A stretch of 56,646 nucleotides of DNA, the filler included, from Platydemus manokwari (taxonomy: Eukaryota), in assembly GCA_037951405.1 (NCBI GenBank). It is 5 parts of 5 records of this genome, joined end to end, with 100 filler letters (N's around TTAATTAATTAA, not from the genome) between each part and the next. Parts side by side here need not be neighbours in the genome. Positions count along the whole stretch, not along the records: positions 1 to 10,310 come from JBBMOY011146327.1; 4 more parts are not named here. One strand, given 5' to 3'. Shown piece after piece: positions 1 to 56,646 of this stretch. How positions within the stretch are numbered: the first letter of the stretch is position 1; each line of letters begins with the position of its first letter. The notes under the pieces are model-generated. The model had not been told where the DNA came from. It made no database searches and saw nothing but the letters and a program-made list of their open reading frames with translations. The position numbers were made by a program, and so were the translations under genes.

Positions 1-345
1 ATCAAATGTCAGCGCTGCGGAGTCGATACTCACGCCACATCTGAATGTACACTTCGGGGACTGGAATGTACCAAGTGTAACCGCAAAGGACATCTCGAGA
101 AAATCTGCAGATCAGCCGCTTTCACAAAGGAACGAGACGAGGTGAACACTCAAGGGAAAATTAAGTGCTTCACTTGTGGAAAATTTGGACACGTACAACG
201 ATCTTGCCCCAGCAATCAAGGGACCGACAAGCCAACAGCTGAAAAAGTCATGATGGCTCAAACTCTGCCCGCATATGAAGAGTGGACTCGGATGCAACAG
301 TTAGAACATGAATACTTGGAGGAAGTGAACCGCAAACTCACCTAA
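1..345 (+). CDS. gag: Gag nucleocapsid C-terminus with three CX2CX4HX4C zinc knuckles (5' partial)
   Basis: Frame +1 from base 1 reads IKCQRCGVDTHATSEC-TLRGLE-CTKCNRKGHLEKIC...IKCFTCGKFGHVQRSCP, ending at TAA 343-345. Confidence 0.85.
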   Translation: MKCQRCGVDTHATSECTLRGLECTKCNRKGHLEKICRSAAFTKERDEVNTQGKIKCFTCGKFGHVQRSCPSNQGTDKPTAEKVMMAQTLPAYEEWTRMQQLEHEYLEEVNRKLT

Positions 346-1660
346 AGCATCTACGCGAACGGTGTTTAGTCTATCAAGAGGCTATCCGAAAGGGGAACCA
401 TACCAACCCTCCCTGGATCATTCATACGCTCAGTCTAGTGGCACCAGCTCAAGCAGCTCCGCCACTTATCTGAAACTGATTTATACGTTAGAAGAAGCAC
501 GGGCTCTTCTAACAGTTAAAATAAATAATTATATGCAACTCACTCCGTCAAGAGAGCAAACAGAAACTTCTAATGAGTTACAAACTCCATGCATATCACC
601 GATAATCATGCGAGCCGAGAAAGCGTATACATGCAACGAGTATGAAGAAGAAGCCGACACTACCCAGGTAGTCGAAACGTGGGAAATCGAAGAAATTTCC
701 AAAGAAAAAGCAAATGAAGCTAAACCAAGTCTCACGCAAGTAATCACTGCTGAAAATGTGCTTGCAACAATTGAACTAACAGCTGAGGAACAATCAACTT
801 TGACTCAGTTCGCTCGCAATTTATTAAGAGAAGCTCAAAGGAATCCGCAAGACGAGCAGATGATCAAGAGTATCTTAAGTAATCACATTTACACCACTAT
901 ACCTACCGATGTATTGGCTGCCACCGCACCAATACTGGTTGAACTATTGGATAAGGGAGCCATTTACCGAAAGGAGGTACAGTTACTCCTACAGCGAAAT
1001 GGGCTAGCCATTCGGAGTCAACCGCAAGGAGCACCGATGCTCAATCTACACATTCGAACCAGTCATCACGGGAACTGGCTCAAGACATACTCTTGCTTCA
1101 CATACGTTCGCAAACTCAGACAGGACATTAGACAAGAAAAATCAATTACGGAACCATTCATCATCACAATTCAATCGAATCCGGTAGATGATGACGAATA
1201 TTTAGTTGACGTAGGCTGCTTACCAGACTTCGTTACAGTGGTAAAAGTACTGATAACGCCAGTGGAATCCAAACAATGGAGACGGATACCCACACTGTCC
1301 AAGGCAGAAATCGAGCCAGAAACGGGAAGAGTGGAGACACAGTTGCCAGTAGACTTAGATGTGGAACCACAGGAAACATCTCAATTCATGGACTACCAGC
1401 CAGAGTATGATCCACAACCATCTCCACCACCACCAGAACCGATCGTCGATGAAGTTATCGAAATAGTGGACCTCGATCCACCAGCTAATAAAATCAGTCA
1501 GAATCATGAGGAAATCATACAAGAGATAGAAAATCCTCCTCCAAAACCAGATCCACCAATTGTGCCAACGCAGGACACTAGTGGACCACCGCGGAAACGA
1601 AGAAACAGAGACACACATGCCCGCACCAACAGTCAGGTACAAGCACAGCTGCTACGATGA
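329..1660 (+). CDS. Retroelement accessory/polyprotein region of unknown function (acidic and Pro-rich segments, basic RKRR motif)
   Basis: Frame +2 is open from 329 to TGA 1658-1660 (432 aa from GTG 362). The same frame continues past the stop. No RT, RNase H or integrase motifs seen. Confidence 0.6.
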   Translation, partial: TANSPKASTRTVFSLSRGYPKGEPYQPSLDHSYAQSSGTSSSSSATYLKLIYTLEEARALLTVKINNYMQLTPSREQTETSNELQTPCISPIIMRAEKAYTCNEYEEEADTTQVVETWEIEEISKEKANEAKPSLTQVITAENVLATIELTAEEQSTLTQFARNLLREAQRNPQDEQMIKSILSNHIYTTIPTDVLAATAPILVELLDKGAIYRKEVQLLLQRNGLAIRSQPQGAPMLNLHIRTSHHGNWLKTYSCFTYVRKLRQDIRQEKSITEPFIITIQSNPVDDDEYLVDVGCLPDFVTVVKVLITPVESKQWRRIPTLSKAEIEPETGRVETQLPVDLDVEPQETSQFMDYQPEYDPQPSPPPPEPIVDEVIEIVDLDPPANKISQNHEEIIQEIENPPPKPDPPIVPTQDTSGPPRKRRNRDTHARTNSQVQAQLLR

Positions 1661-2113
1661 CTGGCGGATGATACAACCATAAACTCCAAACAAGACATCC
1701 AGCAATGTCTCTTGCGAATTGCTAAAGGGATTGATCCCTATAACCAACGCTTGACAGAAGTAACTACCGAGGGTTACGAAAAGCTACTCAATGACATAAG
1801 CAGATACATGCCTAGGATTCGACAGATCACACATGATCATCCCATCGTTGATTCAGAAAACGTGTTATGGGAAATTATCAAATACGGAGTTACTGCATCA
1901 AGAGCTAAGATCATATTGATCAATTTGGCCAACAAAATCATGATGGCGTCATACGGAGACACATTACACTACCAGGAAACATTGCAACAGACGGTCAAAT
2001 TAGCTCATCGAACCATAGGAAAATGGATTCAAACGCAAGGAGGATGGACTCAGTTCGGTTACACCGAGTCACTCACCGCAGAAGGACTAGGTAACCTCAA
2101 CAATAATGGATTA
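1661..2113 (+). CDS. Bcl-2-like domain
   Basis: BH1-like NVLWEIIKYGVTASR (cf. TVVEELFRDGVNWGR) and BH2 HRTIGKWIQTQGGWTQF (cf. NRHLHTWIQDNGGWDAF). The BH1 Arg to BH2 Trp spacing is 41 aa, close to Bcl-2, and a hydrophobic segment follows. Confidence 0.7.
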
Positions 2114-2368
2114 ATGAACACATTAATAAAAGTTATACTCATATGCAGCTTGATTGGAAAAACATCTATGCTCACCGCATATGATTGTTCAAACCCCAAG
2201 CTATCCACCATCTATTCGTTAGTTGATCTGTTCGAATGCCCAGCAGTCAATGTCAACAGTGTCAGACAGGGGCCACGAGAGTCCTTTTATGTGTACCAGG
2301 AATTAGAATTCGACCGAACTACAATCAGGGAATGTAGGGTCACGAAGGCCACATTTTTACTGATCTGA
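2114..2368 (+). CDS. env: Envelope glycoprotein N-terminus, chuvirus/Jingchuvirales-like (class III-type), truncated
   Basis: Signal-peptide-like MNTLIKVILICSLIGKTSMLT, then AYDC..YSLVDLFECP..VYQELEF..IRECRV. This matches the AYDC-x-SLxDVxxC-x-Q..F..xxxCxV pattern of chuvirus-derived glycoproteins found in invertebrate retroelements. Confidence 0.7.
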   Translation: MNTLIKVILICSLIGKTSMLTAYDCSNPKLSTIYSLVDLFECPAVNVNSVRQGPRESFYVYQELEFDRTTIRECRVTKATFLLI

Positions 2369-2389
2369 TAAAACTGACTATATTCATAA

Positions 2390-2590
2390 ATTTGTGCTTT
2401 TATTATTATTTTTAATATTATTATTATTATATTGTTATTATTATTATTATCGTTATTATTCTTTATGTAATAATTAATATTATTCTTATCTGATTATCAA
2501 TATTATTATCATTATCACATCTTATTATTATTATTAATACTATTATTATTACTCGAGTACCTTTTATTATTTATTTTGTTATTATTATTT
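2390..2590. repeat. Degenerate (ATT)n microsatellite
   Basis: Runs of ttattattatt. Confidence 0.85.
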
Positions 2591-4766
2591 TAAATTTGTT
2601 CCACTCTATCGTTTCCTTCGATTTACAATTTGAAAGAATACTCAAAATCATTATTATGTATTGAACTAACCGCAGCATTTTGAACCAACTAAAACAACCC
2701 AAAAAATAAATATAAATTGATATAACATTTTTTAAATAAGTTACAAATCCGAAAAATAACGTCAAAAATTATAAATATTTCATTAAAATACAAAAAACCA
2801 AATGTGTTTTAATATTATCTAAAATAGTATTTGTTTAACTACTTCAAAATAGTTAATTATCATTGCAACCTCATTGTCATGAAAAATTGTTCAGCAAATA
2901 TTTTTGGCAACTGCGTTATTCCCAAAAATAAATCATCCCAATTTGGTTTCATAATCGACTTTATTTGTGGGTTGTCACTATTTTTAGCATTGACGTGTAA
3001 GAGTTGCTAATAATAGCAACCTATTTGAGCAAATTAACTTAAATTGCACACAAAGCATTCCAAACAAGTATAAAAGCAGAGAGCCACAGGAAGACATTGC
3101 ACAATTACGACGTACTTGTATAACCTTATAAAAATTTAGCAATTCGAAGAAATTTAACTTTGAAGCTATTTTATTATATACCAATTTCAATCCGAAGAAT
3201 TTGAATAGTGACAAAACTTGATGTATTTAATGAGTATTATTAATTGTTTAATTAAATCTAGACCGTTGATAATTTTAACCTTGTGGTCCTTTAAAATCTA
3301 TAGGTTCAACTTCAAGGTCCCCACTTTCATTTTATCTTGACAGGCTTGCTCAAGCACCTAAGCTCCATGCCCTTTACTGTTTCTTGGCCACTATTCTGCT
3401 TCAACAATAGCGATCATCATCTTGTAATATTATAAAATTATTGTGTTTAGATAATTAATTATTGTCGATTAATTCATTTCATTTTGTTATATTTTTGCCT
3501 TTATTCATTATATTTTATTTGATTATCATACATATTTAAAAATTATTTTGCATTATGTTTTCCGAGCGTTTAAGCAACAACAACTTCTTACCTGACTGGA
3601 ATTCAGATAGGATGAAGATTTTTGGGTGAATATATTTAACTTTATCGTAATTCAAAATCCTTCTGATAATAATAACCGTATTAGTTTACATATTTTTACC
3701 AATTGAACATTCGTAATCTAAACTTATAATTGTTATAAACCGCCTCAGCAATCTTTAACAATTATACGCTATAACATACAGTAATTACTCAGTAAGGATA
3801 AAGATAATAAAACACAGAAAAGTTATTTTGTCATAATCAATAATAAAACACATAAAATAAAATATTAATTTGTCACAACTAATGTTGAGATGTGAGCTAT
3901 AATTAAACTTTGGATATTGAAACTCGCTTGGGTTTGGGAATTCCGTAAAAGAGTCTCAACGAATATTGGGTAATTGCTCAGGCTTGGAATTTGTGGTTAA
4001 ATAATATTGGAAGATTTTTGGAGTGATCGAATTTTTTGGAATTAAGATTTTAGAATGATTGGTTGTCGAGTAATGGAATTATCAGATTGTTTGGGACAAG
4101 GTATTTGATGTATTAATTGATTGAATTGGGATATTGTTGTTCTGAGTTTTGGGGTGTTTGATGTATTGGGTATTGATTAAGAATTTAGAGGTGTTCTGGA
4201 TTTATTGATTGATGATGTGTTTTAGATTATGTGTATCCACAACATTCACAGTCATCGGAGTTCTTTCCCAATATGCTACTCGAGTTTGTCTGTTTCTTAT
4301 TAACATTAACAAAATAATGAATTCTGGGTTATTAATATTAATATTAATAATTATAAATTCATTAAATATTTATTATTGGATTATAATATTGCATAGACTT
4401 GTCACTGATTTTAAGTTATTACAAAATTTCCTTTAATATTAATTAGGTATAATTATTAGGTATAATAATTCAAAGTTTTTAAACTAGATTTCATTAAAAG
4501 ATTTTTAATAAAATGTTTACTAGAATTAAAAAATAATTCTTTATTAAATTAAAAAAATTAATTTATTTTCTTGATTGATAAAATTATTTATATTCGCTAT
4601 AAAATTAATAAATTTGTTAAGATGAATGTACTACAGTGTTAAATCTTGAAACTATTTACTCAAATTGTTTAAATATATACTGGTCTTTGGTAACAAGGCT
4701 GTTGATATTTTAAATTTAAAAACACAAGCTTATACTTGAAATACATAAAATATATTACTTTAAAGG

Positions 4767-7700
4767 ATGGAAGCTGATAAGTTAGAATTGATTAAATGCC
4801 GTAATATTGAGGTAATGTGATACAATTTCAAAATTTAACTTTACTAATACATCAGTTGGAAGAGCAATTGAAATTATGCCAAAATGATTTAAAAAAGAAA
4901 GACGATCATATCAAAGCTTTATCTAGGTAAATTTCAACTTTAAATACGTTTATTGACAGAGTTATAAAGTATGGAAATAAAACGAAGCAGTTCTGACAGT
5001 TCGGATTCTATTCAAACGAAAGCCGAATTAGCATCGATACAGTTACAATTGAGTAATGTTATGCAGAAGGTATTGTTGACAATTTTCATTGGTGAAAACA
5101 ATATTTGATCACAATTTCATTGAAAGCTGGAAGAATATGAAATCAATATCAAAAGTAAAGCCGAACAAGTTCAAGAATTGCAAGCTTCGAATCGCAATCT
5201 TAATGAACAATTGGATAAATTTATTGCCAAAGAATCGGAGCTTCAAGCTAGTTTAACTGCTGCTGAGAAATTATCTAATGAAATGAGCTGTGCCAATTCA
5301 AGAAGCGAGTTGGTAATTGTTTCCTTGCAAAAAGAATTAACGGAATTCACTGAGAAAATTATCGAACTGGAACAGCAAATAAAGTAATCGACAAATCGGA
5401 TTAGTTGTTATTTGACGAATATCTTGACTGAATTCAGAGATCTCACCATCACGAAGAGTTCGTCCGATCATTCTCACGAAATGTTGACAGTGAAAATCAA
5501 TGAATTCTACTCCAATCTCACGATGCATTTGAACGTTGAATCGGATTCCGAACCGAATACGGTATTTGAAAAGGTGCAACAGTTGGACAAAACCGTCTCG
5601 TTTATTTGATTTTGCGATATTTTTCAGGTTAAACATTTGACCAGCGAAAACAATCAATTGAAAGGTGAGATCGATAATTTGAAAACAACGGCCAAAGAAC
5701 GAGAGGAGAAATTTTTGGAAAGTCGAGAATCAATGAGAAAAATGATGCAAAACATCGATAAAGACAAAGGAAATCTTGAAGATTATATTCGAATGAAACG
5801 CGAAATGACATTCGTAAGGCAACATGGCCAGGAGAGATTTGATTGGTTAATGAATATTTGGTTTTTTGTAGGAAATCGAGAAGATTAATGCGGAGAAGAA
5901 ATCGATGGAAATGAAGAGTTCCGAACTGGAAAACCAGTTAATCGACACGAAAAAGATTCTCGAAGAAACCAAGAAAATTCTCGAGGACAAAGAAGCCCAA
6001 TTGGCTAAGATTTATTTGGAGAAACGCGAGTCTAATTTCAGCATGGTAAATGTTAGTAGGGAACTCGATGGTTTCAAAGAATCAATAGCAGGCCTTCTAG
6101 GAAACCCTTTGAATCGATGTTCACCGACGGAAGAAGCCATTAAAGAACGATTAAAGAGTCTCATTCAGGAAGCGAAAGAAAAGGATAATGTGAGATGGAT
6201 AGATTGTTAGATTAAATAATCTCATTGTCTTTGGGCTGTAGTCGATATCCGTTCTCAATGTAAAATTGAAAAATGTTTCCGAACAGTATGAGAAACAATA
6301 TGAGAACTCAAAGGAAACTGGTTTGAAAGCACGTCGAGTGGAATTGGAATATCTGGATTTAACAGAACGCATTCGTCAGTTGGAAAAGGAGCTGTCTTCG
6401 AGAGATGTTACTCGAGACTCATTAAGAGCAGAAAAGGAAAAGGTTTCCAATCTCAATTTTGTATTCGATTACTTATATTTGTTTGTCGATTTAGTTCTAC
6501 CATTTTCTAAGACGACTGGCAACGACATTTAAAATGGATCCGTACACTCACGAACAAGATTTTTCCTTGATTTTCGATGGTATTCTCGGTAAATGTTGAG
6601 AGATAGGTAGCTGAGTAGAATGATTTTTCACAAATTTATTTTCAGATCGAGCATCTCATCTGGTTCACAGCGAAAATGAAAAGAATATTGATACTAGTCA
6701 AACGATATCCTCTTTAAAGAAGCGACTTCGAGATGTGAAAGACCAATTGCATAGCCGGGATTTGCATTTGGAAATGATGAGAAAGAAATTGGCGAACCAA
6801 GACGACAAGATTCGAGAAGCTTATGAAGAAGTGGATCAGAAACGGGATTTAGTGGACAGTGAAGAAACTTTGAAGGTGAAACTGTCCAAGATACAGAAAA
6901 AAGTTGAACAGCTGAGAAACGAAAATAAAGTTTTGAAAGCCGAGCTCTTTGAATGTTCGGATATCAAGGTAAAAATACTGTTTATTGATTTCTCTATTTG
7001 AGATTATTATTAATATTTTATATTTGTTATGATTTTGGGGGGGGTATGCTAATATGGTGCTGGATTTCCTAACCAAGTAATAAGGGTGATTGTAGTTAAG
7101 TAACAGTGGCTCTCGTTTAGAATACATCAATTTCATTTCCTTTACAATGATAATGATTATAATTATTGTTGGTTATTGAAAATATGTTTGATATAAACAT
7201 TTATTTATTAAATTACATGTGCTGGTTAACTCATTTCAATGCAAATATCAATAAGTAACACGTCATCTGTCTTCAACTGGCTTTATCTAGTTGCGACATT
7301 TATAAACGAGAATTTGTCCATGCTCAATTTCTAAATGATGTTATCATTTCCAAGGATCAAATTAGAGTTATCTATTCATACCAAGTTTTTATTATGTCGT
7401 CGCGTAGCAGTGTATTTTGTTTCAAATCGAAATTTTTGTTCTAAATTGATTCTGATTGATCGGTGATCCACTTTGTATGATTGTGTAGACATGCGTGTAT
7501 GTAAAATATCGAGACATGGGTTCAAAGATGATGAAAATTATTGTTATGTGGTACTATTATAATTATAATTTGGAGTTAAATTTATAAATTAATCACCAAG
7601 TTATTCTACCAAATTGAATTATTTCTATTTGAAATATTTATAGCTATTAACTTCCTCCAAATTCTAATTATCAATATATAAGTTACCTGCAAGACTTTAA

Positions 7701-9778
7701 AACATGGGTAACCAAGAGTGTAAGAAGTGAATAAATTCGTGTTATCATTAATATAACGGTTCTAATAAACACTCGGAAGATATACATTTAAACCCATTAG
7801 AAATATGCTATTATTAAATGGACAAAGAAATAATTGGAATGGAAGGCCAAATATAAATAGTATTAGTATAAGCTTGCACAAAAATTCACGCATTAAAGAA
7901 AATTTCGAAGGCGAGTAATAAGCAAACATTTTGCGCATAATCAATAAGTTCCAGTCAATCGATTAAATGACTCTCGTAACTTTCAATTCAATTTTCTACC
8001 TTATAAATTATAATCATGCAAAACTAATCTTATTTTATGGTTAACAGCATCTACTAAAATTTCTTGCAATAAGAAATATTCATCAAATCCTTTTTCTAGT
8101 TTATCAATCGACTATTTCATTAATTTTGAAATCGAGTCTGTATAGCTGCCATTAGACAGTGCTATTTTGCTAACAATATCCATTATCCTTATAGCAAGCC
8201 AGCCTTCAAATAACAATAATATATACAAAACAAATTTGTTATTCATATTTATGTATTCTGTTTTCAAGAAGAAAAATTTACTTGTCAATTGCCTCATTAA
8301 TTATTTATCATATTTTTATTTATACACACGCGAACTATTTTCCGAGAAGTCTCAAATTCATAGTGTGATATATATAATCGAATAATATCAAGTTTCAATA
8401 TATTTAATTAAAATATTTTTATAGATATTATCGATAGTCAATTGTGATTGAATCAACTGACTTATAAAACTCCGCCAATGTGTTAAATGATATTTTTACA
8501 CTTTTATTAAGTGTCTATATGCATTACGACTCCTAAATCTAACCTAGATCTAATTATTTATCTAGAGTTAACAAATTTTAGTAACTTTCAATAAGATGCA
8601 TGAGGAACCATGATGGTCATCGCAGAGCAATTATTTAGAAATAGTGAGAATACACAAGGTAACAGTCGCAATATTTTAAACTCTAAATTGATTTTACTAT
8701 TGAATAGGAGAGACAACGAGAAATATTGTGAGATAATCACTACTCCTGTGTTTGCAAAGACTATGCTTTCCACTGATGATCCCTAAATTTTATAAAAACC
8801 TGGTTCATTCTTGTTATCCAAATATCCAAATTAAAATCCAAAGATTTCCAAATTAATTTTCTATTTTCTACGGTTAATTTTTAATTTTATTGTGGGTGAA
8901 AATGATCAGTTTGATGAATTAAAATAGGTCATATTGTCATTCAATCTACTTTTATGATGTTTGTTTTGTTATATGTTAGTTAGATCCAATAACTGTTAAT
9001 CACATGTTTTCAAAAATTTTATTAGTAGCTATTACTGATGATCGCTTAAACTCAATTTGATGTTCTTTGTTAACTTTAATATTTTATAATGTGATTCTCT
9101 GTTGAGTTGTCAAAAATTTTTAGATAATTTTTTCTAATTTCTATTCCATTAATTCAGAGAGCAGCCTCAAATCAGAACAAAGAATTGGAAACATTGCAAC
9201 ATAATTTGCAAAAGCTTGAGCGAGTGCGACAAAAACAAGCTGAAAAAATTGCCGAATTCACTAAAAATAATGACAAGTTTGAATTTGAAGCCAATCAATC
9301 CAGATTTGTGGCCGAGAATGCTGTTCAGTCGCTTACAACGGAAATGAAGACTTTGAGAAGTTCATTAGAACGAGCAAGAAGATCTGAAAAAGAGGTTTTT
9401 TACAATCACTTTTGTAGCGATTATACTGATTGATTTGTATTTAGTTATTGGATTTCCGGGCTGTAGTTGGTCGCATCATTGGTCTGTGTGTAGATGATTT
9501 GGCCATTCCTAACTATGATATTATACGTCGACTTGAAAAATTAGTTTCAGTACCAAGGTCTGGATTCACTGTGGCGGTACCAGTCCCGCATTACCCCGCA
9601 AAGAACGGTACAATTAATTGAGTGATGGGTTAGGATTAATGCACTTTTAGGCTATGAAGATGCAAGTAGACTGCTTGGAAGAAAAAGAATGAGTCCAAAT
9701 CGCACTTTGAATCAGGATGCAATACGACCTCGATCTGTGTCTCCAATTCATGAGACTCGTGATTCAAGAAAATATTAA
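4767..9778 (+). CDS. CCDC170: Coiled-coil domain-containing protein 170-like; exons 4767-4811, 4856-4926, 4970-5069, 5127-5383, 5438-5573, 5628-5813, 5872-6189, 6242-6442, 6495-6588, 6646-6968, 9158-9394, 9445-9607, 9651-9778
   Basis: GT-AG introns join the ORF pieces in frame. The protein is heptad-rich. RDLHLEMMRKKL and LLDFRAVVGRIIGLCVDDLAIPNYDIIRRLEKL resemble the CCDC170 C-terminus. The start codon is tentative. Confidence 0.8.
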
Positions 9779-10310
9779 CTGGAATCTGTTTATTCTGTCA
9801 AAATTTAAAGACAATTTTCAAATCTTTATAACATTGTTTCTGTGTTGATGACACTGATGAGCACTGATATTATTTATTATTTTTATTATCATGATCATGT
9901 AGAGTTATAAGAAATATGTTGATTTCGTATTTTTCATTGTAAAATTATTAAAAAAAATTCAATACTAAACTTGAATATTTTTCAGAACCTTTAGATGAAA
10001 GGAAAATTTTAAATTTAATAAACTATCAAATAAAAGCAATATGTAAAACAAACGATAATAAGGACGAAGAAAAAAATATTGTAAGAAATGCGAAAATAAA
10101 GAGTTATCTAGCTCTCCGTATACTTATTTTATGATGTATATCCCTTTACGAGCGCACTGTCGTTCAAACTTATATGGCTTTAAAATAATTTTACAGTTGA
10201 TGCAATATAGATAAGAATAAACGAAAAATATTTGAAATTAATAACTATAAATTTAATCTGACTCCAATTAAATAATTAACGAATGCAAATAAAAATATAT
10301 AACTGTTATT

Positions 10311-10410
10311 NNNNNNNNNNNNNNNNNNNNNNNNNNNNNNNNNNNNNNNNNNNNTTAATTAATTAANNNNNNNNNNNNNNNNNNNNNNNNNNNNNNNNNN
10401 NNNNNNNNNN
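10311..10410. other. Assembly gap with artificial TTAATTAATTAA spacer
   Basis: N-run, TTAATTAATTAA, N-run; the same pattern occurs at 19819-19918, 30091-30190 and 40427-40526. Confidence 0.95.
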
Positions 10411-11558
10411 TTATAATTTTTGTTAGCTACTACTATTACAGAAAAGACGAACAAAATAAAATTCTATACAAAGCCATATCTGTAAAAAATTAATTAAATT
10501 TTAATAATTTCACAATTTGTAAAAAAGATAATATTAAATAATAATAATGTGAAACATTTTTATAACAGAAAAACTGTAATTGTAATGTTTTATTTCTCAT
10601 TGCTTTAAATTTATTAAACATTGAATTGCTCTTAAGGTGTTTTGTTTTTTAGATTAAGAACAATAGAAAATATTAGAATATCCATTTAGACAATAGATTA
10701 CTTTGGTTTTTCAAGAGTAATGTAGCATATCGAGTATTATTTAGTTAATATTTCTAACACAAATTTCTAATGTTGTTGAAAACCATGGAAATAGTGTAAG
10801 ATACAAGTAAATAATAGAAATAAGAATGATGTCCGTGCACTCAATAGGTTCCCTAAATTGATTAGCTTATTTATAATGTTCTGAATAATCTAGTACTTGG
10901 TGTCGTTCCATGATTAGATTGTGATGCTGTTAATGTCTTAAATGATCGTTAAAGATAGGAATGTTTTATGATTGTCTTTTCATGAGATTTTGTAAACAAT
11001 GCAACAAAAGACAGTGATTATCTATAATCGTTTTGATTTTCGTGTACCATTCAGTAATATATTTCTAGAATCATTGAACGCCTCATCAATAATGATCTAA
11101 TTCGTACAATTATTAAACCACTTATTTTCCAACACATCATCTTATTTATACTAACATTCACTGTATTGCAAAAATTCAAGTAACTATAGCACTTAAATAT
11201 TCTTTAATCAAAGAAATTTCAAAGATTAGTGCAGCAAAAATTTTAGATGAAATCAAGTTCGTTTAATTCCATCTCTTAAATTTTATAATTCAAATATATT
11301 TTTGATACAGTTTTGTTTTCAATTTTTCCTTTAAATCATTATAAATATTCTTTTGTTTAATATTTATTGAAAAATAATAAATGCAAAATATAGAGTGATA
11401 ATATATTTTCAGATACAAAATGAGACATTTTAATGAAAATAGTTTCAAAATCAATAAAACGAATGATTAAAGCTGAGTTATTTTAAAATGTGCTCATAAA
11501 TTGATTCAAATCTGTGCTTGGGCTAATAAAAATGATGACGCTGAATAAATTTAAGTGT

Positions 11559-12471
11559 TCATATGCACGTGTAATCCATTTGTTCAATAGGTAAACAAAT
11601 GTTATTAATTACTCTCCAAACACCGAAATCTTTATATATCCCAATGCAAAATCCAAATAGCCGCAGTAATTTAGTAACATTAGTTGGTTTATTGATTTGA
11701 TTATTTCTTCCTGCAACGATAAATCTCCAATTGTTTGCCAGTGCCATTTCCATTAACAGATCAATATCAAAAATTGATGATGATACAATTCCGAACACAA
11801 GATCTTTAGTATCAATGTAATCATTAAAATTTTCAATCGAATGATAACAATTGTAGTAACTGGTGCATTTTCCATCAGTCAAATGAGTCACCATATTATT
11901 GGCCAAATATTGAATATCTGACCGGTAGTTATTAAGACTCAACACAAAATCCATAGAACACCACAGAATTAATCGGCTTGATTTGTATTTTCCTAACCCA
12001 GAATGAGTATATCTTTTATCTGGAAGATAAGCAAGATGTTCTACTTGATTATATTTTGTGATACTGTATTGGGTTGTCGTGGTGGGATTTGAAGCCACTG
12101 GTATATTTTTTAATATTTGATATCTTGCTGTTGTTGGCGTAACGAACTGTAAAGATAAAGCTTCAATCAATAATCACACTTCAAGAATATAATCTCACTT
12201 TCGATCCATGATTATCATTGAAAAATGCCTTCACATATTTGCACATGTTTCTTGTTTCACAAATTCCATCGAATGTGTAAAAATTACATCGTAACTTTAC
12301 CTCATCAAAATGAAATACCTCACAATTAACGGTAATGCATTGAATGACACAATTGTAAATATCTCTTGCATCGGTTGTAGTTGTTGGTTCATATACACAA
12401 ACCATTTTACCAATGAATCTCACTTGGCATTGCATAAATGTTAAACTGGAAATGATTAGAATGATTCTCAT
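11559..12471 (-). CDS. Secreted protein with N-terminal PAN/apple-like Cys domain; exons 12471-12199 and 12146-11559 (about 286 aa)
   Basis: Signal peptide MRIILIISSLTFMQC and CVIQCITVNCEVFHFDEVKLRCNFY (PAN-like). A 52-nt GTGAGA...TTTACAG intron joins the two ORFs in phase 0. Confidence 0.7.
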
Positions 12472-13479
12472 TTATTGAAATGATATCTCAATATTTTAAT
12501 AGTTTCTCTAGATATGAACAATTCTCGTTATCTCTATAAGCGACCAATAGCTTATCATTATTTTACTGTTTTCTCAATATTTGCATTTGTGAACTTTTTG
12601 CAAAGTATTGCCAAGGTTTCCTTCTTAAAACAATAATTAAAACAATAATTCTAATTATAAATGTGATAATAATATTAATAATATTTAAAATCAAAGAAAT
12701 GGCTTTAGAAATTTGAAATAAACTTCGGCATTTAAACAAGATAATCTAATATTATGTGAAATATAAATAAGATCTCAATGGAAATTATCTCGAATAATTA
12801 TCAGCTGCTTTATTTATAGATAGGAATGAAGATAAAACTATTTTAAAAAATTTCAAATCCTTGTTTAAATTAAAGAATTATTAAATTTTTTCCCGTACTT
12901 TTCTTTGAGATTTCGACCACGTCAAATACATGTAAAGTTAGCTATCAAAAATGACAAAAATATATAAAAGAAATATGGGGAATAAAGTCTTTGGATTATT
13001 AGACTAAATAATATTTGTCCAATATTTTTTTTCAGAATATTAATGTTATAGCGGTTAATAAATTGGAGTTTTATTTTTAAATTAAATATAAATCCACAAA
13101 TTTATTAATCATCTTAAACTCAATTTATAAATTTGTGAAAAAAGTAATTTATTACTGTGTTTATTAAATAGGAAATAGTATCCCCAGTAGCTATATTAAT
13201 CAATTAAAAATACTCAAATTCATTGTTGTCTTTCATAATAAATATTACATTTCGCGTTTTCATTTTAATATGATTTATATTCACCTAATGATAGAAATAT
13301 ATTTATATATTTTATATTTTTATATTTTTATTATGAAACACGACATGTATATAATTAAAGTACCATTTCAAAATCTTAAAGAAGATATAAATCTCTGTAA
13401 CTAAAGCTTATCAATGTTCACTAAGATGATCAATTTCAATAAAATTTAACCTACTCGTTGGTCACCATTGTTAAGGTCA

Positions 13480-13760
13480 GCAAATTGGTGAGCATGACAT
13501 AACTTTTCAAAAATGATAAACAGACGATTTTTAAATTTCATTCTGTAGTCTTGATTATACTTATTTGGAAAACCTAACAGCATTTTGAGGGATCAGATGA
13601 CAAAGTACGAAAGCTAATATATAATAGATGCCTGTGCAAAATTGAGAATCACAAACGAATAATGATATACTTAAAAATACCAGTCAAATGCATCAGCTGG
13701 TGCCTTTCGATTGATGAAGTAAAAAGACTGGAATTACCTTTCACCGATACAATTTTTTAA
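13480..13760 (+). pseudogene. Highly degraded Ty3/Gypsy-type integrase remnant
   Basis: FGKPNSILRDQMTKYES (cf. FGxPxxIxSDQGxxFES), followed by CAKLRI...YQSNA (cf. CxxLGI...YHPQSNG), with stops. Confidence 0.4.
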
Positions 13761-14767
13761 ACTGTTTTAGTAAACAGAAACTGATTGCGAACTATTAAGC
13801 AGTCGATTTGTTCTCTTTATTAACAAATATTATCAAATAAAATAGATAAATATGTGTGAAAATATATTGAGAATCTTACGAAATTGTTTGCATATCAGTC
13901 ATTACAACTATATCAATTTACTCTGCGAATTAAATTATTTGGCATTACCAAGAGGCTATCCAATTATTTAATAGTATTTCTCCGATTTCTGAATGAATTT
14001 TCTTTCTCAACATATTGTTTCCTATCAACTAATTTTCCATATTTTATGTATTATTCGTTGCATAGCTTTATTATTTTATTATATTTTCCATTACCATGAA
14101 AAGAACTAAAATTGCTTATTCAATTCATCTTTCTCCGTTGAGAAAATTAAAAATTTTCTCGGTGTTTAAATAAAAGAAATAAGGGTGTTAGTTAAGAGTT
14201 TAAATATTTAAATTGATAGGTCTGATTGGAATTCTATTTTTAAGAAGCACTTTTGTTCTACAAACAAATAAAAAATGAATAGTTAAATAACGATTCTAAA
14301 CTTTTCTATTTGAAGTGCTAATTAAATTAACAGCATAATCAGAAAGAGATAATTCTTATTGCTAAACCTATTTAATCTATTTTTCGTTCAGATCTAATTC
14401 AAGATATTAAACAATATTTGAAGTCTTTCAATTCCTCAGTTGCATAACTAAGGATTTAATGCATTAGTAATGAAGGCTCATTGGAAAGAGGAATTCAAAT
14501 GAACCATTCAATATTGACCAATGTAAAAAACATAAAAATCAATAAGATTGTGAAATCAAATTTGAAATCGCAACAGATCCAATAGGTACAAGTCAAAGCC
14601 TTCAAATTAGTGAAGTGAATAATTACATTTATTTCAGTGATTATGATCGATAACTTTCTTCACAATGTCATTGGTTAATATTATACAAATAATAATTCAT
14701 TTTTATTTCACTCAAATATTATTAAAAATCAAAAAATAATAATTCTTAAGTCATTTATAAGGAAAAC

Positions 14768-15679
14768 ATGACAGTTGATAAGTTATTGTTGTTTGATATT
14801 TTTCAGACAATAATTCTCGTTATCGGATTAATTTCCAATGGTTGGAGTGCAGTAATTGTTATCAAATTTAAAATATTTCCTTCACGATTTACGAAATATG
14901 TTATTCAAAACCAATTTATATTTGACGCGATTGTATGTTTTCTGTCACTTATTATGATGTGGACAAAAAATAATATTTATAATATTAACAGCACGGTCAG
15001 TATAATCATTTGCAAATTGTGGAAATCTCAAGGATTGTTTTGGATGTTTTACTCATTAAGTTGTCAAAACTTATTATTTACAGCAATCGATCGATATGTA
15101 GCAGTAATGCATCCGATAAAATACCGATTGAAAACTACGTATATGCTGATTGGATATGCAGTATTGTTAATTACAAATAGCCTTCAACCAGTAATTTTTG
15201 GGTACTTTATTATGACAATTCAAAACAGTACTTGTATTTTTGATGATAAGCAGTTACTATATTATCAAATATCAGCAGGTAGCTATGCTATCCTTGATTA
15301 TTACATTCCTGTTCTTGTGTTTGTCTTTTGTTACTTGAAAATATTTCTTAAATTAAAGTCTATGAGAGAGGTTTCGCAAAACAGTGAACATTTTCGTAAA
15401 TCGACAATCATGTATACGATTTCAACCTTTATTAATGTTGTCTTATTTACAATTCTATTGATGTTGGACAACATTGTAATGGTTATGTTTGCATTTACAG
15501 GAATTGCATTTCAAGAAATTGAAAGTGTTCAGTTGACATCTTTATTTCTTGTGAGTATCAACAGTTGCATCAATCCATTTGTTTATTTAGTTGGCATGAA
15601 AACGTTTCGCAAGCATTTTACATTCGGAATTTGTAGACACACTGGAATTGATCCTCAGTCTAGCTCTGGTAATACATGA
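14768..15679 (+). CDS. Intronless rhodopsin-family (class A) orphan GPCR
   Basis: 303 aa with seven hydrophobic segments, TM1 GLISN, TM3 C...AIDRY, TM5 YYIP..FCY and TM7 NSCINPFVY. Confidence 0.92.
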   Translation: MTVDKLLLFDIFQTIILVIGLISNGWSAVIVIKFKIFPSRFTKYVIQNQFIFDAIVCFLSLIMMWTKNNIYNINSTVSIIICKLWKSQGLFWMFYSLSCQNLLFTAIDRYVAVMHPIKYRLKTTYMLIGYAVLLITNSLQPVIFGYFIMTIQNSTCIFDDKQLLYYQISAGSYAILDYYIPVLVFVFCYLKIFLKLKSMREVSQNSEHFRKSTIMYTISTFINVVLFTILLMLDNIVMVMFAFTGIAFQEIESVQLTSLFLVSINSCINPFVYLVGMKTFRKHFTFGICRHTGIDPQSSSGNT

Positions 15680-18019
15680 TTTGTATTATAAATTCCTTGA
15701 TAAATTCCTGTGTTGCACTACATCAAGTTAAATGATTATTTAATTTTTTTCACGAAATCGTCTTTATTTCATTTAATAGATCTATTAGTTTTAGATTGCT
15801 ATTAATTTATTCATGAAAAATAAATTTATTTCTACTTCAGTCTTTAGATTTTATAAAATTTTGAATTTTTTTACTAAAGCAATTAATCGGGATGTGGTCT
15901 TATATCTGTATTTGAAGTATTTTAAATTAAGTTATCATTAACTAATCTATTAATTTAAAAGTATTCAAAGTATTTTCATAAAAAACTTCGAAAATTAAGC
16001 GCATATTTTGCTTTAAAAAGTACAAGATTTTAATAAACTGTGAGCATTTACATGTTAAATTTAATTTTCGATAAACGGCTCAATTAAATATGTTTTTTGT
16101 TGGTGACATGTTGAAAAGGAATTTAATAAATACATATAAACGAATGAAGAATTAAATGAAACTATGCATAGAACGAAACTATTGAATAAATGTGTGGAAT
16201 CATTTTTGTTGTCATTAAATCAAATAAAAAATTTATTTTGAGTCTGTTATGAACAGGTAGTAAATAAAATTTACTAATCGAGATAGTTAGTTGTCTTAGG
16301 ATATTTATTAAAGAAAAATCAAATATGTCATCGAAGAAAGCCAAATGACTTCGAATATAAGGAAAATAAATTGGAAAGTTAAAAATAAAAATATTTGAGA
16401 GATTCCTGAAATAGCAAAAAGAACGTGAAAAAAAAGCTAGTAAATCAAAATGAATACAATTATAATCATAGATTGATAAAGAAAACTTGAAGCTTTCAAA
16501 ATAGTGTAGAAATTCTGAATAATGGTCATAAAAAATAACGAATAAAATTACCTAGAGATTAGCCCATCTAGTTGGATCAATAATATAAATAATATAAGGA
16601 ATAATAATAGTAATATTATTAATAATAATAATCATTATCACTATTATTATTACTATCGTTATTATTAATTTTTTTTATTATTATTGTTGTTGTTATGTTA
16701 TTGTTTAAGTAACGAAAACAAAAAAATCATTGTAACGAAAAACACAAACACACTAAGACCAGTTACAAAATTGGAACGGGTTGGATTAAAGAATTTAGTC
16801 ATGAAAAAATAGTAGATTGAGGACTCTCTCAGAAATCAGGACAGAGACTCAAAAATGAAATATATCATTTATAAAATGAAAAAAAAGAATTCAAAGCTAT
16901 TTGTATACATATAAATTTATAGTAAAACGAATGGGGTCGGTAACAAGAATGACGTCTAAAAGAGCTTAAACATGCTGGACACTGATAAATCAATGAGTAA
17001 AATAATGAAAGACATATTGGATAAAAGAACGATAAATGTATTAAAAATAAGTAAGGAATTTCTTTGTACTTTAAGAAAAGATTCAGATTTAGTACTTGTT
17101 TTAATTTTTTGCTGAGCCAGTGCGTTTATGAGTGAATAGTATTTTAAATTTTTTTGAATAAAAGAGAATTGAAGAATTTACATTATTTCTATGCACGGAG
17201 TAAATGAGACGAGTATTCCTGAATTAATTTCATCACTAAACAGTTAAATCAAATAGTCTGAAGAAACATTCTATTTTCTGTAAACTTTTTCATCGATTTT
17301 AAACAATTAATGAAACCTGAGATTATAGAAATTAAACCAGACACAATAATCCATTTTTAATCCAACATAATTTCCATTAGTTGAATACATTATCAATTAC
17401 GCAAACATATTTGCCATTATTAGAATGAACTATTATCCATTTTCTAACGATTTATTGATTTAAATAATTTTCATTTAAAATAAAACTGATATCTTTTCAT
17501 TAAATATTTATTTTATCAGATTAAATTTTTTTACAAAATGATTTGGTAGAGAAAGAAGTTGGAATAACAATAAAAAATCTGGAAACTTTTGCAATGGCAA
17601 TGAGGTTATTTTACGTCAATCAGATGATGAAAGAAAATTTATGAGGACTGAAATATTTTGTTGAACTCGGTAAAATATGAAACCAATGTGGAACTTATAA
17701 ATAGAAGAATAATTTATTAAAAATGTTATTAATAAATATAATAATAAAGTTTATTTATATGAGCTTAATTAAAGAAATCAGTGCAGTTATTGTTATTAAA
17801 CAAAATATTCAATTGAGAAGTAAAATTAATTATCAAACCATATATAATGAACTAGCATGAAAATCATATACTCAAGCTAATAAAAATAAGTATAATTTAT
17901 CATTATATATAGATACCGGCAAAAAATATTTCGTTTTTCTACGTGGATGAAATCTTATCAAAATCTTAAAAAATAACTTTAAAAAATTTATTTGTTAAAG
18001 TCGCATGTGCATTTATACT

Positions 18020-18870
18020 AAAAGGGTTATCAAACTATTGCAAAGACTAAACATAGTCTCTGTCAGATTCAATGACACTCTGGAATTGATGTGTAACATT
18101 TAGAAACTGGCTTGTAAGCTTAGCCTTCGAAGTTGACTCCAAATATTGACGAAAATCGTGACGAACGTCTTCTTAATTACTTAAGCTTTTTCCATGTCGG
18201 TAGCACTTGTTCCTAATGAAAGCGATCCATGAGGTTTGTGTCGGGTGAGAAGAACGGTTGCTTTAATAGAGACACTCGATATTCTTCAAGCTAAAGCCGA
18301 ATTAATTATGCTGCGCGTGGTCTGATATTGTCATTGATATGGCCATTTCCCAAGCAGGTAGTCTTGGTTGATAGTTTAAAATCACATTCTGAAAGAATTG
18401 AAGGTATGTCTCAACGTTGATTGTCACACCGTCGTAAAGAATCATATTGATCTTTGCCTTAATCATTCTTGCCTAATAGGCATTCAACATTCGTTGACAG
18501 CAAATGACTCTGATTATCTTGTCCGTCAGAATATGAAGAACCCATCTGCTACATAGCGTCTTCTTTCCAATTTCTTGTTTCAATGTGTTGCAAATACTCG
18601 TTTCTGTAATATCAGTGACTCCTGAAATATCTGAAAGAGCTCGTGCTCGTTCTTCGTCTTCATGTACCTTCTTTTCTCTCAAAAAGTGTTCGCTGTTTTC
18701 CTGCACTACTCCGATTCACGACGTTCTCTGCTTCCCAACTTTCGATAAGAAAGCATTGAATTTCTGTAACCAAAAAGTTGTTTCGTGTTAAAGTTGCTAC
18801 AACGAAATTTTTTGTTACATTGCTTGGCTTCATCATTTAGGCTCAATTATTTAACCAACTCTAATCGATT
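18020..18870 (-). mobile_element. Degraded mariner (Tc1/mariner) transposase remnant; boundaries approximate
   Basis: LCSRWVLHILT (cf. WVPHxL), GVTINVETY, NDNIRPRAA (cf. HDNARPH) and an SPD motif on the minus strand, with stops, frameshifts and an internal deletion. Confidence 0.75.
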
Positions 18871-20099
18871 TATTTAAATTTAAATCTTGATCTTTCCAGT
18901 CTTGTTAATGATCTGTATTGAAAAAATTACCTAAGAAAGATCTAGCTAGAAAATTTTAAATTTGATCTTTAAATATTTTCTTATTGATAAAAACGAAATT
19001 TTTTTTGACGACCAATTTATATAGATAGTTAATAAAATGACATTACTAAAATCTTGAGTTAATTTTTTGAATACGGAAATTATTATTTTGAATATATATA
19101 ATGTTGAAAATAGATGCCTGTATTTAGATATGCTAATAATGGATTGTGTTTGAAAAGCTGTAATTACCAAGGAGAATTGTGCAAGAGGAATGTTTTCGTT
19201 TTTTATTGCTTGTGTTGAGCGCAGCGAGTTATAGTGTTGTTAAAAGTATATAGAAACTGTATAATAAAGTAAGGTATTGAAATACAAGTAATAAAAATCT
19301 CACAGAAGGTTTATTCACACGGGATAGTGGGCTTTTGGCCTATTTTGGTTATAGATTTGCATTTCTAACTATAGCTATTCTAATAATTATTTAATGGTTA
19401 ACAGTTAGAAAGATTAATAGCTTCATAGGTTATGACGACAACTGATTCATCAAAAAGATATAAAACGAAATTTATTGGTCTACACAATTACAGTTGAATA
19501 ATATCCATATACAATCAATTAATTTTTTCTTGTTGTAACAAATATTAATATCCAAAAATTAATTATAATTTTCTCAATATTTAAATAATTAATAATTTTT
19601 TATATATTCTGTTTCAATCATAACTCTGACAAAGTTGTACGATTAATAAAATTAAATCATTTCATAAATTATGATTTTAATACACATGTATTTTTCTGAA
19701 AATGTATTGGGTCTATAACTTAATAACCGGAATTTGACACTAGATGTAAACACTTGTGTGTGTGCTGTAGCAAATCATTAACATACACGTCATTTTGAAG
19801 CTCTATTCATAAGCTATCNNNNNNNNNNNNNNNNNNNNNNNNNNNNNNNNNNNNNNNNNNNNTTAATTAATTAANNNNNNNNNNNNNNNNNNNNNNNNNN
19901 NNNNNNNNNNNNNNNNNNATTTTGAAGAGCCCATTATGTAAAAATATAAAAATATAATTTAAAAGTAAATAGTTAAAGAAACAAGATAAGTTAAAAGACA
20001 AAGAAAATAAATTTATTTTACTTAAAATAAATAATAAAGTAGAAAAATAATTTTAAAGAAAAATAATTATTAAACAAAAATATGAATAAATAAAGAATT

Positions 20100-20952
20100 T
20101 AAAATTATTATTAAGAAAATATGATTTGTTTTAGTGAATTAAAATAAATATTATGAAGTCAATTTCTCAGAAGGGAAATTATTGATTAATATCTGGTAAT
20201 ATTGATTAAATGTAGGGGTTGACTACGCATGTCAACTCGGTGTCAGGAAATTTTGCTGCAAGTGTTGCTAGCAAAATGCGACTATAAAAGTGGTTGTAAT
20301 CAGCAGTCGATTACCAGAATTTTAGAAGAAAGAAAGTTTACAGAAACAAGAATTTCTGACAGAAGAAATCGATTGTAACCAAATTTGAGTGCAAAAGGAA
20401 AACTTTATCAGAAATTGAAACCATAATTGTTCATAGAAAAGAATCTTTGAACAACCAGAATAAGAAGATTTTCAGTTATTACAAAAGGAAACAGATCGTC
20501 CAGTCGAGAAATAATTTTACCAAGTCGCAAGGGAGCCGGCATTCAGAGCAGGTTATTTATTTTGTTCATATAAAGTATTTATAGAATATTCGTGGACAGT
20601 GTTCCAGAATATTGGTAACAGATAAAATTAGTATCAATAAATTGAGTGGTATTCGTGGACATTATTTCCCGAATATCGTTATTTGTACAAAGATATTGTA
20701 TTGAGCGTCCGTAACCTGTTTTCGCACGCTGGTAATTGCAGTAACGATCAGGAGTACTCCATCGGCCAGTAATCCAGATTCGTGAACCTATTATATTTGA
20801 CAGAACTTTAATAGGAGTTAGGCCTTTGGTGATATAATCTAAAGCTATATATATATAGTTATTTGAATATAACTTAGTGTGCAACTTTGTTTTGAATTTG
20901 GAGTCAGGTTATTAACGAGAACTGTTGTATTCTACACCCGGTAGACCCAACA
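20100..20952 (+). mobile_element. LTR-like repeat, copy 1 (left end near gap)
   Basis: Colinear with the reverse complement of 29265-30090. Has TATAAAAG at about 20283, an internal duplicated TATTCGTGGACA unit, and homology ending at ...GACCCAACA. Confidence 0.65.
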
Positions 20953-21013
20953 ATTTTGAGCAAATATAGGATAGCACAATTTTCCTTTTAGATTCACTTC
21001 TGGGAAAGCCATC

Positions 21014-21180
21014 CTAAAGTATGTTCCACTGTGTTTCTATATTCTGAATGTAAATGTCTCGATTATCTGGATTTACAAAGCACTTCGAGTGATTAACAGT
21101 GCCATGTTTATAACCGAGACTTTGAAGACGGCTGTACGATCTCCAACAATCTGTATATATAACGGATATTGGTTTCAACT
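21014..21180 (-). mobile_element. Merlin / ISXO2(IS1595)-like DDE transposase fragment
   Basis: Minus strand reads LKPISVIYTDCWRSYSRLQSLGYKHGTVNHSKCFVNPDNRDIYIQNIETQW, matching the family pattern IxSDxWxxY..GYxHxTVNHSxxFVxP..TxxIExxW. Confidence 0.85.
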
Positions 21181-21914
21181 ACCTACAATTAAATAAAACG
21201 TATGGTAAATATAGTATTTCTGTAAATATTATATAATTGTAGGATTATTGTTTCTAGGGTTGCAGCGCTTCGGTTGCGAACCAGAAATAGGAAACAATTC
21301 CTTTTGTCGAATCTTTACAGTCCTCCAACGACCCAAATTTCAGGCCTTCGGCGTCCTCGATTATATTTGGCCCCTCCAAAATAAGCCTCATCGATTTCGA
21401 CAACTATATTTTGATCTCCGATAATTTTCCTGTTTCGCGCTATTTGTTCGTAAGCGTGGAATCGACAAACTTTGTACCTGAATAAATTTAATTAGAGTCT
21501 TAGCTTTATTTTTTTAAAAATTATTACCATTTCGTAACTGTTGGCTTGCTTACGGAGGTCATTTGATAACACACTTTTTGTGTGGCCCCGTGCATCACTA
21601 ATAACGAATATTGAGAATTGTTTAACAAAGTCCCTATTCGAATTCCAATACTTCTTTTTCATTTGTGGCATCTCCAATTATATGATTTTCTTGAATTTGG
21701 TGAAATCTTCATTGGATAGCCACAATGGCATATTTTGGATCTATGTATTGGTCTTTGATATTATTGGTTTTTATATTGGGTTGATATAGTTGTTGTTTTA
21801 ATAGCTATAGTAAAAAGACAACTCGTTTCCATAAATGTTTATTATCTTTCAAAATTACACCGTTTGTTTTTTCTAATATTTAAACAAATCTCATTTTTTT
21901 ATCTAACTGCTATT

Positions 21915-22170
21915 AATGTGCTCGTTTATGGTGCCAACCGGACTCCAGATGATTAGCTGCGTTCATTTGAAGTAGGTAAGGTTAAATATAAATAGTAATA
22001 ATATAATAAATAACAATAACACAAATGTAATAAATATAATTATGAATCAAATACACTCTACAAAATTAGATAACAAATGTATTATTAGGATTGTGTAAAA
22101 ACAGAACTGGCGAAGTGTGGCTCACTTAACCAGAGGGCAAGACTCACGATACGGGTGAACCGTACAATTA
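21915..22170 (+). repeat. Dispersed repeat family, inverted copy at 41455-41712
   Basis: GTGCCAACCGGACTCCAGATGATT...GGGCAAGACTCACGATACGGGTGAACCGTACAAT matches the reverse complement at 41461-41710. Confidence 0.8.
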
Positions 22171-22870
22171 GTGAAAACTATTAAAAAAGTAGGAGCAAAC
22201 GAAGATATTTTTTAGTTAATACCGAATCTATCGACACGGTATGAAAATAACATTCATTAATTCGGTTTGTACCTAATTGATTAGTCGTTTGGCTTATAGA
22301 AGAGATTTTCTTGCTTGTTTCGTCGCTGATTTCTCTGACAGTAGCTGTTTTCAGTTAACTTTTTGGCTTGCTGAGATTCCATATTTAGACATTTTTGGTC
22401 ATGTTTCTATTTTAAGAATTACGTCATTGATGTTTTAGGGATTTTTTGTTATTTTATTTCATGTGGGTGTTGAGTACATTTGTGGGCGTAACATGTCGTT
22501 GTGTGACTCATTATGGATTCGGATCCTAACATATGTATCCAATATATTACATAATTATTTATGCACTTATATGGCGTTAAAATATAATTACATAATTCCT
22601 GGCATCTTTCAATAATTTCTTTGTCACTTCTTTTGTAAAATAGTTCCGAAATTTCGGATATCGTTCCATTTGCTTTTAATGGTAAAAAAGGGGTCCTCGC
22701 TAATTTTCAAAAAATTGCATTTTGATCAGTTTTTTAAATAATTAATTTTTATTGGATTTTAAAATTCCTGTGTATATATTAGTTGATTATAAATAAATAA
22801 AATTTTTCTCAAGTACTTAAATAAAAAATTCAAAATGTTTTTAATGAATATAATTAAATAAACTATATGA

Positions 22871-23258
22871 AATTTTGCAATACACTTAGCAAATTTAAAA
22901 TTTCATGTTAGGACCCTTTTTGACTTTAGCCCAAAACACCAAACGAAAACGTATTGTTTACAGGAAATAATTCAAAAAATGAGATGGTAGAATTATTGAT
23001 AAAAAAATTAATAAGAATTGGGAACCAAATAGAAGTTAACAAAATTGTGGTGAATGTTCAAAGAATCTCTATAAGTACTTGCTTCTCAATTTATAATGAG
23101 ACCAATTTTTATTGTGTAGGCAGCAAGAAAATGTCAAAAAAAGTTAAAAAAAAGTTCCTAAAATGAAATTTTAAATTTGCTGAGTGTATTGCAAAATTCC
23201 ATATTTGTAATATTTCTTGTAAACGGTACGTTTTCGTTTGGTGTTTTGAATTAGGTCA
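22871..23258. mobile_element. MITE-like segment with overlapping inverted repeats
   Basis: 36-bp inverted repeat 22871-22906 / 23163-23198 (1 mismatch) and perfect 22-bp inverted repeat 22932-22953 / 23227-23248. Confidence 0.6.
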
Positions 23259-24120
23259 GTAGAAAAATATCTGAGGACTCTACTGCTTAAATGCAAATTT
23301 TCTTTCAAATAATTTTTGATTTTTTAATTAATAAAGGTTTTCTTGTTTAAGCCAATTCATGTTACAATTGGGAAACGTGAATTAAATGAAAACCCATGGT
23401 GCTGAAACGTTCAAAGCACCTTGAATTGTTTCGTTAACCGATATATGCAGAACGATATATGCAGATCAATATTAACAAATCAATATAACGTCGGAGAAAA
23501 TAAACCGTTTTACTTTTAATTTAAATATGGTAGTGTTTGTAATTAAAGTGTCCATATCAAATTGTAATCGACCAATCAATTCATTGTTAATTTATTTTAA
23601 CAAAATTATTCCTTTTATTTATAGTTCAAGGTCAACCAAAAGCAAGTAGTGACCATATAAAGTCAGTTTCGATTTTTACAATCATTGTTTAGTATGTACA
23701 ACAGTTTCATCTAACAATTTTTTCATCGAAGAAATTCCAATACATTTTCGCAACAAGTTTCATAATTGTGGAGGTGAAATTTTAAAAATTATCGGTAAGT
23801 TTTCAATATATTTTGACTATTTTCATAAATAATTGATAATGTTCTAATAAAGATAACATTCTGTTTCTATTTTTGTCAAACCTATTAATGATATTCGAGT
23901 TGGGAAGCGTTAGTTCACTGTTTAGTTTTATTTGGGATTGTTTTTCACTGAGTTCTGTTATATGTAAATTTAGTTGGTTACTGGTACAGGAGAGTTTCCG
24001 TGTCAAAATGTGCTTATTCTTTGACACACCATGAATAGATTGTATCAAGATCTGTTGATATGAATTAATAAATATGGGTTAAAATAATTCCCAATTCATA
24101 GTTGCAGATCCAAATCACAA

Positions 24121-27109
24121 ATGGCTTACTACAAATCGACGAAAGACGTTTATGAAAAATTCAATTTGATCGCGGATCCCAGAACCGAAACATGGTTTTT
24201 AGTCAAAGATTGGTGGCCTTCAATATGCATATCAATGAGTTACTTGATCTTTGTCAAGTTATTTTCCCGTTGGATGAAAGATCGACCGGTATTTAATACA
24301 CCGAAACTTTTGATCGCTTACAACATTTCAATGGTTCTCCTATCAACATATATTACTGCAACGTTTCTGTTTTATGGTTTGAAAACCGGTTTGAATTTTT
24401 CATGTTGGCCAGTAAGCAAAAAAATCAATAGCTACACAATGGGTCTAGCAAATGCGTTTTGGTGGTTTTATTTCAGTAAGATCATTGAATTGTTGGACAC
24501 AATGTTCTTCATTACGAGAAAGAAATACAATTTAATCACGGCTCTACATTTGTATCACCACGCTGTAATGCCCGCTCTTACTTGGCTGGGTATCAAATTT
24601 GCACCGGGTGAGTTTTTTGATCTTTGTAAATAAATTTTTTATTCGGATATCATTATATAATTCTTAGACAATATCTTTATTTGTTTCCCATAATGATTCC
24701 TATCTTACATACTCTGATAAATCTTAATTTTATAAATTTATGGAATATTTTCTCGTTACCTAGGAAACAAAAATCTTTGATAAGTATAATATTTGATAAT
24801 TAACAGTTCAAATTGACTCGGACAAGTTATTTCAAATTTTCGTATTAACCAATTCCACTGCCCTGGTAGCAGCGCATCAACACAAAGAAGTGAGTCATCT
24901 TCAAAATGTCGATTACGATTGGTCGAAAAATCGCTCATGCAGTCAAGATGAACTTTTTTAGTCTTGTTTCGACAAAATGCAATTTACCCCCATTTTCTGA
25001 CGATTTTAAGATTGATTTTTTGAAAAAACTAAGAAATGTAAATTTAAATAACAAAACAAAAGACAATTGATGATTATCAGGAATTTCTATTCCAAAATTT
25101 AATAGTCTCTCCATAAGGTTCAAAAGTTCATTCAAACCATATTTGAAAAATTACGATCGACCGATTTCGATTAATTCACAAATTGTTTCCGCATTATCAT
25201 CGAATAATATTCATAAACACTCACCAATACCAATTAGTGTGTTGTGGTGAACGTTTTAAATGAAAATATCAAAATTTGTAAACTTTTGGTAACCACGGTG
25301 ATTGTTACTCTCACGACAAATTTTACCACCAATCAATTGAGTACCAGTTTTATAGAATTAATGAAAAGAAAAAAATCTTATGTAAAAATGCACTTATTTG
25401 ACCAGTTTTCATCGATCAATACATTGATTCCAACATAATGAAATGTTGCTCAGTTACATAGACATTGAACTACTAATTACCATTTCTTAGAAACCGAAAA
25501 ATTCCGATATTGATATTGACTCATATTATGCTATACCATTGTGCCAGAAAAACTATAGATATACACACACATAATAGCGCACATGGATACATATGCAGAA
25601 ATATGAGTCATATTCGTATCGAGATGACATTTACATCGCGGTTATCATTCAAAAATTTCTGAAAACAAAATAATTTGAAATCAAACAACTGTGAAGATCA
25701 AAATAAAATCATTGAATCTCTAATTATTATAATATTATTATTATTAATATTATTATTTATTATTATTAATATTATTATTGTTATTATAAATATTATTTAT
25801 TATTAGTATTGCTATTTATGATTCTTATTATTATTTNNNNNNNNNNNNNNNNNNNNNNNNNNNNNNNNNNNNNNNNNNNNNNNNNNNNNNNNNNNNNNNN
25901 NNNNNNNNNNNNNNNNNNNNNNNNNNNNNNNNNNNNNNNNNNNNNNNNNNNNNNNNNNNNNNNNNNNNNNNNNNNNAAAGTACTATGTTAAATCCTTAAC
26001 TGATTAATTCACATAAAAATCGTCACACAATAATATATCAATTTATTGTTAACAGTCATCCATTATTGATAAATATTTCGCTGTAATTCATTCGGATCAA
26101 TTAGTACGATTAATGTTGCATTCAATGACTTCATCAATTATCGATTGACAGTACAAAAGACGATTTATTGAACTCCATAAAACGATATATTTGTGATTGT
26201 CATTGTCAATGTCTAAAAGGTCTCTTAAATCAATATGATAATGATTCTGGGTTTGTGATGATTCGATAAATAATTACAGTATTTCCATGACCAATTGCCA
26301 ACTAATGTCGTTGGTTTCTTGATTTATTATGTGTTCATTATGTGTAAAAGTAAATAAATCGATAATAACCAATCAATACTTTATTTTTTAAGAGATTAAT
26401 TTCATAATCTCTAATATCATACAATGTTTGGATATAACCATAATGTCTTAGAGAATAAAATATAATTTTTCTCCTCATTTATAACATCTCACGGAAATAT
26501 GATGGCACTGTTTCGGTATTCCTGTAGGATTTGAATGAAAAATAATCCGATATATTTAAGTGTTGATATTTTCAATCTCACGAGTAAATGTGCCACTGTG
26601 AGATGGTTAAAATGTGGTGAATGATTCTTCCAATCACTGATATTTATTGATATATTATGAATTCATAGTTCGATTCTGGTTTGATGAGTTTGAAAAATAC
26701 TTGACAGCATTGATAATATCCAAAAATTCATTAATAACTGTAATACCCGTATTACATAACCGGTGTTGCATAATAAGATTGATTAATCCATAATATAGGG
26801 GGCTTTGGCACAATCACTTTCATGCTGAATTCATTCGTTCATATATTCATGTACACCTACTATGGACTCGCAGCTGCTGGTCCAAAGTTCAGGAAATATC
26901 TCTTCTGGAAACAATACATGACCATGCTTCAAATATCACAATTCGTTTTCAATATTATTCATTGTGTTTATTTCCTACGAATTGATTGTCCATATCCGAA
27001 GATATTGGTCGGTGCTGTTCTGTCGAATTGCGTCATATTTTTTATTCTATTCTCACATTTCTATCACACCTCATACAATGCCCAGCCAATCTATGACAAG
27101 AAAGAATAA
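24121..27109 (+). CDS. ELOVL: Very-long-chain fatty acid elongase (ELO family); exons 24121-24607 and 26799-27109
   Basis: ADPRTETW, KIIELLDTMFFITRKK, LHLYHH histidine box, NSFVHIFMYTYYGL, WKQYMTMLQ and LFSHFY. A phase-1 GT-AG intron restores APGG. The paralog cannot be assigned. Confidence 0.95.
25837..25976. other. Assembly gap adjacent to (ATT)n tract
   Basis: Run of N within the ELOVL intron. Confidence 0.95.
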
Positions 27110-28979
27110 ACCAAATCGATCCGATCAGTAACAATTTTGTTTTTTTATGAAATTTGGTTGAATGACTTGGCAAAAGGGTTGTGGATAAATTTTATTGATT
27201 AATGTGGTAAATTTGTATTAATTGTTTCAATATAAATTTAAACTTGGCTTCGTTATTGATTTTTTGTGTTCATTTTATTGTAATATAAATTGATTTTCAA
27301 TTGATTTTGAATGGATTGCTTAAAAATCAGTATTTTAATTAATTTTTGAGAATTTTAAAATCAATAAATATATCAATGTCCAATTTCATTAATTCGAAAA
27401 TTTTAATTAAATATACTTTTGTGGGTTGAAATGCTTAGATTTATTTAATGAAAGAAACTAAATAAATATTCTAATTAAATTTTTTCAGATGAATTTCTTC
27501 ATTTGTTTAATTGTTTCTTATTTCGGTAACGGTGAATAATAATTGCTATGTTTATTAAAAAGTAAATTATTGTTATTATATATTGGAAATGAGTTTATTA
27601 GACAGTAATTAGCTATTATTGTTATTAGATATGTTGTTGAATGAAATGAGATTGAAAATATTTGTTATAATTCGAATCTCGAAGATGATGCTCTGCATAC
27701 AATTATCGTTAAATAAAAAATGAATTTGTTATTTAATGATTCATGTTGCTACGGGAACGAATCAAGATAGATCAAATTTAATGAATCGGTTTAAGTTAAG
27801 AAAAAGGCTCCTTTGACCTACTTTCGTTATAATGATTTTTCGCGCATAAAATAATTTTTGTTTTAACTTAATTTTATATATAACCGCTATGTTTGATTTA
27901 TTCGTATAATTCAGTTAATATCTCATTTTTAAGATGTCTAATAATGACAAAACAGTTTTAAAACCAAGTTCCCATTCTAATCAAAACACTTCTATATGAT
28001 TATTTGAGTTTTTAAATTTAAATTTTTATAATTATAAATCGAGTTAGACATGTTTAATAATATCATTGGTTATTTTTATAAAAATAATTGTAAAAATATA
28101 AAACAACATTCACCTTTCCAATCGACGAATCTCCCTTACAAACAGAATGAATACACATGGCGAAATAATGTATTTTGAATGAAATAATACATTGTAAATC
28201 TTTGTAATATCTGTGAGTGCATACTAATGATGAAGTAAGCTTGAGATTATTTCTGTAAAAGTTAATTTTTATGAACTGGTGAATGGATAATTTGAACTTG
28301 TAAAGCCAATACAAACTCTGATAAATCGAATACGAGCATATCATCCCAAAATGATAAATTAAAATCCTACATAACAAACCAATGTTAATCGACAATATAT
28401 CAAGCAAAATCTCTGTTCAAGTAATGGACTAAATATTAATAAACTATTGATCGCAAACCAGATTAAAATTTGTGTGAAAAGGAACTTAGATTAAAATAGA
28501 TTTGAGCTCCAAATAGATTTGTTAACCCAGATATTTTTAATTTTTTTCAATTCTAGGTTCGATTATTGTTTAATCTCTCGTTTTGGGTTTTATTGATTTA
28601 CAAATGTAAGGCATTTGTGACTTGATAACACAATATGATTTCAAGTGACTAAGACAAGTAAATTAAACAGTAATTACTTAATAATTATATAAAGTAACTA
28701 AATGTGATATCGAATAGTTTCCTGATATGCATAAGTCTTCGGACGACTTTTTATTCAAACCGTAAGTTTTCATTGAGTCCAAAATTATTATCCCCTGGTT
28801 TTCAATGTAATCCGCTATTTGTTTTTGTCAATATTTCAAACATATTAAAATCGTTATCGGGATTATGTTTTGAGATGTATTTAGTTCCAAGCAGCATCCA
28901 TGTATCGATAATTATTATCAGATAATTTATTAAATAAATGTGAATGATTGGGAAAAAATTATTATCAATCTAAAAATAG

Positions 28980-29052
28980 ATAATAATAATTGTAATAATA
29001 ATAATGATATATAATAATAATAATAACAATAATAATAATAATAATAATAATT
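28980..29052. repeat. (AAT)n microsatellite
   Basis: Near-perfect aataataat run. Confidence 0.9.
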
Positions 29053-29264
29053 TTAAGGGAGATGCGTAAATGAGATGAGTGATTGCGCAACTATCAGTTG
29101 CTACTAACCATTTAACCTCCCATGATTTGATTACATCATCAGAAATGTGATGATATATAACATTCTAATTGTTCTAAATAAATAGTTCCATTATTAAAAA
29201 GTCTTATGATTAACACGATTAATAATAATAATAATAATAACACTATTAATAATAATAATATTAA

Positions 29265-30090
29265 TGTCGGGTCTAACGAGAGTAGAGCGCAACAAATCCT
29301 CGTTAATTACCTGACTCCAAAATCAAAACAAAGTTGCACACTAAGTTATATTTATAAAACAGTATATACAACTTTCAATTGAGAAAACAAGGGTATAGCC
29401 CTTGATAAAGTTCTGTCTAGTTTATTCAAATACGGAACTGGTCCGCTTCACCAAACTGAATTACTGACAGAGAAACTACTCCTAGCCGTTACTACGATTA
29501 CCGCGTGCGTAAACGCGTTACGGACGCTAAACACAATTACTTTGTACAAATACCGATATTCGGGAAGCACTGTCCACGAATATCACACAATAGATTCTAC
29601 TTTCACCTACTATTACCAATATTCGGGAACACTGTCCACGAATATTCTATAAATACAATATACGAACAAAGATATTTATCTGTTCTGATTGGCCGCGCCT
29701 TTGCGACTTGATTCAATTATTCCTGAAATTATACTTGCCATGATTATATTCTGGTTGTTCACAGATTCTTCTTAATGAACAGTTCTGCATTCTTTTTTCT
29801 GATAACGCTTGCTTATGTGCTCTAATTCAAATCTGTTGACTGCTTTCTGACTAAGTCCTGGTTCTTGCTAAAAATTCTGGTTTGTCTGAAATTATGGCAA
29901 TCGTCCACTGATAGCCATCACTTTTATAGTTGTATTTTGTTAACAGCAATTGCAGCAAAATTTCCTGCGTAGTAAACTCCTACATTTAGATTAATATAAC
30001 CCTATATTAATCGATAATTTCCTTTCTGAGAAATTGGCTTCTATTAATTGTTTTTATACAGTAAAACAAATCATAATTTTCTAATAATAA
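29265..30090 (-). mobile_element. LTR-like repeat, copy 2 (inverted relative to copy 1; runs into gap)
   Basis: Starts TGTCGGGTCTA directly after an (AAT)n tract and shares blocks such as CCTGACTCCAAA.TCAAAACAAAGTTGCACACTAAGTT with copy 1. Confidence 0.65.
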
Positions 30091-30754
30091 NNNNNNNNNN
30101 NNNNNNNNNNNNNNNNNNNNNNNNNNNNNNNNNNTTAATTAATTAANNNNNNNNNNNNNNNNNNNNNNNNNNNNNNNNNNNNNNNNNNNNTTTTATGTAA
30201 TTTAATGACAGAATTCTGATAAATAAATTATAAATAATATTTTTTGGATATCCAGATATTAAAATTTGATGTTTTATCAATATATTTTATTATTTATATG
30301 AGAATATGATTTGTTATTCAATTAATCCAAAATAATAAATCAAAATTAATTAAGTTCTCCTTATTTATTTCCATTAAAGATCAAAATGGACTAACATTAG
30401 ATAATGCCTTATTTTTGATAAGTTAAATCATTGAATATCTGATTTATTCAATTGTTTTTAATAATTTATTATACTTATTAAATATTGAAATAAGCTGAAG
30501 AAATCAAGTGTAAATCAAGCTTAACATTATTAACTCTTATTAACATTGTGCTGTATATGGACACATATATGTATGAATTCAATGAATTCAATCCAATTTA
30601 TAAACGCTCGTGTATTATTTATGGCTCTAAAATGTTTAGAATTTTGTTCATTAAATTGGTAGTTGTAAAATTATTAGATTTAATATTCAACAAAAACAAT
30701 GTGATATAAATTATATTTTGATTATTTTTATCAATAACTTATCAACATTTTCAG

Positions 30755-33700
30755 GCCTATAGGTGTCGAAAATGGATCCAAGTGAATACAGATGAACTTA
30801 TAGCTGGTGACATTGTTTCTTTATCAAGATTGAGATCAGATAATTTGATTCCTTGTGATATGTTGTTATTAAGAGGTTCATGTATTGTCGATGAATCAAT
30901 GTTAACTGGTGAATCGGTACCTGTTATGAAGGTTATTCATTGAAAAATATTCTTTACTGATATAAATGGAATGGATTTCAGGAATCCATTGAAGAGGTTG
31001 ATGAAAATTTAACCTTGAATATGGATGAAGAAAGCAAATTACATGTTCTATCTGGTGGTACAAAAATCGTTCAACATACCCCTCCAACAAAAGCTAATAA
31101 TAAATTGAAAGGTATGCTGGTATTTCTTGATAAATCTTTATTCATTAATTGTAATGATTTGGTTATCTCTAATATTGTCTCATTTATGAATATATATGAT
31201 AATTTATTAATGTATTTCTAAAAGGGAATCAAATGTTCTGCAAATTGTCATATTCCATATCAGATATTATTCATTGATTTTATAAAATATGCACTCATAT
31301 CTAATGGTGATTTATATCTTCCCCCCCTCTTATCTTTTATAAAATAAGAAACTTGTTGTATAATATTTTTATATAAAAGAAATAGATATCTTCATATCAT
31401 ATGAAATCTATTTGATCATATTATTATTATTATTAATATTATTATTATTATTATTATTATTATCTGATGATTAAATTTGATAAAACCATTTGAACTGATC
31501 TTATTATGAATTGATCGATGGAGAAATATCGAAATTGATAATAATCTATCAGTATTGTGTCTCTCTTACAGCCTCATTGTTCTCAACATATTTTCATCCA
31601 TTGAAGATTTAATAAAATTTCAAGTGTTTTTCATTTGGATTTGATTGAATTGAGTTGTTTTTTGTGTTGAAATAACTCGGTACAAATAATTTGTTTTTTT
31701 TTAATGTTTTATTTGAATTTTTATTTCTTTTTTATTTGATATTGGATATTTGTTAGGAAAAATGATATGATAATTTAATATTTTAGCTCCAGACAATGGT
31801 TGCATTGCTTATGTTCTCAGAACAGGTTTTAATTCATCACAAGGAAGACTTTTGAAAACCATTTTATACAGTGTCAAACGTGTTACTGCCAATAATGTGG
31901 AAACATTTATGTTTATATTGTTTCTTTTGATTTTTGCAATCATAGCAGCTTCATATGTTTGGATCAAAGGTAATCAAATTGATTTACAAACAATCCAATT
32001 GATTTTATATAAGATAATATCTTGATAATGTCGAACTTTATTTGTATCATATAAATGATTTTATATTTTCAAGAGAATGTTCTCAAATAATTTGTATGAA
32101 ACTGGCATATATCGAGATTTGAGAGAGATATAAAATTTGTGATTTTAATCAATAATGATTATAAATATTTGATAGACATATAAATACATATCAAATCAGT
32201 GATTATAAATTGCTTTTATATAAAATTATTTCCATATCGAGATCAGTTGAATAATAAGTTTGTTATAAAATTTGTATCTCATTTATCATTCGAAGATATC
32301 ATTAAAAATTGGAATAAAACCGATATTTTTATATTTATATATAAAAGAGATATCAATTTGAGAAAATGAAAATAACAAGTTGTTAGTATATCAATTATTA
32401 GTTCGAATAAATATTAGCTTGTAGACTAAAATAAGATAAATTTTAATTGGGATTTTAAAGGCATTATGTTAGTCAAATTATAAAAAGATTGATAAAGTTT
32501 GTTTTATATTTCATCAATAAATTCGGTGTAGATTGATGATAATGCTCAATTACGATATATTGATTGGAATTCGTTTATATATTTTTATGGTTGACAGTCT
32601 CCAATAGATGGTAATTAAAATTAAGGTCTAGTTTTATCTTGTGCTATGTTGAGAGAAAATTAGTGAAAATAATATGAGTTGTCTAAATATTTTATGGAAT
32701 CTAATGCTGTGTTTGTCAATCTTTTAATGGATAAAGAAATCTTTATAAACACCACTTATCTTATTTTTTAAAATTACATATGAGTAATATTCGTAAATAC
32801 TTTGCAAAATAAATGACAATGTCCTTCCTAGCTTGAGTTTAGTTATCTATTTCTATGGAGGTAATTTTAAGAAATCGATAATGCTTTTTTGAATGAAAAT
32901 CGAAAAGAATATTATCGTACAAAACCTGTTGATAATCTATGTTTTGTTTAACTAGAGCCCATTTGAGCACAAGGGCTCGTAGTTCTCTTAGTTTACCATC
33001 ACTAAAAATCACTGATATAAAGCATTTTATTAAAATTTTTAAACAGTGACTTAAATATTTACATATTTTAATATAATATTACAAAGATTAGGTAAAATAT
33101 TGTCGATTTTATTTCGAATTCAGCATTTTTTTGGATTTAAGTCTTTATCAAGAGAATCATAGATTAATATGCTTACTGATAACCCGATTTTCTTTCATAA
33201 TGAAACATTAATTTCAAATGATTGGAAATGAAATTATAAAATTATAATTTATTAATATTTTCTTAAGGAACACAAGATCCGAAGCGAAATAAATATAAAC
33301 TCTTCTTGGAATGTACACTGATTTTGACTTCGGTTGTCCCTCCGGAATTGCCAATTGAATTATCGTTGGCAGTTAATTCATCTCTGTTGGCATTGACAAA
33401 GCTTTGTAAGTTTTAAATGAATTTCAAAAAAATTTATGATCAACAATATAAAATGTAAATAATGCTCAGAATTTGCTACATAAATATTGGGAAAAATTAA
33501 TATATTGATTTTTATATTTAGTGGTATTTTGTACGGAACCGTTTAGAATTCCATTTGCTGGTAAAATTGACATTTGTTGTTTTGACAAAACTGGTACTTT
33601 AACAAAGGATGAGATGGTAGTTGATGGAGTAGCAGGATTGAGGTATGTATATCATATCATATAAATATTTGAACTCGATTGTTTATAATCAATTTGATTA

Positions 33701-36700
33701 AAGAAATTTTGTAATAACAAATATTGATGTTTTCGTATTTTATGTTGTTTGAAATACTTTTTGACACTGATATATTTAGTCCAGATAGAAATTCATCTAT
33801 AAATAATCTACTGTCAGTTAATGAATGTCCAATTAAAACGGTCCAGGTTTTGTCGACATGTCATTCACTCGTTCAAATGGATCATGACGTTATTGGAGAT
33901 CCTCTTGAAAAAGCTATTCTAGACTCAGTTAATTGGACTTTATCCAAGGGAGATGTGGTTTTTCCTAGTTCCGCTTATAAAACACATCCATTGAAAATCT
34001 ATTATCGATTCCATTTTAGCAGTTCTTTACAAAGAATGTCAGTTATAGCTGGTCATTCGAATTTGGGATCAATTGATATCAATTATATTGCTACTGTCAA
34101 AGGATCACCCGAAATAATGAAAGATATGTATATAGATGCGCCCAAAGATTATGATCAAATATATCTCGATTTGTCTCGACGTGGCGCTCGAGTTCTTGCT
34201 TTGGGCCAGAAGGATTTTGGAATATTGTCTCATCAAGCTGTATGAAATTATGAAACTTTTCCATTGATAATTGTTCTATTAGGTACGTGATTTGAAAAGA
34301 AATGATGTTGAAAAGGACTTGAATTTCTGTGGGTTCGTTATAATTTCTTGTCCTTTGAAGAAAGATACTAAGCATGTTATCAAAGAAATTTTACAATCAA
34401 GTCATCATGTAACAATGATCACGGGTGACAACCCTCTGACAGCTTGTCATATAAGTAGAGAATTAAAATTCTTACGTAAAGATCATACTCTAGTGTTAAC
34501 CAAACCAAATAGTTTTAGTATGTATATTAGTATAATTTAATAAATAATATATAATCATCACAAATATATAGGTGATGATTGGCATTGGCAGTCAATTGAT
34601 AATACCATTATAATGAATTGGAAACTGATGAAGCCTATGAAGGAATTAACTGCTAAATTTGATTTTTGTTTAACTGGAGAGGGAATTCGGTTTTTAGAAA
34701 GAAATGATTTAGTTTTTCTTCGAAAAATGCTTCCGATTGTTAGAGTTTATGCACGCGTTGCTCCAAAACAAAAGGAACAAATAGTTGTTGGACTTAAAGA
34801 ATTGGGATATGTGACTTTAATGTGTGGTGATGGAACAAATGATGTTGGCGCCTTAAAACAGGCTCATGTGGGTATGGTTTCGTTATTTGATTTTGTTGAT
34901 TTTGCTCATTTTAACAGAGATTATTTTGATTCTTATTAACACGTTGACTGCCGTGGGAGTCACCGGTGACCGGCACTCGACTTGCCTACAGCGCCGTGGG
35001 AGTCACCGGTGACCGGCATCGTATAATGAAAAATTCACGTTGGCGCCTTGGGCAAAACATGGGAAATGCTCCTGACAGTCAACGTGTTAACAAAATAAAT
35101 ATGATTTTATATATTGTCGATTCTATCATTGGTTTCAGAGAACATTTTTTAATTTTATATCGTTCGTTATAAATAAGTTTCTATTTCGAATCCAGTACAG
35201 GAAGAGATAAAGGGATGCTTATCAGATATTTATCTGTGAATCATTTTTAATCGCAAATCATTTTATTATTATGATACATTCAATTTTTATTTTATAATTT
35301 TATATAATTTTGTCCTACAAAAATCAAAACTTTTCTTTTGATTAAAGCTGATCGAATTTTTTCGATATTTATTCTTTTTAATTCATTGAAACCATGTCTT
35401 ATAGTTTTTGATTCTACATTATACATGTGCCTTACCAGATAATTATAATATTTGCTGTATAGCATTTTAAAGATACCATTGAAAATTTCTATGTTCAATC
35501 CAATATTATTGAATTGAAGTTTTTATTAAATTAAAATTGATGAACAATTTTAAATATAAACATTTTCGTCCAGGAGTTGCTCTATTAGCTAATGCTCCAG
35601 ATCCAGTCATACAGTCCATTAATGCTTCTGAAAATTTAACTAAAGATGGAGACATTAATGATGAATCAAAATCCAAACGACCAAATAGCCATATCAGTAT
35701 GAGAGCTTCGAAATTGTCTAATCGTATTAAATCACCAACCGCTACAAACCCTGTAAATAAACAAATTGTAAATTCATCAAATACTAATCAAAAATTGAAC
35801 TCTCTTTTGAATGAAATGGAATCTGAAGACAAAGCTCAAATAGTGCGATTAGGTGATGCTAGTATTGCAGCACCATTTACCGTGAAAATGTCATCTATTA
35901 GAGGAGGTAATTATATTTATTTATTTTTATTTATCATTAAATACATTTTACTTAGTGAGTCATATTATCAAACAAGGCCGTTGTACTCTTGTTACCACTT
36001 TGCAAATGTTTAAGATTTTGGCCTTGAATGCACTGATATTGGCTTACAGTCAATCGGTATTATATTTGGACGGTGTTAAATTTTCTGATGCTCAAGCCAC
36101 CATTCAAGCACTTTTATTGGCTGGATGCTTTTTATTTATATCAAGAAGCAAAGTATTATTCACAAATTAATTGTCTCTACTAAAACTGACATTTCTAGCC
36201 TTTAAAAGAACTATCAAAACAAAGGCCTTTAGCAAACATTTTCAACGTCTACACATTATTCACTGTTTTGATGCAGTTCAGTGTGCATTTTTATTCTTTA
36301 TATGTATTATCCAATGCTGCCCACCAATACATGCCAATCAAGTAGAAATTTTATTTGCATTTTAACAAATCAAATACTATAAAATTTAGAATTTTTTAGT
36401 GTTAAATTATTTATTTTTAAACATTTGATTTTATTTTGGGATTGTTTTATTGAAACAATTTTCACTTATAAATTACAAATTTATTTAAATATATACTAAA
36501 ATAATGTTTATAATGATAAAAATGAGTTATTATTGTTCAAGAAAAAAACAATTTCTACAATAAACGTAATAATTCAATCAATCCTGTTCTAATTATAGAC
36601 CAAATGATTCTATTGCATCAAATTCTACAATTAGAAATCTGACTGCAACTTCCTCATTAAATTCTACCAACTCAAGCAATATTACAAGCACTGATGTCGA

Positions 36701-37137
36701 AAATGAATTCGAACCTAATATCTTGAATACTGTAGTTTATATTATTTCTATCGCCATGCAGGTATGTTTTAGTATTAAATGAATAGTTTTTATCGGAATT
36801 TAGACAACTACATTCGCTGTCAATTATAAGGGCTACCCATTTATGGAGTCTTTGAAAGACAACCGGCCTCTATTGGTTAGTCTGGGGATATCGATCTTCG
36901 GCATTTTTCTGTTAGCTTCTGGGTGTGTTCCCGAAGCTGCTGAACAATTCAAGATTGTTTCCTTGCCACCAGAGGTTATTAATAATTTTTATAATTAATT
37001 AAAAATTATTTATCCATATTTTTTAGCTTCGAGTTATTGTACAAAAAATTCTTATTTTGGATTTTTTTGCATCGCTTTTTATTGATCGAATTCTCAATTT
37101 TATTTTCGGTCGAAGTTATTTAAAGAAAACATCTTGA
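30755..37137 (+). CDS. ATP13A1: P5A-type ATPase (ER transmembrane-helix dislocase, ATP13A1/Spf1), 5' partial; exons approx. 30755-30931, 30982-31111, 31787-31969, 33268-33406, 33522-33642, 33780-34239, 34283-34518, 34572-34871, 35574-35907, 35956-36152, 36199-36341, 36599-36761, 36803-36974, 37027-37137
   Basis: ESMLTGES, the P5A signature PPELPIEL, phosphorylation motif [48 protein letters not shown] and [19 protein letters not shown]. Ends in KKTS-stop (KKXX). Confidence 0.96.
34940..35086. mobile_element. 147-bp piggyBac-type MITE in ATP13A1 intron
   Basis: TTAA target duplication at 34936-34939 and 35087-35090, perfect 11-bp terminal inverted repeats CACGTTGACTG/CAGTCAACGTG, GC-rich interior. 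Confidence 0.88.
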
Positions 37138-40100
37138 AAATATTAGTCATATTTCCAATTGATATTTTATGAGTGATATATTATTGTTGTCCGGCTGTTT
37201 CTAGAAAAATAAATGATGAAAAATTTGGTGTTAATTATCATAACTTGGTTTCGTTAATTTTTAAATCAATATTTTCTGTTTTAAATAATAATAATAATTT
37301 CATTGGTTAATGGTTTAATGGTAAAATGTTAAAAACAAATTATCAACGTAACTGAGAATTATAACTAATGCAAACAATGAGTTGTTAACAATGATTTTGT
37401 TTTAATTTATTGTACTTTGATTCAATTTACAGACGGATAAAAACTGATTGTTGAAAGTGATGTTTTTAAAAACAAGACTCGTCTCAGAAGAAATAAGGTA
37501 TAATGCATTAGACACTTTTATACCAAAGTAAGATAAGTAAATCACAACATGATGAAGATCAACAGGTATCTAGGCTCTGATGCTTGCTTTGGAAATATGT
37601 GTTTCTGCTATCGTTGACTGATTTCAGATTTAGATTATTAATTCACTGATCAGTTGTTCTGATTCGTATGTGTTATCTCCCGACATGGTGTTTCTTCGTC
37701 TATATTGTGTATAATTTGAGTTGACAGTGTGTTCCGTCTCCATTGGAATGCGTTAATGGTGCTTGGATAACTTATTACAGTAATATGTAATCTATGACTC
37801 TTAAAAATGAGATTTTCTCATTCTATGAACAAGGCAGGATTTGAGTGTAGCTGAATACGCTATAACATTAAAGGAATTACCCACGGAGACTTGTGATTTA
37901 ATATATGTTACACTAGAGGAAAGAGAACAAATAGTAATAAATCAGTTTAAAAGGGAAAGTTATGATAATTACAACTATGTGATTTAGGCGTTAAGTAAGA
38001 CACGAAGAAAGAAAGCAGTTATCGGTTTGGTAAACGATGAAGAAACATATTATGTCACTTATTTAGAAATAGAGACCAATAAATACACATATAATTCAGT
38101 TAATATAGAGACATTTAAAAATGAAATAGATGATCAATTTATCTAACAATTAGAAAGGAATTCAGCTAAATAATGTTCAATAATAATTAAGAATCATTTT
38201 AAGCCGATGAAATAAACACAGAGCAAATGAAAATGCTGTTACTTTTGGGTTTTTATTGATGATATTAGAATGATGATTATTATGAATGCTGTAGATTCTG
38301 TTTATTATTTTCTTTTTCCATATTAGATTTTAAAATGATTTTACAAATCCTCCTGCATTAATAATTTTTATTTATTTCTCGCCCACATTTTAAAATACAC
38401 ATATATTTATAATTTATATTTATAAATTTTATTATTATTATTAATATTATTATTTCGTCTATTATTTCCAAAAATACTTTAATTTTATAATAAAAATAAT
38501 TTTAGCAGATTAATGAATATTTTTAAACCATGAAGTTTATTCAAAAACTTACACAAAATTATTACACAATATTCACAAATAAATCGTATTCATGCAAAAA
38601 GTCAGAGTTAAAATAAAATCAAGTGATAAAATAAAATCACTAAAGAGTTAAATCAAAAATCACAATCTGATCACCAAATGTTTTCATTGATGTTTGTTTA
38701 CCTTCCACTTGGATCTTTGCAAGCATTGATAGGAAGATTGAGATCAGGATTGTTTGGATTTGGTCTTGTGTTCAGATAGACTGAAGATAGGGATATAGTT
38801 GACGTTGACCTCGCTTTGTAACAATATAGAATGTTCCGTAAATAAATAATGTATTTTATTCTAATATATAGTTAATGTATAATTGAAAGCTGTGATAAAT
38901 GTTAATATCTTTGTGAATATTATCTTGAAAAATTATGAAATCTTATTATTATGCTCAATTCTTTAAATAGCACATTTTTGTGGAAAATCGATTTATTTTA
39001 TGATTTAGTTTTATAATCGAGGTGAAACTTTTTTAAAATAATTTAAAACTCCCGGGTTAACAGCTGAAATTTCATATAAATAATTTACATTGAAATCCAT
39101 TAGAATTTAATGAATTGGAATACGAACTATTGAACCAAAACAAATCCCCAATAAAGCGGAATAAGAAATTAGATGAATAAAAATGTTAAAGAAATAAAAG
39201 AATAAACAACAATTAATAAATAAAAGTTTCCCGAAAAATTGAAAACTATATCTAACTAATTAATAACCCTTATTAATGACCCTGGAATAAAAGCAATATA
39301 AATAGGCTAAGATAGCCAAGCAAAACCCCAATTAATTAAAACCACTGGAAAAAACCTTATTATTTGAAGTAAGAACCAAGTTTACTAATATTAGAATCAA
39401 ACGTCGAAAAGTTCCGTCATCAAAGCCATTATGTCCAGTATTTTACTTGAAGTATTGTTAAGCACCCCCAAACCTACCTGAGAGGGACTGAAAATGAGCG
39501 TTTCAATCCGATAAAATGATCCTTGATTTATAGTCTATATATCAAGCTCTACAATCTTGAGACTATCTTACCTGCAAAATAATTATGGGATCTTATCGAA
39601 CACAAACAGTTCAGGAATTTTTTAGGTCTGTGGATTCGTTTATCAAAATTGTAATCCATTTTTATTCATGATTTAACCAAAGTGTAATTGCTACTCTAAA
39701 TATATTGTATTGATATGTAAAGTATTTGTCATATTCTGGAGTGAATAGGAGTTGTAAAGTTCCTGTCATTCTTAATAAAGAAATCATTCATTAACTTTTA
39801 GTGGTGAAAGAGTGTTTAATATTGAATCACACTATTTAAGAGAGTCAGATAAACACAATAATTCGAGTGAGAAAATGGTGTTAAGATCATGAGTTGTATA
39901 AAGTTTAATATTAATACCAGAAACTACACTATGTATCAAATTATATATAAAGGACCTTACAACCTCTAGTAAAAAGAAGGGTTAACTATCTCCAACTGGA
40001 GAAGTAGAACCTTTAACTTCAAGAACTTTGAGCAAAAACTCTATAATATGAAATATAGATAAATATAATATAGATAAGTATTTTACAGTCTTACTTTGGG

Positions 40101-41454
40101 TCTTCCAGTAAAATATCGCGCATATACAGGAATATTGGGCTTCTGCACCAGATGATCTACCACAGTACGTCAAATTGAAATTGTGGTCAGCGAAATTTTG
40201 ATTGCGAAAAATAATGGCCGTGTTGATTGTGATTGCTGCCTTAAATAGGCAGTGTGAATCACTCGCAGATATTCTTTTGAGATTAAATCTAATGCCAGTG
40301 AATTTATTCACTGGTGAGAGAAAATCTCTCTGAATATATTGTTAAATATAAAAATGGCAAACAATTATAAATAATCTATTAATCACAATTATACAAATTT
40401 ACCTCAAAACAATCAAATAAAATGTTNNNNNNNNNNNNNNNNNNNNNNNNNNNNNNNNNNNNNNNNNNNNTTAATTAATTAANNNNNNNNNNNNNNNNNN
40501 NNNNNNNNNNNNNNNNNNNNNNNNNNATTTCATTAAATAAATATTTTAAAAAATGTTTTTGTTTTTTTAAAAAAAAGCCGGAATCATACTAATACACCTA
40601 ATAGATTCTAAAATATTCTTCACAGCATGTTTATCTCGTTTTTTTCTTTGTAATTAAGTTCGTAGTCGCAATAACGACTAACAAATAGTAACGATCAGGA
40701 AATTCTCCATCTTCTTTTTCAATTCGAGTTCGTCGAAGCCCAAAAATTTGAGAGCGATCTTCTCCATCATCAACTACTTATATAATCTTTTCCCCGTGGA
40801 TAATATGAGTAATCCATTTGATAATATTTTTTCTATTATTGGCTGATTATAATTATTGATTTATATATTTCTCCTAAAATGAATAGTTCGTTTGATTTCA
40901 ACAACAGCTTTAATCGAAGTATTATTTATATTGCTTTTTGTTCAGCAGTCTGGCTCACCAAAATTGTTGGGTTATCAATCAATATTTTTAGATCCGAATC
41001 CACCCACAATAAGTCACAGACAACATATTACGCCCACAAACATAATAATAATAATTAAAATAAATCAAATCCTATAAATATAATTTAATAATTACAAAAA
41101 TAGATTAGAAACTAAAAATAGAATTTATTAATTCCAAAAATAGATCAGAAATAAAAATAGGATTTTAAAATCCCATAAATAGAAAAATCATGATTTGTCA
41201 CAGTTATAACGAAAAGTAGTATAAAAGCAGCCGGAGAAACAGAACAAATCGCCAAAAAAGTTAACTAAGATTTTTAACTAACAGAAAAAGTTAACTAACA
41301 GAAAACTACGAGCAACGAGAAAAGTTACTTAGTAACGAGACAAGCATAGGAATCTCCGTAACAAGCCAACCGATTTAAGCAGCGAGGTACAAAGTGACTT
41401 ATTGATTGATTTTCATACCGTGTCTTCGTTTTTCTCCCATTTTTTAATAGTTTT

Positions 41455-41712
41455 TATTTCATTGTACGGTTCACCCATATCATGAATCTTGCCCTGTGGA
41501 TAAGCAAACCACGTCTCACCAGTTCTTTGTTTACACAATTTTAATCATTCAATTGTTATTTAATTTGTAAATTGAATTGATTCATAATTATATTTTACTA
41601 TCGCTGCGTTATTGTTATTTATTGTCTTATTATTATTTATATTTAAATTCATCTACTTCTAACGAACGCAGCCAATCATTTGGAGTCTGGTTGGCACAAC
41701 GAACGAGCACAT
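41455..41712 (-). repeat. Dispersed repeat family, inverted copy of 21915-22170
   Basis: Reverse-complement similarity as described for the first copy. Confidence 0.8.
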
Positions 41713-44700
41713 TTAAACAACAGCCAACACACAAACCGATAATACCTTAAAAACCAATAAATAATTTAGATCTGAAAATTGTATTAACTAAAATATTACA
41801 CTCAAAGTCTCGACAGCAACATCAAATCTTTGCACAATTCACAAAGAAAATCACTCAAGACGGGACCGTCGCACGAAAGTCAAAAAACAGAATGAAGAGT
41901 CATAAAAAACTGATTAAAGTTACCGACTATAAAAGATTGGCAGGAATCTATAGAACTCAATTTCTTTTATAGTCTTATCAAGTGTGTCTGTTTGGATCTT
42001 TGTCTACTTGAAATTTTTCTCGCATATCCCGTGCTATTGGCGGATATTTGAGCTTGCTGTTGTTTGTAGGCATGTGCTTGTCGATTCTTAGCTTCTAAAT
42101 ATGGATTAACATTAGAATGAATCTTATTGGTTAACGGCATGTGTGTTTATTGGGTTTGTGTGTATTGACATTTTTAGGATTCTTTTCTTGGTTTTTCTAA
42201 TCCTTCTGATTGATTTGTGACCTACCCTTCTAAGTTGCTATTTATTTATTTTCAATAGATTTTAATTATATTTATTTTATGTTAGGTGATAAGTTAGGCC
42301 GGATTAGTCATTTATGATTTTTATTGGAGGTCTTACAGATGCCTTTCAAACTTTGATTATCCAGATGGCACTGACGATCTTTCAAAAATATTTCATCAAT
42401 CCATTAAACTGGGAGATTTAAAGGGCTCCTTTTCTTAACTTAAGTATAAATAATTGTTTACCTGTAGATTTGAAAATTTTGATTTAATAAATTTTTAAAT
42501 TCAAGCTACCAAAAGTATTATATAGTTTGGGATCCCCACCCAATACTTATTATTTGTATTATTAATACTTATAATTATATACTCACTATCAACTCACATG
42601 TACATAAAAAACAATATGAGCAGCACACATAAAATAATACAAAACATAATTTGGGCCACATCAATCTAGCCGAACCCTCAATCCAATCCAGCCCAGAACA
42701 CATCTCGATGAGGATATTTGACGATTAAGAGCCCTGTAACAGTTATGATCCTCGTGTTATATTGATATTTACAATTACATTGGAAAAGCTTTAGTTTTTC
42801 TGTAAAACTTTTGTGTTGACATTTTTATGATGAATAACTTTTATAATGTATAATCTTACGGAGCGGAGGAGAAAAAGAGAAGATGGGTTGGCAGATTTTA
42901 GAAATTATAAAATAAAAATAATAAGAATAAATAATAATATTTACAAGAGAATAAATAATAAAATTGATACATAATAAGTCATGTGAAATAAATAATAAAA
43001 TATAATATTATATATTTACAATTACTGTAATCACCCAAGTATAATATTCCCCCTACTTTTAAATTTAAAAACTGGTCTTTTTTGACATACCCAAGTACAA
43101 CGCTCCCCTAAGTTTTCAAATTTTTCTGTTAAAAAATTAAGATTTTTTGTGAATAAAATTTTATTTCAGACAATTACATTTTCTGGAATTCAATCAGAAA
43201 TTACTTTGTTATCAAGGCAGTTTTTGAGCGATTTTTGTCTTCTCCCTTAGGCTTAGGCCATTTCTCTTCATGAACCTGTGGACCCAATTTAGAGACCCAA
43301 TTAACTCACGTAGTAATCTAAAATTTAATTGCGTAATAGTCAATTGCGTTGAGGTGATTGATTAGCTAATTTAATATTGCAGCGTTCTCAACCAGTTTCG
43401 TCATCACCAAGGTGGACTAATTCATCCATTAAACTAAACCTTTAGATAACAGTATTTATAAATCTTCTATTAGCGAAGTCTTCATACCCGCTATTGAAGC
43501 CCCTTAATAGCCAGTTAAATAAATTAAAATAAACCATAACACCCATACCAAAATATTTAATATATATAATTAAACTATATCGTTTTCGTAAGTCAGTAAA
43601 ACAAATCTACAATTTTATTTTCGGACTCCTTTTCTCTTAACTTTAATAAGAAGAGCACGATAATTCCAAAATATAATGAAATCTTAAAGTGAAAAATTAA
43701 TTAATATTCTCTCAATCAGCTTTAAGCGTAATTCTAGTCGTAACATGATAATTTCATTCAATATATCGATTGTCATGATTAAATTATTGTTTTAATCTTA
43801 TTCATCTTCATTCAAAAACAGTATTCTTTGATAAACAATGAATTTCGTTTGAAAAATTATTTGAATCTAAACTTTTATTTTCATAAAATCATTGAGATCG
43901 CTTTCAGAAAAATTATGTCAATATTTTGTTGATATTCAGCGAACTCACAAAATTTATTAACCAAATCAATATTTGTTTTAGATCGAGAGAGAAAATTATA
44001 AAAAAAATTATTTTGAATTCCGTATGTTGCTTATAGTCATCATGGAATTTAGAGCACAAAATTTAATTTATTTTAATATCAATAAAATAATTGATTATCG
44101 AGAAAACAACTTTGAAAAGACTTCGTTAAGCTTCGACATTGAATCTGGATTTGTTCTAACCATAATAATGCAGCTCTAATGAGAATTTACACAATAAAAA
44201 TAAAATAAATAATAGATCATTATAGTGAAAAGAATAATTTAATTTCGGCACCTTTGCCCATGTCCTAGAAGGATTTTCGATCTGTTTTCGATCATGTCTC
44301 AGTGACTTGCATCTTATTCGCTTACTGACGTACTTTACAATACATTACAAAAGTATTTTTATCAAATAGGCATAGACGATTACTGCTCTTCCATGTGGCA
44401 GTTTATGTCGCAATTTGTATCGATTAAGTTTGACAACATTTGCATAAACGCTATAATTACTTTGTAAACAAACATATAGTTTAAATTAGTTTGTTCGAAT
44501 GGTGCAGAGACCTTTGAAAGAAAATAATCAAAACAAAGGTTTCACAGGCCTTTTCAATCACAACTTAATGAAACAAAATTCAACCAGAAAAATAAACACC
44601 ACCGAAACATGATTTTCATTATTTACAAAATATTTTATGTTTATCCTGTGACTTCCAGTACTTCTTTAAAACCCTTCGTTTTAATCCCAACTCGCAATCA

Positions 44701-47213
44701 TATTCAAAAACATAGATACACGCATAACTAGTTAAGAAGAAAGATCACAGCAAACTTATTATTGGATAACGAATTTTTATAACTCACACAAAATTTACAG
44801 ACGAACAAAGAATCTATCGAAAATTCTTTGCAAGGAAATAACCAATCAAAATCACATCATTATTTTAATTAAATAGTTTATTGAAAAATCGAGAAGTACG
44901 ATGTACAATATCATTCTCAAATTATACGATTTAAATGGACCTTTAGAGTATATTTTACCACGTTTCCTGTGTTGGTCTTGTGATTGATTCTCTTGAACAA
45001 AGCTCAAATCAAAAACTTATTCGATTAACATAACAGAAAATTTTGAGCTTTCAGTCAGTAATTCCAGAAATATGAATACTATTTTAGTTATTTGATAAAA
45101 TTCAATTATAAATATAATTTTTATTGTTTATAATCTTGTTTAATTTGCTTAAAATGCTTCACTTAAATACCCACTAAAGGCCTGCTACCCCGCGCTTTAT
45201 ATTGTGATAATAAATTATAATATCAACAATATGACTGTTATGATTTTGATGGCCATCCTTTAAAATTTGCTTTCTTACCTTGATATATTTTAGTAGTCAC
45301 ATTAGACAACTCATAATCAGCATATATGTAATTGTTTTCATTGTAATTCATATCTAGGTTAAAAATACGAAAACGATACTTAAAATAAAATATTCAATTT
45401 GTTTTTTGTCGTAAAATAACTTTACAGTTTATTTAATTAAATTCGTCGAAAATTTTTTGACTTTTTATTTAATTATCTGTAATGAACTTCAGTAGTATGA
45501 AATCAAAAATTAAATAAACAATATCCTTAAAATTTTCAACATATTTAATTTAATTTATCTTTTTCCTTTTCGACATTTTAAAAAGTGTACAATCAAATGA
45601 GTACCATGAATAAATCAAACTTCACAAAATGGTGAAAATATTGTGAAAATAGAGCTAAAAAGATTTTAAAGATATTATTTAAGATTTTTCGATATCATGA
45701 TTGCTTTGGATTTCCAGTCTAAAATCAAATCCTACGATTCCAGGGTGAAGATACAATTAATATTCAATGTGTGATTTGATATTTATTGCCTAATCAATCG
45801 TTTATGTGATTTATTTGATGCATTCCGCTGCCTTCCTAATTTTGGTCATCAACATGACAATATTATCCATTCGAAATGCTTCATCAGTTCATAAAACCGA
45901 GATATTTACAATCATAATAACGAAGAACAGTTAATTCTTACAGTTTTAATCTAAAATTAAAATTTACATAAATAAAAATATTTGTTTGTGCAAAATCGAA
46001 ACATTTCAAAAAGTTTTCACCGAATGCTTTAAATTTTGATACAACATTGCTTTCGAATCCATGGATGTTTTCACTGACATGGGTTAGACATTTATATATT
46101 TCATATTTTCTTAATTAATCTGAGTTGGAATTAAGATATTTTCTCATTCTATGTATGAAAAAGAATGAACTAAAAAGAATAAAAAAAACTATTTAATTTT
46201 AAAAAGCTATGAACCAGATCGGGCTACAGTGACGTGTTTCCCGGATATGACTAGTTATTCATAAAAATAAACAGTAAATGAAAATATAGTAGTTTTATTA
46301 GTTTCGCTTATGACTGAGGTCAGTTTTCTTCCACATCAAATGAAGTGAAAATCCTATTATAGTTGTAATTTTTTATGAAATAACAATGCCTTTGATCCGT
46401 TAGAAACCATCAAAATAATTGTTGGGTTATTGGTGATGTTTAAATGTTGTTCTGTCAACTCAACAGCGTGAGTTCCTTTGTTATATCAATAAATCAATGA
46501 CATTCAAATTCACTAAAAAATTTATTTATAGTAAAAACCAATTTGCACACAAAAATTTAGCTCAAACAATTTGACTCAAACTAACAAATTTATATAAACA
46601 AATGAGTGAGATTATCTCATAGAGACCGTGGGAACCCAAACTAGTGCCTTATGAATTTTTATTATAGATTTTATATGTTATATTAATTCCAAAGGCAGAT
46701 CCTTTAGAGTATGGATATACTTTATTTATCTTCACTCAAAAAAATATATAATTATATTAGTGTTGATCCTTTACCGTCTAAAACTTCATTCCAATTTTTG
46801 ATTCAAGAAAATATCTCTGTCGTATAAATTTTCGTTTCAGCTTAATTCAAAGATATTACTGTATCATATTTTGTCGAGAATGAATTGTGATTCAGCAGGT
46901 TATATAGATGCTGAGATTCGGTACTTTGTATCTAGGATTGTCCATGACTCTTGTAAATTTTGAACCATTATTTTACCTTAGACCCTAAATATTTATTTTT
47001 TTAAAAGTCCTCAGTCTTAAAATTTTTATTAAATTGTCTGACCTTAAAAATTTTATTATCAAATAATTAATCTTAGAAATTAAATATTAAATTTCTTTTT
47101 CACTCTGTCTTATTCCTTACCTGAATTATAAAAAATAATATATATTTTTTGCATATCTGATTATAATAATATATATTTTTTATTCCTTATTTTAATATCA
47201 TTTATTTTTACGT

Positions 47214-47268
47214 GATTACATATCATAAAAAATAATTACATATCATAAGCAATAATTACATATCATAA
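47214..47268. repeat. Short tandem repeat, 3 x about 20 bp with ATTACATATCATAA core
   Basis: Three successive copies are directly visible. Confidence 0.8.
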
Positions 47269-47379
47269 AAATACTACAAGTTCTGTACAAATCAAAATTG
47301 AAAGATTAAAAGTTAAAAAGAGTCAAAATCTCGATCAAGTTATTTAAAAGTCAAAATATCATAAAAGTCATTATTAGAA

Positions 47380-47760
47380 ATTGTTTGGATTGGATTGTCG
47401 ATTTTTCGAATGAGTTGGATTGTAGGATTTTTGAGATTGTTTGTCGCAGATTCCGGTTCGAATTCTTGCCGACATCAGGCATCCAAATCTACACTCCAGC
47501 TTTGGGTGGTACAAGTTTCCCACTTTGGGTTTGGCTTTATAGGTTTGGTGAAAATCGGTGTAGCGGGTCTTTGTTGTTTTATGAGGGATGTTCTTGGCTT
47601 TTTAAACACCGGTTCTATGGATTCTTTAGATGGTTTGATCGCGGGTTTCTGAGGTGGTTGCTGTTGCTGTTGTTTTTCCCTCCATTCACTATAAGAGCTA
47701 ATGGTGAAAGAGTTTTTCTTTTTCGATCTCCTCACTGTCTGAGTAGAGCATTAATCGTTC
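47380..47760 (-). pseudogene. Degenerate Pro/Lys/Gln-rich coding remnant, probably transposon-derived
   Basis: Minus frame QQQQQPPQKPAIKPSKESIEPVFKKPR... interrupted by a stop, with locally higher GC. No family motif recognised. Confidence 0.3.
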
Positions 47761-50700
47761 TATGTTGTTTTCCCAAGATAATTCTAAAATTCATTAATCC
47801 ATCATTACCTTATCAAATGAGAAGCACAGTTCGGAACATTCTATTTAGTCAAATCAATACATCTTATTAATGCATTAATCATGTTTATATCATCCCATTC
47901 AATACCAATACTCGATTAGTATCATCCAAATCAATAACTCAATTGAAAATCAAAGTCGATGTTCACTGTAGATTACTTGTGTTGGCAAGTGGACTTTGGC
48001 AAAGATATTTAATTCTCTAAGTTCCATAACCCATAATAACCGAGGTTCCATAATAATCCAAATGTACAGTAACTCACACATTCGACTACAGTTTGCGATT
48101 ATGTAACAATAAGGCGATTATTACGAGGTTCTACAATAATTTTATTATTTTGTAAAATAAAACGATTTAGTGAGTCCTGATAAGCTTTAGGAAAACAGGT
48201 ATTAGAAACAGATACCTGGCATTTGTTCAGACAGAAGTTCGAGAATATTTTACCGAAACTAGATGAGTATGTGGGTATGATCAACTAATTTTAAACAACA
48301 ACACAAACCCACTAATCACAATATCCAAACAGAATAACGACAAAATAAATCTGAATTCAATGGACAACAATTCACAACCCTGTACAAAAAATCTCAAGCA
48401 CTCAGAGTTTTCAACAATTTTTTATTTCTTAATGTGAACCCTTAGATCAGCTACAGAAGCTCATCTCATTGATGGTGCACCAAAAAGTTCGAGTAAAAAA
48501 CTATTAATTTAATGTAAAAATAAATGGTACAATTAATATAAATAACAGAATTTGATAGGCTAGGCATACACCACGTTAAACATCTCATTGATAACTACAA
48601 ACCACAAAATAAAATTAAAGCAATTCCAGTACGCAATGCACCCTTAACAATTCAAAAGACAATCAAACCCATTTAGCAGACAATGACCTTTATTTGAACA
48701 ACAAAATAATCTTGATTAAAATCAAGTTCAACCCGTCACATAAAATGATGCATTCATAAAACTTGCAAACGATGACCCCTACCATAAAAACCTACTTCCA
48801 CAAATACAATGTCTAATAATCCCAGATTCATTCACAAAACCTGTAGACAGGTAGTGCAAAACTCTATAACAATGTATTCGTGATCAGCGCAACAAGCCAA
48901 CAATCAATTGTCAGAGACTAGTGACGAAATAAATTTGACAATAAAAACTTTAATGATTGATTAATGGACTTCATCGTGATGGCTCGGGTGATAAATTAAC
49001 ATTCAGCGTATGTTTGAATTTTTGTCTCTCAAAATTATTTTCCCGTGTTATTTTGCTGTTGGATAAGTTAGCTTCCTAGTTGTATAACTTTTATTCTTAT
49101 AAAGACCCAAAAATCTAGTTAATAATTTGATTTTTCCATTAAGGTCTTTATTTGGATATCAAATTGGAGGATTTTCCTCGAAGGAAAAGCAGTGATATAA
49201 CAATCAGATAGATAAAATAGTACAGATAAAATTGCCATTTATAAATAAATATTAAAGTAAATAAAGATTAGAACAACCATTAATAAAATAAATAAGCAAA
49301 ACTTAAAACCAATAATGTAAAAGAACAACGATGGAAAAATTAATAATAATTATTATTATTAAAGACAAAAATTAATCAAGTAATAAAAGCGATATCAAGA
49401 AAAATAGAAATTTAAGAACAAAATTCTGAAATAACATAATGGTAAGCTTATAGAAAACGAAAGGGATCCGAATACTTACTTTAAAGTTCAAGGTCTAAAT
49501 AAGCGAGTTATATTGTTTAACAACTGATCATTACTATAAACTATTTTATCTCATATTATTGAGTTTTGCCTCAAATATCTTAAGGTAATTGGTTTTGATC
49601 CCAGAGTACTTCAGTCTATAAATGCAAACGTCATATCGTTATTGTTTAGGTTTCGTCACAAGGTTCATTGCATACAGAATTTTTAAAATCAAATCGTAAT
49701 TTTTATAATTTTATTCAATTGCAGTAAGAGTCAATTTAGTTAATAAAGTTTGGTTTTCCAGAGGTTCGTTATTGATTGAAATAGTAAGGATAGTTGCCAG
49801 TACGTTTAAGGTTTTTATAAGATTGAGACTGATTATAAAAATATAGGACTGGGTTTGAAACACATATTATCTCCATACAATGTTGTCGGGCGAGATAAAA
49901 ATAATAATAAGTACTATATGTTGAATATAAATGATGAAATACTTATAAATAATTTATTAATCACAATAATACAACTTTACCTCCAAAACAGTCTAACACA
50001 ATATCCAACATAAACGCAAAAATGACATCTAATACTCTGGCAGCTAAATATGCTGGCATCCAATACACTGGCATTTGACCATCTCGGTATCATTATTTGT
50101 ATTCGTGTTTTGTGTGTTTCGCTCTTAATTGATTGTTTTGTTTATTGCATTTTCATTGGGTCCGACGATCATAAGATATGGGGATTAGTAAATCCCTATG
50201 CGTGTCTCCTCGTGTTATCATGTCTCTCGGAAAATTATGATTTTTCTGTTTAAGTCATCTGTGATTCGTTGGTTGTCAAGCTTGTATGATTATGCAGGTG
50301 TGCCAATGTTTAAATTGCTAAAACAAGGATTTCAAGGTATGAAATCGTTTTTCTTTTTCAGGATTTTGTCTTCATTCAACAGTGTTGTGTAATCAAATCT
50401 CAGAAATGACAAAAGTTTTAAACAATAAATTATTAGCAATGATAAAGCGGAGAACATCAAATAATAAGTTAATAATTATTTGCGTCCTATGAAACAAATT
50501 AATTATTTTTTTCCAGAAAACAGTCTCATCATAACATAGTCAAACGAATTAGTATAAATACTCAAAACCAACTCAGTTAGAGACCCTAAATTTCTGAAAC
50601 TATCAGCTGTCTATAAAGTCAGAACGAAACAGAATTATTTCATTTAAATTGTTAGTAAAAGTTGTGCAACCAGTTCCACCAGTATTATATGCTCAGTTGC

Positions 50701-53396
50701 CTTAGTGAAAGTTTTGTGCATTCGAGGATCAATCAATCTATTTGAGCATTGATTCGTAAGGAAATATAATATATTAACTAATCTGCAATTTATAACCATA
50801 ACGTTCTATATTTCACAACCAGCGAACTGCCTTGATCAAGATACCGCCACAATATAGCAGAATGGCATGGTTATCGAAAATGTACTAAAAGTTAGTCGAC
50901 TTGAAATAATTTGTACCAGATTTATTTTGTTTTATTGAATTACCATCATTTATAAGGTGTTATTTCTTATTAACCATAAATTTTATTTAACAAGGTCGAA
51001 TTCGAATTCGTAATATACGTAGGAATTGTCATTTGTGAGAACTTTCTTTGGTCAATTGCTTAATATTTTTCTCATTTGAAGTAATAACTGTCAATGCATT
51101 GTATCATATTTTATTGGTCGGAACCGTCATTGATATAGTTGATTGCAATTGATAGAGTTAAATTTAAAGACACTATCGAATTTATCAGTAATAAGTTTTG
51201 CTAAAAAAATTAAATACTTTTGAGGCATTTATACAAGTGGCTGATGGTATACTTATTATTATCATATAATAAGATGGTGCGTGGCCAAGATGAAGTTAAA
51301 ATTAGCTATAGGCATAATTGTATACTTATACATGTTTATGCACAAAATTAACAAAAGTATTCATGAAAATCATAAGAATAACCATTAAACGGTTTATATA
51401 CATAGATTCAATAACGAGTCTTTTTGGTTGGTAACTTCTATTCTATTTCGAATTCTATTTTAAGATATTTTTATGACAATCAGTTTTTATTGTTGGCCTC
51501 TGGTTTTTTGCTTAACTTTCGAATTCTGATACCATGTTGCTTGATTAACTATAGTCGGTCTTTTGTGGTTTCTAATTGAGTTTGATGACAAATCGAGCTT
51601 GGTAATTAATTCTAGTTTAAATTACAATTTGCATTATTCAGATTCAATTAATATTCTAACAAAATGTTTAATGGATAACCACGGATTGACTATAAGATTG
51701 GAACTTCGTTTGTAGAATCGAGATACCACCCCAATATACCAAGCAAGATATTATAAAATTTATTAGCCTACAAACGTCTGATTCCAGTTGTGTTATATTT
51801 TATTATTTAAACTGGCATTTATTTATTTTTGCTTTATGCTATCAAGATAATTAGAACAACAGCTTTTAAGTTTATGTGAAGTGTGTTCGGTTTATAAGCT
51901 TTATTAAGGTTTTTTATTGGTAATTACTTACGAACATACCTATCATTTCGTCACCCAATATTGTATATTTTTAATTTTGAGATAAATTAATGTGATTCCT
52001 GATTTGATAGGATTCGATTTTCAATTTTGAATTTTTCTCTTGTTATTAATACAAACAATAATTAAATAAATTTAACTGGAATCAAGATTCAAAAAAACGG
52101 AAAATAGGATTAATTTTTTCAAGTATAATTTAAATAATAAGTTTTAAACATCTTGATAACAACTTAGTGTTCAGGTACTGAAGAGAAGGAGATTTACCAT
52201 TTTTGAGACAGTCTTGAAAATCGTCAGATTCTTCATTAATAAAGTCCTAAATAAAATACAAAATGATTTTTATATTCTATCTTGTGGATTTAAACATGTG
52301 TGCAAAAAGGAAATTATAATTTATATTCTCTTTTCAATATCAAGACTATTAATATAATTTCTAAATCAAAATTCACTTGGTTATGAATTAGCTAATATCC
52401 GAATAGCTCATAAAAAATGTATAAACCAACCTCTGAATTTCAAAACCTTTGTGATGAATTTATAAATTAAATTATTTGCAAATTCAAATTTTATGAGCGA
52501 AAACTCTTATTTTTCTTGTGATGTAGAAGATAAGTTCAAAATTAATTTTTCATATAATATCTAAAATATCAAAACAAAGAAGTTTGTCAAAATTTTATAA
52601 AATATAAAAAACTCCTATAGATTTTTAAAACAAATTAAATTTAAAAAATATTTATTGTTCACAGACTTTATGTTTATTGGAATGTTTATTGGATATCTGA
52701 ACATACTGTTCATAGGATTGGAACATAGTTCAGAGAATTGAGATACCATCGAAAAATCTCGAAAGCTTCATCAATGTGATTTTTAAATTTGGACCACATT
52801 GGCATTTAACAATACATTTATAAAAGAAATTCACATAATTAATTTACACGTAATACTCATATACACTGATATAATAATTATGTTTTTTGGATAACTGCGC
52901 AATTTACGGCTAATATACCATCCAAAAAATAATATTTGGATTATTCTCTCATTATAAATATTATTTATTTCATTATTACTATAAATATGAAGGAAATCAT
53001 AACACAACATCGTTAACTGATAAAAATGATAACAATTGAATTTGAATGATAGCGCGTTCCAATAAAAAAGAATTATTAATGGACCATCAACGAGTAAAAT
53101 GTTTCAAAATAACGAGTAAATTTTAATTGGAATGATATCAACTTGCAATTATTCTATTTCATAAATATTGTGTTCATGGCTATCACAATAAAGTTGGATT
53201 TTATCCAATATTTTTCATTTCAAACCATTAATATCATTGAAAATAATACAAAGCATTTTCTACAATCATTGATTTTATTATTATTTTAATTTCTATTAAC
53301 ACTGATCATAATAATTTTCATTTGCAATCATGATTTAAGTTTTGAAAAATTTTGTTTTTAAAAGTTTAATTTTCTTAACATAATAATTTTATTATT

Positions 53397-54321
53397 ATGC
53401 AATTTCATTATCCAAATTTAAATTATCCCAGCCAATATTATTATTCAACTAATGGGCCAGTTATAAATAATAATGTATACCCTCCTTACTTTAATTTTGG
53501 ATCAAATACGATGAATCACAACAGCTACAATGTTCCAAATATGCAAAACTTCTTAGAACAAGCTGCACCAAGAAAACCAGTTGAAATACCTAAAGTTAAT
53601 CAGAGTACTGAAATGCCCACTCCAATTTTGCAGTGAATTATGTTTTCTTTTAATGAATTAAACTAAAAATAATATCATCTTAGAAATATTGTTTGTACTG
53701 TAAACTTGGGTTGTTTGCTCGATTTGAAACAGATCTCTCTTAAGGCGAGGAATTCTGAATATAACCCAAAAAGATTTTCAGCAGTTACCATGAGAATTAG
53801 AGTTCCAAGAACCACTGCATTAATATTTTCATCTGGAAAAGTTGTGTGTACCGGAGCAAAAAGTGAAGATGAAGCTAAACAAGCGTCGAGAAAATTTGCC
53901 AGAATTATTCAAAAATTAGGATTTAATGTTTCGTTTAAAGGATTCCAAATACAAAACATTGTTGCATCTTGTGACATTAGATTTCCAATTAGCTTAGAGG
54001 CATTCAATAAGGAACATGGGGAATTTACAACGTAATATTTTTAACTACGATTATCTTCAATATTTAATTATGTTAGCTATGAACCAGAAACATTTCCAGG
54101 TCTGGTATATCGTTTGTTAGATACTAAAGTGATTATTCTTGTTTTCACATCTGGGAAGGTTGTTTTAACAGGTAATTTTAAGACAAATAAAGTATTGTTA
54201 TTTTCCAATAGGGGCCAAATTTAAAAACCAGATCGACGAAGCTTTCAAGAATATTTATCCAATATTATTCAGATACAGAAAAATACTTAAAGATGCCAAA
54301 AATGAGAGTTCAAAAAATTAA
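53397..54321 (+). CDS. TBP: TATA-box binding protein family member (divergent TBP-like); exons 53397-53632, 53684-54031, 54077-54171, 54212-54321
   Basis: [75 protein letters not shown] and [14 protein letters not shown]. The 40-51 nt introns keep the frame. Confidence 0.93.
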
Positions 54322-56646
54322 ATGATGTTTTGAAATTATATTTTTAAGAATAATAACTTTTTGTTTTAAAAAATTATTGGTTGAAGTTCTGACTTTTCTT
54401 ATTAAAGGAAATTAATGTTTTTAAATTATAGGATAACAAAGTTCCATTTTACTTCATTTTTTAAAATAAAAAATCAAACCAAATTTATCAAAATAATCGA
54501 ATAAATCTTGTTCTACAATTACTTTTTGTTATAAATATTGACCAAAAGTGTATTTATTCATAAAATGACAGATGAAATTCAAAAACAAAAATCATAATAT
54601 CTGATAAGCTTAACATGTTGCGCACTGTTTCGGTGCTGACGATAAGATAATTAAAGATCCATCTATTTATTGTCAAATATTGATCTTGCCAAAAATGTTT
54701 ATCATTTATACTAGAAAGTAGGCCTGTTCTTATTGTTATTATTATTGTTTTTAAGTATTTTTTTATCTGATCTCCTATTGAGCTGTGGTTATCAAAAAAA
54801 ACCAAAGCTCAATTCGCAAACTGCTCGAAATAGTTTACTATTTCTTAGAAATTACGAGCTTTGATATAACAGGAATCATCTTAATTTATCGCTTTTCGTC
54901 AATTTTTAACTCAAATTATTATTCATGATATAATAGTCCGAGGTTTTTAAATAATTTAATTTAATACTGAATTTTGAATCGCTTTATTAATGATTAAATT
55001 ATTCTATAATTTTTTTAGTCTTATTCGTCTCTGATCTGTCGCAGACTCTAAAATAATATAAAAGTACTAACAAAAATACCTTTATTATTTCTATTTGCAC
55101 TCCTCATAGGCAGGTATGAATGAATTTTTTTTCTAAAATATTCAGTTAATTTTATAACAGCTAAAATTTGCCAACAGTTCATCAAATAAGAAAAAAAACT
55201 ACCAAGAATGTATTACATCGTAACTAGAATTATTTTTCATACCTTTTTTTTATCATTCTGCATTATTAATAAAAATTAAGACATGATTTTATATTTTAAA
55301 TGATAGTAGATCTGTTAAGATGATTTTCTACATTCAGATCACACAGATGATTTGGTTGATATTTTCTTTGAAAATTTTTCAATAATCTTTCTGATTATCA
55401 AGTGTGACTCATGAAAATTTCGTGGTTTTTATCCACAAATGAAACTACGATTTATATATGTTCAATAATTGTCACAAGCAAATAAAATCAAGATTAGAAA
55501 TCTTCAAATATTTATTTTAAACCAATAATTAACTATTTTTCATTCTAATTTATTTACTGTAGAATGAATCCAGTGTTTGAATAAAAATGTGTAAATATTT
55601 TTTAAAATTAGATAAAACAAACGCGGATATCCTGCTTAATTACTGGATTCCTAAGACGAAGACAATAATGTGTATCGGCTGTTTATGCGTAGTACACATA
55701 AATATTCTAATTTAATAGAATGGAATACAGTGACAGTAGCTCTTTCTTTATTGTGAAAATGAAAAGTGAAGTTATTATTACACAATCAAATGATATATCT
55801 AAATGACGTATGATTGGTTCATTATAATTTACAAATAATTATTTTTCTTTTATTTAAAATAAGTTTTGCAAATTCGAAAAGTGTAAAATATCTTGTTACA
55901 ATTCTGTTTTATAATAATTAAAAAAAGGTTAATTTTACTATTTTTTGGTGTCAAGTTTCTATCTATTTAGATAGTGTCAAGAATTGAAAAAGGTGCAATG
56001 ATGGTTCCTATGAATGTATAATTGGTAACTTTAGTGCAATACCTTTAGTATAAGAAAATGATTATAAAAGGAAGGCAGTGATGTGATCAAATCGAATCAA
56101 AAAAGAAAGTATAGAAAAGGTCTTATTGATTTTAAGAAAGTCGGAGAATATTCTTCTTTAGTCGAGTTAAACTAAATGCTTAAAGTAAATGTTTCTTAAG
56201 TGAAAACTTAAATTGTGATATACTAAAAATAAAATCTACTTTAGATGTTGACTCCAACAATGCCTTGAATTATGTACTGAGAGGGTAAACTTTTCTTCAA
56301 TAATCTCTGCAATAAATGTAGATATAATAGCCGTTTGTTTTATTTCTGTCCTCTGGTTTAGGAGACGAATAATAGCTGTTCCTCTTTTTTTTAAATAAAA
56401 ATTTGTTCTTAGATATTTTAGTGGGTAATCTGAAAAAATAATCTATAATATCTTTTCTCAGTATAAAATAAATGTTATTTCCTCAAGAATTATTAATTCA
56501 TTTTATATTTATTAATAAGAAAAAATTCACAATTCTTCTACCCAAGCATAGAAGTTCGATGATATTTAAAGTAAAAAGATAACTCGTTTGCATCAATATT
56601 TTATTCTATTTCAAAATTACACCGTTTGTTTTTTAATATTAAAACA

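Follow-up and report, generated by a model that had tools for sequence, protein, structure and literature searches.

A probable internal Env signal peptide behind a Bcl-2-like domain in Burro-type Gag-Env-Pol polyproteins

Introduction

A hydrophobic helix between a Bcl-2-like domain and the envelope glycoprotein (Env) of a retrotransposon in Platydemus manokwari is likely the internal signal peptide of this Env, as judged from its sequence context. We consider it probable that this internal signal peptide is real and conserved in a Gag-Env-Pol polyprotein, and that it tethers the Bcl-2-like module to the endoplasmic reticulum (ER) at least briefly. A sequence-only reading had proposed two roles for the helix, Bcl-2 tail anchor and Env signal peptide. 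Its role as signal peptide is retained here, but the helix is the Env's own and looks alike in relatives without a Bcl-2-like domain.

The window analysed is a stretch of 56,646 nucleotides, and its positions 1-2355 are likely a broken copy of a Burro-type giant retrotransposon. Burro (GYPSM1) elements of planarians are giant gypsy-like LTR retrotransposons (Grohme 2018, Jurka 2007, described in PMC6431247). They encode, in this order, Gag, zinc knuckles, a Ubi/SUMO-like domain, a BCL2-like domain and an in-frame Env between gag and pol, and decayed fragments are known from one planarian (PMC6431247). For Burro elements, BCL2 beside an in-frame Env has been published before (PMC6431247). In its account of Burro, PMC6431247 makes no mention of the helix, of a signal peptide or of an anchor; annotation of the helix may exist in Grohme 2018 and Jurka 2007. 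A literature search found no paper on this helix. That one helix may be shared as anchor and signal is a textbook principle for Flaviviridae. Since both the domain order and this principle are established, what is gained here is a mechanism for a known element, in a dead copy.

Results

Layout of the element

The window element shares with Burro the order of Gag zinc knuckles, BCL2-like domain and in-frame mononegavirus-like Env, with a putative ubiquitin/SUMO-like module between zinc knuckles and BCL2-like domain (PMC6431247). Its features are as follows.

1..345, + strand: C-terminal part of Gag containing zinc knuckles of the CCHC type (Pfam zf-CCHC, which passes its cut-off with E 7.8e-9); frame already open at the window start
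329..1660, + strand: next polyprotein segment in a different frame, 443 codons, with acidic spacer, helical part, ubiquitin-like module and Pro-rich linker
~824-1243, + strand: predicted ubiquitin-like module (weak PF00240 match in P0004, E 0.031; pattern by eye; Burro annotation in PMC6431247)
1658..1660, + strand: in-frame stop codon (sequence; comparison with contigs and relatives)
1661..2062, + strand: Bcl-2-like domain (family profile, predicted model, Pfam match below cut-off)
1886-1903, + strand: BH1-equivalent GVTASR, with NWGR degenerate
2024-2047, + strand: BH2-like WIQTQGGW (sequence)
2048..2110, + strand: polar linker from BH2 to the helix (sequence)
2111..2170, + strand: predicted internal Env signal peptide, h-region 2123-2155, c-region 2156-2170
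2171..2355, + strand: N-terminal ~60 residues of an Env ectodomain of class III (gB-like, Monjiviricetes-type), with a Pfam match that falls short of its cut-off (PF24664, E 1.7e-4)
2356..2600, no strand: truncation point and AT-rich microsatellite-like host flank (GC shift; repeats D3-D7)

The GC content is 0.443 for positions 1-2355 and 0.278 beyond. An AT skew of 0.27 over positions 1-2000 was also seen, the element being A-rich on the + strand and GC-richer than the host. Positions ~824-1243 match residues 405-547 of polyprotein P0005 in a pairwise BLASTP comparison (E 1e-8), while ORF 329-1657 did not match P0004 by BLASTP (best E 0.28) and a Pfam scan of segment 329-1660 gave no domain match, ubiquitin/SUMO-like domains included. 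The stop-to-stop ORF 1661-2368 (235 codons) contains weak Pfam matches to Bcl-2 (E 0.049) and to the Monjiviricetes fusion protein (E 1.7e-4), both under their cut-offs. By decay and truncation, the gag-env-pol retrotransposon is reduced in the window to a 2.36-kb piece. It differs from Burro in this, in the absence of a MATH match from the window, and in that neither LTRs nor pol are seen there (PMC6431247). The copy stops at ~2355, upstream of any pol; an Env between gag and pol is seen in the relatives instead.

The helix ahead of Env

The sequence-only reading had placed the helix about 20 aa after BH2 and immediately ahead of AYDC, and both placements are correct. LMNTLIKVILICSLIGKTSMLT occupies 2111-2176 (+ strand) inside ORF 1661-2368, AYDC follows directly at 2177-2188, and the last Trp of WIQTQGGW lies 22 residues ahead of LMNTLIKVILICSLIGKTSMLT and 26 ahead of the hydrophobic core. 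No other stretch of the ORF is as hydrophobic as this core, LIKVILICSLI (2123-2155), whose Kyte-Doolittle mean across its 11 residues is 2.85 and which contains an internal Lys. In a 19-residue frame the hydropathy reaches 1.45 when confined to the part ahead of the family cut site, and 1.71 is attained only by spanning the predicted cut.

Conservation across copies, which had been named as a check on that reading, is borne out: 24 of 25 relatives found by motif have an 11-residue hydrophobic peak of at least 2.0 ahead of the xYDC motif, and the sole exception is a short N-terminal piece. The hydrophobic core is therefore not a product of chance.

For the cut site we used a simplified (-3,-1) rule, small residues at -3 and -1, and not SignalP; the residue sets are those of von Heijne's rule. 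The set comprised 26 of the 28 matches described below; the motif did not find P0013 and P0017, and the cluster mate P0029, a near-duplicate of P0021, was omitted. The rule fits two residues before AYDC, the equivalent of LTAYDC, in 23/26 relatives, compared with 16/26 after the conserved Ala and 2-8/26 at eight further offsets. Cleavage before LTAYDC, as had been proposed, is thus predicted for the family but not straightforwardly for this copy, in which the family site (2170/2171) reads T-S-M and Met at -1 fails the rule. P0002 likewise has Met at -1 of the family site. Sites that fit in this copy are GKT/S (2164/2165), LTA/Y (2179/2180) and LIG/K (2158/2159), the nearest of them 2-3 residues from the family site. 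Because of Met at -1, the window copy and P0002 would need a neighbouring site or slow cleavage.

Six relatives without a Bcl-2-like domain (143-891 residues upstream; at most 2.1 bits) all carry the helix, among them P0005 and P0028, which are unbroken from the Gag region. Between helices with and without Bcl-2 upstream, six features gave Mann-Whitney p values of 0.11-0.95 (n = 9 versus 6, low power). Because the Bcl-2-less relatives keep the same helix, it appears to belong to Env, with the Bcl-2-like domain optional.

Gag-Env-Pol relatives

A full HMMER scan found 28 proteins at E <=0.001, 26 of which match the fusion family at E <=0.1, full-length ones with E 1e-63 to 1e-95. A Bcl-2-like domain and Env share one frame in eight relatives (P0002, P0003, P0004, P0008, P0010, P0016 and P0022 among them). 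P0004 joins in one frame a Gag-like start, a zinc knuckle, a weak ubiquitin match (E 0.031), a weak Bcl-2 match and Env; P0028 runs in one frame from a Gag-like start to Env; P0002 has the Bcl-2-like domain, Env and proteases; and P0005 extends from zinc knuckles through Env to proteases. In P0023 and P0029, Env and proteases are followed by RT, RNase H and integrase, and P0029 adds ankyrin, 4,844 aa in all. Env lies in frame between gag and pol in P0002, P0005, P0023, P0028 and P0029. Relatives that run into PR, RT, RNase H and IN, with ankyrin repeats and up to 4,844 aa, are a further likeness to Burro (PMC6431247).

The helix is 780-1340 residues deep in P0004, P0005 and P0010. At the end of Env, one main hydrophobic segment (19-residue Kyte-Doolittle 1.8-2.5) was found in 8/8 long relatives scanned that reach this point, three of which have a weaker second peak (1.3-1.5).

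Further pairs of a signal-like helix and a transmembrane (TM) segment were observed in P0029 (~2088-2147, ~4361-4729) and P0023 (~2486-2740), placed after the ankyrin region and, C-terminally, after integrase. They suggest, as predicted features, that there are more membrane or luminal products than Env; no description of them was found in the Burro and errantivirus literature examined. Tandem aspartic-protease domains occur in P0002, P0005, P0021, P0023 and P0029, with seven stretches in P0029, some after integrase. In P0013 and P0017, N-terminal pieces of Env are fused to FAD-oxidase and MRP-L47 domains, and these are probably chimeric gene models.

The Bcl-2-like domain

That a Bcl-2-like domain lies upstream of the helix, as the sequence-only reading had it, is supported by profile, predicted model and a profile built without the window. 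Family profile A1 gave 145 matches to PDB sequences at E <=1, and the best 60 of these 145 were all Bcl-xL, A1/BFL-1 or BAX (E 1e-4 to 7e-4). Of 433 window frames, the window-free profile placed the frame of the domain at the top with E 3e-6, ahead of a runner-up at 0.009. The predicted domain model (pLDDT 68, pTM 0.58) was matched by Foldseek to the Bcl-2 family in 42 of the 42 matches listed, the best with E 2e-3 and none at or below 1e-3. In VIA, 23 of the best 25 rows were Bcl-2 family with KsBcl-2 on top (Z 7.4, rmsd 3.5, 106 aligned), a Z below the caution level of 8, and Ndc10 was tied at 6.9. Predicted without alignment, the fold was poor (pLDDT 40.6). Pfam PF00452 scored 14.6 bits for the window domain and 23.6 for the best relative, and the gathering score of 31.4 was not reached. 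A single-sequence search of PDB sequences returned one unrelated match (E 0.27), a word-index search of longer proteins none among 771 candidates and, with the profile, just two own members among 7,994, and the ESM Atlas gave no match from 0.9. Support for a Bcl-2 helical fold of the domain, which comes from modelling and sequence profiles, is moderate but consistent.

The domain alignment comprised the window and the seven relatives that show more than the BH2 end; P0001, with the BH2 end only, was left out, and cellular Bcl-2 proteins were not included. Identity within it is 10-17%. Gly and Trp of BH2 are invariant in 8/8 aligned sequences, and WIQTQGGW aligns with the BH2 of Bcl-xL. The canonical BH1 motif NWGR is absent: GVTASR is found here versus GVNWGR in Bcl-xL, and Trp and Gly are missing in 7/7 covering rows. 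Many viral Bcl-2 proteins also have no NWGR. Its loss therefore lowers the case for a canonical member of the family but not that for a protein which works like one. Bcl-xL, A1, Mcl-1, BHRF1 and KsBcl-2 share with the domain the predicted helical fold, BH2 and a hydrophobic segment ~25 residues after BH2; they differ by 5-21% identity in the fold matches and by the NWGR lost here. Unlike Bcl-xL-type proteins, the helix is short here, is followed by an ectodomain and has no basic flanks.

An independent start of the domain was rejected, the first Met (1808) lying 49 residues into it. The Env tree (10-11 rows; window, P0001, P0003 and P0022 omitted as too short) shows two changes of the Bcl-2 label; it is mostly unresolved and does not tell gain and loss of the domain apart. 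From its distribution, the Bcl-2-like domain would be an optional passenger, and upstream modules of any kind would get their tether from the signal of Env.

Is the helix kept as a tail anchor?

The Env's internal signal peptide could also stay on a captured Bcl-2-like protein as a permanent tail anchor, giving a retrotransposon vBcl-2 made by polyprotein processing and acting at the ER as a modulator of apoptosis or autophagy, one-for-one with Env. We regard this lasting dual use as possible but doubtful. The fold support from profile and predicted model speaks for it, as does the invariance of Gly and Trp in BH2 despite such low identity. The domain stands directly ahead of the helix in 9/9 sequences that show it, and no other hydrophobic tail is present between BH2 and Env. 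The distance from BH2 to the core is 25-59 residues across these nine sequences, 25-33 in five and 40-59 in four. A spacing of 25-33 residues is close to that of cellular Bcl-2 tails. Such a spacing would suit a kept anchor role, and we count it, together with Met at -1 here and in P0002, against our main reading of a tether that may be brief. Burro elements also bear BIR domains (PMC6431247), which fits with lasting dual use.

Against it stand the replaced NWGR of BH1, linkers of up to 59 residues, and the helix itself, which is short (core start and cut are 16 residues apart in this copy, with a range of 16-26), contains the internal Lys, has the low 19-residue hydropathy given above and is no different from helices without Bcl-2 upstream. 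The domain is moreover missing from six relatives. The mitochondrial signal of Bcl-xL is a C-terminal TM with at least two basic residues on each side (PMC2172731), an arrangement found in 0/9 sequences here (the window has 0 and 1); a mitochondrial tail anchor was thus rejected, and the mitochondrial localisation considered with the sequence-only reading is unlikely.

Uncleaved signal-anchor

An improbable alternative is a signal-anchor role of the helix with slow cleavage or none, by which the Bcl-2-like domain (and Gag) would stay joined to Env, as in the foamy virus leader peptide or in delayed flavivirus C-prM. Met at -1 in this copy and P0002 would agree with it, gB-type ectodomains lie between a signal peptide and a TM or between two TMs (PMC13524379), and flavivirus capsid and envelope are coupled through delayed cleavage (PMC7601889). 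These points are outweighed by the canonical site at one fixed offset in 23/26 relatives and by the three alternative sites that fit in this copy. Furthermore, the RxK/RR furin-type motif is absent within 60 residues in 9/9, unlike in the foamy virus leader peptide (LP; PMC3705266). A furin-cut leader was rejected on the absence of this motif near the junction.

Separate Env translation

Even less likely, we judge, is that a spliced or subgenomic RNA, translated from ATG 2114, is the main source of Env, with the helix as an ordinary N-terminal signal and the Bcl-2-like domain unanchored. Spliced env mRNAs are usual in gypsy elements and retroviruses. ATG 2114 sits exactly at the n-region, AG dinucleotides with 8/14 upstream pyrimidines occur at 2068-2084, and a Met lies 20-45 residues ahead of AYDC in 7 of the 15 relatives whose upstream sequence is long. 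Yet such a Met is lacking in 8/15, including three of the seven Bcl-2-bearing ones, the context of ATG 2114 is weak (T at -3, A at +4), and so are the acceptor-like sites. The frame is open from BH2 to the helix in 9/9, so that translation of the genomic RNA must traverse the helix. In addition to the polyprotein, a spliced Env RNA may exist. A splice-donor-like TAG/GTAACCT was noted at 2088-2097, between BH2 and the helix; it may be due to chance and, if used, would give the Bcl-2-like domain an alternative C-terminus.

Condition of this copy

ORF 1661-2368 begins directly after the in-frame stop at 1658-1660, the frame changes near 340 between the Gag frame and the next polyprotein segment, and the Env match gives out after ~60 residues, near 2355, the remainder being absent from this copy. 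Because of the frame change, the stop and the cut-off Env, the window copy is a dead fragment that is unable to make Env or the polyprotein.

Run X1 contigs (426 records) were compared with the window. The element region is covered by many divergent contigs, and one flank contig is an exact match to the window over 637 bases. At stop 1658, none of the 11 contigs listed there matches the window; the contigs vary in length around the frame change, and four of them continue beyond 2355 with different sequence. The matching region of P0004 and P0010 is read through without a stop before the Bcl-2-like domain. Among the differences listed (40 of 225), those at 2125 and 2137 lie inside the helix and are both silent third-position changes; 8/13 in ORF 1661 and 13/23 in ORF 329 fall on first or second codon positions.

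By these comparisons, stop and frame change are to be taken as breaks private to this copy or as assembly errors, both being considered because rare variants are lost from contigs and the window comes from a draft assembly, and not as features of the family. In a draft assembly single-base errors are possible; runs of N with TTAATTAATTAA linkers were noted near 10310, 19820, 30090 and 40425. We give next to no credence to programmed recoding at the stop and near 340 as a means of setting the ratio of Bcl-2-Env to Gag: an in-frame stop does lie just ahead of the Bcl-2-like domain, but read-through at 1658 was rejected on the contig and relative comparisons above, and Burro ORF1 is a single frame of 4,873 aa (PMC6431247).

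Discussion

Topology and mechanism

In our preferred reading of an internal Env signal peptide, signal peptidase would cut at or near LTAYDC, and Env would be delivered into the ER lumen. A signal with an ectodomain behind it is expected to enter the ER co-translationally. Because the relatives carry the helix inside one polyprotein, cleavage would leave a cytosol-facing product of Gag, ubiquitin-like and Bcl-2-like modules, and because there is no stop ahead of the helix, this product would end in the helix after the luminal cut and stay ER-tethered by it until cut further. The single predicted Env TM segment would return the protease-RT-integrase part to the cytosol. Optionally, the linker may be trimmed or the helix cleaved by signal-peptide peptidase (SPP), like flavivirus anchor C and HCV core. 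The tether would then be a by-product of the signal of Env. The sequence-only reading had a membrane-anchored, cytosolic Bcl-2-like protein and a luminal Env made together. The predicted topology and the frame shared in eight relatives agree with this, but the anchored product begins with Gag, and a free-standing Bcl-2-like protein would therefore need an upstream cut, presumably by the aspartic protease of the element, to release the module.

Comparison with known systems

As working models, flavivirus anchor C and HCV core come closer to this predicted arrangement than do the leaders of Rem or foamy viruses. Flavivirus anchor C/prM and HCV core/E1 share with our element that one helix is a C-terminal anchor and the signal of the next glycoprotein (PMC7601889; PMC5402940). 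They differ in that the anchored protein is a capsid, freed by removal of anchor C, also the prM signal, through NS2B-NS3 or by release of HCV core from the E1 signal through SPP (PMC7601889), whereas here Gag, ubiquitin-like and Bcl-2-like modules are anchored. The parallel with MMTV Rem and foamy LP that had been drawn does not hold well. The sequence ahead of the Env ectodomain has a cytosolic-side job of its own there too, but these are N-terminal leaders of a separate Env ORF (PMC3705266), and in our element an internal signal lies well inside a Gag-Env-Pol polyprotein. Furin, and not signal peptidase, processes foamy LP, and the Rem peptide is released as an RNA-export factor (PMC3705266).

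GAG-ENV-POL errantiviruses with an HSV/gB-type Env are described from flatworms, nematodes and bryozoans, and they share an Env before pol, a class III fusogen and a signal peptide or TM ahead of the ectodomain (PMC13524379). The flatworm C1a Env row in the supplement of PMC13524379 has, by eye, the same YVYQE...RxxVREC pattern as here. Bcl-2 and apoptosis are absent from the main text of PMC13524379, and Bcl annotation is absent from the seven supplement files searched.

Implications

If the lasting dual use is true, each fusogenic Env at the ER would be accompanied by one membrane-anchored modulator of apoptosis or autophagy. Our preferred reading provides a concrete, testable topology for giant Burro-type Gag-Env-Pol polyproteins, in which the internal signal makes Env luminal, the TM makes Pol cytosolic and the upstream part, any Bcl-2-like domain included, starts ER-tethered. 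With a lasting tether and an active domain, a death inhibitor like those of herpesviruses and poxviruses would be tied one-for-one to a retrotransposon fusogen. This would bear on the persistence of such elements in stem-cell-dependent hosts.

The rest of the window

Outside the element, the window consists of AT-rich animal DNA that contains host genes of ordinary kinds. Among these, a GPCR of the rhodopsin family with a single exon (14750-15679), an ELO elongase exon (24088-24633) and a TBP exon (53673-54035) were observed, and, by eye, P5-type ATPase exons (33718-36013) and a long coiled-coil gene (~4770-7000). An open frame of 204 aa at 11559-12173 (- strand) has no Pfam match. Two dispersed repeat pairs in opposite orientation are 75-90% alike, ~20140-20920 with ~29300-30060 and ~21915-22200 with ~41430-41715.

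What the first reader, a model, noticed from the sequence alone, without database searches (positions are those of the whole stretch)
1661..2368. Retroelement polyprotein with a Bcl-2-like domain fused directly to a chuvirus-type envelope glycoprotein
Seen: one reading frame downstream of Gag knuckles carries BH1-like (VLWEIIKYGVTASR, 1862-1903) and BH2 (WIQTQGGWTQF, 2024-2056) motifs at Bcl-2 spacing, then a hydrophobic stretch, then AYDC..SLVDLFEC..ECRV. Known: viral Bcl-2 homologs are typical of large DNA viruses (herpes-, pox-, adeno-, asfarviruses), and chuvirus glycoproteins have been captured as env by invertebrate LTR elements. Inference: this is an enveloped, possibly once-infectious retroelement that captured a host apoptosis regulator to keep infected cells alive. 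From memory, giant planarian Ty3/Gypsy 'Burro' elements carry captured accessory domains, so novelty must be checked against them.
Basis: partly seen in the sequence, partly recalled or inferred. Interest (0 to 1): 0.92.

Follow-up and report, generated by a model that had tools for sequence, protein, structure and literature searches.

The report
Broken Burro-like retroelement with Bcl-2 domain
This is a dead, cut-off copy of a virus-like retrotransposon whose single long protein carries a cell-death regulator (Bcl-2-like) domain directly in front of a viral fusion glycoprotein, which is a real and striking design but one already published for the giant 'Burro' elements of planarian flatworms.

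Summary
All quoted motifs sit at the stated coordinates in one frame. Four lines of evidence support a Bcl-2 domain, each modest alone. A profile of the window plus 10 relatives finds almost only Bcl-xL/A1 in the PDB (best E 0.003). Pfam Bcl-2 matches 7 of 18 family members at the same place (best 7.7e-5, none reaching the curated cut-off). One relative alone finds only Bcl-xL/Bcl-2. An AlphaFold model finds only Bcl-2-family folds. The AYDC segment is the start of a Monjiviricetes-type fusion glycoprotein, PF24664, seen in 16 of 18 members. In relatives, knuckles, Bcl-2-like domain, glycoprotein, proteases, RT and integrase overlap in continuous ORFs.

It is not new. Arkhipova and Yushenova 2019 (PMC6431247) describe this order, Gag with CCHC knuckles, SUMO-like, BCL2, mononegavirus-like env in frame, then PR-RT-IN, for planarian Burro elements. 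I also found the SUMO-like fold upstream and three knuckles.

The window copy is broken. It keeps about 63 codons of env, then AT-rich DNA and a host coiled-coil gene follow. The host organism was not identified. The anti-apoptotic role is inference.

The parts
1..2368 (+). Broken, 3'-truncated polyprotein gene of a Burro-like Ty3/Gypsy retroelement (Gag knuckles, SUMO-like, Bcl-2-like, start of env). Its 5' end is cut by the edge of the piece.
   Evidence: It is collinear with the continuous ORFs of relatives P0004 and P0005. G+C is 41-48% against 22-30% in the 2.5 kb that follow. Measured against those relatives it has at least one frameshift, one internal in-frame stop and a 3' truncation.
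7..207 (+). Three CCHC zinc knuckles (the nucleocapsid part of Gag)
   Evidence: Pfam zf-CCHC E 7.8e-9. Three C-x2-C-x4-H-x4-C motifs lie at 7-48, 67-108 and 166-207. They match the knuckles of P0004 and P0005.
1031..1258 (+). Ubiquitin/SUMO-like beta-grasp domain
   Evidence: In the AlphaFold2 model of 749-1351, residues 95-170 have pLDDT 65-88 and a beta-beta-alpha-beta-beta topology. Foldseek against the PDB gives 102 hits at E<=1e-3, to SUMO1, ISG15 and ubiquitin-like domains, with target TM 0.8-0.87 and rmsd about 2 A. Sequence alone found nothing in Pfam. The region is conserved with P0005 (E 1.4e-9).
1673..2056 (+). Bcl-2-like helical domain, with a BH1-like region around 1862-1920 and BH2 (W-x3-GGW) at 2024-2056
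   Evidence: The A2 profile against the PDB puts Bcl-xL/A1 at the top (best E 0.0033). Pfam Bcl-2 hits 7 of 18 members. The AlphaFold2 model has pLDDT 67 overall and 67-87 over residues 61-130. All top 50 Foldseek PDB hits are Bcl-2 family (probability 0.97-1.00, TM 0.38-0.56).
2105..2176 (+). Hydrophobic segment, read as the internal signal peptide or signal anchor of the glycoprotein. It lies where the tail anchor lies in Bcl-xL.
   Evidence: Every one of 27 family members has a hydrophobic 13-mer starting about 15-32 (mostly 19-25) residues before the glycoprotein start motif, whether or not it has the BH2 signature. The best PDB alignment runs on into the Bcl-xL C-terminal anchor.
2177..2365 (+). 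The first ~63 codons of a Monjiviricetes-type (chuvirus/mononegavirus-like) fusion glycoprotein. The rest is missing.
   Evidence: The segment is 30-44% identical to the N-termini of relatives, whose matches to PF24664 start at profile positions 4-11 in this motif and reach E as low as 2.7e-95. No relative matches the window beyond 2365.
2369..5100 (.). AT-rich non-coding flank (neighbour), with a TTA microsatellite at 2400-2551
   Evidence: G+C is 22-30%. The tandem repeat was found. The region shows no similarity to any part of the related polyproteins.
5178..9621 (+). Exon-like ORFs of a host coiled-coil protein gene (neighbour)
   Evidence: A series of same-strand ORFs with heptad-rich translations is separated by short gaps. 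They give only weak coiled-coil Pfam hits. The gene was not identified.

Best explanation
The window holds a decayed, 3'-truncated copy of a Ty3/Gypsy-type LTR retroelement of the Burro kind. Intact relatives overlap to give one giant ORF in the order Gag (CCHC knuckles), a ubiquitin/SUMO-like domain, a Bcl-2-fold domain, a hydrophobic segment, a class Monjiviricetes fusion glycoprotein with its own C-terminal membrane anchor, then two or three aspartyl protease domains, RT, RNase H and integrase. The following steps are inferred and not shown. The hydrophobic segment acts as an internal signal sequence that sends the glycoprotein ectodomain into the ER lumen. The Gag-Ubl-Bcl-2 part stays on the cytosolic face, in the orientation of a tail-anchored cellular Bcl-2. 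The glycoprotein's C-terminal anchor brings PR-RT-IN back to the cytosol. The Bcl-2-like domain, most likely taken from an animal host gene, would then modulate host cell death while the element is expressed. The copy in the window can do none of this. Its frame is broken and about 90% of env and all of pol are gone.
For: Bcl-2 domain. These are profile, Pfam, single-sequence and fold evidence. All point to the same family and the same position, with BH1 and BH2 in register with Bcl-xL. Glycoprotein: PF24664 in 16 of 18 members. One-ORF architecture: P0004 and P0005 have knuckles followed by glycoprotein. P0002, P0005, P0021, P0023 and P0030 have glycoprotein followed by proteases. P0023 continues into RT, RNase H and integrase. 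The Pfam set RVT_1, RT_RNaseH_2, Integrase_H2C2 and rve is the Ty3/Gypsy set (my knowledge of Pfam usage). C-terminal anchors lie ahead of the proteases in the relatives. SUMO-like fold upstream of the Bcl-2 domain. Three knuckles. Published Burro order Gag(CCHC x3)-...-SUMO-like-BCL2-env-PR: PMC6431247. GAG-ENV-POL order in Platyhelminthes: PMC13524379. Truncation. Composition break at the truncation.
Against: No Burro reference sequence was available, so membership rests on domain order and not on direct alignment. Only about 270 residues separate the knuckles from the SUMO-like domain, so the MATH/TRAF, BIR, ankyrin and Smc motifs reported for Burro-1 are absent here. The one relative that reaches RT (P0023) shows extra protease domains and no dUTPase hit at E<=0.01. 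P0023 also lacks the BH2 signature, so no single relative shows the Bcl-2-like domain and RT-integrase together. No Pfam Bcl-2 hit reaches the curated cut-off of 31.4 bits. The AlphaFold model is of medium confidence (pLDDT 67, TM 0.38-0.56). About half of the relatives with enough upstream sequence lack the BH2 signature, so the Bcl-2 domain is not universal in this glycoprotein-carrying group. The host organism is unknown. Membrane topology and any effect on apoptosis are inference only.
Confidence: 0.7

Rival explanations
1. It is a separate GAG-ENV-POL lineage of env-carrying Ty3/Gypsy elements, like those reported in flatworms, nematodes and bryozoans. On this reading it is not a true Burro relative and gained its Bcl-2-like and ubiquitin-like domains independently or by recombination.
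For: The element is compact, with no MATH, BIR, ankyrin or Smc domains between the knuckles and the SUMO-like domain. Relative P0023 has tandem proteases and no dUTPase hit. GAG-ENV-POL elements are reported to be polyphyletic (PMC13524379). The relatives come from unnamed metagenome contigs, and the best is only 43% identical.
Against: The same three accessory parts occur in the same order (SUMO-like, BCL2, mononegavirus-like env in frame), together with three CCHC knuckles, as published for Burro. That combination is unlikely to arise twice.
Confidence: 0.2
2. The Bcl-2 likeness is spurious. On this reading the region is just a helical leader of the glycoprotein or of Gag that happens to carry a W-x3-GGW motif.
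For: All sequence scores are marginal: the window alone gives E 0.14, the best family member 7.7e-5, and none reaches the Pfam cut-off. The model confidence is medium and rmsd is 6-7 A. Helical bundles are easy to match.
Against: Several routes reach the same family and no other. The first 53 PDB profile hits are all Bcl-xL/A1. All 60 hits shown for the single relative P0008 are Bcl-xL/Bcl-2. All 50 top Foldseek hits are Bcl-2 family. The viral library returns viral Bcl-2s. BH1 and BH2 align in register, with an almost identical BH2. A BCL2 motif at this place was reported independently for Burro.
Confidence: 0.06
3. It is a host gene or domesticated remnant: a solo Bcl-2-glycoprotein fusion kept by the host, for example as an antiviral or cell-death factor, and not transposon debris.
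For: Solo chuvirus-type glycoproteins that may be domesticated are described in mosquitoes (PMC7642597). About 2 kb of frame here holds only one internal stop.
Against: Only about 63 codons of the glycoprotein remain. The frame is broken upstream. Gag knuckles lie directly upstream and collinear with retroelement polyproteins. G+C differs sharply from the flank, as expected for a fairly recent insertion.
Confidence: 0.03

Closest known systems
Burro / GYPSM1 giant Ty3/Gypsy LTR retrotransposons of planarians (Grohme et al. 2018; Arkhipova and Yushenova 2019, PMC6431247)
   Same: Both have Gag with three CCHC knuckles and a SUMO/ubiquitin-like domain. Both have a BCL2-like motif immediately before an env homologous to mononegavirus-type fusion glycoproteins. 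In both, env is in frame between gag and pol.
   Different: This element is compact. The MATH/TRAF, BIR, ankyrin and Smc motifs are absent between the knuckles and the SUMO-like domain. The relative that reaches RT shows two to three protease domains and no detected dUTPase. No direct sequence comparison was possible, and the host is unknown. The window copy is a fragment.
GAG-ENV-POL 'errantivirus'-type Ty3/Gypsy elements of Platyhelminthes, Nematoda and Bryozoa (PMC13524379)
   Same: Env lies between gag and pol. Env is of the class III, gB-like structural kind, to which that paper likens Chuviridae-like glycoproteins. The host range includes flatworms.
   Different: That paper describes separate ORFs and mentions no Bcl-2 or ubiquitin-like domain (one search found no occurrence of 'Bcl'). 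Here the parts lie in continuous ORFs in the relatives.
Anakin: mosquito BEL/Pao elements with a captured chuvirus glycoprotein (PMC7642597)
   Same: It is a retroelement that captured a Jingchuvirales/Monjiviricetes-type glycoprotein as env.
   Different: The backbone differs. Anakin is BEL/Pao, and the relatives here carry the Ty3/Gypsy Pfam set. No Bcl-2 domain is reported for Anakin in the abstract and sections read here.
Cellular Bcl-xL / Bcl-2 / A1 and the viral Bcl-2 homologues of herpes-, pox-, irido- and adenoviruses
   Same: The helical fold is predicted to be the same. BH1 and BH2 are in register, BH2 is almost identical to that of Bcl-xL, and a hydrophobic segment follows about 20 residues after BH2.
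   Different: Here the domain is embedded in a retroelement polyprotein. The hydrophobic segment leads straight into a glycoprotein ectodomain and does not end the protein. The BH1 signature is degenerate, although a basic residue is kept at the position aligned to the Bcl-xL BH1 arginine in the rows. Whether it is pro- or anti-apoptotic is unknown.

Membership tests
Bcl-2 family (Pfam PF00452) | Sequence match to the family profile at or above the curated cut-off | tested here: not met
   The window scores 13.2 bits (E 0.14) against a cut-off of 31.4. The best relative, P0022, scores 23.6 bits (E 7.7e-5). Seven of 18 members match at E<=1, all below the cut-off.
Bcl-2 family (Pfam PF00452) | BH1 and BH2 motifs at native spacing | tested here: met
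   The family profile aligns to Bcl-xL from BH1 through BH2 with only small gaps. BH2 (W-I-Q-x2-G-G-W-x2-F) is nearly identical, while BH1 is degenerate. The BH2 signature is present in 10 of about 18 relatives that have enough upstream sequence.
Bcl-2 family (Pfam PF00452) | Bcl-2 helical-bundle fold | tested here: met
   The AlphaFold2 model has pLDDT 67 and pTM 0.54. All of the top 50 Foldseek PDB hits are BAK, BCL-2, Bcl-xL, MCL-1 or viral Bcl-2, with probability 0.97-1.00 and TM 0.38-0.56. This is medium confidence only.
Bcl-2 family (Pfam PF00452) | Binding of BH3 ligands and regulation of cell death | not testable with these tools
   No computation here addresses this activity.
Monjiviricetes fusion glycoprotein (Pfam PF24664; includes chuvirus-type G) | Match to the family profile | tested here: inconclusive
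   The window keeps only about 63 residues and gives no direct Pfam hit. Those residues are 30-44% identical to the N-termini of relatives that match PF24664 with E down to 2.7e-95, from profile positions 4-11 onward.
Monjiviricetes fusion glycoprotein (Pfam PF24664; includes chuvirus-type G) | Specifically chuvirus (Jingchuvirales) and not mononegavirus origin | tested here: inconclusive
   No named viral protein came back. Some relatives give weak secondary hits to Borna disease virus G and herpesvirus gB.
Burro-type Ty3/Gypsy elements | Gag with CCHC knuckles (three in S. mediterranea) | tested here: met
   There are three knuckles at 7-207.
Burro-type Ty3/Gypsy elements | SUMO/ubiquitin-like domain upstream of the BCL2 motif | tested here: met
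   A beta-grasp fold at about 1031-1258 matches SUMO1 and ISG15. One member also gives a weak Pfam ubiquitin hit (E 0.031).
Burro-type Ty3/Gypsy elements | BCL2 motif followed by a mononegavirus-like env, in frame between gag and pol | tested here: met
   In the window this is seen as far as the copy goes. Overlapping relatives show it in full: P0004 and P0005 for knuckles to glycoprotein, P0002, P0005, P0021, P0023 and P0030 for glycoprotein to proteases, and P0023 for RT to integrase.
Burro-type Ty3/Gypsy elements | Giant ORF1 with MATH/TRAF, BIR, ankyrin and Smc motifs | tested here: not met
   The 432 codons between the knuckles and the Bcl-2-like part give no Pfam hit, and there is room for only about 270 residues before the SUMO-like domain. 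The literature reports these motifs for Burro-1/GYPSM1 and also for Burro-2, -3 and -4.
Burro-type Ty3/Gypsy elements | dUTPase between PR and RT | tested here: inconclusive
   This part is missing from the window. Relative P0023 shows protease-like domains there and no dUTPase hit at E<=0.01.
Burro-type Ty3/Gypsy elements | Direct sequence homology to the Burro references, and a planarian host | not testable with these tools
The AT-rich flank and short intron-like gaps fit a flatworm but are not diagnostic.
Anakin (BEL/Pao with chuvirus G) | BEL/Pao-type pol | tested here: not met
   Relative P0023 carries RVT_1, RT_RNaseH_2, Integrase_H2C2 and rve. P0005 hits the Ty3 peptidase family. No Pao peptidase was found.

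The most novel reading that the evidence does not exclude
The Bcl-2-plus-glycoprotein module may not be confined to giant planarian Burro elements. It may mark a wider, old lineage of compact GAG-ENV-POL retroelements: at least nine divergent sequences from unnamed environmental assemblies carry it. In that lineage one hydrophobic segment would serve both as the tail anchor of a Gag-Ubl-Bcl-2 product and as the signal peptide of Env. A single polyprotein would then be threaded through the ER membrane in the manner of a flavivirus polyprotein.
Probability: 0.25. Interest if true: 0.6.

Novelty: new member of a known kind. Interest (0 to 1): 0.33.

Why it matters
A Bcl-2 homologue inside a retroelement is rare, because such homologues are otherwise known from large DNA viruses. 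Together with an in-frame viral fusion glycoprotein, it suggests a retrovirus-like agent of invertebrates that handles both cell entry and host cell survival from one polyprotein. That idea is already in the literature for Burro. This window adds a compact, broken example. The relatives add a hint that the module occurs in many divergent elements. They also add a testable topological model, in which the glycoprotein's signal peptide sits where the Bcl-2 tail anchor would be. The window copy itself has no likely function.

Tried and rejected
Searches limited by length, using the 235-residue piece, the 432-residue upstream piece and relative P0008, returned nothing named. The cluster look-up gave only unnamed ENA, Logan and JGI contigs. 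An exact look-up of the window's upstream ORF found no record. The organism therefore stays unknown.

Grohme et al. 2018 is not held in the library, so details of Burro-2, -3 and -4 come second-hand from PMC6431247. The Troyka paper was checked and is irrelevant, because those elements have no env. Repeat, tRNA and Rfam scans of the window gave nothing useful, and no LTR or primer-binding site lies within the piece. The solved-structure search found no sequence relative of the glycoprotein part.

I did not fetch DNA loci of full-length relatives (search for related loci, or the look-up of encoding contigs on the relatives). The protein-level ORFs were sufficient.

- It has not been repeated or deleted.

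Full report
**1. The observation**

The frame 1661-2368 translates without a stop into 235 residues.
- BH1-like at 1862-1903
- BH2-like at 2024-2056
- AYDC at 2177-2188
- SLVDLFEC at 2216-2239
- ECRV at 2330-2341

A hydrophobic stretch lies at about 2105-2176. Three CCHC zinc knuckles lie upstream at 7-48, 67-108 and 166-207.

**2. The Bcl-2-like part**

The window's piece alone gives only a weak Pfam Bcl-2 hit (E 0.14, 13 bits, curated cut-off 31.4) and nothing useful in the PDB. A word-indexed search limited to proteins of 130-411 residues found nothing. The exhaustive search of 1.84 billion cluster representatives found 28 relatives at E<=1e-3. Several of these extend upstream of the glycoprotein start into the Bcl-2-like region.

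Four lines of evidence then agree:
- **Profile against the PDB.** A profile built from the window's 1661-2176 and ten relatives (alignment A2) returns Bcl-xL and A1/Bfl-1 as its first 53 hits, with a best E of 0.0033. The printed alignment runs from BH1 through a nearly identical BH2 and on into the C-terminal anchor of full-length Bcl-xL.
- **Pfam on the relatives.** Pfam Bcl-2 matches 7 of 18 aligned members, always ending at the last profile position some 40-80 residues before the glycoprotein start. The best E is 7.7e-5 in P0022, and none reaches the curated cut-off.
- **One relative alone.** P0008 searched against the PDB returns only Bcl-xL and Bcl-2, with E about 0.01.
- **Predicted fold.** An AlphaFold2 model made on A2 has mean pLDDT 67, pTM 0.54, and 67-87 over residues 61-130. 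All of its top 50 Foldseek hits in the PDB are Bcl-2 family structures (BAK, BCL-2, Bcl-xL, MCL-1, poxvirus and KSHV Bcl-2), with probability 0.97-1.00 and TM 0.38-0.56. In the viral library most of the top hits are Bcl-2 homologues of herpes-, irido-, pox- and adenoviruses, at weaker scores.

Each line is modest, but together they make a Bcl-2 fold the only reasonable reading. Cellular Bcl-xL scores better than any viral homologue. That fits capture from an animal host, although the PDB is biased towards human proteins.

**3. The glycoprotein part**

The window keeps only about 63 residues after the hydrophobic segment, which is too few for a direct Pfam hit. These residues are 30-44% identical to the N-termini of the relatives. 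In 16 of 18 members that region begins a match to PF24664, 'Monjiviricetes_fusion, viral fusion glycoprotein', with E as low as 2.7e-95 over about 600 profile positions. Some members give weak secondary hits to Borna disease virus G and herpesvirus gB.

No named virus came back, so chuvirus and mononegavirus origins cannot be separated.

**4. Architecture in the relatives**

The relatives are unnamed ORF products from ENA, Logan and JGI assemblies. They are less than 50% identical to one another, so they sample an old group. Their Pfam content is as follows:
- **P0004 and P0005:** CCHC knuckles, then several hundred residues, then the glycoprotein.
- **P0002, P0005, P0021, P0023 and P0030:** the glycoprotein, followed in the same ORF by two or three aspartyl protease domains.
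- **P0023:** continues into RT, RNase H and integrase with the Ty3/Gypsy set of Pfam families.

The glycoproteins have a C-terminal hydrophobic anchor ahead of the proteases. The overlapping relatives together give the order Gag, accessory domains, Bcl-2-like, Env, PR, RT, RH, IN in continuous frames. No single relative shows both the Bcl-2 signature and RT.

The Bcl-2 signature is not universal. Ten of about eighteen members with enough upstream sequence have the GGW motif, and eight do not. By contrast, all 27 members with a recognisable glycoprotein start have a hydrophobic 13-mer starting about 15-32 (mostly 19-25) residues before it. That segment is therefore best read as the glycoprotein's own signal peptide. 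It now lies about 20 residues after BH2, where the tail anchor lies in Bcl-xL.

**5. What lies upstream in the window**

The 432 codons between the knuckles and the Bcl-2-like part have no Pfam hit and no length-matched homologues. They are collinear with P0005 (E 1.4e-9). An AlphaFold2 model of 749-1351 is poor overall (pLDDT 57) but confident (65-88) over residues 95-170, which form a beta-grasp. Foldseek matches that part to SUMO1, ISG15 and other ubiquitin-like domains: 102 hits at E<=1e-3, target TM 0.8-0.87 and rmsd about 2 A. A ubiquitin/SUMO-like domain therefore lies at about 1031-1258.

**6. State of the window copy**

Measured against the continuous ORFs of P0004 and P0005, the window copy has:
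- at least one frameshift
- one internal in-frame stop
- a 3' truncation

No relative matches anything in the window beyond 2365 on either strand. About nine tenths of env and all of PR, RT, RH and IN are therefore absent. The 5' end is cut by the edge of the piece.

At the truncation, G+C falls from 41-48% to 22-30% and a TTA microsatellite follows. From about 5178 to 9621 a row of same-strand ORFs with coiled-coil translations looks like the exons of a host gene. The element's distinct composition, and about 2 kb of frame with a single internal stop, suggest that the insertion is not very old. That is inference. I cannot exclude that the frame change after the knuckles is a natural feature of this element and not decay.

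**7. Comparison with what is known**

Arkhipova and Yushenova 2019 (PMC6431247) report the following for planarian Burro elements:
- Gag has three (Schmidtea mediterranea) or two (Dugesia tigrina) CCHC knuckles.
- A BCL2-like motif was also noted by Grohme et al. 2018 in Burro-2, -3 and -4.
[quoted passage not shown] - The apoptosis- and ubiquitin-related domains may 'meddle' with host systems.

The window shows the same parts in the same order. It differs in being compact: there is no room for the MATH/TRAF, BIR, ankyrin and Smc motifs between the knuckles and the SUMO-like domain. The one relative that reaches RT shows extra proteases and no detected dUTPase.

Chary and Hayashi (PMC13524379) report GAG-ENV-POL elements with gB-like env in Platyhelminthes, Nematoda and Bryozoa, and they liken Chuviridae-like glycoproteins structurally to gB. 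They mention no Bcl-2. Anakin (PMC7642597) is a BEL/Pao element with a chuvirus glycoprotein, which is a different backbone.

I could not obtain a Burro sequence or the organism's name. Membership therefore rests on domain order, and I file this as a new, compact and broken member of a known kind.

**8. Mechanism**

Shown:
- the domain identities
- their order
- their continuity in the relatives' ORFs
- the position of the hydrophobic segments

Inferred:
- The internal signal peptide sends Env into the ER.
- Gag-Ubl-Bcl-2 stays on the cytosolic face in the orientation of a tail-anchored Bcl-2.
- The Env anchor returns PR-RT-IN to the cytosol.
- The Bcl-2-like domain modulates host cell death.

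Whether the domain would act for or against apoptosis cannot be told. The structural hits include both BAK and the pro-survival members.

**9. Slips and omissions**

I did not repeat it, and nothing was deleted. I also recalled a few Bcl-xL motif letters from memory in my reasoning before the tool supplied them. None went to a tool. Consensus lines printed by the alignment tools were not used.

**10. Verdict**

However, the architecture is already published and this copy is a dead fragment. Interest is 0.33.

Noticed in passing
window 1031-1258 (+): A ubiquitin/SUMO-like beta-grasp domain that Pfam cannot see by sequence. It showed up only in the predicted fold, and it lies between the Gag knuckles and the Bcl-2-like domain.
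   Followed up: yes
window about 1380-1650 (+): A proline- and acid-rich, low-complexity linker ends in a short basic cluster (RKRRNR) just before the Bcl-2-like domain. It could be a nuclear-localisation-like or processing motif.
   Followed up: no
relatives P0002, P0005, P0021, P0023, P0030 (protein level): Two or three aspartyl protease domains lie in tandem after env and before RT. This is unusual for Ty3/Gypsy elements, which normally have one.
   Followed up: partly
relatives P0013 and P0017 (protein level): Short N-terminal glycoprotein fragments lie in one predicted ORF with ordinary cellular domains (FAD-oxidase C-terminal domain; mitochondrial ribosomal protein L47). They are probably element fragments next to or within host genes, or gene-call chimeras.
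   Followed up: no
relatives P0005, P0010, P0014, P0021, P0023, P0024, P0027, P0028: About half of the glycoprotein-carrying relatives with enough upstream sequence lack the BH2 (GGW) signature. The Bcl-2-like domain has therefore been lost, has diverged beyond recognition, or was never present in part of the group.
   Followed up: partly
window 2369-2600: G+C drops abruptly from about 44% to 23% exactly where homology to the element ends. A TTA microsatellite (2400-2551) and a 23-base tandem repeat follow.
   Followed up: partly
window 5178-9621 (+): A row of same-strand ORFs with coiled-coil translations is separated by gaps of about 25-200 bases, and two more lie at 9185-9621. They look like exons of a host structural gene. 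Only weak coiled-coil Pfam hits were found, and the gene was not identified.
   Followed up: partly
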